Shown: one piece after another, positions 1 through 36,183 of the stretch | Layout: each line of letters opens with the position of its first letter | How positions within the stretch are numbered: the first letter of the stretch is position 1 | NCBI GenBank assembly: GCA_001515185.1 | Contig: LQHI01000062.1 | Coordinates: 1-36,183 of the forward strand | Direction: 5' to 3' | Length of the DNA: 36,183 nt | Source of the DNA: Hadesarchaea archaeon DG-33 | Lineage (GTDB): Archaea > Hadarchaeota > Hadarchaeia > Hadarchaeales > Hadarchaeaceae | The notes under the pieces: model-generated | Database searches by the model: none | Told to the model about the DNA's origin: nothing | What the model saw: the letters and a program-made list of their open reading frames with translations, nothing else | Translations under genes and position numbers: made by a program

Positions 1-799
1 TGTCAAAATCCACGCTTATAGGGAAGGGCCTCACGTGGATGGTGCGTCCTTTATATTTCACGTTAAGTGTCCCGTAATCGGGTTTAATCCCCATCACCTT
101 CTCAACGCTCGCCAAGAAGTTGACACAATAACTAGGAAGGTGAAAACCGATGAGGTCGTTCGCAAGCATGCCATCGAGTATCTCCTCCGCCCACGGTAGA
201 AGTGTGAAGGTGTCCCAAGTGGGCCAGGGGATATGCCAGAAGTGAGCAAGCACGAGCTTTTGTTTTTTCGGGGCTCCGTTCCTGACAATTTTTGGTGCTA
301 GCCCCAAGTGGTAGTCATGAAACCAAATGAAAGCCTTATCTATTCCCTTCGTCTCCTGCCTGATCGCCTCCGCATACAGCGTATTCGAGTGCTTGTAACC
401 GTTCCAGAATGATTTATCAAAAAATGGTTTTTGAAACACATTGTGGCAGAGAGGCCAAAGTGTCTGATTCGAAAAACCGAAGTAAAACTTGTCCACCTCG
501 TTCTTTGACATCCAGATTCTTTTAAGCACATATTTTGGGTTACCGGGGGGAACCCGGCACCGATTTTGTTTATCTACGTTTTTTCGATCAGCATCCCCAC
601 TACCACCTGCCACCCACGTTCCGCCAGTGGCCTGCATCAAGGGATCCAGGGCTGCCGTCAGACCTCCAGCGGGGGTCTTGACCTGTACCCCATCGGGCGT
701 GTGCATGTGAATGTATGGCTCGCGGTTAGAAACAATGAGGAATTTGTATCCCTTTAGTTTCGATTTTACAAGCTTCTGGACATCCTTCGCCGAGGCCAT
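1..799 (-). CDS. otsA: Trehalose-6-phosphate synthase (GT20, OtsA-like), N-terminal part; the 3' end runs off the window
   Basis: Manual minus-strand translation from ATG (CAT at 797-799) is open to position 1: MASAKDVQKLVKSKLKGYKFLIVSNREPY...GGLTAALDPLM...FYFGFSNQTLWPLCH...WFHDYHLGLAPK...FWHIPWP...NDLIGFH. These are classic GT20/OtsA motifs. It is absent from the ORF track because no stop lies in the window. Confidence 0.8.
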   Translation of the reverse strand, partial: MASAKDVQKLVKSKLKGYKFLIVSNREPYIHMHTPDGVQVKTPAGGLTAALDPLMQATGGTWVAGGSGDADRKNVDKQNRCRVPPGNPKYVLKRIWMSKNEVDKFYFGFSNQTLWPLCHNVFQKPFFDKSFWNGYKHSNTLYAEAIRQETKGIDKAFIWFHDYHLGLAPKIVRNGAPKKQKLVLAHFWHIPWPTWDTFTLLPWAEEILDGMLANDLIGFHLPSYCVNFLASVEKVMGIKPDYGTLNVKYKGRTIHVRPFPISVDFD

Positions 800-827
800 A
801 TAACCAAGAAAATAGTGGTGGCGATTT

Positions 828-1829
828 TTGATATTAATCGGGTTTATTGTGGCGGGGTATGCGCTGAGATTTGTGTTAAACGTTTACGTCACTAGGCTCA
901 CTAGAAAGACGAAAACCAAGATTGACGATATCATTCTCGATGCCATCAAAGTACCGATAGTTGCGATATTCTTAATCATGGGGATTAACTTTGCTCTTGA
1001 GCGCGCAACGTTTGTCCCTGCAGAGGTCATGCAATATCTTCCGACCATCAGCTACCTGTTGATACTCTTAATAGCAACGTGGTGCACCGCGAAGATTATA
1101 ACTGGGATATTGAAGTACTACGGCACAGTGCGTCCCAGCGTGAGGACGCTCGTGCCAACGCTTCAGAAAATCATGAAAATCCTCATCTTTTTTGTAGCAT
1201 TCATCCTGATACTCGATGCACTTGGTATCCAAGTGACCGCGTTGGTCGCTGCCTTTGGGATAGGGGGCCTCGCAGTTGCATTCGCCCTCCAAGGGACGTT
1301 GTCCGAGTTCTTCGCCGGCGTTTACATTATGTCCGACCGACCCGTGAGAGTAGGAGATTATATCGAGCTAGACTCAGGTCAAAAAGGCTATGTGGAAGAC
1401 ATCGGCTGGCGTAGCACGAAAGTACGCGAACTTCCTAACAACATAATTGTAGTGCCGAACTCGAAAATGGCGGGAGCAATCGTCACCAATTACTACTTGC
1501 CCGAGCCACAGATGGCCTGCTTGGTCCAGGTTGGGGTAGCCTACGACAGCGACCTTGAGAAGGTTGAAAGAGTAACCATCGATGTAGGCAAAAAAGTGTT
1601 GAAAAAAGTGACTGGGGGGATACCTGAGTTCGAGCCCTTCATTCGTTATCACACCTTCAGCGACTTCAGCATAAACTTCACCGTCATCCTGAGGGTCAAA
1701 GAATTCGTGGACAAGTACCTGATCACCCACGAGTTTGTAAAAGAGCTGCACAAGCGCTACAAGAAGGAGGGCATCACAATCCCGTTCCCGATCCGCACGA
1801 TCTTAATGCCCAAGAGACGAGCTTCCTAG
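828..1829 (+). CDS. Small-conductance mechanosensitive channel (MscS family)
   Basis: Has N-terminal TM helices, then the pore-helix/beta-domain signature GIGGLAVAFALQGTLSEFFAGVYIMSDRPVRVGDYIEL...GYVEDIGWRSTKVR. TTG start; in-frame stops at 801 and 813 exclude a longer N-terminus. Confidence 0.85.
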   Translation: MILIGFIVAGYALRFVLNVYVTRLTRKTKTKIDDIILDAIKVPIVAIFLIMGINFALERATFVPAEVMQYLPTISYLLILLIATWCTAKIITGILKYYGTVRPSVRTLVPTLQKIMKILIFFVAFILILDALGIQVTALVAAFGIGGLAVAFALQGTLSEFFAGVYIMSDRPVRVGDYIELDSGQKGYVEDIGWRSTKVRELPNNIIVVPNSKMAGAIVTNYYLPEPQMACLVQVGVAYDSDLEKVERVTIDVGKKVLKKVTGGIPEFEPFIRYHTFSDFSINFTVILRVKEFVDKYLITHEFVKELHKRYKKEGITIPFPIRTILMPKRRAS

Positions 1830-1881
1830 CCTCTCGTTTATTTAATACAACGCGACAAACGATTATCGAAAGTGATACTCT

Positions 1882-3279
1882 ATGGTGCTCGATAGACTTG
1901 GGAGGACCCTGCATAGCGCCCTCCGGAAGCTGACACGCACGGCCCATGTCGACGAGCGGGTGGTCAAGGAGTTAGTGCGGGATATCCAGCGCGCTCTGCT
2001 ACAGGCGGATGTCAATGTAGAACTCGTGCTGGAGATGACGAAGCGGATAGAAAAGCGGGCACTCGAGGAGAAGATCCCCCCTGGCATGGCACGCAAAGAG
2101 CACATCATCAAGATTGTATACGAAGAACTTTCCACGCTCATGGGGCGTCCAGCCCAACTACAGCTCAAGCCCGGAGAATTCACGATACTGCTGATGGTCG
2201 GCCTTCAAGGAAGTGGGAAGACGACCTCGGTGGCGAAGCTAGCATCTCACTTCAAGAAACGGGGCTTCAAGGTTGGCATTGTCTGCGCAGATACCTTCCG
2301 CCCAGGTGCGTACGAACAGCTCAGCCAACTTGGTCAACAGGTCGACACAAGATTTTTCGGCGACCCCAAAGCCAAGGATTCGATCAAGCTTGCAAAGAAA
2401 GGCGTCGAGCAGTTCAAAAAAGAGCATCTTGAATTAATCGTCGTTGACACGGCCGGCAGGCATCGCAAAGAGGAAGCCCTGATGGAAGAAATGCGCCAAA
2501 TCGCCAAATCAATAGGGCCTGACGAAATCATGCTCGTCGTGGATGGGACGATAGGGCAACAGGCGAAAGAGCAGGCTGCAGCATTCAAAACCGCAACGGA
2601 CATAGGCTCGATTTTGATTACCAAACTGGATGGCACCGCAAAAGGTGGGGGGGCACTCTCGGCGGTTGCGGCCACTGATGCTCCGATAAAGTTCATAGGT
2701 GTCGGTGAACACCTAGATGACCTCGAACCTTTTGTGCCCGAGCGCTTCGTGGCTCGCCTGCTCGGGATGGGCGACATTGAAACATTGCTGAAGCGGATTG
2801 AGGAGACCGCAAGGGCCGAAGAGGTGAAGCCCGCCGATATGAAAGCAATCCTCGCGGGCAAGCTCACCTTGCAAGACGTTTACAGCCAGCTCGAGATGAT
2901 GGGCAAAATGGGCCCCTTCAAGAAGCTTATGCAGATGATCCCGGGGCTAGGAGTAACCATACCTGAAGAACAGATGCGTGTGGGAGAGGAGAAACTAAAG
3001 CGTTTTAAGGTGATCATGCAGTCAATGACTCCTGAGGAACTCGAAAACCCGAAGTTACTCAACGCCTCACGGATTCGCCGAATAGCCCGAGGCTCGGGTA
3101 CGAGCGAGACAGATGTTAAAGAATTACTAAAACAATATGAATTCATGAAAAAAATGATTAAAAAGATGATAAAAGGGCGGGGCCCAAAATTCGGCCCGTT
3201 TGCGAAGCTCATGAAACAATTGCCGAAGGGAATATCTAATAATGTCGAAACAAAGGGGGCTAGCGGAAAAAGTTCTTAA
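1882..3279 (+). CDS. srp54: Signal recognition particle protein SRP54
   Basis: Carries the SRP GTPase motifs GLQGSGKTTSVAKLA, DTAGR and TKLDGTAKGGGALS, plus a Met-rich M domain (MMGKMGPFKKLMQMIPG). Confidence 0.95.
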   Translation: MVLDRLGRTLHSALRKLTRTAHVDERVVKELVRDIQRALLQADVNVELVLEMTKRIEKRALEEKIPPGMARKEHIIKIVYEELSTLMGRPAQLQLKPGEFTILLMVGLQGSGKTTSVAKLASHFKKRGFKVGIVCADTFRPGAYEQLSQLGQQVDTRFFGDPKAKDSIKLAKKGVEQFKKEHLELIVVDTAGRHRKEEALMEEMRQIAKSIGPDEIMLVVDGTIGQQAKEQAAAFKTATDIGSILITKLDGTAKGGGALSAVAATDAPIKFIGVGEHLDDLEPFVPERFVARLLGMGDIETLLKRIEETARAEEVKPADMKAILAGKLTLQDVYSQLEMMGKMGPFKKLMQMIPGLGVTIPEEQMRVGEEKLKRFKVIMQSMTPEELENPKLLNASRIRRIARGSGTSETDVKELLKQYEFMKKMIKKMIKGRGPKFGPFAKLMKQLPKGISNNVETKGASGKSS

Positions 3280-3332
3280 GCGAGGGCGTGTAGTTAGATT
3301 TGTTGGGAGAGCCTATTACTTAGGGTGTTACC

Positions 3333-3632
3333 ATGGCTAAAAGATCGAAAGGTTATCGAAGCAAAAGCAGAAGAAAGCTCACCAAACATGTCCGTGAGCG
3401 CGGACTTTCGCCCGTGAGCCGAGTGATACAAGAGCTTGGGCCTGGCAAGAAGGTTGCTATCATCCTTGACCCAAGCGTCGCGAAGGGGCAACCCCACCCA
3501 CGGTACCATGGCAGGACTGGGGTTATTCAGGAACGTTGTGGACGAGCTTACGTGGTCGAAATCAAGGATGGGGGGTCCATCAAAAAGGTTATTTCCCGCC
3601 CAGAACACCTTAGAACGGTGGGGGCAAGATGA
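3333..3632 (+). CDS. rpl21e: 50S ribosomal protein L21e
   Basis: MAKRSKGYRSKSR...HPRYHGRTGVI...VVEIKDGG.KKVI.RPEHL is the typical eL21 pattern. It sits in the conserved archaeal position upstream of rpoF. Confidence 0.9.
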   Translation: MAKRSKGYRSKSRRKLTKHVRERGLSPVSRVIQELGPGKKVAIILDPSVAKGQPHPRYHGRTGVIQERCGRAYVVEIKDGGSIKKVISRPEHLRTVGAR

Positions 3633-3967
3633 TAGGAAAGGAGGTAACGGGTGAAAAACCCGTGCCATTGACTAAAGTGCTTGAAATCCTCGAAAAACAG
3701 AAAAAGCAGGGAGAGCTAGAGTACGGACAACGGCTCACCTACGATTATGCACAAAAATTTGCGAAGTTAGATGTCAAAAAAACAGAGGAACTGATCGGTG
3801 AGTTGCTCAAGCTCGAGAAGATAAGGGAACACCAAGCAATTGCACTCGTTGATCTGATGCCCGAAAGAAAAGAGGATGTGGAACTCATTTTCGCAAAAGA
3901 ACGAACGAGGCTTGAAGGAGAAGACATCAAGAAAATTTTAGAGATAATAAACAAGTACAGGAAGTAG
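3629..3967 (+). CDS. rpoF: DNA-directed RNA polymerase subunit F (Rpo4/RpoF)
   Basis: The pattern FAKL...ELI.EL...LVDLMPE...DVELIFAKE...I.KIL.IINKY matches archaeal RpoF. Its start overlaps the rpl21e stop by ATGA, and it lies in the conserved L21e-RpoF-DUF655 synteny. Confidence 0.85.
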   Translation: MIGKEVTGEKPVPLTKVLEILEKQKKQGELEYGQRLTYDYAQKFAKLDVKKTEELIGELLKLEKIREHQAIALVDLMPERKEDVELIFAKERTRLEGEDIKKILEIINKYRK

Positions 3968-3988
3968 TTCCCAGCTAATTGGAGGCAC

Positions 3989-4591
3989 GTGTTCTTGGTC
4001 GATAAGAAATATGAAGACCGGGGCATAGTAGTGGATTTCCTGCCTGATGGGAACCCGGGCGATCCTAGACCAATTCATCTGCGTGAGCCCATAGCTCAGA
4101 TTCTTGGCGACACGTTTTTCACCCTGCTTGAAATCGTCCCCATAACAGGAGTAACATTTACCCCTCACGAACGCGTTTTTATAGGCAAGGGCGGGCGAGA
4201 CAAAGTCGAACGAATCAAACGCCGCGTGGGTTACGAGGAGCTCACAGCTGCGGCAAAAGCAGAGCTGCCGGTCGCCATAGAGGGACTGATCAACGATGCC
4301 CCAGAACGATTCATAGAGTTCTTCAATCGCGCCGCGCCTCTGACCACGCGCTTCCACCAACTCGAACTCATCCCGGGGATAGGGAAGAAACTTATGTGGG
4401 CGGTCATCGAAGAGCGGAAGAAGGGCCTCTTCGCGGACTTCGAAGATTTAAATAAAAGGGTAAAGGGGTTGACCAACCCGAAAGGCCTGATTGCGAAACG
4501 GATAATCATGGAGTTAGAGGGCTCCGACAAATACCGCGTCTTCGTGCGCCCACCATCTAGAAGGGCTTCCGTCGAGGGCGAGGCACCTTAG
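3989..4591 (+). CDS. DUF655/COG1491 predicted nucleic-acid-binding protein (OB fold plus HhH)
   Basis: YEDRGIVVDFLPDGNP...PIAQILGDTFFTLLE...RFIEFFN.A.PLTTRFHQLELIPGIGKKLMW.VIEER matches the DUF655 consensus as I remember it. Conserved neighbour of rpoF in archaea. GTG start. Confidence 0.8.
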   Translation: MFLVDKKYEDRGIVVDFLPDGNPGDPRPIHLREPIAQILGDTFFTLLEIVPITGVTFTPHERVFIGKGGRDKVERIKRRVGYEELTAAAKAELPVAIEGLINDAPERFIEFFNRAAPLTTRFHQLELIPGIGKKLMWAVIEERKKGLFADFEDLNKRVKGLTNPKGLIAKRIIMELEGSDKYRVFVRPPSRRASVEGEAP

Positions 4592-5960
4592 CTATCAGGT
4601 AGCTAACGAATGCTATCACCGGAATTATCTCGAGGCGTCCGACTAGCATTTGAACTGTCATGCTTATCTTCCCTGCCAGGGGCATCGCTGCTGAAGTTAT
4701 CCCCACAGATAAGCCAACGTTCCCTTGAGCTGAGGCCGACTCAAATACCGAATTAATGGCTGGGTTGCCCACTGCCATCAGCACTATTGCACCGCTTATC
4801 AGCACGATAATGTAGAGAAATGCGTAAATGGCGGTTTCCATCATCTCCTGTTCGCTGTAAATCCTACCCGATATTTTCATCGGCACAACTGCCCGCTCGG
4901 GGAGAAAGCTTCGCTTAATCATCCAGTGGACAGCCTTAACGATAATCACGGTTCGGATGAGCTTGATCGCACTCGAGGTTGAACCATACCCGCCACCTAC
5001 AACCATGAGGATTGTGAGCAGGCCCTTCTGGGGATCCCCCCACATTGAGAGGGTGGCCGTGGAGAAGCCCGTTCCCGTCAGGGCAGAGGAAGATTGAAAT
5101 AGCGCGTCCTGTAACCCCACGCTCCACACAAGCAAAAGCGTAGCCAGCGCTATCAGCGCGAGCATCAGCCGAACCTCGATGTTTTGGAAGAGTTCCCGCC
5201 AGTGCCCTGACATGACCCTTCGGTGGATTGCGAAGCTGACTGCACCAGCCATCATTATCAAAATTGTAACTGCAAGCACCGGGGAGCCGTATTCAGCGAA
5301 ACTCGCATTACGTACGCTGAATCCGCCGGTGGCGATTCCCGTCATCGAGTGGTTAACTGCCTCAAACAGCGACATGTTGGGTGCCCCTGTGAAGTACAAC
5401 CCGACGATGCCGAGAAGCGTGAGCAACAAATATATTTTCCATAGAGAACGAGCAGTTTCCCGAATGCTTGGCTCGATACGATCGGCTCGCGCCTCAGCAA
5501 CGTACATTTTCCGAGCTGCTTTCCCCGCACCGATGAGGGCTGCTAAGAAGAGAACAATCACACCCATGCCACCCACCCACTCGGTCAGGCTACGCCAGAA
5601 AAGGATGGTGGGTGAAACTGCTTCGACATTAGAAATCATTGTTAGTCCCGTGGCCGTGAAACCAGACATGCTCTCAAAGTAAGCGTCCTCTACTAGCATG
5701 TTGTTGCCGAAGATATAGGGTATCGAGCCGAATGCCGAGAAGATGATCCAACCTAAAGCGACAAGCACCATTGCCTTGCCTAAGGTTATATCAATAGGCT
5801 GAAAACGCCGCCTAAGGAAAAACCCTAGCACGAAGACGATGACCGCTGGGGCTATGAAATATGGGAGCAAGTGGGTTTCGTTGGTTAGAAACGCCACTGG
5901 AACCGGCGCCAACATCACCGCGCCTAGGGCGATCAGAATGAACCCTATGAAATGTAGCAT
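4557..5960 (-). CDS. trkH: TrkH/KtrB-family K+ (cation) transporter membrane subunit
   Basis: Polytopic membrane protein with repeated selectivity-filter-like motifs (SGFTATGLT, TGIATGGFS, SALTGTGFSTAT, SAQGNVGLSVG). GGAGG lies 8 nt upstream of the ATG. Confidence 0.85.
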   Translation of the reverse strand: MLHFIGFILIALGAVMLAPVPVAFLTNETHLLPYFIAPAVIVFVLGFFLRRRFQPIDITLGKAMVLVALGWIIFSAFGSIPYIFGNNMLVEDAYFESMSGFTATGLTMISNVEAVSPTILFWRSLTEWVGGMGVIVLFLAALIGAGKAARKMYVAEARADRIEPSIRETARSLWKIYLLLTLLGIVGLYFTGAPNMSLFEAVNHSMTGIATGGFSVRNASFAEYGSPVLAVTILIMMAGAVSFAIHRRVMSGHWRELFQNIEVRLMLALIALATLLLVWSVGLQDALFQSSSALTGTGFSTATLSMWGDPQKGLLTILMVVGGGYGSTSSAIKLIRTVIIVKAVHWMIKRSFLPERAVVPMKISGRIYSEQEMMETAIYAFLYIIVLISGAIVLMAVGNPAINSVFESASAQGNVGLSVGITSAAMPLAGKISMTVQMLVGRLEIIPVIAFVSYLIAKVPRPRRKPF

Positions 5961-5996
5961 CGTGCAACCTCCGACGGTATACCCTTGCCGAAAGTG

Positions 5997-6002
5997 TATA
6001 AA
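5997..6002 (-). promoter_or_regulatory. TATA-like box (TTTATA on the minus strand) upstream of trkH
   Basis: TTTATA is centred about 40 nt upstream of the ATG at 5960. This leaves a short leader containing GGAGG. Confidence 0.35.
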
Positions 6003-6142
6003 GGATTTGCTAAGTTAAGACCTAAACTGTAGGTTTGAACTTGAAACTCATGCTTAATTTTGGTAGGTGCAGGAAACCCGACGCACTACGCACGAAATCC
6101 TCGAAAATCTCCAAATACAAAGAAACTTAAAAGCAGGTGAGA

Positions 6143-6484
6143 TTAGACATTTTCTCCAGAGAATTCCTGAAGTACCTCAACCAACGCAGTGTCGAAACCC
6201 TTTTCATCTTCGGGTCTAAACTTCCGTGAGAGCCTCTCCCGCACGCTTTTGACGAGTTCTACAACTTGTTCCTGTTTGTATTCCCCATTCACCACGCGGT
6301 TAATCACTGATAGCTCTCCTCCGGCCTCAAGGGCCGTAACCATGCCCCGCAGCGCCAGCAGGTAGCCTCGCCCGAACTCATCGTTGAAGTCAACTTTGCT
6401 CTTCATTTGCTCGAGCCATTCCTTAGCCTTTTTTGTATCCCTTTCCCTGAGGGTCTGTACGAAAGATTTCAGGTCCAATTCCAT
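6143..6484 (-). CDS. Hypothetical small helical protein
   Basis: 113-aa ORF with AGGTGG 4 nt upstream of the ATG and a charged, helical composition. I recognise no family. Confidence 0.45.
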   Translation of the reverse strand: MELDLKSFVQTLRERDTKKAKEWLEQMKSKVDFNDEFGRGYLLALRGMVTALEAGGELSVINRVVNGEYKQEQVVELVKSVRERLSRKFRPEDEKGFDTALVEVLQEFSGENV

Positions 6485-6550
6485 GTGACCACCTAGATTT
6501 TAACCAAAAGTTAAGAAACCCCTGAGGCTATAACGGTTTCCGACACAGCA

Positions 6551-6572
6551 CAAAAACTCATCGTGAAAAAAG
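6551..6572 (-). terminator. T-tracts (CTTTTTTC ... GTTTTTG on the minus strand) downstream of the UPF0147 gene
   Basis: Two oligo-T runs on the transcribed strand follow a hairpin (GCCACGAG..CUCGUGUGGC at about 6599-6622). Archaeal termination typically uses oligo-T. Confidence 0.3.
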
Positions 6573-6657
6573 CGCGGGCTGATAACCATTAAGCATATGC
6601 CACACGAGGCATTTCTCGTGGCAGAGGCTGTCGAGAGTGCTGCAAGAGTGGCTTACC

Positions 6658-6945
6658 TCACTCGCGGATTGTTTCCAAAACGCTGAGGGCACTCCATATC
6701 GTCGTTCGGGTGTGGATGGGCATATTCGGGTCATTACTTATCTCGTCAAGTATCATTGTCGCAGAAGAAGCCTTGAGCACTGAATCGCCCTCCTTTTTCA
6801 ACAGGGCATTCTTAGCTTCGTTTGCAGCTCTTCGAATGTTACGGGGGACTGAAGTGTCCTCTGCCACGCGCGCCATAATTTCCGCCACCTGCCTTAGCTT
6901 GACCTCTGAGGACACGATTATCACCCGTTCGCATATCCAATCCAC
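6658..6945 (-). CDS. UPF0147 family protein (conserved small archaeal protein)
   Basis: Motifs DTSVPRNIRRAANEA and DPNMPIHTRTTIW are the hallmark repeats of UPF0147 proteins. The true start may be an internal Met. Confidence 0.7.
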   Translation of the reverse strand: MDWICERVIIVSSEVKLRQVAEIMARVAEDTSVPRNIRRAANEAKNALLKKEGDSVLKASSATMILDEISNDPNMPIHTRTTIWSALSVLETIRE

Positions 6946-6986
6946 TTAATTTTAAGGAGGGGGCCTCATAAAGAGTTTGGGGTCAA

Positions 6987-7313
6987 ATGCAAGACGAAAG
7001 GATAGCTAAAATGACGGAAATGCTCCTCGGCGGGGGGAAAATGCTTTCGGTGCACTGCGGCACCTGCAAGGGGCCCCTCTTCGAGTTTAAGGGGAAAGTT
7101 ATCTGCCCAGTCTGTGGCGAGAGAACCGAAGCCGCGAAAGCTGAAGCTAAGCCCAAAGCTGCTCCCACCGAGAAAGTTGAAGGCATCCTAAGTGCCAAGC
7201 TAAATGTGCTCGCTACTCAGCTCGAAAAGGAAACTGACCACGTCAAGACCTTAGAACTGCTCGATCGTATTAAATCTATCCTTGAAGTACTCGAAAAGTT
7301 GAAGGAGAGGTGA
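6987..7313 (+). CDS. UPF0148 / autoantigen-p27-like zinc-ribbon protein
   Basis: MTEMLLGGGKMLSVHCGTCKGPLFEFKGKVICPVCG is a CxxC...CxxC zinc ribbon of the UPF0148 type, followed by a coiled-coil tail. Confidence 0.7.
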   Translation: MQDERIAKMTEMLLGGGKMLSVHCGTCKGPLFEFKGKVICPVCGERTEAAKAEAKPKAAPTEKVEGILSAKLNVLATQLEKETDHVKTLELLDRIKSILEVLEKLKER

Positions 7314-7317
7314 AAAC

Positions 7318-7554
7318 TTGCGAAAGGATGAAATTCTCACGGCGTTAAGAGAGGCCGGAGTCGCGCTCACCATCGAGGAGCTCTCTCAGCAAACTGGGAT
7401 CGACATCGCCCACCTACGGGTCGATCTCTTCAGACTGGCTGAGGAGGGAAAGGTCGAGCGCCGACAGCGGGAAAACAAGCCCACTTGGACGATAAAGGTG
7501 AGTACAGCCCTAGATCGGCGCTACGAGAAGCTCTCTAAAAAATATGTTCCGTGA
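7318..7554 (+). CDS. Small winged-helix DNA-binding protein
   Basis: The 78-aa sequence ILTALREAGVALTIEELSQQTGIDIAHLRVDLFRLAEEGKVER has the MarR/ArsR-like HTH-plus-wing pattern. TTG start; overlaps the next gene by 4 nt. Confidence 0.5.
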   Translation: MRKDEILTALREAGVALTIEELSQQTGIDIAHLRVDLFRLAEEGKVERRQRENKPTWTIKVSTALDRRYEKLSKKYVP

Positions 7555-8159
7555 TCTGGTTGCTCTGGCTCGACCTCGCTAAAATCCTCCTGGCCGGTGT
7601 CGTGCTTGGCCTCGTAGTCGGTAAGCTCGTTGTGTTGAGGCCCTCCTACCTCGAGCGAATACGTCCACGCTATTGGCTACCCATCGCGCGCCGAATGCGA
7701 AGGCGGGAGTCGATTAGGCTTATCTCAATTGCACTTGCATTTACCGCTGCGGCGCTCGTCGTGGCGACCATAGTGGGGAATCTCCTTTATGGGGCTGGGG
7801 TGGAGCTGTACTCGAGGGATGAGTACCCCTTCACGGCGCTCCAAGAACAGTATCCGTTGCTGTTGCTCGTGATGGTTAACTTGCTGCCGATTTTTGAGGA
7901 GTGGATATTCAGGGGGATTCTACTCGAGGAAGTGGCACGGCGGACTCGCTCGAAATGGATCGGGGTGATGGTCTCGGCCCTCATCTTCGCCGCGTTTCAC
8001 CTCTCAAATCCTGGTACTTATCCCGCGTTCGCGATACCTTTGCTCGGGGCGGGGCTCCTGCTCGGGACCTGTTATCTGGTAAGTGGACTGGCTGGAGCGA
8101 TTATAGCCCACAACGCTTACAATTCAATTTTAGTGGTTCTCTGGGCCATAGGTGTATGA
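7551..8159 (+). CDS. CPBP (CAAX/Abi) family intramembrane metalloprotease
   Basis: Carries the signature motifs EEWIFRGILLEE, FAAFHL and HNAYN in a multi-TM protein. Confidence 0.8.
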   Translation: MIWLLWLDLAKILLAGVVLGLVVGKLVVLRPSYLERIRPRYWLPIARRMRRRESIRLISIALAFTAAALVVATIVGNLLYGAGVELYSRDEYPFTALQEQYPLLLLVMVNLLPIFEEWIFRGILLEEVARRTRSKWIGVMVSALIFAAFHLSNPGTYPAFAIPLLGAGLLLGTCYLVSGLAGAIIAHNAYNSILVVLWAIGV

Positions 8160-8163
8160 ACTT

Positions 8164-10497
8164 TTATGGCCGCTGTAATGCGATGATTGCCTGCCCGACA
8201 GAGATGCCACCATCACCCGGGGGCAGAAGCTCGTGTTGGACAAATCTCAACCCAGCTTTCTCGACTTCCTCGCGCACAGCTGCGGTGATTGCTCTGTTAT
8301 AGAAAACTCCACCTGACCCTCCAACGACTTCAATCCCCTTAGAGGAAGCTGCGTCGATAGCGACTGAAGCCAACCCCTGAGCGATAGCTCGTTGAGCCGC
8401 AGCCGCGATGTGTCTGCGGGAAACTCGTGCTCGAAGGGCATCGAGTACGTCCACAAGCAACCGAGATGTGTTGACGACCATCATCCCGTCGACCTTTTCG
8501 ATCACGGGTTCTATCCTTGCTTCCTCTGTGTCTCCCTTGTTCGCGGCCGCCTCGAGTTTGATCGCTGGCTCGCCCTCGTATGTCCGTTCGTCGCAAATTC
8601 CGAGCAGGCAGGCGATGGCATCGAGCACCCTACCGCAACTGCTCGTTTGGAACACGTTCAAATCGCGCTCGAGTTGGCGAATGACGATATCTACCTCTCG
8701 CTTCCCGCGTCTGAAGCTACTCGCGCAGAACTCGTCCAGAACCCGCTCAAGCGCCTCACGCCCGAGCTGCTGCCAGAGGATGCCTGCAACCATGCGTGCT
8801 GGAAATATCGCCGCCAAGTCACCCCCCGGCATACGCTGACTCATTAGCCCGCCCACACGTTTGAACGAACTCAAATCGGCCAACATGACTTCGCCACCCC
8901 ATATCGTGCCATCTGGACCATATCCAACACCATCTGCGGCGATGCCGACGAACTCGCTTAGACCACATTCTGCCATCAGGGTTACAAGGTGAGCGTGATG
9001 ATGTTGGACAGAAAAGGTTCTCGCTCCGAGCTTCCTTGCCATCCGCGGTGCAATCCTTGTCGTTGCATAGTTGGGGTGTAAATCGTGGACAACTATGTCA
9101 ACTGAGTCCAAGTTTAACAAGCGCATAAGCCTCTCAACAGCTGATTGCATATATTTGAGGGTTTCCACTTTTGTGGTGTCGCCTATATGTTGACTGGGGA
9201 AGCACCGGTCGCCCGTCAGAACCGAGCAAGTCACATTGAGCTCCGCTCCCACTGCGAGCACTTTTTTATCACTCGTGAAAGTGAGCTTCACGGGCTCCGG
9301 CACGTAACCTCGCGAACGCCTCAAGAATGCTGGCTTCCCATCGACCTCCTTGATCACCGAATCATCACATCGGTTGACGATTAGCCGATCATGAAGTAGG
9401 AAGTAATCGACGCCCCCACGCAGCTTCCTGAAGGCTTCGGTATTATCTATTATCATCGGCAACCCAGCGACATTTGCGCTCGTCATGACGTAGGCCGGGT
9501 CCTTGCCGTAGCTCAGAATGAGGTGATGAATTCCCGAGTAAGGAAGCATCACGCCTACCGAGTCCAAGCCGGGTGCCACGAACTCTGAAAGCATGTAGTC
9601 GTTAGAGCGTTGGAGCACAACTATCGGCCGCCGAAAGGATGTCAGCGACTCAACTTCGGCTTTACCGACCTCTGCAAAAGTTCGGATTGTCCTAATATCT
9701 CTGGACATTACCGCAAATGGTTGCTGAAAGCGGTTGAATGCCCTCCGCATGCGTGTGAGTACCCCATCCTCGGTCGTTTTCGATGCTATGTGAATTCCCC
9801 CTAATCCCTTGATGGCGACCACGCTGCCCCCATCGAGCAGACGCGCTACCTCACGCAGCGGTTCGGACACATCAATGGGATTACCTTCTGCATCGTAGAG
9901 CTTCATCCGGGGGCCGCAGATAGAACAACACGTTGGTTCTGCATGGTATCGTCGGTCGGGTGGGTCTTGATACTCACGAAGGCAATCGGTGCAGAGGGGG
10001 AAAGCCTTCATTGAAGTTCGGGGGCGGTCGTAGGGAAGCTTCTCGATTATAGTGAAGCGAGGACCACAGTTGACGCAGGTGATGAAAGGATAATTATAGC
10101 GCCGGTCGCTTGGGTCGAGCATCTCGTGTAAGCAACCGTCGCAGAGCGCGAGGTCGGGTGGCACTACCGAAGGAAGCCCCAAGCCGGTCGTTTCACTCGG
10201 CACTACCCTAAAAATAGCGAATTCGTTGGTTGGATTCTTCCACGCAACTCGGATGTCATCAATTCGCGCGAGCGGCGGTTGTTCGGGACACAGCGAGTTG
10301 ACAAATTTTTCGATTGCTCTTTTATCACCCTCGACTACCACCTGCACTCCCGCGTCGCCCATGTTTCGGGCGAAGCCGGTGAGCCCGTGGTGAGCAGCAA
10401 GTCGATAGATGAACGGTCTGAATCCTACACCCTGCACTAGGCCAGTAACTGCTATTTCAGCACGGGCGCGCAAATCCCCACCCAATTTTAAACACAT
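8164..10497 (-). CDS. hypF: [NiFe]-hydrogenase maturation carbamoyltransferase HypF
   Basis: Has an acylphosphatase domain (VTGLVQGVGFRPFIYRLA), two CxxC-x18-CxxC zinc-finger pairs (CDGC...CVNCGPRF; CTDC...CSICGPR), and YrdC-like and Kae1-like domains. 777 aa. Confidence 0.95.
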   Translation of the reverse strand: MCLKLGGDLRARAEIAVTGLVQGVGFRPFIYRLAAHHGLTGFARNMGDAGVQVVVEGDKRAIEKFVNSLCPEQPPLARIDDIRVAWKNPTNEFAIFRVVPSETTGLGLPSVVPPDLALCDGCLHEMLDPSDRRYNYPFITCVNCGPRFTIIEKLPYDRPRTSMKAFPLCTDCLREYQDPPDRRYHAEPTCCSICGPRMKLYDAEGNPIDVSEPLREVARLLDGGSVVAIKGLGGIHIASKTTEDGVLTRMRRAFNRFQQPFAVMSRDIRTIRTFAEVGKAEVESLTSFRRPIVVLQRSNDYMLSEFVAPGLDSVGVMLPYSGIHHLILSYGKDPAYVMTSANVAGLPMIIDNTEAFRKLRGGVDYFLLHDRLIVNRCDDSVIKEVDGKPAFLRRSRGYVPEPVKLTFTSDKKVLAVGAELNVTCSVLTGDRCFPSQHIGDTTKVETLKYMQSAVERLMRLLNLDSVDIVVHDLHPNYATTRIAPRMARKLGARTFSVQHHHAHLVTLMAECGLSEFVGIAADGVGYGPDGTIWGGEVMLADLSSFKRVGGLMSQRMPGGDLAAIFPARMVAGILWQQLGREALERVLDEFCASSFRRGKREVDIVIRQLERDLNVFQTSSCGRVLDAIACLLGICDERTYEGEPAIKLEAAANKGDTEEARIEPVIEKVDGMMVVNTSRLLVDVLDALRARVSRRHIAAAAQRAIAQGLASVAIDAASSKGIEVVGGSGGVFYNRAITAAVREEVEKAGLRFVQHELLPPGDGGISVGQAIIALQRP

Positions 10498-10521
10498 CAG
10501 GCCTCAGTTTTAAAAACTCGC

Positions 10522-12489
10522 CTAACTGATGCCCAGCCTCTTCCACTCTTCATCTACCGTCCGCTGGATTCCCGCGATTTCCTCATCAGTGAGATGCCTA
10601 AATCTCCTCTGCATTTTCAAGTAATCTGCAACCGGCCTTCGCTTGGGTGGCTTAAAAGTGAGCTTAAACACGCCATTCTCGATCTCATAGAGATTCCACA
10701 TTCCTGTCAACACCGCAAGCTTGGCGATCTCGATCGTCTTGCTGGAATCAATCCTCCATCCTGGACCACACGGGCAATGGACGTGAATATAGGTTGGTCC
10801 TTCAATCGAGGCCGCTTTCTTTACTTTTTTGATGTAATCGAGTGGGTAGCCAACTGAAGCAGTCGCAACGTAAGGAGCACGATGGGCCGCGATTATTGCT
10901 GGCATATCTTTTTTCGGGAGATCCTCGCCTCGCTTCACCTTGCCTACGGGTGTTGTAGTTGTCCATGCGCTGTAGGGCGTTGCTCCACTTCGCTGAATCC
11001 CTGTATTGTGAACCACGATCCCGTCAGCGATAAAGTTGTGTTCACCTTCAACCCTCAAATCCAAAGTGGGTTCTTTCCCAACTAGTTTGATTTTTTCTAT
11101 TTTTTCCATCTCGAAATGTCCATTTTCTATCAAGAAGTTTTGATACTTGTACTGAGATGGATATTTCTTTACATTCCACTTCTTCCTTTTGCTGAAACAT
11201 ATGTACCCAAACGCCGTATCTTTTAGCAATCTTCTGTGCACACATTTTCTACCTTTTTTCCTTTCCTGCCAATGGATCTTCCCCACTCTGTATCCCATGG
11301 TTTGCAAAAGTAATCTCAAACGTTGAAGTAACTCATGGCTTGCAGAGACGTATCTAAAGCTGTTGCCGTTTTTATAACCATCCGAAAGCATGAGCCCTTC
11401 AATGAACGCCTCTTTTTCTTCTTTTGAGAGGGTAAAGATCCAAGGTGGTATTGTTTTATTTTTAGCTCCCGAACCAAAGCCTAAAAAGTGGATAAATCTC
11501 GCAAGATTAACCGAGTTCATATAAATGTACATATCATTGGTTCTCACTCCGTTACCAAAAAGAACATGTTGAAGTTTAACCAAACTTCTCCTTTCATTCG
11601 ATCCTTTAGGCAAGGCAAAGCCGACCTCGCCTCTCCCGGGCCTTACCCATCCATCTCCGACCCATATGCCAAGATATTTCATGAAAGCTGGAGATGAATG
11701 CTTTGGTAAATTAACTTCGTTTAGATGTGTTACTTTGCCTCCCTTTTGTATGGGATTGAATCTAAATTTGAAAGATTTTCCACCATTTAGATTTTTCAGT
11801 ACTACTATCCTATCTCTGACCTTGAGTTCACATAGAGTTTTCCAAACGAGTTTGTTTTTCCTCCCTCTACCGTTCCTTTTCAACACAAGGAAAGGATGGT
11901 TAGGCGTGGCACTTATGGTATGATGCAAGGTTTCAATTTCAAATACTTCCCGTGCTCCGTTGTCGAATATGCCTATGCATCTTTTCAAAACTGGTTGATG
12001 GGTTTTCAAGTCGAATGTATATATCTCGTCACCTTCTTTTACTTCTGTTATTTTCTTGAGACCATCTTTTGTCATTATGAGTGAAGAGGTGCTCAAACAA
12101 TTCATGTAAGCCTCGTTGTCAGTACAAATGTATAGCACATTGTGGTTGCGCTCGACCATCCCAGAAAGAGCTTGAAGCCCGATGTCTACCGTGCCTCCAT
12201 CGCCGCCTATCGCCACGACCTTGATACCACGTTTACCCAAGCTTTTCAAACCAGCTTCAACTCCAGAAGCGACTGCAGCGGCGTTCTCAAAAGCAACATG
12301 TATCCAAGGCACTCGCCAAGCGGTTTCTGGATATGGTGTGGTCACAACCTCCATGCAACCAGTTGGGGCGCAAACGATAGTGTTTTTACCAAGAGCTTTT
12401 AGTGCGTACCTCACCGCAAGGATGCTGCCACATCCTGGGCATGCGCGGTGTCCAGGCGCAAGCAATTCTTCTTCTGAAAATTGTTTCAT
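10522..12489 (-). CDS. porB: 2-oxoacid (pyruvate-type):ferredoxin oxidoreductase beta (TPP-binding) subunit, interrupted by an in-frame intein
   Basis: The exteins (130 + 160 aa) read GHRACPGCG...GGDGGTVDIGLQAL...YICTDNEAYMN | TGIQRSGATPY..., a contiguous PorB TPP motif once residues 131-495 are removed. The start overlaps the porA stop by ATGA. Confidence 0.9.
   Translation of the reverse strand: MKQFSEEELLAPGHRACPGCGSILAVRYALKALGKNTIVCAPTGCMEVVTTPYPETAWRVPWIHVAFENAAAVASGVEAGLKSLGKRGIKVVAIGGDGGTVDIGLQALSGMVERNHNVLYICTDNEAYMNCLSTSSLIMTKDGLKKITEVKEGDEIYTFDLKTHQPVLKRCIGIFDNGAREVFEIETLHHTISATPNHPFLVLKRNGRGRKNKLVWKTLCELKVRDRIVVLKNLNGGKSFKFRFNPIQKGGKVTHLNEVNLPKHSSPAFMKYLGIWVGDGWVRPGRGEVGFALPKGSNERRSLVKLQHVLFGNGVRTNDMYIYMNSVNLARFIHFLGFGSGAKNKTIPPWIFTLSKEEKEAFIEGLMLSDGYKNGNSFRYVSASHELLQRLRLLLQTMGYRVGKIHWQERKKGRKCVHRRLLKDTAFGYICFSKRKKWNVKKYPSQYKYQNFLIENGHFEMEKIEKIKLVGKEPTLDLRVEGEHNFIADGIVVHNTGIQRSGATPYSAWTTTTPVGKVKRGEDLPKKDMPAIIAAHRAPYVATASVGYPLDYIKKVKKAASIEGPTYIHVHCPCGPGWRIDSSKTIEIAKLAVLTGMWNLYEIENGVFKLTFKPPKRRPVADYLKMQRRFRHLTDEEIAGIQRTVDEEWKRLGIS
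11005..12099 (-). mobile_element. Class-1 intein (365 aa) with a LAGLIDADG homing-endonuclease domain, inserted in porB
   Basis: Block A is CLSTSSLIMTKDG (Cys1 codon at 12097-12099). Block B is ATPNHPF (TxxH). The LAGLIDADG motifs are YLGIWVGDGWV and FIEGLMLSDGY. Blocks F/G are LDLRVEGEHNFIADGIVVHN, followed by the +1 Thr (codon 11002-11004). Spot GC counts are about 30-33% inside and about 50-53% in the exteins. Confidence 0.88.
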
Positions 12490-13670
12490 GGTTTTAACCC
12501 CACCATAGTTTCTCTCAATCCTAGCCAGCGGACAGTTTTTTTGACTTCACCGATTTTTGCTGCTTCCATCGCTGCTTTGGTCGCTTCCCTAATTTGAAGT
12601 GATGAAACATCACGTCCCCCAAGACCACAGATGAAATTCAACAGAAGCGGAGACTTTCTAGAATTTACAAACGTCCCAGAAAGGTCCGAAAAAAGTGCTC
12701 CAGTGGAACCGGGCGAGAAATCTTTTTCGAGCACAGCTATGGCCTTGGCATGGGCAAGCGAGTCCACCAACTCTTTCTCTGGAAAAGGCCTGAATGCTCG
12801 CACCTTCACGAGTCCAACTCGCTCATCGTGGCCGCGGTACTCATCAATCACCTCTTTAACGCTGCCGCTCAACGAACCCATTGTGAGCAAAATTACGTCG
12901 GCATCATCACTTCGATAACACTCTATGAGGTCACTTTTCCTTCCGAATTGTCTACCGAATGCTTGTCCAACTTCAATTATTTTTTCCTTCGATTTGAGTA
13001 CAGCTTCTTGCAACATATATCTGAATTCCTCATAGTACTCTGGTACCCCAACTGCACCCATCGTGATTGGCTTCTCTGGATCGAGGAGATAAGGATACTT
13101 GTAGGGGGGCAGGAATTTATCGACTTCAGCCTGCTCAGGAATCTCCACTGGCTCGGCCGTGTGTGAGAGGATATATCCATCGAAACAGACCATCACTGGA
13201 AGCAAGGACTCTTCAGCGATGCGAAATGCCTGAATCGTCGAGTCGAGAACCTCTTGATTATTCTCGCAATAAAGCTGTATCCAACCGCAATCGCGCACAG
13301 CTACTGAGTCTTGTTGGTCGCACCAAATGCTGAGAGGTGCAGAGAGCGAGCGATTTGCGTTCGCCATGACAATAGGTAGCCGCATACCGGAAGCGACGAA
13401 CAATATCTCGCTCATGAGCATTAGTCCCTGAGAGGAAGTCGCAGTGAATGTCCTCGCCCCTACAGCCGCAGAACCTAAGCAAGCACTTAGTGCACTGTGT
13501 TCTGATTCCACTTTGATGTATTCTGCGTCCAGCTCACCATCAGCCACGAATTCGGCAAGTCTCTCTACGATAATCGTCTGCGGGGTTATTGGGTAAGCTG
13601 AGATGACCTTGACGCGCGCAAGCTTTGCAGCGATGGCAGCGGCTTCGTCGCCAGTGACAAGTTGCTTCAT
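12486..13670 (-). CDS. porA: 2-oxoacid (pyruvate-type):ferredoxin oxidoreductase alpha subunit
   Basis: The 394-aa sequence GDEAAAIAAKLARVKVISAYPITPQT...ESEHSALSACLGSAAVGARTFTATSSQGL is typical of PorA/VorA. It has 4-nt overlaps with the genes on both sides. Confidence 0.9.
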   Translation of the reverse strand: MKQLVTGDEAAAIAAKLARVKVISAYPITPQTIIVERLAEFVADGELDAEYIKVESEHSALSACLGSAAVGARTFTATSSQGLMLMSEILFVASGMRLPIVMANANRSLSAPLSIWCDQQDSVAVRDCGWIQLYCENNQEVLDSTIQAFRIAEESLLPVMVCFDGYILSHTAEPVEIPEQAEVDKFLPPYKYPYLLDPEKPITMGAVGVPEYYEEFRYMLQEAVLKSKEKIIEVGQAFGRQFGRKSDLIECYRSDDADVILLTMGSLSGSVKEVIDEYRGHDERVGLVKVRAFRPFPEKELVDSLAHAKAIAVLEKDFSPGSTGALFSDLSGTFVNSRKSPLLLNFICGLGGRDVSSLQIREATKAAMEAAKIGEVKKTVRWLGLRETMVGLKP

Positions 13671-13927
13671 TTTTGTCCCTCCTCAACCATCACTATCGCT
13701 TTGACTGGGCACTCATTGGCACAGATACCACAGCCCTTACAATATCGGTAGTCAATAACGACAGGCTTGCCCTTGGTGATTGCTGGTTCAGGACAATAAA
13801 GCCAGCACAGCCCACATCCATTGCATTTTTCAGCATCGACCACTGGTTTGAGACTCCGCCAACTGCCAGTTTCATTTTGCTCACTATTCCCCGGTTTAAG
13901 GATAATCGTGCTAGGGGGCAATTTCAT
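13667..13927 (-). CDS. porD: 2-oxoacid:ferredoxin oxidoreductase delta subunit (2x[4Fe-4S] ferredoxin)
   Basis: Has two CxxCxxCxxxCP motifs ([26 protein letters not shown]) in 86 aa. Confidence 0.9.
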
Positions 13928-14466
13928 GTTATCACCTTTGTTTGTTCATACGCTGCTTTTATCGCGGCAATGTTTTTGTCCGCAAGTTTGCCGGAAAAGC
14001 GCCCTTTGGTCACATTTATGAGCGAGTCCAAGGACACGAGCTTAGTCGCCTTCGCAAAAGCTCCCAGCATAGCCGTGTTTGTTATCGGCACTCCTAGCAT
14101 CTCCTTCGCTATTGAAGTGGCATCGACAAAAGCGGTTTTAGCATGGGAAAATTGCGCATTTTTTTTAGAGTTGAGCACTATTAGTCCATCATGCTTTATG
14201 CCAGAAGCGACGCTCACAACTTCTAGCAGTGAAGGGTCTAGTACCACCACATAGTCAGGTTCGTAAATTTGCGTGCGGATACGAATTGGCCTGCTATCGA
14301 TTCGCGTGAACGCGAGCACAGGCGCCCCCCTCCTCTCGGCGCCGAAAAATGGGAGAGCTTGGCTATATTTACCTTCCGCAAAAGCCGCCTCGGCAAGCAA
14401 CCTAGCCGCGGTCACTGCTCCTTGCCCACCGCGACCATGAAATCTTATCTCTATCATGCCATTCAT
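13924..14466 (-). CDS. porG: 2-oxoacid:ferredoxin oxidoreductase gamma subunit
   Basis: [22 protein letters not shown]...FGAERRGAP is the PorG signature. It is the first gene of the gamma-delta-alpha-beta order. Confidence 0.9.
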
Positions 14467-14674
14467 GGAAATTTCACTCCGACTCTATAAGGATTTTTTT
14501 ACTATAATTTAACACTTTCGCGTAAGGGTCTGTAGGAGCTAGGGAACGCCTGAGTAAATTTCATTCATCGAGCGGTCTGCAAGCCCGAAATGGCAAGGTC
14601 GAGAGAAAGATGGAACAGCCGGCGCGAACTTTTAATCACCCAAAATGGTTATAGCTTGCAATTCTGAATAATGC

Positions 14675-14905
14675 ATGGTTGAGAAAATGGGTAAGAAATG
14701 GGGCCACTATCGTGCGGGAGGACGAAGTCAGCCAGTCTCTTGTGTCTATTGCGGGCGAATGGTGCCTAGAATAAAAGCCGTATCAGTGAGGAAGGGTTTC
14801 AGGGTTGACCCCAGAATTCCCGGTATCGATCGGAGGCGCGTTTTTACTCCCAGCTTCAAAGGTTACGCTTGCATTTCCTGCGCCAAGCACCGCGGCCTAG
14901 TTTAA
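14675..14905 (+). CDS. rps26e: 30S ribosomal protein S26e (eS26)
   Basis: GGRSQPVSCVYCGRMVPRIKAV aligns with eS26 [23 protein letters not shown]. The C-terminal [13 protein letters not shown] aligns with HYCVSCAIHSKVV. The start may be the second ATG at 14687 (MGKKWG). Confidence 0.72.
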   Translation: MVEKMGKKWGHYRAGGRSQPVSCVYCGRMVPRIKAVSVRKGFRVDPRIPGIDRRRVFTPSFKGYACISCAKHRGLV

Positions 14906-15635
14906 TTGCTTTAACTATTTCACGAATTTTTGCTACCCTATCTTTTGCGTGCTCAACGATGGTCCCGGTTACAATAATATCTGCACCGGCTTTCACGCGC
15001 TCGCCAGCCGCTTTTGGTGTTTTTATCCCGCCCCCCACGATGAGCGTCGCCTGCGTTGCCTTCCGCACCGCTCGCACCATGTTTGTCGGCACTGGTATAG
15101 GTGCCCCTGAACCAGCCTCGAGGTAGACGAACCTCATTCCCAGATATTGCGCCGTGAGCGCGTATGCCGCGGCCAGCTCAGGTTTGGCGCGAGGGAGTAG
15201 GTCTGCCTTCCCGACCCGCCCGACCGCCTGACCAGGTTCGACCAATAAATATGCCATAGGCAAGGTTTCCAACTTGAATTGCTTGACGAGCGGCGCCCCG
15301 CGCTTTTGTGCACCAGTAATAAAATAGGGGTCACGGGAGTTGAGCATGCTCATGAAAAAGATTGCATCCGCATGCCGGCTTACTCCTGCTTCGCTTGCAG
15401 GAAAAAGGATAACAGGAAGTTTTATGGCTTTTTTTATCTCCACCACAGTTCGGTCGAGGAGACTGCCACCTGCGAGAGTAGAGCCACCAACCATGATGCC
15501 GTCACTTCCCGCAAATGCAGCATCGGAAGCTATTTGCGCAGCGACTCTCGGTACCTGTTTTGCTGGGTCTATAAGCGTTAAGTGAGCCGCGCCATCTCGA
15601 GCTATGGCCCGTTTCAACCGCTCCTCTACCTTCAT
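14856..15635 (-). CDS. Geranylgeranylglyceryl phosphate synthase (GGGPS/PcrB family)
   Basis: Motifs [47 protein letters not shown] and [13 protein letters not shown] chose the start at ATG 15635 (MKVEERL), which overlaps the rpl40e stop as ATGA. The track's longer 15731 start would run through rpl40e. Confidence 0.85.
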
Positions 15636-15778
15636 CCTCGTGGCTCCCTCGATTTCGACCTCAGCCCGCCGTAGCCGCACTTCCTGCACTTGGTTGCCTT
15701 CCAAGGGTTGTGGGCGTTGCACCGCATACATATCTTCACGTTAAATAGGCGCCGCTCAGCAGCTTCAAACTTCACCAT
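15632..15778 (-). CDS. rpl40e: 50S ribosomal protein L40e
   Basis: [48 protein letters not shown] is the archaeal eL40 zinc-ribbon pattern. The start is at the internal ATG 15778, with GGAGG upstream, right after the nnrD stop at 15783. Confidence 0.85.
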
Positions 15779-15782
15779 AATA

Positions 15783-16670
15783 TCATCTCCCTCCTTCAAC
15801 CTTCCTGAAAACCTCGGGCAACTTGTCAAGCAAGTCCGATGCCACGAATTCATTACCCTTCTCCCGGAGGCAGAGGTCTCCTGCTTGTCCGCATGCCCAA
15901 GCTCCAGCGACCGTAGCCTTGAAAGGCTCTACTCCTTGCGCCAAGAAGGTGCCCACAATTCCCGCAAGTACGTCACCTGTACCTCCCACTGTCATTCCGG
16001 GGTTGCCCGTGTAATTGAGTTTCACTTCCCCAGCGGGCGAGGCGATGATATCAACCCACGCTTTCAACAGCACGGTGCAGCCTAACTCCTTTGCGGCGGC
16101 CTTGACCTGCTGGGCCCGCCCGTTGATATCAGCTGGAAGATCCACGCCCGTTAGTAATTCGAACTCACGTGCATGTGGCGTCAGGACCCAATGCATCCCT
16201 TGAGGTAAACTCCGCTCTGATGCCAGCGCCTTCAGCCCATCCGCGTCGAACAGCGCAGGCAGGTTCGGGTGCGCCTCCTTGAGCGCTCGCGAGAGTTCAA
16301 TTACGGCGTCACGCGTCTTCGCAAGCGTGCCCAACCCTGGCCCCACAACTACGGCCGTTGAGAGTTTGAATTCATTCCGCAATTCAGAAAGTGCGGTGGG
16401 CTCTAGGTCGCGGCAGGGGAGTTTGATGGTGATGAGGTCTGGCGAGAACGAATTTATCGTCCAAGCTGCTTTTTCAGGCGCAGCGATGATCGCGAGGTCA
16501 ACACCGGAACGTAACGCGGCTAGGCCAACGAGCGCTGGAGCTCCAACGTAACGCGAACCCCCTCCGACGACGAGCAACCGCCCATAGTCACCTTTGTGTG
16601 CTCCCCGCCTTCGTTTCGGTAAAACTGCCGACACATCCTTTTTTCCAACACGCATTTTAGGATTTACCAC
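15783..16670 (-). CDS. nnrD: ADP-dependent NAD(P)H-hydrate dehydratase (YjeF C-terminal/carbohydrate-kinase family)
   Basis: [35 protein letters not shown] ... [12 protein letters not shown] are the family signatures. Confidence 0.85.
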
Positions 16671-16702
16671 AGGTGCACCTCTGAAGGAAGAAGCGCTGCT
16701 GG

Positions 16703-16712
16703 ATATAAAAAC
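16703..16712 (-). promoter_or_regulatory. TATA-like box (TTTTTATATC on the minus strand) for the nnrD-rpl40e-GGGPS transcription unit
   Basis: Centred about 35 nt upstream of the ATG at 16670, in a divergent intergenic region. Confidence 0.35.
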
Positions 16713-16744
16713 TTAGTTAGCTTGCCATGTTGAGCTGCCGCAAT

Positions 16745-16758
16745 TATTTAAATATATA
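16745..16758 (+). promoter_or_regulatory. TATA-like box (TATTTAAATATATA) for the lysA-lysC-dapA-dapB unit
   Basis: Strong A/T box about 45-50 nt upstream of the ATG at 16802, in the same divergent spacer. Confidence 0.4.
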
Positions 16759-16801
16759 CCATTTGAGTAAACCTATGAAGTGAGAGTTTGCCAAAACAAA
16801 C

Positions 16802-18160
16802 ATGGACGAAAAATCTTCAGGGAACCCTTCGCGAGGTCGAGAGCAAATGCTAATGCTGAAGCCACATTTCAGCACCAACCCTCAAGGACATCTTGTGATT
16901 GGGGGCGCCGATGCGGTCGAACTCGCCGAGCGATTTGGGACCCCTTTATACGTGGTCGATGAGCAACGAATGCGCGAGAATTACAGGCGCGTCTACCACG
17001 CCTTTGCCGAACGATGGCCAAGCGTATTTGTCTGCTATGCCCTCAAGGCTAACTCCAACTTGGCGATTTGCAAAATCATGCAGAGCGAGAATGCGGGTGC
17101 GGAGGTTAGCTCCGGCAATGAACTCCGAAACGCCCTGAATGTTGGCGTTCCTGGTGAGAGGGCAATCTTTAACGGCAACCACAAATCACCTCCGGAGCTC
17201 GAGTACGCGATAACCAACAATGTTCTAATAAACGTCGACAGTTTTCAAGAACTTAATGTGGTTGAAAGCATCGCCTCACGGATTGGGAAAAAGGCAAGGA
17301 TAGGGTTTAGGGTGAACCCCGACGTGGAGACACCGACTCACCCATACATAGCCACGGGACTCCGGGAGAGCAAATTTGGGTTTGATGTTGCGAGTGGGCA
17401 GGCGCTTGAGGCGTACAAACTCGCGTCAAAAATGACGAACGTCGAGGTTGTCGCCATCCATGCTCATATCGGCTCTCAAATCCTCGATGTCGGGCCCTTC
17501 GAGGAGGAGGCCGAGAAACTCATGGCTCTAGTAGTCGAGATTAAAAAAAGTTTTAATATTAACCTTCAATTCGTCGATTTCGGAGGCGGTATCGGCGTCC
17601 CCTATAAACCAGATGACCCAGAGCTCAAACCCGAGCAAGTGGCAGAACGCATAGTGACTGTGGTCAAGCGGGTCGTCGAAGAAAAGAATCTCACAAAACC
17701 GACAATTGTCTTTGAACCGGGGCGGAGCATAATCGCCGACGCAAGTGTGTTGCTGGCGCGTGTCGGCTACACCAAGGAGCGACCCGGGATGCCAACATGG
17801 GTGGCGGTCGACGCAGGGATGAACGCGCTGATTAGGCCGGCCCTCTACGGCGCCTATCACCATATTGAACTAGCGAACAAAATCCTAGAAAAAAATGAGA
17901 AACTCTTCAATGTCGCTGGCCCCCTTTGTGAGTCTGGCGATTTCTTGGGTAAGGAACGCAAGTTGCCTGCCACCGAACCCGGAGATCTGGCTGTGATTTT
18001 CGATGTTGGAGCCTACGGCTTAGCGGTGTCGAACCAGCATACCGCTCAGCCCCGCCCGGCGATGGTCTTGGTCAACCGTGGCAAGGCCGAGATCGTCCGA
18101 AAGCGGGAAAGTTATGAAGACCTGACTCGCCTCGACCAAATCCCCGGGTGGCTGAAGTGA
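16802..18160 (+). CDS. lysA: Diaminopimelate decarboxylase
   Basis: PLP fold-III decarboxylase motifs: YALKANSN (PLP Lys), HAHIGSQ, GGGIGVPY, EPGRSI, GPLCESGD. The start may be a downstream Met (MLMLKP). Confidence 0.9.
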   Translation: MDEKSSGNPSRGREQMLMLKPHFSTNPQGHLVIGGADAVELAERFGTPLYVVDEQRMRENYRRVYHAFAERWPSVFVCYALKANSNLAICKIMQSENAGAEVSSGNELRNALNVGVPGERAIFNGNHKSPPELEYAITNNVLINVDSFQELNVVESIASRIGKKARIGFRVNPDVETPTHPYIATGLRESKFGFDVASGQALEAYKLASKMTNVEVVAIHAHIGSQILDVGPFEEEAEKLMALVVEIKKSFNINLQFVDFGGGIGVPYKPDDPELKPEQVAERIVTVVKRVVEEKNLTKPTIVFEPGRSIIADASVLLARVGYTKERPGMPTWVAVDAGMNALIRPALYGAYHHIELANKILEKNEKLFNVAGPLCESGDFLGKERKLPATEPGDLAVIFDVGAYGLAVSNQHTAQPRPAMVLVNRGKAEIVRKRESYEDLTRLDQIPGWLK

Positions 18161-19386
18161 GTCGAATTGTAGTCAAGTTTGGAGGAACCAGCATAGTGAA
18201 TGGCGAACGCATACGCTTAGGGGCAAAAGCCGTCTATCGAGAGTACAAGAAGGGTACCGAAGTGGCAGTGGTTGTGTCCGCAATGGGGCACACAACCGAT
18301 GAGCTAATTAAAGCGGCAAAAGCGGGCACTGATGGCGGGGTGGACGCCCGAGAACTCGATGATATCATGGCAATGGGGGAGCAAACGAGTGCTCGAGTAT
18401 TCGCTGCAGCGTTGCGTAGCCTTGGGGCGGATGCAAGGTATATTGACCCCAAGCAACGTGAGTGGCCGGTAGTGACTGACAGCAACTTTGGCTCGGCTAA
18501 CGTGAATCTGGTCGAGACGAGGATGCGAGTCCAAAAGTTCATTTTGCCTTTGGTGAAAAAGCGTGTGATTCCGGTAATGTGCGGTTTTTTGGGCAAAGAT
18601 AAGCAAGGCAATATAACAACAATCGGACGTGGAGGCAGCGATATAACGGGTTTCCTTGTGGGAGAATGCTTAGACGCGAATGAGGTGATTATAGTCACCG
18701 ATGCCGAGGGGGTTATGACCGCTGATCCCAACAAAATCAAGAGAGCACAGTTAATAAAGCGCATCTCAGTAGAAGAAATGCGTGACCTAGCGCGCTTTGG
18801 GGCGCAGGTAATGCATCCCCGAGCTATGAGTTATAAAAATCCCCACATAAACGCTAAGGTTATACACTTCCGCTACGGTAATTTATCTGTTCGGGGCACA
18901 ACTATCGTGGGACCAAAGGAGGTCGAATCTGTGAGCGTTCGAGCGTACGAAAAACCGCTTGCGATGCTGACGATAGTCGGAAAAGAAATGCAGACCACGC
19001 CAGGGATACTTGTAAAGTCCGCAACCCCCCTAACTAGAGCGGGCATAAACATCTTCGGCATCTCGATCGGCCCAAGGTCTTTCTCGATCTACGTTATGGA
19101 GGAAGATTCCAGCCGAGCACTTGAGCTGCTGCACAAAAGCATAATTCTAAACAGAAAGATGAAATCAGTGACGAGCGAGAACAACATCGCATTGCTCATA
19201 GCGGAAAGTGAACGCTTCATCTACACGCCGGGTGCTATAACCAAATTGTCGGAACCTCTCGCGCGAGCTCGGATAAATGTCATTGAAATCTTCTCGAGCC
19301 GGGCGTCGATTAGCTTCTTCGTCAACTGGGACGACCGGAAGAAAGCCCTGCGGCTGCTCAAGCAGTCTATGAAGGAGGTTAAATGA
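18148..19386 (+). CDS. lysC: Aspartate kinase
   Basis: VVKFGGTS, VVVSAMGHTTDELI and GRGGSD motifs with C-terminal ACT repeats. GTG start overlapping the lysA stop. Confidence 0.9.
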   Translation: MAEVSRIVVKFGGTSIVNGERIRLGAKAVYREYKKGTEVAVVVSAMGHTTDELIKAAKAGTDGGVDARELDDIMAMGEQTSARVFAAALRSLGADARYIDPKQREWPVVTDSNFGSANVNLVETRMRVQKFILPLVKKRVIPVMCGFLGKDKQGNITTIGRGGSDITGFLVGECLDANEVIIVTDAEGVMTADPNKIKRAQLIKRISVEEMRDLARFGAQVMHPRAMSYKNPHINAKVIHFRYGNLSVRGTTIVGPKEVESVSVRAYEKPLAMLTIVGKEMQTTPGILVKSATPLTRAGINIFGISIGPRSFSIYVMEEDSSRALELLHKSIILNRKMKSVTSENNIALLIAESERFIYTPGAITKLSEPLARARINVIEIFSSRASISFFVNWDDRKKALRLLKQSMKEVK

Positions 19387-20267
19387 TGTTCGAGGGCGCC
19401 CTGACTGCGATGGTCACGCCCTTCGACAACGATGGAAAAATCGACGAGGAAGGGCTTCGCGAAAATGTGAAATTTCAAATCAAAAGTGGCATCCATGGGC
19501 TAGTGCCGGTTGGGACAACAGGCGAATGCGCAACGCTTTCCTATGAAGAACACAACCACGTTGTCGAAATCGTTGTCGATGCGGCGAAGAGAAAAGTGCC
19601 CGTGCTGGCTGGCACTGGGAGCAACAGCACATGGGAGGCAATCATGCTCACGAAACACGCAAAGGAAGTGGGCGCGGACGGAGCGCTACTCGTGGTGCCC
19701 TATTATAACAAGCCAACGCAAGCCGGCCTTTACCAGCACTACAAGCGGCTCGCAGAGGAGGTCGACTTACCCCAAGTGATTTACAACATCCCCTCGCGCA
19801 CGGGCGTCAACATGCAGCCTGAGACAATGGCGAAACTGGCCAAGCTGAATAACATCGTGGGAGTAAAGGAGGCAAGCGGAGACCTAGAGCAAATCGTGCG
19901 GATAATTGGGTTGACTCGCGGCGAAAATTTCATTGTGATCTCTGGCGATGATTCACTGACTCTCGAAATTATGAAACGGGGAGGAGTCGGCGTCATCTCG
20001 GTTACATCAAACCTCGTGCCTGATAAGGTGGTTAAGATTGTAGACTCTTTTCGGTCCGGTGATATTGAGACAGCAAAACGGATTAACGACGAATTAGCAC
20101 CGCTGTTCAAGGCGTTGTTCATCGAGACCAACCCAGGGCCCGTCAAGATGGCCATGAACTTGATAGGGATGGCCGCTGGAGGGCTCAGGCTCCCATTAGT
20201 CGAGCTCGAGCCGGAGAACCGGAAAAAATTGCGCAAGGTTCTAGTCGACATGGGATTGATGAAATGA
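19383..20267 (+). CDS. dapA: 4-hydroxy-tetrahydrodipicolinate synthase
   Basis: TPF..DG.ID, GTTGE, YYNKPTQ, YNIPSRTG and the KEASGD catalytic-Lys motif. ATGA overlap with lysC. Confidence 0.95.
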   Translation: MMFEGALTAMVTPFDNDGKIDEEGLRENVKFQIKSGIHGLVPVGTTGECATLSYEEHNHVVEIVVDAAKRKVPVLAGTGSNSTWEAIMLTKHAKEVGADGALLVVPYYNKPTQAGLYQHYKRLAEEVDLPQVIYNIPSRTGVNMQPETMAKLAKLNNIVGVKEASGDLEQIVRIIGLTRGENFIVISGDDSLTLEIMKRGGVGVISVTSNLVPDKVVKIVDSFRSGDIETAKRINDELAPLFKALFIETNPGPVKMAMNLIGMAAGGLRLPLVELEPENRKKLRKVLVDMGLMK

Positions 20268-21037
20268 TTCGAGTTGCCGTCTGCGGTGCTTGCGGGCGAA
20301 TGGGCAGGCTAATCGTTCACCAAGTCGCGAAACAAGCGGACATGGAGTTAGTTGCGGCCATCGATGCCCATGGTACCCCAAGCGCAGGAGAGGACGCCGG
20401 GAAACTCGCCGGCGTGGGTGAACTCGGCGTAAAGATCGTTGGCGCAGACAAACTGGCTGAGACGCTGAAGAGATTAAACCCAGATGTCTTAGTGGACTTC
20501 ACCACAGCAGATGCCACAGTTCAGAACGTCAAAACTGCATCCCAAACGGGCGTTTCTGTGGTTGTGGGTACTACCGGGTTCACAGCCGAACAGCGGGTTG
20601 AAATGGAGGAAGCCGTGAAAAAGGGAAAAATCCGGGCAATCATCTCACCAAACATGTCGATCGGCGTGAATGTATTTTTCAAATCGGCAAAGGAAACTGC
20701 AAGGATGTTGGGCAGCGATTACGGAGTAGAGATTGTTGAAGCGCATCACGTGCACAAGCGCGACGCACCCAGCGGAACCGCGCGGAGGATTGCGCATATC
20801 ATCGCGAGGGAATTCAACTGGAGCGAAGATAAAATCAAAATTAAATCGATTAGAGAAGGCGAAATTGTCGGTGAACACACGGTGATATTTTCCACACCGG
20901 AGGAGCGGGTCGAGATCATCCATCGTGCACAGAGTCGTGAGACGTTTGCTGCCGGGGCAATGAAGGCAATCCGCTACGTCGTGGAAAAAGGCAAGCCAGG
21001 CGTTGTAGAAGACATGCAGAATGTTTTGGGTTTATAG
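20264..21037 (+). CDS. dapB: 4-hydroxy-tetrahydrodipicolinate reductase
   Basis: N-terminal Rossmann motif (VAVCGACGRMG) and the signature EAHHVHKRDAPSGTA. ATGA overlap with dapA. Confidence 0.9.
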   Translation: MIRVAVCGACGRMGRLIVHQVAKQADMELVAAIDAHGTPSAGEDAGKLAGVGELGVKIVGADKLAETLKRLNPDVLVDFTTADATVQNVKTASQTGVSVVVGTTGFTAEQRVEMEEAVKKGKIRAIISPNMSIGVNVFFKSAKETARMLGSDYGVEIVEAHHVHKRDAPSGTARRIAHIIAREFNWSEDKIKIKSIREGEIVGEHTVIFSTPEERVEIIHRAQSRETFAAGAMKAIRYVVEKGKPGVVEDMQNVLGL

Positions 21038-21070
21038 TCTATTGCGCTCATTTAGTGAAACGGGAGTACC

Positions 21071-22114
21071 TTGTCTAGCGTAATTCATTTTTGTAGGAGA
21101 GAAGAGGATTTTTATAACATAGGCGAAATCGCCATAGCTTATTCGATCAGAGACATGCTACGCCCCCGTTTGAAACCATTTACCTACACTCCGGGCGAGG
21201 TCAAAGAACTAGAAAAACCGCAACCCACCGAGTTTGTCGAGACAATCAACCGGCATGATATTTGCGTAATCGGGGGAGGAGGATTATACTCCAAATTTTT
21301 TCTCCCGATGGATGCTAAAGTTATCAAATCGATAGAAATACCGATTGTGCTCTATGGGATAGGCTACATCAGAAATCTCGGAGACAAGGAACTAACTCAT
21401 GAACAAATAGAAAGCGTTCGATTATTGAACACATGCGCCAAGCTCACCTCCGTTCGGGACGAATACACCGGTAAATTTTTGAGAGATTTAGGAGTAAGCG
21501 ACGTACACGTAACTGGTGATCCCGCAATTTTTCTCGATTCTGAAGAGACTAGCCAAGTTGTCCTAGATGATAGTAAAATAAAGATAGGTATAAACGTGGC
21601 TTGCCACTACTGGGCGCTATACCCTAAATATTTGTACACGACAATTGACGAGTACACCAAAGCTTGCGAATTTTTAATCAATCATCTAAACGCAGAAATC
21701 GTATATTTAGCACACCACCCCGATGAGCACCACGTTGTTGAGATAATGAGGAAGAAAAAATTGCCGCTCAAAGTGGTGGATACATCCCCCAACCCATACA
21801 AAATGAAATTCATTTACGGCAAACTGGATTTGGTCATTGGAATGATGATGCATTCCACAGTACTGGCGTTCGGAAGCGGAACCCCAATAGTAAATGTTGC
21901 CTACGACGCCAAAAATTACAATTTCATGGAGTTCATTGGTCAAAAAGATAAAGTAATAGATGTCAGAAACGCTAATCAGGAAAATATTAAGGAAGTCTCA
22001 TTGCGTACTTTCGATGATTCGGAAAATATCAAGAAAGATTTCAGGGCTCTAAAGCGTAAACTGTGGGCACAACAAGAAGAGTTCCTAACAAAAATTAGCA
22101 AATTGCCAACCTAA
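21071..22114 (+). CDS. Polysaccharide pyruvyl transferase family protein (CsaB/WcaK-like)
   Basis: YNIGEIAI (NxGD-like), ICVIGGGGLYS, VRDEYTGKFLRDLGV...TGDPAIFL and MMMHSTVLAFGSGTPIVNVAYDAKN match the PS_pyruv_trans pattern. TTG start. Spot GC is about 37-40%, against about 52% in dapB. Confidence 0.7.
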   Translation: MSSVIHFCRREEDFYNIGEIAIAYSIRDMLRPRLKPFTYTPGEVKELEKPQPTEFVETINRHDICVIGGGGLYSKFFLPMDAKVIKSIEIPIVLYGIGYIRNLGDKELTHEQIESVRLLNTCAKLTSVRDEYTGKFLRDLGVSDVHVTGDPAIFLDSEETSQVVLDDSKIKIGINVACHYWALYPKYLYTTIDEYTKACEFLINHLNAEIVYLAHHPDEHHVVEIMRKKKLPLKVVDTSPNPYKMKFIYGKLDLVIGMMMHSTVLAFGSGTPIVNVAYDAKNYNFMEFIGQKDKVIDVRNANQENIKEVSLRTFDDSENIKKDFRALKRKLWAQQEEFLTKISKLPT

Positions 22115-22139
22115 AAATTAATCAAGATTGTAATCGCTA

Positions 22140-22148
22140 TTTTTTTCT
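22140..22148 (+). terminator. Oligo-T tract (TTTTTTTCT) downstream of the pyruvyl transferase gene
   Basis: A run of seven Ts lies 26 nt after the stop codon. This is the archaeal intrinsic-termination style. Confidence 0.4.
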
Positions 22149-22343
22149 CAAAGAAGATGGTTTTCTTTGCTTATGGAAGGGGCAAGGTAACCCACGCCTA
22201 CAGAATCTACACTTCTCGGGTTTAGGCGGAGCTGGAAGCGGCCCGACCATGTGTCCATACTTACGGCGGGGCATCTAGACACCAAAATCTTTTCACCTTG
22301 CCAAATTAAATAATCTTGAAAGTATAATATAGCGGGCGATAGA

Positions 22344-23483
22344 ATGGCAAAAATCCCAGTTGCTGTCTTGGGCGCGACGGGCGAGGTTGGGCAGAAATTT
22401 GTAATCAACCTCCAGAGGCACCCGTGGTTCGAGCTCACGGCATTGTATGCATCGGAAAGGTCCGCTGACAAGACTTATGCGGACGCACTAAACTATGGAA
22501 AGGAAAATTCAAGATGGTTTTGTAAGGGGATGCCTAGCGAAAAAATTCTAGGCATGACAGTACGGAATCTTAGCAACGTGCACCCTGAAGAAAACAGCTT
22601 GTTCTTTTCAGCATTACCCTCGGAAACAGCACTAGAGGTCGAGGGAAAAATCGCAGGGGAAAAGCCAGTGGTCAGCACGGCTTCCGCATACCGTTATTTC
22701 GACGACAGCTTCGTATACCTGCCAGGTGTGAACGAGTTACATGCGGGCATCATAGATGTGCAACAAAAAGGCAGGGGTTGGAAGGGATTTGTCGTGCCTC
22801 AGCCTAACTGCACGACTATAGGTTTAGTAATGTCGTTGAAGCCTGTGCACGATGAGTTCGGACTTGAGCACGTGACGATGGCTTCGATGCAGTCCGTGTC
22901 CGGCGCGGGGTATGGTGCGGTCAGGAGCTGGGCCGAACAGCGAAAGGTACAGGGGTCCGACCTTCCGGCTGAGCTTGAGGAATTTTCCCAAGGTGTCTTC
23001 GAGGGTAACGTCATTCCGTACATTCACATGGAAGAAGAAAAAGTCAGAAAAGAAACGATGAAGCTCCTCGGAGAATTCAGCGCGGGTAAAATCAGACCCG
23101 CGGGATTCAAGATTGCATGCAAATGTAATCGCGTCCCGGTCCTCGACGGCCACACGGAGTCCGTTTTCATTGAGACCACGAAAGGATGCAGTATTGATGC
23201 GCTAAAAGAAGTTTGGAAAAGCTATCGGGGCGAACCGCATAAACTAGCATTACCTACAGCACCCAAGCAGCCGATAATAGTCATGGGGGAAATCGACAGG
23301 CCCCAGCCGAGGTTCGATGCAGCCATGGAAGGTGGCATGGTCGCAATCATCGGAGGAGTGGAAGCGAACGCTTTTGACAATGGCTTCCAGTACACCGTGC
23401 TCTCACACAACACCGAGCTCGGTGCAGCGAAGGGTGCGGTGCTAGCAGCTGAGTACCTTAACAAAATTGGGCTAATCAAATGA
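22344..23483 (+). CDS. asd: Aspartate-semialdehyde dehydrogenase
   Basis: VAVLGATGEVGQKF (NADP site), QPNCTTIGL (active-site Cys) and SVSGAGY. A/T-rich boxes (AAATTAAATAA, GTATAATATA) lie 15-40 nt upstream. Confidence 0.9.
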   Translation: MAKIPVAVLGATGEVGQKFVINLQRHPWFELTALYASERSADKTYADALNYGKENSRWFCKGMPSEKILGMTVRNLSNVHPEENSLFFSALPSETALEVEGKIAGEKPVVSTASAYRYFDDSFVYLPGVNELHAGIIDVQQKGRGWKGFVVPQPNCTTIGLVMSLKPVHDEFGLEHVTMASMQSVSGAGYGAVRSWAEQRKVQGSDLPAELEEFSQGVFEGNVIPYIHMEEEKVRKETMKLLGEFSAGKIRPAGFKIACKCNRVPVLDGHTESVFIETTKGCSIDALKEVWKSYRGEPHKLALPTAPKQPIIVMGEIDRPQPRFDAAMEGGMVAIIGGVEANAFDNGFQYTVLSHNTELGAAKGAVLAAEYLNKIGLIK

Positions 23484-23584
23484 AAAACGTGGCATCCTAA
23501 AGGATAACCACGGTGTACCTATGCGGCAATTGAAAGCGAGCAATATTGTTACAGGCTATCTTAAGTGAGGCTAGCACAGGATAG

Positions 23585-24202
23585 TCAGCGACTTCTTAGG
23601 AGTGGACGAAATATTTTCTGTAATAGCTTGCGCTCGCGAACCTTCTTGTATATGAGAAAGGCGAATGTCACGGCAATCAATATCAAATAAAGCACCAATG
23701 GACTGGGCAGGGCCCCCACAATTCCGGCAAATACAAAGGTCCAGAAAATGCTGGAAATCACCGCACCGACAGCGATGGATGCGAGGATCGTCTTCTTCTT
23801 TATGTTTAGTATGTAAGCACAGAGGGCCGCCCAAGAGACGCCAACCAAAAATGTGAATCCAACCACACCGAGAGCAAAACCGAACTGTCCCGTTCGGCGC
23901 TCAAATTTTCGTATGTAACCGTCAATGTCTACCCTGAATCTTTTAGATTTAGCCGCCGCGTACCCCATAACACGGGAGATAATACGATTTTTGTAACGCA
24001 TGCTATATCCAATAAATTCGAAAAACCCAAACCATACTGGCACGAGAGTCGCGTGGATGATACTAACAGCGATTGCGGTGTCAAAAGTCGACATTCCTTG
24101 GGCAAACGCGAACGGTATAGAGCCAAATGGGCCCAAGAGCAGAGTCAGCGCGACCAACCCGATAATAGACATAATCAACCCCTTATTGACTTCCTTAGGC
24201 AA
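23585..24202 (-). CDS. Integral membrane protein (4-5 TM); possibly small multidrug-export-like (COG2426), family uncertain
   Basis: Hydrophobic segments throughout. The likely true start is ATG 24172 (MSIIGLV), preceded by AAGGGG, rather than the TTG at 24202. Confidence 0.5.
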   Translation of the reverse strand: MPKEVNKGLIMSIIGLVALTLLLGPFGSIPFAFAQGMSTFDTAIAVSIIHATLVPVWFGFFEFIGYSMRYKNRIISRVMGYAAAKSKRFRVDIDGYIRKFERRTGQFGFALGVVGFTFLVGVSWAALCAYILNIKKKTILASIAVGAVISSIFWTFVFAGIVGALPSPLVLYLILIAVTFAFLIYKKVRERKLLQKIFRPLLRSR

Positions 24203-24215
24203 TCAAACCAGATAA

Positions 24216-24429
24216 GGTAGCGGGGAGTGGAAATTCCGAGAGAGGTTTTACGCCACTCTCTCTTGAACCACTGACCTCCGGGTCTCGCAGGAGCGCCAAA
24301 CTCACGGCTTGACGCCTTATGAGCTTCGCCCGTGGTTTTCCACGACCGGCGGGCACTCCATGCTGCCGTAGGGGCAGAGTAGTTTTCCTACTGCTGCTCT
24401 ACCCCGCTGCAGGTAGCTACCCCGCTACC
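24216..24429 (-). ncRNA. Unclassified highly structured RNA candidate (about 214 nt): either an independent ncRNA or a 5' leader of the downstream membrane-protein gene
   Basis: No ORF of 60 aa or more in any frame. GC-rich island in an AT-rich spacer. A perfect 10-bp terminal helix (24216-24225 with 24420-24429) encloses at least 5 hairpins. At three positions the pair is G.U on the minus strand but A.C on the plus strand. A TATA-like box sits about 26 nt upstream of the 5' end. Confidence 0.45.
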
Positions 24430-24451
24430 GTGAATTCGTCTGATTTTTCGG

Positions 24452-24459
24452 GATAAATG
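24452..24459 (-). promoter_or_regulatory. TATA-like box (CATTTATC on the minus strand) positioned for a transcript starting at about 24429
   Basis: Its centre is about 26 nt upstream of the first G of the terminal helix GGTAGCGGGG, the canonical archaeal TATA-to-TSS spacing. Confidence 0.4.
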
Positions 24460-24630
24460 ATTTGTGTTTCTAAAAGCAGCAAGTGCAATGCCGAGATTTT
24501 TTATCAATACAAAAGAACCCACCGCCAACAAACAACCCAACTAAGTATCCTCTTTCAGCCGCGTCTAATTAGTGTATTCAATTTCTTTTGGCGGTACCCA
24601 CATTCACCCGCCGAGGCTTTGGGTGGAGTT

Positions 24631-24650
24631 CTTTATAAAGAGAAAAACTC
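24631..24650 (-). terminator. T-rich tract (GAGTTTTTCTCTTTATAAAG on the minus strand) immediately after the stop of the 24652-25143 gene
   Basis: The oligo-T run starts 2 nt after the TAG stop (24652-24654). It contains a palindromic TTTATAAA that could also act as a TATA box. Confidence 0.35.
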
Positions 24651-24651
24651 G

Positions 24652-25143
24652 CTACTGTTGGGGTCCTAGCTCAGCAGGTTTTAAGAATTTGCGCAGCAGG
24701 CCCCCCAGCACGGCGCCAACGCCGACAATGGCCACCAACATAAAAGCATAGAGAAACATGTCCCCATATAGCAGGAATAATACCTCTTCATGACTAGCCT
24801 GAGGAACTACGATATCAGAGACGCCTCGTGTGAAGAGGAGGAACATGTTCGCGAGGATAGGGCTGCAAATAATTAAAGTACCGTTCAACCCCCCAGCTCG
24901 AAATTGACTCCACCAGCCTCTGACCTCCCGAGCGAGCAAGTAGCCGGTAACCGCGCCACCTATAAAAAAGGTGAAGATCCCCCCTACAAAAAGTAAGCTG
25001 ACGCCCGCCCCGAATAAAAAGCCATAAAGTACGGGTCGTAGGTAAAGCCGTCGATCGAGTTTTCGGCCTAACAAGAATAACAAGACCCCTATGAGAACCA
25101 CTGCGACAACGCTATAGAGCAATCCAAATGTAAAGTCGTCCAT
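24652..25143 (-). CDS. Hypothetical integral membrane protein (about 5 TM)
   Basis: 163-aa ORF with Gly/Leu/Phe-rich hydrophobic helices. No family recognised. Confidence 0.5.
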   Translation of the reverse strand: MDDFTFGLLYSVVAVVLIGVLLFLLGRKLDRRLYLRPVLYGFLFGAGVSLLFVGGIFTFFIGGAVTGYLLAREVRGWWSQFRAGGLNGTLIICSPILANMFLLFTRGVSDIVVPQASHEEVLFLLYGDMFLYAFMLVAIVGVGAVLGGLLRKFLKPAELGPQQ

Positions 25144-25233
25144 CGCTGCACCTTAAATCTTAGAGATTAATAAATGTGTCTTGGTGAGAAACTTTTAGGT
25201 TATCCCGAAGAGTGTTAAAATGGGGTTACGACC

Positions 25234-25959
25234 TTGAAGATGCTAAGGATAGAGAATCTAACTGTAGAAATCGCGGGAAAACGGGTGCTCGGAGGAGTTA
25301 ACCTAGAGGTACCCAAAGGGGAGATCCACGTTTTGCTCGGGCCCAACGGATCCGGGAAGACCTCGCTGATAACGTCAATTTTGGGCTTCCCGAGTTGCCA
25401 CATTCTATCTGGCAATATTCGTTTCAATGGCACTGACATCACCACCATGCCAACGGATGAGCGCGTGAAGCTAGGCATCGGGGTGGCCTTCCAAAACCCC
25501 CCGCAAATAAGAGGTGTCAAACTGGGCGATGTTTTGCGACACCTCACCAAGGGAAAAATCGATGAAGTAAAGCTGGCAGGAACTACAAATATTCCCGTGG
25601 ATTTTTTCGGCAGAGATTTGAATTTGGGATTCTCCGGAGGCGAGCTCAAGCGGACGGAGATTCTACAGTTGCTCGCCCAACGACCAGATTTTGCGATATT
25701 CGATGAGCCCGACTCAGGAGTAGATGTTGAGAATCTAGAGGTCATAGGCAAGGCAATCAACGAATTCCTCAAGAACCGATCTGGCCTGTTGATAACCCAC
25801 CTCGGCCACATCCTGCGCTACTTAAAAGTGGACAAAGCCCATGTGATGTTTTATGGAACGATCGCCTGCTCTGGAAAGCCGACCAATATTATCAACCGAA
25901 TCATGAAAAAAGGCTACAAGTGGTGTGAGCGATGCCCAAAGGTAAAAAAACTACGCTGA
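25234..25959 (+). CDS. sufC: Fe-S cluster assembly ATPase SufC
   Basis: Walker A GPNGSGKTSL, ABC signature FSGGELKRTEILQLL, Walker B FDEPDSGVDV and H-loop ITH. Followed by sufB. The start may be ATG 25240. Confidence 0.9.
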   Translation: MKMLRIENLTVEIAGKRVLGGVNLEVPKGEIHVLLGPNGSGKTSLITSILGFPSCHILSGNIRFNGTDITTMPTDERVKLGIGVAFQNPPQIRGVKLGDVLRHLTKGKIDEVKLAGTTNIPVDFFGRDLNLGFSGGELKRTEILQLLAQRPDFAIFDEPDSGVDVENLEVIGKAINEFLKNRSGLLITHLGHILRYLKVDKAHVMFYGTIACSGKPTNIINRIMKKGYKWCERCPKVKKLR

Positions 25960-27155
25960 AGGCGATCGAAAAGCCAGCGGCGTTTGGGCCTGACTTAGAT
26001 GTGGAGGCTTTCAAAAGAGAAACTTCCTATTGGCCCGCATGTAAGATTTCGACGCTGCCCCGAGATATAGCCCAAAGAGCATTGAGCGTTGGCATTAGTA
26101 CTGAGGAAAAGGAAAGAGCGGGCACATATTTTCAAATAGATCACTCTGCGATTCTTCAAACAATTCGAGAAACTTTCAGCGGAAAAGCTGAGATAATGAG
26201 CACCAAAAAAGCCCTCAAAAAATACCGCTGGGCCAAGGAGTACTGGTGGGAAATTGTTGACGCCAATACCGACAAATTCACCGCTTTAGCCAAGCTAAAG
26301 TGGGACCAAGGCTATTTCATCCGAGTGTTGGAAGGCCAAAAAATCACTATCCCCCTGCAAGCGTGCCTTTTCATCTCGAAAGACAATTTCAACCAAAACG
26401 TTCACAACTTGATAATAGCAGAACCCAACTCGGAAGCTCAGATAATAACTGGCTGCACGGTCCACCCAAACGTTCAAAGCGGTCTGCATGTGGGCATTTC
26501 CGAATTTTACGTGCAGAAAAACGCGAAGCTCACTTTCACCATGATTCACAACTGGGCCCAAAATTTCAATGTTCGACCTCGAACCGCGGCCCTCGTGGAC
26601 GATGATGCAACATTTGTGAGCAATTACATGTGTATGAAACCGGTGAAAAGCCTTCAAATGTACCCTGTTGCTTACTGCAAGGGAGCTAACTCGAGAGTCA
26701 GATTCAATACAATCCTACACGGGAACCAAAATTCCCATTTAGATGTGGGCTCGAAAGTGGTCCTCCAAGGCAAAGGGAGCAGGGGGGAAATCATCACGCG
26801 GGCGATAGCCTCGGACAACGCACAGATAAATGCCCGTGGGCTATTGGTTGGGGAACATGAGGACAGCAAGGCGCATCTTGAATGCAGGGGACTTTTGCTC
26901 TCTGATGAAGCCTACATTCACGCGATTCCGGAGTTGGTAGGGAACGTGAAGGGGACCGAGCTTTCACATGAGGCTGCTGTAGGAAAGATAGCGGAAGAGC
27001 AGATTCAGTACTTGATGGCGAGGGGTTTCTCGCAGACTGAGGCCGAATCGCTGATTATCCGAGGGTTCATGGATATTAACATCTTCGGACTTCCAGATGC
27101 CCTAAAAAGGGATGTCAAGCGGATGATAGATGCAACCTTCGGTGGAGCTTTGTAA
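25932..27155 (+). CDS. sufB: Fe-S cluster assembly scaffold SufB/SufD family protein
   Basis: The C-terminal beta-helix region HEAAVGKIAEEQIQYLMARGFSQTEAESLIIRGF is the SufBD signature. Overlaps the sufC 3' end by 28 nt. Confidence 0.85.
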   Translation: MPKGKKTTLKAIEKPAAFGPDLDVEAFKRETSYWPACKISTLPRDIAQRALSVGISTEEKERAGTYFQIDHSAILQTIRETFSGKAEIMSTKKALKKYRWAKEYWWEIVDANTDKFTALAKLKWDQGYFIRVLEGQKITIPLQACLFISKDNFNQNVHNLIIAEPNSEAQIITGCTVHPNVQSGLHVGISEFYVQKNAKLTFTMIHNWAQNFNVRPRTAALVDDDATFVSNYMCMKPVKSLQMYPVAYCKGANSRVRFNTILHGNQNSHLDVGSKVVLQGKGSRGEIITRAIASDNAQINARGLLVGEHEDSKAHLECRGLLLSDEAYIHAIPELVGNVKGTELSHEAAVGKIAEEQIQYLMARGFSQTEAESLIIRGFMDINIFGLPDALKRDVKRMIDATFGGAL

Positions 27156-27198
27156 GGTGGGGTGAAAAATATAAAAGTCAAAATTCTTAACTACACAG

Positions 27199-27663
27199 GT
27201 GACCTTGAAGGTGGATAACATGGTCGGATTTGAACCAAAAATCATCGTTTTTCTTTGCAATTTCTGCTCCTACGCTGCAGCTGACCTCGCTGGAACGAGT
27301 CGCATGCGTTATCCGCCTAGCGTCTACATCATCAGGCTGATGTGCACTGGGCGGCTAGATCCCGTTCACATTCTAGAAACTTTTAAACGAGGTGCGGATG
27401 GGGTGTTGGTCGCTGGATGCCACTTCGGAGACTGTCATTTCATCTCTGGAAACTACAAGGCTCAGCGGAGAGTTGCCCTGCTCAAGCGAATACTAGAGCA
27501 GTTAGGGGTAGAACCGGGGAGGCTCAAGTTCGAAACAATGTCAGCTGGAGAGGCTGAACGGTTCGTTAAAACTGTTACGGGATTTGTTGATGAGATTACA
27601 AAGTTGGGGCCTTGTAAAGTATCGACCCAAGTTTCTGAAAAAGTTTCATCACCAAGCCACTGA
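27199..27663 (+). CDS. mvhD: MvhD/FlpD-type hydrogenase iron-sulfur (delta) subunit
   Basis: EPKIIVFLCNFCSYAAADLAG...RLMCTGRLDP...GADGVLVAGCHFGDCHF is the MvhD signature. The likely start is ATG 27220, preceded by GGTGGA. Confidence 0.85.
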   Translation: MTLKVDNMVGFEPKIIVFLCNFCSYAAADLAGTSRMRYPPSVYIIRLMCTGRLDPVHILETFKRGADGVLVAGCHFGDCHFISGNYKAQRRVALLKRILEQLGVEPGRLKFETMSAGEAERFVKTVTGFVDEITKLGPCKVSTQVSEKVSSPSH

Positions 27664-27717
27664 TATTGAGTTATGAAAAAGCAATTCGAAGTTCAAAAGT
27701 ACGATGCATTATTTCTT

Positions 27718-28215
27718 TTAGGGGAGAACTCTCGACAAAAAACTTGATAAGCGCTCAACGGTTCCTTCCAATTCTTTTGTAAAACCTTCTCCAAAACTAG
27801 TGTCCTTTGGTTGCACGGCGAGCAAAGCGACCTTAGCACCAGTTGCCTCCGTTAGGAATTCTCGAAATATCTGATGAGTTAGAGCGTGAGTCAATACCGC
27901 TGGCCACGAGATCCGATTTAGTTCAATCAACCTTGAAGAACCAGGTTCTAGGCCTAGTTGAGCCGCGTTGACAAGTAGTATGTGGGTTGGCTTGAAGTGA
28001 ATAATCGGTTCTAAAAAATTCTCAGGGGACATTTCACACTCTATTAAATGAACCGATCGCGAAACTTTCCCTCGTAGTTTTTTCACGATTCCAACCCCTA
28101 TGAAATCATCTTTTCGAATCGAGCTTCCAATACCTGCGATGACAACCCTTCGGGCATCTAGAAGCCACTTCCTGAGTTTCTCGTTGAAATCATTTTGGAT
28201 CGCATATTTTTCCAT
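27718..28215 (-). CDS. [NiFe]-hydrogenase maturation endopeptidase (HycI/HybD/FrhD family)
   Basis: VVIAGIGSSIRKDDFIGVGIV aligns with GxGNxxxxD(D/E)GxG. PTHILLVNAAQLGLEPGS aligns with HycI PTRLLIVDATDMGLNPGE. LTHQ supplies the His ligand. Lies directly downstream of mvhA. Confidence 0.8.
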   Translation of the reverse strand: MEKYAIQNDFNEKLRKWLLDARRVVIAGIGSSIRKDDFIGVGIVKKLRGKVSRSVHLIECEMSPENFLEPIIHFKPTHILLVNAAQLGLEPGSSRLIELNRISWPAVLTHALTHQIFREFLTEATGAKVALLAVQPKDTSFGEGFTKELEGTVERLSSFLSRVLP

Positions 28216-28268
28216 TTGACTTCCCCGTTGGGATAGTTCGCTAACTTATGCGACACAAAAAGATATCC

Positions 28269-29756
28269 CTAAAAGTGTTTAAAGCCAAGAGGTTCTCTCA
28301 CAACGGTTTTTATTAAACTCCGACTATCATCGTATATTTTTATTTCAAGGGGCAAATCGCCTATGTGGCAGTGAGAGGCGCATGCTATACATGGATCATA
28401 AGCTCTCAAAGCCATCTCCACCATGTTTAGTAGCCCCTCGCTTACTTCTTTACCATGGATGAGCCCCTTCGCTGCATCCCTTACGGACATGCAGATGGAT
28501 GGATTGTTGCTGGTTGTAGGGACTATCAGATTTACCTTTTCGGTCAGGCCCTCTTCGTTAAGATTGTAATGGTGGATTAATGTGCCCCTCGCCGCTTCGA
28601 CTATTCCGATTCCTTCTCCCGGGGCACCTGGCTCGTTTCGAATTTCCTTGCTCGTTATCTCTTCGTCTTGACTGAGATCTAGGCATCTTTCGGCCGCATA
28701 AAGTATTTCTATCAGCCTAGCCCAGTGGAACGCGAGAGTTGAGTGAACGGGCTTCCCGCCTAGGGTTTCGTACATCCTCTCATACTCTTGCTGGGCTAGG
28801 GGGGTTGCCATACCATCCGCGGCGTTCAGTCTGGCCAAGGGACCAACTCTGTAAACCCCACTGCTAGGTCCATCCCTCAAGCCTTTCCATCCGATTTTTT
28901 TGAGATAAGGCAGTTTTACGTAACTCCATTCCTCAACGTGCTCCTCGATGATGTCCAAGTACTCGGATGGATCAAACTTCACGAACTCTTGGCCCCCGGG
29001 ATTAACCACACGTATTTTGCCATCGTAAAAGTTGACCTTGTTGTTTGGGTCTACTAGCCCCATGTAATAGGTCTTTAAAGTGTAAGCGTCACTCATAATC
29101 AGATCAACATATTTCTCATTTTTCAATACAACATCGTCGAATAACTTCAAGCTAAACTTGGCAAATTCAATGTAGGACTTCGCTATCTTTTCGATTTCTT
29201 TCCTTTCTTCCTCCGTCAACGGCTTGGACATGCCCCCCGGAAGCCCGCAAACCGGGTGGGTCGCCTTTCCACCGATTATCTCGGTGATTTTTTGTCCGTA
29301 AGCCCGATGCTTTATCACTTCCTTGGCGACGTTTAAGCCGACCTTTTTGATCATACCGAAAATGTTTCTTTCCTCAGGGGGGGCATCGGGCCCCACAACG
29401 AAGTCCGGCGCAGCTAGGAAGTAGAAGTGGAGGATGTGATCGTACATGAAGTAGCCGCTGTACATGAGCTCCCGAAGTTTTTTCGCAGCTGGAGGGGGAT
29501 CCACACAAAACGCCGTATCCAAAGCTTTCGTAGAAGCGAGATGATGGGCAACTGGACATACCCCGCAAATTCTTGAGAGCAGTTGTGGGAGATCTTCAGC
29601 TTTCCTTCCCTCACAGAATCTTTCAAAACCCCTGAGTTCAGGGATCTGTAAATAGGCGTTTTTCACTTCCCCTTTCTCATCTTGAAATATCACTATTTTT
29701 GCATGACCCTCAAGCCTCGTAACGGGCTCTATGCTTATTGTCTTAAATCCGCTCAT
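28269..29756 (-). CDS. mvhA: [NiFe]-hydrogenase large subunit, F420-non-reducing (Mvh/Vhu, group 3c-like)
   Basis: N-terminal RLEGH and RICGVCPVAH (RxCGxCxxxH). C-terminal DPCIACASH (DPCxxCxxH), followed by a 33-aa tail presumably removed by the adjacent protease. Confidence 0.9.
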   Translation of the reverse strand: MSGFKTISIEPVTRLEGHAKIVIFQDEKGEVKNAYLQIPELRGFERFCEGRKAEDLPQLLSRICGVCPVAHHLASTKALDTAFCVDPPPAAKKLRELMYSGYFMYDHILHFYFLAAPDFVVGPDAPPEERNIFGMIKKVGLNVAKEVIKHRAYGQKITEIIGGKATHPVCGLPGGMSKPLTEEERKEIEKIAKSYIEFAKFSLKLFDDVVLKNEKYVDLIMSDAYTLKTYYMGLVDPNNKVNFYDGKIRVVNPGGQEFVKFDPSEYLDIIEEHVEEWSYVKLPYLKKIGWKGLRDGPSSGVYRVGPLARLNAADGMATPLAQQEYERMYETLGGKPVHSTLAFHWARLIEILYAAERCLDLSQDEEITSKEIRNEPGAPGEGIGIVEAARGTLIHHYNLNEEGLTEKVNLIVPTTSNNPSICMSVRDAAKGLIHGKEVSEGLLNMVEMALRAYDPCIACASHCHIGDLPLEIKIYDDSRSLIKTVVREPLGFKHF

Positions 29757-30745
29757 TTCCGAATCCTCCTTCGGATGAGGGCTGCCGGCAGCGAGTACCA
29801 GTAAAAAGTCCCTAGGGGATCTTTGATTTGGTTGATCAATTTTTCGGCATCATATGATTCTCCTTTTTCCTCATCCAATCCGAGGATCGAAGAGAGAGCA
29901 CTTATCATGGACGCTCCCTGCTCGATTTCATTGGGACATGGACCCCCGCATCCTGTACAAGGCATATTCGCGTTGATGCATCGTGCCTCGCACCCTCCAC
30001 GGGTTGCAGGCCCCATGCATATTATCCCTTGCTCCAAAAAGCATTTTTCCGGATCCGGCGTGATTTCGTGTACCCGATATAACTTGGAGATACCCTTCTC
30101 TTTTTTTTCCCTCGGGCATTCATCGCAAACCGATTTCTCGGGAGCTAACACCGAACCTTTCGCGGGCAACTCATTTTTGGCTATGGCTTCCACGGCTTTC
30201 ACTATCAAGTTTGGGTGCGGAGGACAACCGGGGATGTAGTAGTCCACCTCCACGGTTTGATCTAGCGTCCTCACAGTATCATAAAACTCGGGCAGGGTTA
30301 GTTCCCCGCATTCGACTTTAACAGCAGTTTTAGGGGTTGTGATATCAGGATTTTTTGTTGATGGAGTTCGAATGTATACCTTCTCGAAAATCTCTTTTTT
30401 GTTCGAAATGTTCGCAAGACCTGGAACGCCACCTAGGTGAGCGCAGGCGCCAAACGCTATCAAAAGCTTTGACTTCCGCCTCAGAAGTTTGGCCATGTGT
30501 TCTTGCTCTTCAGTCCTGACCGAACCATTAAAGAAACAGACGTCTATGCTCTTGTCCGGCATCGCGTCTACGTCCTTGTACTTGACGTCCATAGCAACAG
30601 GCCAAAAGACCACCTCAGCGATGGTAACCACATCCAGAATCTTCTCGTTTATATCGAGAACCGCGATCTCACAGCCTCCACAACTGCCAGCCCAGTAGAA
30701 GGCAAATTTCAACTTTTTTGGTTCCTCACTCCTTATTTTTTTCAA
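29753..30745 (-). CDS. mvhG: [NiFe]-hydrogenase small subunit (MvhG-like)
   Basis: WAGSCGGCEIAVLD, GACAHLGGVPG and PGCPP, plus distal cluster cysteines (CEARCINANMPCTGCGGPC). TTG start with GAGGTG 5 nt upstream. 4-nt overlap with mvhA. Confidence 0.9.
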   Translation of the reverse strand: MKKIRSEEPKKLKFAFYWAGSCGGCEIAVLDINEKILDVVTIAEVVFWPVAMDVKYKDVDAMPDKSIDVCFFNGSVRTEEQEHMAKLLRRKSKLLIAFGACAHLGGVPGLANISNKKEIFEKVYIRTPSTKNPDITTPKTAVKVECGELTLPEFYDTVRTLDQTVEVDYYIPGCPPHPNLIVKAVEAIAKNELPAKGSVLAPEKSVCDECPREKKEKGISKLYRVHEITPDPEKCFLEQGIICMGPATRGGCEARCINANMPCTGCGGPCPNEIEQGASMISALSSILGLDEEKGESYDAEKLINQIKDPLGTFYWYSLPAALIRRRIRK

Positions 30746-30843
30746 ACGGCCACCTCAACCTTTTAGTCAGGACGACTTTTAAACCATGATGGTAATAAGT
30801 AAAAAGATTAAATCAAGGTGGAATTCACTACTAGCGTGATTTC

Positions 30844-32802
30844 ATGGGAGATAGAAACGTGAAAACAGGCGTGTACATTTGTCATTGTGGGTTAAATATA
30901 GCTGCTACCGTTGACGTTGAAGAAGTGGTGAAACATGCTAAGTCTTTGCCAAATGTGGTGATCGCTAGGGATTATAAGTACATGTGCTCTGACCCAGGAC
31001 AGGAGTTAATCAAGAAGGATATAGAGGAAGCCGGACTCAATCGTGTAGTCGTGGCGAGCTGTTCTCCAAGGATGCACGAACCCACATTCAGAAAGGTCGT
31101 GGAAGATAAGAAACTTAACCCCTACTGCTTCGAGATGGCGAATATAAGAGAGCAGTGTTCTTGGGTCCATGAAGACAAAGAAAAAGCCACTGAAAAGGCC
31201 AAGAAATTGATTGCAGGCGCTGTGGCAAGAGCTACCGAACTTCAGCCGCTAGAGAGGAGAGAAGTAGATGTAATACCGAAAGCTTTGGTGATTGGAGGAG
31301 GAATTGCCGGGATTCAAGCGGCATTGGAGATAGCGGAAAATGGGATATACACATACCTCGTGGAGCGCTCACCCTCCATCGGGGGAAGGATGGCCCAACT
31401 CGACAAAACCTTTCCAACCCTAGATTGCTCTGCGTGCATCCTTACTCCCAAGATGGTGGACGTGAGCAGACATCCAAACATAGAACTCTTGAGTTATTCA
31501 GAGGTAGAGAGCGTTGAAGGCTACATCGGAAATTTCAAGGTGAAGGTTAAGAAAAAGCCAAGATATATCGACGAGGAAAAGTGCATCGGTTGTGGAGAAT
31601 GTGCTAAAGCTTGCTTGCTGAAGGGAAAGATTCCAAATGAATTCGATCTGAGTTTAGGAAAGAGGGGGGCAGCCTACATACCGTTTCCGCAGGCTGTGCC
31701 TTTGAAATACCTGATAGATCCTAAGCGTTGCCTATACCTTACGAGGGGAGTATGCGGGAAAAAGCCTGCTTGTAAAGCAGCGTGCCTCCGTGACGCTATC
31801 GATTTTGAACAACAAGAAAAGTCCATTGAACTCGAAGTAGGCGCGATAGTGGTCGCCACGGGCTTTGACTTGTTTGATCCCTCTCAGCTGCCTGAGTACG
31901 GGTACGGGAAGTACCCGGAGGTGATTACGGGGCTCGAGTTCGAGAGACTTAGCTCGGCTTCCGGTCCGACCAACGGAAAGATCGAAGTAAACGGGAAGGA
32001 GCCCAAGCGGGTGGCCTTCATCTCCTGCGTGGGGAGCAGGAAGAAAGAGACGAATCCCTATTGCTCACGGGTCTGCTGCATGTACACGGTCAAGCATGCT
32101 CACCTCGTTAAGGAGAAAATTCCGGATGCTGAAGTGACGATATACTACACGGATGTCAGGGCTTTTGGTAAGGGGTACGAGGAGTTCTACGATCGGGTCA
32201 AAGCTGAGGGGGTTAAATACAAGCGAAGGGAGCTGGACGACGAGATAAAGGTGAGCAAGAAAAGTGACAGACTCGTTGTGGACGCGAAGCCTCACGAGCC
32301 CGAAGAAGTAGACCTCGTGGTGCTGGCGAATGCAATAGTCCCGAGATCTGGAGTCTTAGAACTCGCCAGAACTTTGAACATTACCCGCGGTCCGGACGGC
32401 TTTTTCCTAGAAGCCCACCCAAAGCTTAGGCCAGTCGATACTTTTAGCGACGGTATTTTCCTTGCCGGCTGTGCCCAATCGCCCAAAGATATCCCGGATA
32501 CGGTAGCACAAGCAAGCGGCGCAGGCGCTAAAGCCTCTATACCTCTGGCAGCGGGAAAAGTCGCGATAGAGCCGATAGTAGCAATTGTGGACGAGGATCT
32601 ATGCAGCGGTTGTAGAGTGTGTGAACACCTTTGCGAGTTTAATGCCTTTGAATATGATAGAGAAAAACGCTTGGTGAGACTCAACGAAGTGCTTTGCAAG
32701 GGTTGCGGGGTTTGTGTAGCCGCTTGTCCGTCTAAGGCTATCTCTATGAAACATTACACGGACGTTCAACTTTCCGCTCAATTGGCAGGCCTGATATCAT
32801 GA
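30844..32802 (+). CDS. hdrA: Heterodisulfide reductase subunit A (canonical-length HdrA, 652 aa)
   Basis: N-terminal YICHCGLNIA...ASCSPRMHE, FAD site VIGGGIAGIQAALEIA, DKTFPTLDCSACILTPKM, an inserted ferredoxin domain (CIGCGECAKAC ... KRCLYLTRGVCGKKPACKAAC) and a C-terminal 2x[4Fe-4S] domain (CSGCRVCEHLCE, CKGCGVCVAACPS). Confidence 0.9.
   Translation: MGDRNVKTGVYICHCGLNIAATVDVEEVVKHAKSLPNVVIARDYKYMCSDPGQELIKKDIEEAGLNRVVVASCSPRMHEPTFRKVVEDKKLNPYCFEMANIREQCSWVHEDKEKATEKAKKLIAGAVARATELQPLERREVDVIPKALVIGGGIAGIQAALEIAENGIYTYLVERSPSIGGRMAQLDKTFPTLDCSACILTPKMVDVSRHPNIELLSYSEVESVEGYIGNFKVKVKKKPRYIDEEKCIGCGECAKACLLKGKIPNEFDLSLGKRGAAYIPFPQAVPLKYLIDPKRCLYLTRGVCGKKPACKAACLRDAIDFEQQEKSIELEVGAIVVATGFDLFDPSQLPEYGYGKYPEVITGLEFERLSSASGPTNGKIEVNGKEPKRVAFISCVGSRKKETNPYCSRVCCMYTVKHAHLVKEKIPDAEVTIYYTDVRAFGKGYEEFYDRVKAEGVKYKRRELDDEIKVSKKSDRLVVDAKPHEPEEVDLVVLANAIVPRSGVLELARTLNITRGPDGFFLEAHPKLRPVDTFSDGIFLAGCAQSPKDIPDTVAQASGAGAKASIPLAAGKVAIEPIVAIVDEDLCSGCRVCEHLCEFNAFEYDREKRLVRLNEVLCKGCGVCVAACPSKAISMKHYTDVQLSAQLAGLIS
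31354..31460 (+). repeat. Near-identical segment shared with 33294-33400 (hdrA1 versus hdrA2)
   Basis: By-eye alignment at a constant 1940-nt offset shows about 107 nt with 2 mismatches (at 31401 c/t and 31446 t/c), including synonymous positions. Confidence 0.8.
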
Positions 32803-35800
32803 AAATCGGCGTCTATATCTGTCATTGCGGGACCAACATTGCGAAGACCGTGGATGTCGAAAAAGTCGCTGGTACCGTAGGAAAGCATCCAAGAGTGAAA
32901 GTCTCTAAACACTACGAATACATGTGCTCAGAACCCGGCCAGCAATTAATCAAAGACGATATTCGCAGGGAGAAGTTAGACAGAATAGTAGTGGCATCTT
33001 GTTCGCCCAGAATGCATGAGCCTACTTTTCGCAACGTCGTCGAAGAAGCGGGGTTGAACCCTTACTGTTTCGAGATGGTGAATATAAGAGAACAATGCTC
33101 GTGGGTTCATGAAGAAAAAGAAGAAGCTACGAGAAAAGCGCTGGAACTCATCCTAGCAGGTGTAAGCAGAGCTGTAGAGCTCGAAAGCTTGGAAAGAAAA
33201 GAAATTTCCGTGATACCCCAGGCCGCCGTAATAGGCGGAGGCATAGCCGGGATGCAAGCTGCCCTCGACATCGCGGACAGGGGCTTCAAAGTATACCTCG
33301 TGGAGCGCTCACCCTCCATCGGGGGAAGGATGGCCCAACTTGACAAAACCTTTCCAACCCTAGATTGCTCTGCGTGCATCCTTACCCCCAAGATGGTAGA
33401 TGTAAAATGGCATCCAAACATAGAGCTCCTGACTTATTCAGAGGTCGAGGGCGTCGAGGGTTATGTAGGTAACTTTAGAGTAAAAGTAAAGAAAAAGCCT
33501 AGATATGTGGACCTAGAAAAGTGTACTGGATGTGGAGAATGCACCGACGTATGCTCTGTGGAACTGCCAAACGAGTTTGATTTTGGGCTCAGCAGCAGAA
33601 AAGCGATTTACATGCCATTTCCACAAGCAGTCCCGCCTAAATATACTATCGATAAACGGGGATTGCAGCCATGTAGAGACGCGTGCCCTGCAGGTGTCGG
33701 CGCACCTGGTTACGTAATGCTCGCCAGCCGCGGTAAATTCTATGAAGCACTTCAGGTTATAAAAGAGAAACTTCCGTTTCCATCTATATGCGGTAGGGTT
33801 TGTCACAGACCTTGCGAAAAGGCATGTACAAGAAAGGATATAGATGAGCCACTAGGTATAGCACATATTAAACGTTTTGTCGGAGATTTAGAGCTCAAGA
33901 GCCCTGCTGCAGAATTTCCGCCTATAAAAACGAGGGCAGAAAATGTGGCTATAGTCGGAGGAGGACCTGCTGGCTTAACTGCTGCTCATGACCTTGCTAT
34001 GAAAGGATACCATATAACAATATATGAAAGTGCGCCCGTGCTTGGCGGTATGATGCGGTTTGGTATTCCTACTTTTAGACTGCCGAAAGAAATTCTTGAA
34101 AGAGAGATATCTGACATTCTTGCGCTAAGAGTTAAAGTGCATCTGAACACGACGATAGGCAAAAATTTGACTATAAAGGGCTTATTCGACCGTGGTTATA
34201 AAGCGATTTTTTTAGCTGTGGGCGCTCAAAAAGGTAGAAAAATGGATGTACCTGGCGAAGAACTTGAAGGTGTACTCCAAGCTACTGAGTTCTTGAAAGA
34301 GCTGAATTTAGGTGAGACTCCTAAACTAGGCGATAAGGTAATTGTCGTTGGTGGAGGTAATGCAGCATTAGACACAGCACGTTCTGCTTTGAGGTTAGGT
34401 GCTAAGGAAGTTATCATAATGTATCGCAGATCTCGTGTAGAAATGCCTGCAGAACCTGAATGGGAAATTGACGAGACAAAGCGCGAAGGCGTGAAATTCG
34501 TCTATCTTACCACACCAACAAAAGTCATAGGTGAAAACGAGCATATCAAAGCAATTGAATGCGTCAAGATGAAATTGACAGAGCCTGATGAAACTGGTAG
34601 AAGAAAAGTTAGACCTATCCCTGGCTCTGAGTTTATGATGGAAGCGGATAGCCTGATATTAGCTATCGGGCAGGAAGTGGATTTGAGTTTCTTAACCAAG
34701 GATATCAATTTAGAATGTAATCCTTGGAGGACTGTCAAGGTTGACCCTGTATCGTTAGCAACCAATATAGAAGGCGTTTTTTGTGGCGGCGATGCTGTGT
34801 TAGGTGCTGGGACTGTTATAGAAGCAATTGCTGCTGGAAAAGAAGCTGCAATTTCCATTGATAGATACATCAATGGGAAAAACCTGAAAGAAGGCCGTGG
34901 GATAAAACCAAAAATCGCTGAGGTGTCATTAGAAGGTGTTAAAAAGGAACGCAAAGTGCCCATGCGATATCTGCCGATTGAGGAGAGGAAAAACAACTTT
35001 CGAGAAGTCGAGTTGGGTTATACTGAAGAAGAAGTGATTAAAGAAGCAAAACGGTGTTTGCAGTGTGGCGGATGTTCCGAGTGTCTTGAATGTGAAAAAG
35101 CATGTGAGGCCAAAGCCATTGTTCATAATCAAAAAGAGGAATCAATCGAACTCGAGGTTGGCGCTATAGTCGTGGCCACAGGCTTCGATCAATTCGATTC
35201 TTCCAAGCTCCCCGAGTATGGCTACGGGAAATATTCGGAAGTCATCACGGGGCTTGAGTTCGAGAGACTTAGCTCGGCTTCCGGCCCGACCAACGGAAAA
35301 ATCGAAATAAACGGGAAGGAGCCGAAGCGGGTGGCATTCATCTCCTGTGTTGGGAGCAGGAAGAAAGAGACGAATCCCTATTGCTCACGGGTCTGCTGCA
35401 TGTACACGGCCAAGCAGGCTCACTTAGTCAGGGAAAAGCTTCCCGAAGCCGAAGTGACTGTATACTACACGGATGCCAGAACTTTCGGCAAGGGGTACGA
35501 GGAGTTCTACGATCGGGTCAAGGCCGAGGGAGTGAAGTACAAGCGCAGGGAGCTGGACGACGAGATAATAGTCAGCAAAAAGAGCGATAGACTCGTGGTC
35601 GAAGCAAAACCCTACAAGCCCGAGGAAGTGGATCTCGTGGTGTTAGCCAGCGCTATAGTCCCCAGCTCTGGATCCTCTGAGCTAGCCAGGATCTTGAACA
35701 TCAGCCAAGGCCCTGATGGCTTCTTCCTCGAGGCCCACCCAAAGCTGAGGCCGGTGAATACCTTTAGCGACGGAATCTTCCTAGCCGGCTGTGCCCAATC

Positions 35801-36146
35801 GCCCAAGGACATCCCCGACACGGTAGCACAAGCATCAGCGAGCGCAGCTGAGGTTTGCTCTTTGTTAACAAAAGGCACGGTGGTGGCCGAAGGAATTGTA
35901 GCCTCGGTCGATGAGAATTTGTGCGCTGGTTGCGGTTTCTGTGCCGAGGTTTGTCCCATAGATGCAATAGAACTCGAGACGGTAGAGAGGAAAGGGTCAA
36001 TATCAAAAATAGCCAAGGTAAATGAAGCGCTATGTAAAGGTTGTGGCATATGCTCCGCAGCCTGTCTTTCGGGAGCCATCCAACAGCGCCACTTTGAAGA
36101 CAAACAAGTATTGCCCTTGATCGATGCGTTGGGTGAGCAAAGTTGA
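32799..36146 (+). CDS. hdrA: HdrA paralog (1115 aa) with a nested GltD/NfnB-like NAD(P)H-dependent FAD oxidoreductase module in its inserted-ferredoxin domain
   Basis: Residues 1-287 and 753-1115 are collinear with and highly similar to the upstream HdrA. Residues about 288-752 carry GltD/NfnB signatures: PCRDACPAG...LPFPSICGRVCHRPCEKAC, VAIVGGGPAGLTAAHDL, VIVVGGGNAALDTARSALRLGAKEVIIMYRRS, FCGGDAV.GAGTVIEAIAAGKEAA and RKNNFREVELGYTEEEVIKEAKRCLQC. ATGA overlap with hdrA1. Confidence 0.88.
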   Translation: MKIGVYICHCGTNIAKTVDVEKVAGTVGKHPRVKVSKHYEYMCSEPGQQLIKDDIRREKLDRIVVASCSPRMHEPTFRNVVEEAGLNPYCFEMVNIREQCSWVHEEKEEATRKALELILAGVSRAVELESLERKEISVIPQAAVIGGGIAGMQAALDIADRGFKVYLVERSPSIGGRMAQLDKTFPTLDCSACILTPKMVDVKWHPNIELLTYSEVEGVEGYVGNFRVKVKKKPRYVDLEKCTGCGECTDVCSVELPNEFDFGLSSRKAIYMPFPQAVPPKYTIDKRGLQPCRDACPAGVGAPGYVMLASRGKFYEALQVIKEKLPFPSICGRVCHRPCEKACTRKDIDEPLGIAHIKRFVGDLELKSPAAEFPPIKTRAENVAIVGGGPAGLTAAHDLAMKGYHITIYESAPVLGGMMRFGIPTFRLPKEILEREISDILALRVKVHLNTTIGKNLTIKGLFDRGYKAIFLAVGAQKGRKMDVPGEELEGVLQATEFLKELNLGETPKLGDKVIVVGGGNAALDTARSALRLGAKEVIIMYRRSRVEMPAEPEWEIDETKREGVKFVYLTTPTKVIGENEHIKAIECVKMKLTEPDETGRRKVRPIPGSEFMMEADSLILAIGQEVDLSFLTKDINLECNPWRTVKVDPVSLATNIEGVFCGGDAVLGAGTVIEAIAAGKEAAISIDRYINGKNLKEGRGIKPKIAEVSLEGVKKERKVPMRYLPIEERKNNFREVELGYTEEEVIKEAKRCLQCGGCSECLECEKACEAKAIVHNQKEESIELEVGAIVVATGFDQFDSSKLPEYGYGKYSEVITGLEFERLSSASGPTNGKIEINGKEPKRVAFISCVGSRKKETNPYCSRVCCMYTAKQAHLVREKLPEAEVTVYYTDARTFGKGYEEFYDRVKAEGVKYKRRELDDEIIVSKKSDRLVVEAKPYKPEEVDLVVLASAIVPSSGSSELARILNISQGPDGFFLEAHPKLRPVNTFSDGIFLAGCAQSPKDIPDTVAQASASAAEVCSLLTKGTVVAEGIVASVDENLCAGCGFCAEVCPIDAIELETVERKGSISKIAKVNEALCKGCGICSAACLSGAIQQRHFEDKQVLPLIDALGEQS
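33294..33400 (+). repeat. Partner copy of 31354-31460
   Basis: Same alignment as above. Flanking paralogous sequence is clearly more diverged. Confidence 0.8.
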
Positions 36147-36183
36147 GCTGGGAACCTCGTATAGTGGGCTTCTTATGCAATTG
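36143..36183 (+). CDS. mvhD: Second MvhD-like hydrogenase iron-sulfur subunit, first 13 codons only (runs off the window)
   Basis: A TTG overlapping the hdrA2 stop (TTGA) opens M-SWEPRIVGFLCN(W), which parallels FEPKIIVFLCNFC of the MvhD at 27199. Very short, so tentative. Confidence 0.45.
   Translation, partial: MSWEPRIVGFLCN

Follow-up and report, generated by a model that had tools for sequence, protein, structure and literature searches.

A predicted class-1 intein with a nested LAGLIDADG endonuclease, probably still mobile, in the porB gene of a hadesarchaeon

The DNA analysed here (the window) is a stretch of 36,183 nucleotides, contig LQHI01000062.1 of Hadesarchaea archaeon DG-33, and it carries a porB gene that is interrupted in frame by a long insert. 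We consider it highly likely that this insert, at positions 11005-12099 of the minus strand, is a canonical class-1 intein with a nested LAGLIDADG homing endonuclease, and that it belongs to a family that is mobile now or was so recently. We take the intein to be genuine and probably still mobile. An earlier note on the same DNA had described a 655-aa porB reading frame in which residues 131-495 form the insert, and all of its coordinates and quoted strings were reproduced. The features are as follows, numbered along the window.

10522-12489, minus strand: porB precursor ORF, 655 aa plus stop, comprising N-extein, intein and C-extein (ORF list; PorB and intein profile matches)
12100-12489, minus strand: N-extein, aa 1-130, with C17, C20, C45 and the GDG...N motif (D97, N125); last residue N130
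11005-12099, minus strand: intein, 365 aa, aa 131-495 (profiles, conserved blocks, AF2 model of the insert)
11791-12099, minus strand: N-terminal splicing (HINT) region, aa 131-233 (TIGR01445; retained in a mini-intein allele)
12061-12099, minus strand: block A with Cys1, CLSTSS (Cys131)
within 11890-11910, minus strand: block B, TPNH, aa 195-198 (T195, H198)
11122-11790, minus strand: nested LAGLIDADG (DOD) homing endonuclease, aa 234-456 (Pfam LAGLIDADG_3; PI-PkoII 2cw7 match)
11647-11676, minus strand: LAGLIDADG motif 1, YLGIWVGDGW, in which LGIWVGDG is aa 273-280 (D279)
11446-11469, minus strand: conserved GAKNKTIP in the endonuclease domain
11374-11406, minus strand: LAGLIDADG motif 2, FIEGLMLSDGY, in which IEGLMLSDG is aa 363-371 (D370)
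11005-11121, minus strand: C-terminal splicing region, aa 457-495 (TIGR01443)
11032-11064, minus strand: block F, LDLRVEGEHNF (D477, H484)
11005-11031, minus strand: block G, IADGIVVHN (H494, N495)
10525-11004, minus strand: C-extein, aa 496-655, first residue the +1 nucleophile Thr496 (TGIQRSG); includes C574
12486-13670, minus strand: porA, upstream of porB (ORF list)
13667-13927, minus strand: porD, upstream of porB (ORF list)
13924-14466, minus strand: porG, upstream of porB (ORF list)

The precursor matched the NCBIfam PorB model NF008819 with 456.5 bits (cut-off 405) in two stretches, the C-terminal one beginning at protein residue 493, which corresponds to profile position 131; the VorB-type model NF008818 scored 379, below its own cut-off. 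Among Pfam domains, TPP_enzyme_C was found in the precursor alongside Intein_splicing and LAGLIDADG_3. In the ORF list porG, porD, porA and porB follow one another on the minus strand as an operon whose stops and starts overlap, and the same gene order is seen in a syntenic relative (L082), with POR, Fer4 and POR_N/PFOR_II domains. On the profile match and the operon we assign the host protein as PorB, which in the four-subunit pyruvate:ferredoxin oxidoreductase (POR) is the beta subunit that binds TPP and a [4Fe-4S] cluster.

When the flanks were joined in silico, the product was 290 aa long and contained the contiguous motif DNEAYMNTGIQ, in agreement with the earlier claim that removing residues 131-495 restores an uninterrupted TPP motif. 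The spliced protein aligned without gaps across the junction both to the solved beta subunit of M. acetivorans PFOR (9bt4_C, 372 bits) and to 5c4i_C. The precursor has G96-D97-G98 and N125, along with conserved cysteines at C17, C20, C45 and C574, all aligned to their counterparts in 1b0p/9bt4_C; C574, which becomes C209 after splicing, falls on the Cys of the 'YATC' segment in 1b0p. From the D. africanus structure we take C17, C20, C45 and, as the fourth, C574 to be the ligands of the proximal [4Fe-4S] cluster, and GDG...N (D97, N125) to be the Mg/TPP motif. The N-extein also aligned gap-free to 1b0p, and by offset N125 corresponds to Thr991 and N130 to Asn996 of D. africanus PFOR, so that the insertion point lies directly after the equivalent of Asn996, a residue that lines the pyruvate/substrate pocket (PMC5020499). 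The intein thus sits precisely in the TPP/Mg-binding, active-site segment of PorB, as had been proposed.

All the blocks of a class-1 intein with a LAGLIDADG endonuclease that had been read from the sequence are present, are conserved in 121 sequences and are backed by profile scores above the cut-offs: 59-61 bits for Pfam Intein_splicing (cut-off 35.8), 31-33 for Pfam LAGLIDADG_3 (22.5), 30-32 for TIGR01445, the intein N-terminal region (24.5), and 25-29 for TIGR01443, the C-terminal region (15.6). Cys131, T195, the Asn of TPNH and H198 are invariant in 121/121 homologues, as are D477, H484, H494, N495 and the +1 Thr496; G497, Q499 and R500 of the C-extein are likewise invariant among the homologues compared. 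Thr496 also supplies the Thr in NTGIQ, a motif of the host protein. Of the catalytic Asp residues of the endonuclease, D279 is found in 117 and D370 in all of the 120 full-length copies, and K345 in 120/120. The insert therefore resembles class-1 inteins in having Cys1, TxxH, an Asp and a His in block F, His-Asn at its end, Thr at +1, clean removal and a predicted HINT fold; its endonuclease has two motifs with an acidic residue, lies between blocks B and F and is dispensable in a mini-intein. A bacterial intein-like (BIL) domain, which is a HINT domain found in variable host proteins and usually lacks a +1 nucleophile and a nested endonuclease, was considered and ruled out by the highly conserved host site, the invariant +1 Thr and the presence of an endonuclease; the BIL structures 6y75 and 2lwy gave weak partial fold matches to the insert (target-normalised TM-score about 0.55).

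An AF2 model of the precursor had a pLDDT of 82.4, with block means mostly between 76 and 94 across the insert. In this model both extein parts together superposed on 9bt4_C (target-normalised TM-score 0.90), and the insert superposed on the endonuclease-containing intein TliVMA (7qsu, 0.73), with further matches to the endonuclease inteins PhoVMA (7qst), PI-PkoII (2cw7) and PI-SceI (1ef0). Foldseek searches with the modelled insert returned the intein structures 7qsu, 7qst, 2cw7, 1mi8 and 4o1r at probability 1.00. We conclude that the insert is predicted to adopt the HINT/intein fold.

From the conserved residues and comparative patterns we infer that the PorB intein would both splice and cleave DNA. 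By analogy with other inteins, the 655-aa precursor would be translated first; Cys131 would then undergo an N-S acyl shift helped by Thr195 and His198 of block B, Thr496 would attack the thioester, and Asn495 would cyclise with the help of His494, leaving the exteins ligated as a 290-aa PorB with the native sequence ...DNEAYMN-TGIQRS.... The active site could presumably be built from the spliced product only, because the insertion lies directly after the Asn996 equivalent in the pyruvate pocket and because the intein parts the Mg/TPP motif and three of the cluster cysteines from the fourth. It is reasonable to suppose that POR activity depends on splicing. The endonuclease, for its part, would be expected to cut intein-free porB at the conserved site encoding DNEAYMN followed by TGIQRS, between the two, and repair of the cut allele would copy the intein in (homing).

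The empty homing site that this predicts, and that the earlier note had suggested looking for in close relatives, does exist. The protein P0121 (locus L081) is 290 aa long and 97% identical to the spliced product; its allele reads ...ATTTGCACTGACAACGAAGCTTACATGAAC on one side of the insertion site and ACGGGTATCCAGCGAAGTGGA... on the other, and is also given as ...TACATGAAC and ACGGGTATC.... Dozens of further intein-free alleles have 75-89% identity, the named ones all from Hadesarchaea/Hadarchaeales. The full intein is found in the window and in another close relative (L084). A mini-intein of 141 aa (P0089, in the syntenic loci L082/L083, also from close relatives) has lost precisely aa 234-456, leaving the two splicing halves in place, and a degenerate endonuclease, with the motifs LGIFIASGQ and IKGMTNTNG, occurs in P0244 from a more distant, bacterial-type host.

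It can be seen that the similarities of inteins and hosts do not run in parallel. The intein nearest to that of the window belongs to a Bathyarchaeia MAG, with 74% intein versus 54% extein identity, whereas the Hadarchaeota MAGs with the nearest exteins (68-70%) have inteins that are merely 55-58% identical. Between archaea and bacteria the inteins are up to 81% identical in hosts whose exteins share 47%, and intein identity exceeds extein identity in 91% of 2,775 pairs. Between the window and L084, whose inteins are 95% identical, intein dS was 0.091 and extein dS 0.276, with an intein dN/dS of 0.24, values to be read in the light of the noise of dS over a few hundred codons and of the intein's different composition, which could partly lower its dS. 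Nucleotide identity in the flanks drops away from the intein, through 95.4, 93.8 and 90.0% on one side and 93.8, 90.8 and 88.3% on the other, a gradient such as a co-conversion tract would give, drawn from 111 mismatches in one pair. Together with the presence or absence of the intein among alleles, these patterns speak indirectly for homing. The mini-intein of the nearest syntenic relative differs from the window's intein by a dS of 1.29, as against 0.56 for the exteins, so that more than one intein lineage must have taken part locally.

The GC figures of the earlier note, which had stressed the AT-richness of the insert, were also reproduced: the 60-nt lines at 11101 and 11761 have 33.3% and 30.0% GC, and extein lines 50% and 53%. 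Overall the intein has 39.2% GC, the N-extein 50.8% and the C-extein 50.7%, and the intein is the lowest-GC 1.1-kb stretch in the window (mean 49.5%, sd 3.5). As a peculiarity of this copy, however, the AT-richness did not hold up, since the intein is AT-richer than its own exteins in 82/82 loci, by a mean difference of -9.3 points (sd 3.1; here -11.6), and in the family as a whole the GC of the intein follows that of its host (r = 0.91). Low GC thus characterises the family and goes with a composition rich in Lys, Asn and Phe and poor in Ala and Pro. Because the offset is family-wide, low GC by itself is no sign of foreign origin, and we reject the idea that it proves a recent foreign arrival.

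Nor is the insertion a rarity, as the earlier note had implied. The precursor has more than 1,000 matches among database proteins, with the intein at the identical site in 120/120 compared, and a scan of GTDB species representatives with junction patterns placed an intein at the same site in at least 186 of them, in many archaeal and bacterial phyla. Carriers include Omnitrophota, Aerophobetes, ANME-1, DPANN, Patescibacteria MAGs and Hadarchaeota, where the taxon names of MAGs are their depositors' labels and mis-binning could inflate the host range. Some carriers already bear the JGI pipeline name 'pyruvate/2-oxoacid:ferredoxin oxidoreductase beta subunit/intein/homing endonuclease'; others are often automatically annotated as 'hypothetical protein' or 'DOD-type homing endonuclease'. 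This is one intein family, spread through PorB/VorB-type genes of many uncultured anaerobic archaea and bacteria. A published description of it seems to be missing, while the sequences themselves are already in public databases: none of a POR intein was found in the open-access text searched, and the text of the intein survey of Novikova et al. (2016; PMC4760082) mentions neither pyruvate nor ferredoxin. A Thiomargarita paper and an Anaeramoeba intein paper proved unrelated. A scan of viral contigs for a vector of the spread between archaea and bacteria gave 30 pattern matches, 0 of which encode a relative, and thus no vector. Within the window, no other intein was found among the long or low-GC ORFs (a 1115-aa HdrA-like protein, a 652-aa protein, HypF, SRP54, NiFe hydrogenase, SufBD and others), and no tRNA or Rfam family was found.

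The PorB intein shares its arrangement, HINT with a LAGLIDADG domain between blocks B and F, with the solved VMA inteins of T. litoralis (7qsu/7qss) and P. horikoshii (7qst), PI-PkoII (2cw7) and PI-SceI (1ef0), and has Cys1, TxxH and the terminal HN in common with these endonuclease-bearing class-1 inteins. In both cases the insertion falls in the best-conserved part of an essential enzyme, where a cofactor or substrate binds, and PI-PkoII (2cw7) is the best PDB sequence match to its endonuclease part. Identity in structural alignments is 15-19%, however, and the host here is a TPP/[4Fe-4S] oxidoreductase with Thr at +1, whereas the solved examples are hosted by an ATPase or polymerase. A search of 1.84 billion representative proteins found the nearest relatives outside PorB to be SufB inteins of the Pps1/SufB family, which occurs in archaea and bacteria, 31-36% identical over the full 365 aa (P0243, P0257, P0258, P0267, P0274). 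They too reside in a non-replicative, Fe-S-related host protein, but in a different gene and site, and the match falls well short of the 55-95% identity shared by PorB inteins; in the window's own SufBD-type gene (25932-27155) no intein was found. Precedents outside replication and ATPase proteins are provided by the InBase inteins of metabolic enzymes (M. jannaschii PEP synthase, GF6P aminotransferase and UDP-glucose dehydrogenase; yeast GLT1) and by the intein-containing tetraether lipid synthase Tes (NCBIfam NF045703), itself a weak partial match to the PorB intein; to our knowledge none of them is in a 2-oxoacid:ferredoxin oxidoreductase. The homing-cycle model of Goddard and Burt reportedly runs through invasion, fixation, endonuclease decay, loss and reinvasion. 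Four states that it predicts are seen at the PorB site, namely empty (L081), full (window, L084), degenerate (P0244) and mini (P0089), as metagenomic snapshots and not a resolved population, in which precise loss and a site that was never invaded look alike; the incongruence of intein and host similarity is a further likeness.

It might be asked whether the copy in the window, while competent to splice, is now an immobile passenger whose endonuclease is inactive or without a target and which is inherited only vertically. Endonuclease activity is unreadable from sequence, the loss (P0089) and decay (P0244) of the endonuclease in relatives mean that inactivation does occur within the family, and the tracking of host GC by intein GC suggests long residence in many hosts. 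We nevertheless think this rather unlikely, given that the window copy retains D279, D370 and K345, that comparison with the 95%-identical copy gives the intein a dN/dS of 0.24 and a dS one third that of the exteins, and that an empty target allele persists in a relative with a 97%-identical extein. Still harder to credit is an insert that does not splice at all, the gene being an inactivated porB or the insert a tolerated non-intein domain, with another 2-oxoacid oxidoreductase used instead. A second, two-subunit OFOR does lie near the locus in the syntenic relative (L082, 3392-5925), which makes redundancy possible in the group. Against this stand the intact ORF, the purifying selection on the exteins (dN/dS 0.08-0.14), splicing residues invariant in 121 sequences, the intein fold of the insert in the AF2 model and the intact porGDAB operon with its overlapping stops and starts. 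The insert is moreover missing from most PorB orthologues, and the 365-aa segment is therefore no conserved PorB domain, a possibility that the earlier note had itself raised. We regard this explanation as extremely improbable.

A different proposal would make the intein useful and not merely selfish: splicing at Cys1 would be reversibly blocked on oxidation, so that the oxygen-labile POR matured only in reducing conditions. The lineages of PorB-intein hosts are generally regarded as anaerobes, and every host found belongs to such lineages. Cys1 is the nucleophile, two further intein cysteines are invariant (C171) or almost so (C431), C122 of the extein (position -9) is present in 119/121, and the splicing domain was retained in the mini-intein allele after loss of the endonuclease. 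Redox-controlled splicing is also documented in other inteins, among them the mycobacterial DnaB intein, which is described as an oxidative-stress sensor (PMC6195587). Yet the intein is present or absent among near-identical exteins, and the host therefore does well without it; the conserved endonuclease residues point to selection for mobility, and the cysteines may be conserved for structural reasons or by coincidence. We hold such a redox gate to be improbable. If true, it would place a central ferredoxin-reducing step under post-translational control in many uncultured anaerobes, and it would explain both the persistence of the mini-intein after endonuclease loss and the spread of the family in strict anaerobes of both domains.

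We favour a splicing, probably still mobile intein, which is a further example of an ordinary type, widespread at the same site in hundreds of archaea and bacteria, and leaves the understanding of intein mechanism unchanged. Work on the homing cycle could draw on the natural range of alleles, from empty and full to degenerate and mini, and the 141-aa mini-intein and an endonuclease with a conserved target are possible tools for protein engineering and genome targeting. The family is also a marker of recent exchange of DNA between archaeal and bacterial anaerobes. If maturation of POR needs splicing, pyruvate oxidation or synthesis in these Hadarchaeota, and in many MAGs of the other carriers named above, would hinge on a post-translational step that is overlooked when metabolism is reconstructed from genomes; POR itself can be missed in genomes because of the way porB is often annotated.

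The porB gene is the last of a por operon (porG-porD-porA-porB) in which successive genes have stop/start overlaps, and hypF lies 24 nt downstream of it:

10522..12489, minus strand, porB, ORF call of 655 aa
12486-13670, minus strand, porA
13667-13927, minus strand, porD
13924-14466, minus strand, porG

The NCBIfam PorB equivalog NF008819 matched the 655-aa protein with a score of 456 bits (cut-off 405), but the match is split in two, and its C-terminal part begins at protein residue 493 (profile position 131). The 365 residues that separate the parts (aa 131-495) map to 11005-12099, exactly the coordinates that the earlier note had claimed for an intein, and every string that it quoted is found in the ORF. 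This segment scored 59-61 bits with Pfam Intein_splicing (cut-off 35.8) and 31-33 bits with LAGLIDADG_3 (cut-off 22.5), and TIGR01445 and TIGR01443, which describe the N- and C-terminal regions of inteins, were both above threshold. When the window protein was aligned with its 120 best database homologues, the insert occupied the identical position in all 121 sequences; the upstream N130/C131 junction, T195, N197 and H198 of splicing block B, D477 and H484 of block F, and the downstream junction H494-N495/T496 were likewise invariant (121/121). In the endonuclease domain, each LAGLIDADG motif retains its catalytic Asp, and GAKNKTIP its invariant Lys, in 117-120 of the 120 full-length copies, that of the window included.

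A model of the whole precursor, predicted with AlphaFold2 from an alignment of 37 sequences (mean pLDDT 82.4), was compared with known structures using Foldseek. In this predicted structure the two extein pieces jointly superposed on the PFOR beta subunit of Methanosarcina acetivorans (9bt4_C; target-normalised TM-score 0.90), with the intein as a single large gap in the alignment. The insert superposed on the endonuclease-containing inteins TliVMA (7qsu, 0.73), PhoVMA (7qst), PI-PkoII (2cw7) and PI-SceI (1ef0), and the splicing halves by themselves matched the Ssp and Npu DnaB mini-inteins (~0.8). We conclude from all sequence and fold criteria applied that aa 131-495 are an intein, with splicing itself being predicted. 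Since the element is a canonical class-1 LAGLIDADG intein, the splicing mechanism is not new.

The conceptually spliced 290-aa PorB aligned with 9bt4_C at 372 bits without a gap across the junction, where the latter reads ...VDNEAYMNTGIQRS..., and also with oxalate oxidoreductase (5c4i_C) and Desulfovibrio africanus PFOR (1b0p). By gap-free offset, D97, N125, A127 and N130 are equivalent to Asp963, Thr991, Val993 and Asn996 of 1b0p, and the first three pairs we take to be Mg2+ ligands from the D. africanus structure. In that enzyme Asn996 lines the pocket round the methyl group of pyruvate, and rotates upon pyruvate binding (PMC5020499); the intein therefore lies immediately after a substrate-pocket residue. 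It also splits the GDG...N motif and the cluster cysteines C17, C20 and C45 from the fourth cysteine, C574. It can soundly be inferred that the active site cannot form in the unspliced precursor, and the interpretation in the earlier note, a real intein at the PorB active site, was correct.

The spot counts of GC content reported in that note were reproduced (33.3% and 30.0% in the 60-nt lines at 11101 and 11761), and the contrast that they pointed to is real: the intein has 39.2% GC against 50.7-50.8% for the exteins, and no other 1.1-kb stretch of the window is as low in GC. Lys, Asn and Phe are enriched in it, and Ala and Pro depleted, relative to its exteins. However, the intein was AT-richer than its own exteins in all 82 loci compared (mean difference -9.3 points, sd 3.1), the window value of -11.6 points lying less than 1 sd from this mean, and intein GC tracked host GC over a range of 31% to 65% (r = 0.91). 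A difference in composition thus characterises the family as a whole, and by itself it cannot date the insertion.

A second low-GC patch (20900-22100, plus strand; ~40-43% against 49.5%) coincides with a gene directly after dapA/dapB, which may be a surface-glycan gene gained by lateral transfer. A further low-GC stretch (~42%, ~33750-35200) lies within the 1115-aa ORF of a cluster of [NiFe]-hydrogenase and large flavoprotein genes (28269-36146); no intein domain was detected in this stretch. The protein has FAD/NAD-binding (Pyr_redox_2), Fer4_20 and 4Fe-4S ferredoxin (Fer4) domains. The genes concerned are:

21071-22114, plus strand, polysaccharide pyruvyl transferase
28269-29756, minus strand, [NiFe]-hydrogenase large subunit
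29753-30745, minus strand, [NiFe]-hydrogenase small subunit
30844-32802, divergent from the hydrogenase genes, HdrA-like flavoprotein/ferredoxin ORF, 652 aa
32799-36146, divergent from the hydrogenase genes, HdrA-like flavoprotein/ferredoxin ORF, 1115 aa

Several allelic states were found at the insertion site. The earlier note had proposed a search for empty homing sites in close relatives, and searching with the spliced exteins recovered one: an intein-free 290-aa PorB at 97% identity (P0121), along with many others at 75-89%, the named matches being Hadesarchaea/Hadarchaeales. These matches also mark the window as probably belonging to Hadarchaeota. The DNA of this empty allele (locus L081) reads ...TACATGAAC/ACGGGTATCCAG..., that is, the two flanks of the window joined exactly. 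Such intein-free orthologues exclude a conserved non-intein domain of PorB. A natural 141-aa mini-intein (P0089) occupies the same site in a locus syntenic with the window (GCA_964433595.1, contig CAYSRF010000019.1; L082 10001-11296 = L083 211-1506), with the shared order porGDAB ... hypF, Rce1-like, TrkH. Extein identity between this protein and that of the window is 92%, and the mini-intein cleanly lacks the endonuclease domain (aa 234-456; VLKN/EHFEMEKI). The splicing domains differ by a dS of 1.29 and the exteins by 0.56, which suggests that the mini-intein either belongs to another lineage or has evolved faster. In L082 four additional genes, one prenyltransferase and three without a Pfam match, separate porB and hypF (L082 11297-17406 against window 8164-10521), a local insertion or deletion beside the intein-bearing gene. 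Finally, a 607-aa PorB/VorB-like protein from a more distant host (P0244) has a shorter, 44% identical intein at the same site; its endonuclease looks decayed because LGIFIASGQ and IKGMTNTNG replace the LAGLIDADG motifs, with loss of both catalytic Asp.

Database searching with the precursor matched over 1,000 proteins (E <= 1e-5). The best 120 were proteins of 630-697 aa with TPP_enzyme_C and Intein_splicing domains, the sole exception being the 431-aa protein that carries the mini-intein. A scan of GTDB (one genome for each of 185,579 species) with the junction peptides [DN]N[EQ][AG]YMNC and VHNTG[IV]QRS found 186 encoded relatives. According to depositors' labels for the best 80 of these 186 loci, archaeal hosts are Hadarchaeota, Bathyarchaeia, Methanophagales/ANME-1, Methanosarcinales, Altiarchaeales, Aenigmatarchaeota, Woesearchaeota, Micrarchaeota and Nanoarchaeota, and bacterial hosts are Omnitrophota (many), Aerophobetes, Planctomycetia, Clostridia, Cloacimonadota, Patescibacteria/Parcubacteria and Vermiphilus. 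Inteins vary very little in length: of 82 loci with both junctions located, 79 have one of 361-372 aa. The copy of Candidatus Subteraquimicrobium carltonvillense (DDKQ01000107.1, 6001-7872) has 326 aa yet is 70% identical to that of the window, and may have lost an internal part of the endonuclease domain. Among 1.84 billion representative proteins the PorB intein family formed a few clusters at ~59% identity; the next relatives, at 31-36%, were in a T4-type portal protein, a subtilase and SufB, whose inteins are the closest outside PorB. The window has an intein-free SufBD-family gene (407 aa, 25932-27155, plus strand); a related family would thus have a vacant potential host in this genome.

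Intein similarity exceeded extein similarity in 91% of 2,775 pairs. The window intein is nearest those of a Bathyarchaeia MAG (intein 74%, exteins 54% identity) and of Aerophobetes bacteria (70% and 56%). The Hadarchaeota MAGs that come closest to the window in their exteins (68-70%) reach no more than 55-58% in the intein. Between a Methanosarcinales copy and one from Cloacimonadota, identity is 81% for the intein but just 47% for the exteins. In one Cloacimonadota MAG (JACNFI010000238.1, 1510-3453) the extein scores as the VorB-type paralogue (NF008818, 424 bits, above cut-off) and not as PorB, so the element is not confined to one paralogue at this common site; PorB genes of Methanosarcinales and Nanoarchaeia carry inteins 78-81% identical to this one, and the intein therefore crosses both paralogues and domains. 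No copy, and hence no vector, was found in IMG/VR viral contigs. Against a 95%-identical metagenomic copy (L084), the window intein showed a dS of 0.091 (dN/dS 0.24) and the exteins 0.276. At the nucleotide level the window exteins are 92.6% identical to the empty allele and 91.6% to L084, with inteins of the latter pair at 96.5%. Identity to L084 falls away from the intein (upstream 95.4, 93.8 and 90.0%; downstream 93.8, 90.8 and 88.3%), a gradient of few sites that looks like a co-conversion tract; the junction region showed no unusual conservation between the window and the empty allele.

Public databases already contain many copies, some machine-annotated as PorB inteins; several matches bear the JGI name 'pyruvate/2-oxoacid:ferredoxin oxidoreductase beta subunit/intein/homing endonuclease', and some NCBI/UniRef copies are named 'hypothetical protein' or 'DOD-type homing endonuclease...'. 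No description of an intein in any 2-oxoacid:ferredoxin oxidoreductase was found in open-access text, and the PorB intein family, its wide distribution in both domains and the homing-cycle series around the window appear to be undescribed.

It is unlikely that porB is a dead gene, as the ORF is intact, the exteins are under purifying selection (dN/dS 0.08-0.14) and the splicing residues are invariant. A regulatory, redox-gated intein would be in keeping with the presence of Cys1, the conservation of C171 and C431, the anaerobic hosts and the persistence of the splicing scaffold as a mini-intein; nevertheless this is speculation, to which we give very little credence. We also consider it rather improbable that the endonuclease of the window copy is already inactive. 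The allelic states, the incongruence of inteins and exteins, their divergence, the flank gradient and the endonuclease residues together fit a classical homing cycle, and they argue for an endonuclease that is active now or was so very recently.

Follow-up and report, generated by a model that had tools for sequence, protein, structure and literature searches.

Among the Archaea, tRNA genes with several introns have been described in the Thermoproteales (Pyrobaculum, Thermofilum and Caldivirga; Sugahara et al. 2007/2008, via PMC4090602 and PMC8450103), where, as far as these accounts describe them, short bulge-helix-bulge (BHB) introns lie at the canonical position as well as at non-canonical positions in the D-arm, anticodon stem and T-loop, are removed by the splicing endonuclease EndA together with RtcB, and cause the genes to be overlooked by ordinary tRNA finders. 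Some of these introns are so closely spaced that one must leave before the motif of the next can form (PMC8450103). In Asgard archaea, interruptions affect the majority of tRNA genes (Valentin-Alvarado et al. 2024, PMC11291895; bioRxiv 10.64898/2026.10.13.758758), D-arm insertions are often missed by annotators, single genes contain up to five intervening sequences and repeated gains have taken place within families (PMC11291895; 10.64898/2026.10.13.758758). For the Hadesarchaea, Kaneta et al. 2018 (PMC5829648) note, in the passages that deal with this group, that alpha4-type EndAs accompany marked tRNA gene disruption; those passages neither describe individual genes nor count the introns of the initiator tRNA.

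Here we analysed a 36,183-nt stretch of DNA (the window) from Hadesarchaea archaeon DG-33 (contig LQHI01000062.1), in which the minus strand of positions 24216-24429 is very probably a single-copy initiator tRNA-Met gene (anticodon CAU) with four introns and a 21-nt leader. Like the Thermoproteales genes, as these are portrayed in the sources cited, it has short BHB introns both at the canonical site and elsewhere (D-arm, anticodon stem and T-loop), whose removal by EndA and RtcB is predicted, it escapes ordinary tRNA finders, and its introns are so closely spaced that one would have to leave before the next motif forms. Unlike these genes, for which a maximum of three introns is given (PMC8450103), it contains four, with five or six in relatives; moreover, the host belongs to the Hadarchaeota, the genome encodes a single alpha-type EndA without the Crenarchaea-specific loop and not an (alpha-beta)2 enzyme, and the leader carries a duplicate of exon 1. 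The Asgard work differs in concerning another phylum and whole tRNA sets, whereas one gene is studied here; one Hadarchaeota gene, in genome G015, has six intervening sequences, one above the Asgard maximum of the 2026 preprint (10.64898/2026.10.13.758758). The one EndA gene of this genome and its broken-up initiator tRNA gene fit the picture drawn in the Hadesarchaea passages of Kaneta et al. The four introns thus exceed the "up to three" given for archaeal tRNA genes in 2021 (PMC8450103) and fall within the "up to five" of the Asgard preprint. Multi-intron archaeal tRNA genes are already known, and the locus is no new class of RNA but a strongly broken-up member of this kind, unusual in its leader with a duplicated exon. 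The proposed arrangement is as follows:

24452..24457, minus strand: TATA box TTTATC, read from the sequence; putative promoter
24429-24409, minus strand: leader, 21 nt, GGUAGCGGGGUAGCUACCUGC, upstream of position 1
24408-24399, minus strand: exon 1, 10 nt, AGCGGGGUAG, tRNA 1-10; from spliced alignment to contiguous orthologues and ARAGORN on the joined exons
24398-24368, minus strand: intron 1, 31 nt, site 10/11 (D-stem); putative boundaries from comparison with relatives
24367-24346, minus strand: exon 2, 22 nt, tRNA 11-30, D-arm and 5' strand of the anticodon stem
24345-24325, minus strand: intron 2, 21 nt, site 30/31 (anticodon stem); strict BHB geometry
24324-24318, minus strand: exon 3, 7-nt micro-exon GCUCAUA with the CAU anticodon, tRNA 31-37
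24317-24284, minus strand: intron 3, 34 nt, canonical site 37/38; BHB
24283-24262, minus strand: exon 4, 22 nt, tRNA 38-59, from the 3' strand of the anticodon stem through the variable loop and the T-stem 5' strand into most of the T-loop
24261-24232, minus strand: intron 4, 30 nt, site 59/60 (T-loop); BHB
24231-24216, minus strand: exon 5, 16 nt, tRNA 60-75, 3' strands of the T-stem and acceptor stem, A73, C74 and C75

When the five exons (10, 22, 7, 22 and 16 nt) are joined, AGCGGGGTAG + GGCAGCATGGAGTGCCCGCCGG + GCTCATA + ACCCGGAGGTCAGTGGTTCAAG + TCCACTCCCCGCTACC gives 77 nt that fold into a perfect cloverleaf with the anticodon CAU. ARAGORN identifies the joined exons as tRNA-Met(CAU) with stems of 7, 4, 5 and 5 bp, all of them Watson-Crick; the anticodon loop has 7 nt, as has the T-loop (UUCAAGU), and the molecule reads AGCGGGG...CCGGG-CUCAUAA-CCCGG...CCCCGCU-A. 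The marks of archaeal and eukaryal initiator tRNAs are the CAU anticodon, an A1:U72 pair and, in the anticodon stem, an uninterrupted run of three G:C pairs (29-31:39-41), and the joined tRNA displays all of them (CAU, A1:U72 and G29-G31:C39-C41). The elongator tRNA-Met of the same genome is encoded by a separate gene on contig C33, with G1:C72 and the anticodon stem CGAGA/UCUCG. At its 3' end the gene stops at C75; A76 is not encoded and the next base is T.

A preliminary description of the window, made from its letters alone, had presented the element as an ORF-free, structured RNA on the minus strand that could not be matched to a tRNA, SRP RNA, RNase P RNA or a known riboswitch. It was right about an RNA gene on this strand and about its helices having a meaning. 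The joined minus-strand exons form a tRNA, the ORFs that overlap the element are trivial ones of 45-53 aa, and Rfam at gathering score returns zero matches across the window, a relaxed scan (E up to 10) adding a chance miRNA match alone (E = 9). The exclusion of a tRNA was mistaken, the cloverleaf being masked by the four introns and the 21-nt leader, and ARAGORN calls no tRNA on the unspliced locus with or without its intron option. For annotation this means that the genome's only initiator tRNA gene goes unseen by ARAGORN and Rfam and would be counted as absent or listed as a "novel ncRNA".

The conservation in relatives that the preliminary description had proposed as a check was borne out, since BLAST with the element matched 22 of 41 related genomes and the intron hairpins covary among the relatives. 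Several of the homologues end in ..CCAGGTTCAAATCCTGGCCCCGCTACCA, which corresponds to the T-arm, acceptor strand and CCA, and also contain GGGCTCATAACCC; both features pointed to an archaeal initiator tRNA-Met, whose exon pieces were all found in the window, but separated. When the joined 78-mer was searched against 66 Hadarchaeota genomes, uninterrupted orthologues matched over positions 1-78 with 92% identity (G035, G021, G039 and G059), 90% (G030 and G063) or 88% (G027), and G054, whose gene has one intron further upstream, matched over positions 5-78 at 97%. Three contiguous orthologues with 88-92% full-length identity to the joined sequence score 61-63 bits with Rfam RF00005 (threshold 29), a model that leaves the window's unspliced locus unmatched. 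The identity of the gene and, through comparison with relatives, its exon and intron boundaries are shown by this work, together with the geometry of the splice motifs and the occurrence of the enzymes. In this genome and in the congener G002 (94% complete, 3 contigs), the 78-mer matches exon pieces at this locus alone, and no second initiator tRNA gene was detected here or in the near-complete genomes G002 (94%), G008 (90%), G020 (95%) and G023 (94%), so that the interrupted gene must be functional.

Spliced alignment across 56 Hadarchaeota genomes found 0, 1, 2, 3, 4, 5 and 6 introns in 10, 13, 3, 8, 14, 7 and 1 genomes, respectively, at eight recurrent sites (4/5, 10/11, 13-15, 20a/21, 30/31, 37/38, 45/46 and 59/60). 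The intron sets are mosaic within genera, and each of the four introns of our gene is precisely missing at the same junction in some orthologue, in some cases a congeneric one. For example, the 10/11 intron is precisely missing in G045 (genus g8) and wherever exon 1 is present in one copy. The in silico spliced products of relatives with four, five and six introns, including the 257-nt gene of G015, are all called tRNA-Met by ARAGORN. Across the phylum only the exons are near-invariant, and where they change the stems are preserved, for example by covarying T-stems; the structural parts outside the exons come and go between congeners. A whole-assembly BLAST with short words found no other genomic copies of the four introns or the leader. 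One essential single-copy gene that carries from 0 to 6 introns at eight sites within one phylum offers compact material for the study of BHB intron gain and loss.

As the standard for the splice motifs we took a BHB composed of three helices, outer, central (4 bp) and inner (h'), and of two 3-nt bulges, each cleaved behind its second base; the genome's own elongator tRNA-Met intron served as a check on this geometry. At 30/31, 37/38 and 59/60 both bulges have 3 nt and are cut after the second base (arrows below), and these three of the four introns fit the BHB pattern. The 30/31 motif is a strict BHB, with a central helix CGCC/GGCG paired at 4/4 positions, bulges GG↓U and AA↓G and a hairpin CGUGG-AAAA-CCACG, whose 5-bp h' undergoes compensatory changes in relatives (UGUGG/CCACA and CGCGU/ACGCG). 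At 37/38, where the 5-bp anticodon stem becomes the outer helix after removal of intron 2, the central helix CUCA/UGCG pairs at 3/4 positions between the bulges UA↓A and AG↓A; among relatives, the 3' bulge is always preceded by UGNG, which gives 4/4 if N = A. The 59/60 motif has the 5-bp T-stem as its outer helix, a central helix UUCA/GGAA with 3/4 pairs (4/4 in six relatives, L009, L010, L011, L020, L041 and L049), bulges AG↓A and UU↓U and a covarying 5-bp h', GAGAG/CUCUC. This site outscores the other T-loop positions (seven possible) in every relative, and splicing here yields the T-loop UUCAAGU, identical to that of the intronless relatives. The weakest of the four is the relaxed 10/11 motif, with 3/4 central pairs (GGGU/CCCU), an h' of 4 bp and no outer helix; the intron contains the internal hairpin GCAG-C-AGUAG-GAAAA-CUACU-CUGC. 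In a null model that moved each intron to every other position of the gene, an equal score was reached at 0 of 58 positions for 59/60, 1 of 58 for 37/38, 4 of 58 for 30/31 and 16 of 58 for 10/11. The motif evidence is good at three sites and weak at 10/11 in the D-stem, where the likely intron boundaries come from the comparison with relatives; relaxed BHB classes occur by chance at many boundaries (preprint 10.64898/2026.10.13.758758).

The unspliced RNA is itself strongly structured. The minus-strand RNA of 24216-24429 has a minimum free energy (MFE) of -108.5 kcal/mol against -77.4 +/- 4.6 in 200 dinucleotide shuffles (z = -6.74), with 0 shuffles as stable; the plus strand is almost equally stable (z = -6.36), so that folding energy alone cannot choose the strand. 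Of the helices by which the preliminary description had characterised the element, the 10-bp closing helix is confirmed, GGTAGCGGGG (24216-24225, plus strand) being perfectly complementary to CCCCGCTACC (24420-24429) and the helix being present in the MFE structure. That structure also includes the 8-bp helix GGAGUGCC/GGCGCUCC, CGUGG-AAAA-CCACG, GCUCA/UGAGU capped by GGC-GUCAA-GCC, and GAGAGAG/CUCUCUC, but the GACC/GGUC hairpin, possible in the sequence, is missing from it, and a different pairing takes the place of part of the long irregular hairpin. Most helices on the list are specific to the precursor, that is, intron hairpins, an intron/D-arm helix and a leader/3'-end helix. In the closing helix, GGU and the 10/10 exon-1 copy of the leader pair with the acceptor 3' strand and A73-C75 (CCCCGCUACC); intron 1 and the bases beside it form the long irregular hairpin; the h' helices of introns 2 and 4 are CGUGG/CCACG and GAGAGAG/CUCUCUC, respectively; GCUCA/UGAGU with its GGC cap is the anticodon loop paired to intron 3; and the 8-bp helix is the D-arm exon paired with the 3' part of intron 3, which is maintained by one-sided changes in L016 and L070.

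The TATA box proposed in the preliminary description also stands. TTTATC at 24452-24457 (minus strand) precedes the element's first G by 22 nt, and the distance is kept in relatives, in which a box CATTTATCC lies 20-22 nt upstream of GGT-AGCG (L004, L005, L011, L019, L038, L052 and L066-L068); from its position, transcription is predicted to begin at the leader's first G (24429) or close by. In the pathway that we propose, transcription would begin about 25 nt downstream of the TATA box and give a precursor of leader, five exons and four introns, in which the leader's duplicate of exon 1 would pair with the acceptor 3' strand. Each intron-exon pair would fold into a BHB motif to be cut by EndA, RtcB would ligate the exons, RNase P would take off the leader, and the 3' end would be trimmed and A76 added. 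We infer the transcription start, the act of splicing, the order of the steps and the role of the leader. As to order, the 30/31 motif uses exon bases C25-C28 and thereby competes with the D-stem and the anticodon stem, so that intron 2 is probably removed before the 37/38 motif gains its outer helix.

The genome encodes the enzymes that these steps would call for. EndA is represented by one alpha-type gene of about 180 aa on contig C35, beside trpS (tryptophanyl-tRNA synthetase), which matches PF01974 at 113 bits with its catalytic Y/H/K intact and has as its closest PDB relatives M. kandleri EndA and the M. jannaschii alpha4 enzyme. No paralogue that could provide a second EndA subunit was found with PF01974 (E up to 1) in 25 related genomes or by protein search (E up to 10) in 8 genomes, including near-complete ones. 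RtcB is encoded as well (PF01139, 600 bits), and an RNase P RNA (RF00373, 166 bits) lies on contig C36. In alignments, EndA lacks both the insert of the A. pernix alpha subunit (L1, the Crenarchaea-specific loop) and the ARMAN-2-type insert (L2). The relevant passages of PMC5829648 tie the Crenarchaea-specific loop to the cleavage of relaxed motifs, and its absence here counts against our main reading. The locus also bears on how a single alpha-type EndA without this loop copes with non-canonical sites.

The 5' end of the gene admits of two architectures. The leader contains a 10/10 copy of exon 1 (AGCGGGGUAG), and GGU plus this copy pairs over 10 bp with the 3' end; as the two AGCGGGGTAG copies do not differ within this genus, the sequence alone cannot tell which of them is exon 1. 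In other genomes that have the duplication, the second copy never varies and lies right beside the intron hairpin, which is why we assign it to exon 1 and count the first copy as leader. The converse, in which the first copy (24417-24426) is exon 1, the leader is GGU (3 nt) and a 10/11 intron of 49 nt (24368-24416) holds the second copy, appears unlikely, though it keeps a real share of the probability. It would give the same mature tRNA, and the spliced aligner picked the first copy in L001-L003 and L005. This copy also keeps the ancestral spacing to the TATA box that is seen where exon 1 is present once, and of the two it pairs better with the 3' end, over 10 bp. However, the first copy drifts in relatives (AGCGGGGAAG or AAA, AGCGAGGACG, AGTGGGG, AGCGAGG and AGCGGGA, with positions 8-10 free), and in most genomes with the duplication it lacks U8-A9-G10 (AAG, AAA or ACG instead) or is mismatched to the acceptor 3' strand, so that it cannot be an exon there, whereas the second copy is invariant in all of them. 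In addition, the intron hairpin would no longer abut the 5' bulge (h' of 0 versus 4).

With the second copy as exon 1, we tentatively consider, as a conjecture that we rate as rather doubtful, that the duplicate in the leader forms together with the GGU:ACC leader-trailer pairs a selected clamp, which would hold the acceptor 3' strand in the 10-bp helix, leave G4-G7 of exon 1 free for the 10/11 BHB and defer end-processing by RNase P until splicing is done. All 22 genes with a 10/11 intron (22/22) have the duplicated leader; its positions -3 to 7 are conserved and positions 8-10 and the spacer drift. Moreover, leader-trailer pairs occur in nearly all intron-bearing genes versus 1 of 8 distinct intronless genes, with two compensatory changes (GAU:AUC and AGU:ACU). 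All of these hints could be explained by shared ancestry. If such a clamp did operate, the tRNA body would be unable to fold until the four introns were gone, and all eight sites would fall to an alpha4-type EndA that has none of the known specificity loops. Two other explanations of the 5' region were set aside. An 18-nt intron between the two copies of exon 1 would, as a direct repeat, need a palindromic 4-mer, and none exists when the BHB geometry is worked through by hand; removal of the leader by EndA through a BHB or bulge-helix-loop has as its sole candidate a GGGU/ACCU hairpin without an outer helix and is unsupported.

That the locus is a decaying tRNA pseudogene, its insertions being inactivating junk, is very improbable. 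Such a reading would account for its rejection by the standard tRNA finders and for the lack of spliced RNA in the available data, in that no spliced joints were found in the assembled contigs of six runs, four of them metatranscriptomes and two of unrecorded type, by which mature tRNAs are poorly captured; this lack also counts against our main reading. Against it, the gene is the sole detectable initiator tRNA gene here and in G002, G008, G020 and G023, its exons are invariant or change in ways that preserve the stems, the insertions sit at boundaries that form BHB motifs and have covarying hairpins, and the promoter is conserved.

Even less credible, and in effect refuted by the division into exons and introns, is the interpretation favoured in the preliminary description, a novel stable ncRNA or a riboswitch-like cis-regulatory leader of the downstream membrane-protein gene. 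The strong, shuffle-resistant fold, the lack of an Rfam family at gathering score, the element's own TATA box and the next gene at 45 nt on the same strand all agree with it. Yet the sequence splits exactly into the five exons of a canonical initiator tRNA, the encoded tRNA is 88-97% identical to the uninterrupted tRNA genes of relatives, and it is the exons alone that are near-invariant, with the structural parts variable between congeners. The coupling to the downstream gene suggested there does not hold either: the neighbour, a homologue of PF06695 small exporters, has no link to the element, the downstream flank differs among relatives while the upstream ORF stays syntenic, and for a riboswitch we found no Rfam aptamer match and no conserved downstream-gene linkage. 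SRP RNA and RNase P RNA are ruled out, as neither Rfam model matches in the window and the genome's RNase P RNA sits on another contig, C36.

The one transcriptome signal obtained is a single unspliced 147-nt contig of a relative, from a groundwater metatranscriptome and covering 24280-24428, which may represent either precursor RNA or DNA.

We found that the single-copy initiator tRNA-Met gene carries between zero and six introns, drawn from eight sites, across loci L001-L076 of 56 Hadarchaeota genomes; in one relative, G015 (L019), six introns give a gene length of 257 nt. Intron sets are mosaic even within single genera, ranging from one to four introns in genus g8, one to five in g11 and one to four in g2, which suggests either rapid gain and loss or recombination.

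Our comparison of the leaders and trailers of L001-L076 revealed pairing between the last three leader bases (-3 to -1) and positions 73-75 in nearly all intron-bearing genes, and in just one of eight distinct intronless genes.

Window 24409-24429 and 24216-24218: leader-trailer pairing region.

The commonest combination is GGT:ACC, and compensatory pairs occur as GAT:ATC in the relatives G042 and G046 and as AGT:ACT in G064. In addition, the leader containing a copy of exon 1 is present in all genes with an intron between tRNA positions 10 and 11 (22/22), and G045 retains this duplicated leader with the 10/11 intron absent.

A further involvement of the leader is seen at the acceptor stem, where some relatives carry an intron between positions 4 and 5.

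Loci L012, L038, L039, L011, L019 and L066-L068: 4/5 acceptor-stem intron.

The central helix of its bulge-helix-bulge (BHB) motif is paired at 4/4 positions, with leader bases G-2 and U-1 together with A1 and G2 facing CUAY of the intron; because two leader bases lie in this helix, the leader sequence is part of the splice motif. Within the 4/5 intron there is also a degenerate stretch resembling exon 1 (GUAGCGAGC).

The splicing endonuclease EndA is encoded by one gene in the source assembly.

Contig C35:16607-17146 (L026): EndA, single alpha-type gene, ~180 aa, adjoining trpS (tryptophanyl-tRNA synthetase).

The longest ORF here spans 246 aa and includes an N-terminal extension which is probably not translated. 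EndA has neither the Crenarchaea-specific L1 nor the ARMAN-2-type L2 insert, and a beta paralogue was found in none of the genomes checked. The lineage is rich in non-canonical introns despite a single EndA lacking both inserts. In the 68%-complete source assembly, ARAGORN run with its intron option called only 26 tRNA genes, more than half with introns; some calls are evidently spurious (a tRNA-Asn with a 647-nt intron and a 'tRNA-Pyl' with a 791-nt intron), and further multi-intron tRNA genes probably escape detection.

An upstream ORF and a downstream gene flank the tRNA gene.

Window 24652-25143, minus strand: upstream ORF, 163 aa, no Pfam match.
Window 23585-24172, minus strand: downstream gene, PF06695 (putative small multidrug export protein).

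Its assignment to PF06695 is weak (31 bits, cut-off 30.7). Synteny of the upstream ORF with the tRNA gene is kept throughout the family. In many relatives the 3' end of this ORF lies directly against the leader of the tRNA gene, no TATA box intervening; in the window a spacer of ~220 nt containing a TATA box separates the two.

Finally, a groundwater metatranscriptome, run X24, includes a 147-nt contig in which the gene of a close relative reads unspliced from the leader to exon 4, corresponding to window 24280-24428 with six differences and two gaps. The contig begins a single base away from where transcription is predicted to start, and it may represent either precursor tRNA or DNA contamination.

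Follow-up and report, generated by a model that had tools for sequence, protein, structure and literature searches.

A circularly permuted NfnB-like cassette nested in an HdrA of the Hadarchaeota, probably a pre-existing module acting as an NADPH port

The window analysed here, a stretch of 36,183 nucleotides from Hadesarchaea archaeon DG-33, carries two overlapping hdrA paralogs on the forward strand, the second of which contains a GltD/NfnB-like insert of approximately 470 amino acids (residues ~288-758). The residue numbers and window coordinates that an earlier note gave for this insert are correct. The features of the locus are as follows.

30844..32802, + strand: hdrA1, 652 aa, HdrA paralog without the insert; aligns with 5odc_A 229-390
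32799..36146, + strand: hdrA2, 1115 aa, HdrL-type HdrA with a nested, permuted GltD/NfnB-like cassette
33522..33554, + strand: HdrA inserted-ferredoxin motif 1, CTGCGECTDVC (C242, C245, C248, C252); invariant in the HdrL-type alignment and aligned with solved HdrA
33648..33689, + strand: N junction, IDKRGLQPCRDACP; native HdrA up to TIDKRG, then cassette PC292xxxC296P, whose cysteines are equivalent to the third and fourth (C3, C4) of the first motif in canonical GltD
33666..33896, + strand: Fe-S subdomain ("head") of the cassette, residues 290-366; Fer4_20 profile 30-110; contains C335, C339, E340 and C343
33870-33872, + strand: codon of the putative ligand Lys358 in the cassette head, by equivalence with the ligand in 9BOV NfnA
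33942..34838, + strand: FAD and NAD(P)H Rossmann domains of the cassette, residues 382-680; Pyr_redox_2
34872..34943, + strand: residues 692-715, linker joining the transplanted N-terminal segment to the point where the canonical GltD fold ends; lower AF2 pLDDT, 79-86
34944..35072, + strand: cassette "tail", residues 716-758, equivalent to T. maritima NfnB residues 2-44; ends RC753LQC756GG, canonical first-motif C1 and C2
35073..35105, + strand: HdrA inserted-ferredoxin motif 2, C759SEC762LEC765EKAC769; intact, aligned with solved HdrA and invariant in the HdrL-type alignment

The host protein is an HdrA by all of its architecture. It has the thioredoxin-reductase-like FAD domain, the N-terminal Cys domain and the C-terminal 2x[4Fe-4S] ferredoxin domain in collinear order, with Pfam matches to Fer4 and FAD_oxidored, and its AF2 model (pLDDT 86.7, rising to 90-96 at both junctions) superposes on the solved HdrA chains 8rvu_A, 5odc_A and 7bkb_A with TM scores of 0.80-0.90 (Foldseek, normalised to target). 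When the cassette is removed, the spliced sequence aligns with 8rvv_A 226-387 (E 3.6e-58), and the inserted ferredoxin domain retains two complete four-cysteine motifs, all eight cysteines of which are invariant in 45 HdrL-type proteins. More than 100 homologues are collinear with HdrA2. Its identity to L005 is 91%. The gene for FlpD (mvhD) starts 18 nt 3' of hdrA2, in a neighbourhood that also holds an FrhB-like gene, a [NiFe] hydrogenase and, three genes 3' of hdrA2 here as in a relative of 66% identity, a PyrK/NfnA-like gene (FAD_binding_6, NAD_binding_1, DHODB_Fe-S_bind). The last is partnered with a gene for a Fer4_22 protein, the pair resembling the beta and gamma subunits of NADP-linked hydrogenases.

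The NADPH-binding module of HdrA2 is circularly permuted with respect to canonical NfnB and GltD, to an extent far beyond chance, as the earlier note had proposed. Residues 290-695 align with residues 45-462 of T. maritima NfnB (4ylf_B), and residues 716-758 (KERKVPMRYLPIEERKNNFREVELGYTEEEVIKEAKRCLQCGG), which follow them in HdrA2, align with NfnB residues 2-44 (E 1.9e-8); this tail also matches P. furiosus Xfn and NfnL at their N-termini and, with less strength, the N-terminus of GltD (E 0.049). Pfam Fer4_20, contiguous and N-terminal to the FAD and NADPH domains in the canonical proteins, is split in the same manner in HdrA2, with profile positions 30-110 at residues 290-366 (68.6 bits) and positions 1-39 at residues 730-772 (27.6 bits, above the cut-off of 25.8). 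The first cluster motif, C-x2-C-x4-C-x3-CP, is where the chain is broken, between C2 and C3, as the note had stated. The note had further named as a potential objection that the RKNNF...RCLQC segment might be native HdrA; if it were that, or some generic ferredoxin-like stretch, there would be no permutation. The ferredoxin motif does come directly after this segment, but insert-less solved HdrA runs from TIDKEH to CIEC with nothing between, and the segment matches the NfnB N-terminus and by itself passes the Fer4_20 threshold; its derivation from GltD/NfnB thus stands, a native HdrA segment was rejected, and we regard the absence of permutation as a practically negligible prospect.

The same note remarked on a KR-x-LQ echo at the two junctions. 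This is literally present (KRGLQPC, residues 286-292; KRCLQC, residues 751-756), but is a lineage-specific coincidence without meaning when homologues are compared: of 140 homologues of the HdrA type, five have KR.LQ at the N junction and two have KRCLQC at the tail, both halves are found together in only one, the 98%-identical ortholog, and the L, Q and second K are variable. HdrA1 does carry KRCLYL at the homologous site, but the cysteine there is native to HdrA and opens an expanded motif 2 (Cx7Cx5Cx3C, KRCLYLTRGVCGKKPACKAAC), a form common in insert-less HdrA paralogs. In HdrA2, motif 2 (C759-x2-C762-x2-C765-x3-C769) aligns with CIECMLCDEVC of 8rvv_A/8rvu_a, the M. wolfeii counterpart in 5odc_A being CIECGLCAKVC. 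The six cysteines at the C junction are those of the complete HdrA Cx2Cx2Cx3C motif plus C753 and C756 of the module, and the suggested merger of an NfnB cluster with the second inserted-ferredoxin cluster of HdrA is contradicted by an intact motif 2 to which the two module cysteines are additional.

C242, C245, C248, C252, C292, C296, C335, C339, C343 and K358, together with R752, C753, C756, C759, C762, C765 and C769, are invariant in the 45 HdrL-type proteins; in a wider set of 163 permuted modules, C292, C296, C335, C339, C343 and C753 are kept throughout, C756 in 161 and Lys358 in 150, and the motifs at the junctions are conserved in all 163. Besides cysteines, the proximal cluster has a Glu ligand in canonical NfnB and GltS, a Gln in DPD and a Lys in StnC and Tsi NfnA. 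In C. saccharolyticus NfnA (9BOV) the cluster is held by Cys108, Cys147, Cys151 and Lys170 (PMC11829005). These correspond to C296, C335, C339 and K358 of HdrA2, which are the ligands predicted by sequence for its proximal cluster; K170 is found also in 8OH5, and in T. maritima NfnB the residue aligned with Lys358 is the Glu (igrlErf), so that HdrA2 lacks the canonical Glu or Gln. In StnC, residues 102-565 hold two clusters and can be superposed at 1.2 A on NfnL of P. furiosus (PMC10482914). In DPD the cofactors are ordered FAD, nFeS2, nFeS1. The distal cluster of the HdrA2 cassette would be bound by C292 and C343 of the head and C753 and C756 of the tail, a set based in part on the nFeS1 ligands of DPD; no list of distal-cluster ligands for StnC or NfnA was found in the published main texts, nor were the DPD ligand numbers found in a paper. 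One cluster would in this way draw cysteines from both ends of the insert, which would place the insert termini adjacent to one another. Homology and invariance favour this part of the earlier proposal, with the correction that the split cluster would be the distal and not, as it had supposed, the proximal one.

The permuted arrangement is not peculiar to HdrA2. A cassette query (6-473) gives single collinear alignments with 9bov_A (102-567) and 8oh5_C (102-566), and two collinear stretches with 9n5u_A; cassette order and end points (PCxxxCPA ... RCLxC) are the same in the NfnA/StnC subunits of these Bfu-type transhydrogenases (9BOV, 9N5U, 8OH5), and HdrA2 has the same PCxxxCP(A) start, RCLxC end and Lys at the proximal-cluster position. 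Even with its tail left out, the cassette scores 410, 394 and 349 bits against the solved permuted type as compared with 332 and 309 bits against canonical NfnB, and two insertions typical of canonical NfnB are absent from HdrA2; these scores and shared indels place the HdrA2 insert with the permuted type, and its AF2 model overlays 9bov_A over 492 columns (rmsd 2.9 A). In a library of 1.8 billion proteins the query found 27,467 matches at E <= 1e-3, and the best 150 representatives at 50% identity, a sample skewed towards relatives of HdrA2, all match the permuted order; 146 are collinear from end to end, tail included, and the remaining four end before it. Within these 150 the module lies at host positions ranging from 3 to 646. 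Hosts include NuoF, Fer2_3, Fer4_11, DHO_dh, HdrA-MvhD and POR/TPP fusions, as well as NuoG-like, old-yellow-enzyme-like and polyferredoxin proteins. One genuine gene (P0149) encodes a free-standing permuted module; two other candidates were rejected, one (P0188) because it is part of a 1052-aa NuoF fusion whose gene had been called wrongly and the other (P0161) because a contig end cuts it. A regular-expression search of 270 proteins found neither a contiguous canonical motif (RCLxC...C...CP followed by the second motif) nor a duplication intermediate. In a neighbour-joining tree of 163 modules, Bfu-type sequences form their own clade (33 of 34), and the HdrA-type is not recovered as one clade (F1 0.60).

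The permutation was not created in HdrA2, because the same ready-made module occurs in many unrelated iron-sulfur enzymes. The earlier note had envisaged the opposite, an origin inside HdrA2 through recombination at a common Fe-S motif (KRCL) or through tandem duplication of nfnB and truncation, with the junction cysteines fusing the NfnB and HdrA clusters into one. In its favour are the two junction echoes, which share AAACGG...TTGCAG in the DNA, and the KRCL of HdrA1 at the homologous motif. However, the echo is confined to a single homologue, the KRC of HdrA1 is native to its motif 2, and the C junction resolves into two module and four HdrA cysteines. The insert, moreover, is common to archaea and bacteria and thus ancient, so that the DNA microhomology is no relic of the insertion event. 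Recombination at a shared motif is difficult to reconcile with a cassette having identical ends in NuoG-like, NuoF-like and many other hosts, in solved structures and in a free-standing gene, and duplication with truncation left no intermediate among the 270 proteins. An origin within HdrA2 must accordingly be considered very unlikely. The direction of the permutation is a separate matter, since the order found in HdrA2 could be ancestral, as a cassette between host Fe-S motifs from which free-standing NfnB, GltD and DPD were derived by permutation. The abundance and diversity of the permuted order, to which all of the best 150 of the 27,467 matches conform, and the extra insertions of canonical forms agree with such a reversal; against it, the canonical order is common to three deeply divergent families (GltD, DPD and NfnB), the proteins sampled are weighted towards relatives of the query, and the tree is unrooted. 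We view the reversed direction as rather unlikely.

With considerable confidence, then, we interpret HdrA2 as an HdrL-type HdrA carrying a pre-existing permuted cassette, which likely serves as a simple NADPH port. The cassette separates TIDKRG from the cysteine that opens inserted-ferredoxin motif 2, and brings with it two [4Fe-4S] clusters and sites for NAD(P)H and FAD. Its chain starts at the canonical third cysteine and ends with the canonical N-terminal helix and first two cysteines (RC753LQC756). In the mechanism we propose, both ends would meet at the distal cluster, and this cluster would therefore lie three residues in sequence from the HdrA cluster of C759, C762 and C765. Electrons would likely pass from NADPH to the cassette FAD, the proximal and distal clusters, the two inserted-ferredoxin clusters of HdrA and finally the HdrA flavin, and could also run backwards. 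By analogy with Bfu-type NfnA/StnC, in which the FAD of the permuted module was found not to bifurcate, the cassette is most likely a simple port and not a second bifurcation site. The contrary possibility, raised for ANME-1 HdrA9-11 by Chadwick et al. (PMC9012536), would have the downstream PyrK/NfnA-like protein dock on the cassette as NfnA does on NfnB; consistent with this, the PyrK-like gene is kept in the operon of two distant relatives and Arg427 (NfnB R201, StnC R239) is conserved. Yet the invariant proximal ligand Lys358 is that of the non-bifurcating enzymes and not the canonical Glu or Gln, and the PyrK-like and Fer4_22 pair may belong to the adjacent [NiFe] hydrogenase. A second bifurcating site is in our judgment improbable.

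A broader, tentative proposal, to which we give slightly less than even weight, is that permutation was the innovation that made a mobile "plug-in NAD(P)H port" possible. With the first GltD helix and its CxxC transferred to the C-terminus, the two ends of the chain would both lie on the distal [4Fe-4S] cluster, such that the cassette could be spliced beside or inside any host Fe-S motif and be wired automatically. If true, this would explain its spread among HdrA, NuoG-like, NuoF-like, old-yellow-enzyme-like, DHODH-like, 2-oxoacid-oxidoreductase and polyferredoxin hosts, and the shared end points at the distal cluster may offer a simple structural reason for the promiscuity of the module. No statement of the principle was found in the literature, though three structures show it. 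For annotation, Pfam-style calls show only a truncated Fer4_20 in all such proteins. More generally, the insert of HdrL and HdrA9-11 proteins is the permuted, Lys-ligated cassette and not a copy of bifurcating NfnB. The FAD of such cassettes is non-bifurcating in the only enzymes tested, which argues against the proposal of "two bifurcation sites" and, by analogy, favours a plain port on an Hdr complex, serving NADPH entry or exit. Such a port would bear on the link of NADPH to ferredoxin and heterodisulfide chemistry in uncultured anaerobes, among them Hadarchaeota, Bathyarchaeia, ANME-1, Dehalococcoidia and Desulfobacterales.

Fusions of this kind have been described before, as HdrL, an HdrA-GltD fusion of Desulfobacterium autotrophicum (Strittmatter et al. 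2009, PMC2702500), and as the HdrA-NfnB fusions HdrA9, HdrA10 and HdrA11 of ANME-1 (Chadwick et al. 2022, PMC9012536). Like HdrA2, these have a GltD/NfnB-like module of ~470-500 aa interrupting the inserted ferredoxin domain, with mvhD directly next and often an insert-less hdrA in tandem; the Hadarchaeota copy differs in adjoining [NiFe] hydrogenase, FrhB-like and PyrK-like genes. Both papers are silent on the permuted chain order, on Lys as a ligand and on precisely where the insert is spliced in, and no report of circular permutation in a glutamate synthase/NfnB module was found in the literature, including the Stn and Tsi papers. The best matches of the HdrA2 insert in both sequence and structure are the Bfu-type NfnA/StnC modules, which share its permuted order, end points, Lys ligand and indel pattern. 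Their host, however, is NuoG/HydA-like, a type with a [2Fe-2S] domain at the N-terminus and an Fdh-like domain at the C-terminus, and has the cassette inside a Hx3C / Cx5C cluster motif, whereas that of HdrA2 lies just before a ferredoxin motif in an HdrA host without Fer2_4 or molybdopterin matches. Canonical NfnB/NfnL (4YLF, 5JCA), GltD and the N-terminal half of DPD have the same fold as the insert (rmsd 2.1-2.6 A over ~420-430 columns) and the same cofactor set, at 43% identity, but bear Glu (Gln in DPD) at the proximal cluster and two extra insertions where HdrA2 has Lys and neither insertion. The first 44 residues of canonical NfnB, N-terminal there, form the end of the HdrA2 cassette, and what in NfnB is a free-standing subunit, with a PyrK-like NfnA partner whose [2Fe-2S] cluster contacts the bifurcating FAD, is in HdrA2 a module within the host chain.

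The permuted module lies in the second of two tandem hdrA genes at the end of the window:

30844-32802, + strand: hdrA1, 652 aa, the insert-less paralog
32799-36146, + strand: hdrA2, 1115 aa, the insert-bearing gene

Both products match HdrA-type FAD and ferredoxin domains in Pfam, and HdrA2 additionally holds a nested Fer4_20 + Pyr_redox_2 unit, which is a GltD/NfnB-like NAD(P)H:FAD:2x[4Fe-4S] module. Translation of 33651-35078, the stretch assigned to this module in the earlier note, yields residues 285-760 (DKRGLQPC...RCLQCGGCS), matching the reading made there. The two genes also form an identity mosaic: blocks at 31894-32268 (versus 35214-35588) and 31384-31458 have 83-96% nucleotide identity, with most third codon positions matching, and the remainder of both genes is 55-75% identical, a pattern that looks like gene conversion between the paralogs.

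The proposal that the module is circularly permuted is borne out by alignment and by Pfam. In a search of all PDB sequences, insert residues ~290-695 align with residues 45-462 of T. maritima NfnB (4ylf_B), while the insert's end, residues 716-758 (KERKVPMRYLPIEERKNNFREVELGYTEEEVIKEAKRCLQCGG), queried alone, matches 4ylf_B residues 2-44 (E 1.9e-8) as well as the N-terminal ends of Xfn and NfnL from P. furiosus; its match to the N-terminus of A. brasilense GltD is weaker. The Fer4_20 profile is correspondingly split, positions 30-110 being found in the cassette head (68.6 bits) and positions 1-39 in this tail alone (27.6 bits; curated threshold 25.8). The chain break falls between NfnB residues 44 and 46, inside C-x2-C | x4-C-x3-CP. 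That the tail might instead be native HdrA sequence is ruled out by solved HdrA, which has no such segment, TIDKEH/TIDKDY leading straight into CIEC..C...C. An AF2 model of HdrA2 (45 sequences; mean pLDDT 86.7, both junctions 90-96) overlays solved HdrA in its HdrA portions (TM 0.8-0.9, normalised to target); for its insert, the overlay on 9bov_A spans 492 columns at an rmsd of 2.9 A and that on canonical NfnB/NfnL only ~420-430, as expected if the tail is non-sequential. The observation that the module is permuted is correct and robust.

An origin by recombination or duplication within HdrA2, suggested earlier, finds no support, since the same permuted cassette occurs in solved Bfu-type subunits and in unrelated hosts. 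The top three PDB matches of the insert are the Bfu-type NfnA/StnC transhydrogenase subunits 9BOV, 9N5U and 8OH5; 9BOV and 8OH5 give a single collinear alignment that includes the tail (e.g. query residues 6-473 to 9bov_A 102-567), and 9N5U aligns as two collinear stretches. With the tail left out, the Bfu-type proteins still score above canonical NfnB (410, 394 and 349 versus 332 and 309 bits), and, like HdrA2, they lack two insertions present in NfnB and NfnL. When 1.84 billion representatives were scanned without a profile, 27,467 matched; the best 150 all retain the permuted order, 146 of them over the whole length including the tail, and the module's first residue ranges from 3 to 646 in hosts of 489-1532 aa. 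Junction inspection and Pfam identified the following hosts:

HdrA-type proteins
NuoG-like proteins, with the module inside an Hx3C | Cx5C motif (SNHxxDCxxPCxxxCPA ... RCLxCGCxxxxxC)
NuoF-like proteins, whose C-terminal part is the module, with the chain stopping just past RCLRC
proteins with SdhB-like Fer2_3, polyferredoxin, dihydroorotate-dehydrogenase or HdrA-MvhD N-termini
proteins with 2-oxoacid:ferredoxin oxidoreductase or old-yellow-enzyme-like N-termini

One genuine free-standing permuted gene was found (P0149, 489 aa, flanked by ribosomal and mazG genes). A second candidate, P0188 (494 aa), proved a gene-call artefact, shortened from a 1052-aa ORF. That ORF (2327-5485 of its locus, L085) is a thioredoxin-like + NuoF-like + permuted GltD fusion, flanked by a NuoE-like gene and by Fer2_4, Glu_synthase and glutamine synthetase genes. 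The canonical contiguous motif was present in none of 270 proteins examined, so no duplication intermediate was seen. In a neighbour-joining tree the Bfu-type modules are monophyletic and the HdrA-type modules are not separated as one group. By these comparisons, the permuted cassette was not made in HdrA2.

When the insert is excised in silico, C759, C762, C765 and C769 line up with the canonical Cx2Cx2Cx3C that solved HdrA carries in its inserted ferredoxin domain; the cassette therefore lies between TIDKRG and that intact motif. The C-terminal junction carries six cysteines, the module's C753 and C756 followed by the four of HdrA, so that the supposed merging of an NfnB cluster with an HdrA cluster is not supported, C753 and C756 being additional module cysteines. 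The FAD-proximal cluster of NfnA from C. saccharolyticus (9BOV) has Cys108, Cys147, Cys151 and Lys170 as its ligands (PMC11829005). By alignment these correspond to C296, C335, C339 and K358 of HdrA2, which by elimination would leave C292, C343, C753 and C756 to the distal cluster. All eight residues are invariant in 45/45 diverse HdrL-type proteins (HdrA with the nested module) and essentially invariant across 163 permuted modules. The assignment and this invariance therefore support the idea that the two insert ends supply cysteines to a single cluster, although this would be the distal cluster and not, as previously thought, the proximal one. The distal set matches the ligation of nFeS1 in DPD as reported by Dobritzsch et al. 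2001.

Less can be made of the KR-x-LQ echo at the two junctions. KRGLQPC and KRCLQC do both occur in HdrA2, but in the 140 HdrA-type homologues whose two junctions could both be recognised the consensus is K-[R/K/H/I/Q]-G-[L/M/I/V/K/T]-[H/Q/P/S]-P-C at the N junction and [R/K/E/L/N/Q]-R-C-L-[N/D/S/A/V/Q]-C in the tail; KR.LQ occurs in five and KRCLQC in two, and both together only in a 98%-identical ortholog. The K of IDK is native to HdrA and the RCL of the tail to GltD, and the echo is a coincidence. KRCLYL of HdrA1, which had been drawn into the comparison, supplies the leading cysteine of a motif 2 in expanded form, Cx7Cx5Cx3C (31714-31773, residues 291-310). This form is widespread among HdrA paralogs that lack the insert, those of Bacillota, Syntrophoarchaeum and Thermoplasmatales included. 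It recurs in the gene immediately upstream of the HdrL-type gene at three loci in other genomes (L003, L004, L005), and the tandem of expanded-motif hdrA and hdrL is therefore conserved.

A [NiFe] hydrogenase gene group stands divergent from the hdrA pair:

29753-30745: [NiFe] hydrogenase small subunit
28269-29756: [NiFe] hydrogenase large subunit
27718-28215: HycI
27199-27663: MvhD

After the hydrogenase come hdrA1-hdrA2-mvhD and then genes for an FrhB/FdhB-like, a Fer4_22 and a PyrK/NfnA-like protein, those from the second mvhD onward lying just beyond the window end. The stretches concerned are 27199-30745 and 36164-36183 of the window and 13366-16548 of L001. The same set surrounds a 66%-identical relative, which suggests an Hdr-type complex that handles several substrates and in which HdrA1 and HdrA2 form an asymmetric pair. 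Genes for the hydrogenase maturation factor HypF (8164-10497, - strand) and the Fe-S assembly protein SufBD (25932-27155, + strand) fit a hydrogenase- and Fe-S-rich neighbourhood. Elsewhere in the window, a TPP_enzyme_C protein (2-oxoacid:ferredoxin oxidoreductase beta-like; 10522-12489, - strand) is split by an intein with a LAGLIDADG homing-endonuclease domain, and its gene adjoins a POR_N/PFOR_II gene (12486-13670, - strand).

We infer that the cassette FAD would take electrons from NADPH and pass them singly through the Lys-ligated proximal cluster to the distal cluster, which, being held by both cassette ends, would sit beside the HdrA inserted-ferredoxin clusters that lead on to HdrA's own flavin. 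The non-cysteine ligand position (residue 358, 33870-33872) is Lys in 150 of the 163 permuted modules, Glu in seven and His in five, whereas it is Glu in canonical NfnB and in GltS and Gln in DPD; PMC8097209 confirms the order of the clusters and a Gln/Glu ligand on the proximal one. Lys ligand and permuted order travel together. The Lys ligand is the signature of the Bfu type, in which mutagenesis and structure indicate that the FAD is non-bifurcating; on that ground the cassette more probably serves as a port, and a second site of bifurcation is less likely.

Collinear homologues of HdrA2 number more than 100 (1100-1700 aa). Among species-representative genomes they occur in archaea (Hadarchaeota, 91% identity; Bathyarchaeia, Thermoplasmata, Thorarchaeota, Syntrophoarchaeum), in bacteria (Dehalococcoidia, Desulfobacterales, Aminicenantes, Acetothermia) and in others, the closest genome match, 91% identical over its full length, being that of L005 (CAZETV010000001.1, a Candidatus Hadarchaeota MAG). 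Hadarchaeota are therefore the probable source of the window, as opposed to ANME-1, from which the fusion has been described. The architecture is published as HdrL of Desulfobacterium autotrophicum (Strittmatter et al. 2009, PMC2702500). In HdrA9/10/11 of ANME-1 a 500-aa NfnB-like insertion is known to interrupt the inserted ferredoxin domain (PMC9012536). The permutation goes unmentioned in these two publications on the HdrL/HdrA9-11 fusions and in the three structural papers on the Bfu type. The gene is already of a published type, and the permuted-cassette principle does not surprise as a new system would; that this NADPH cassette is permuted, ready for insertion and would have both termini meeting on its distal cluster may be a general point worth printing.
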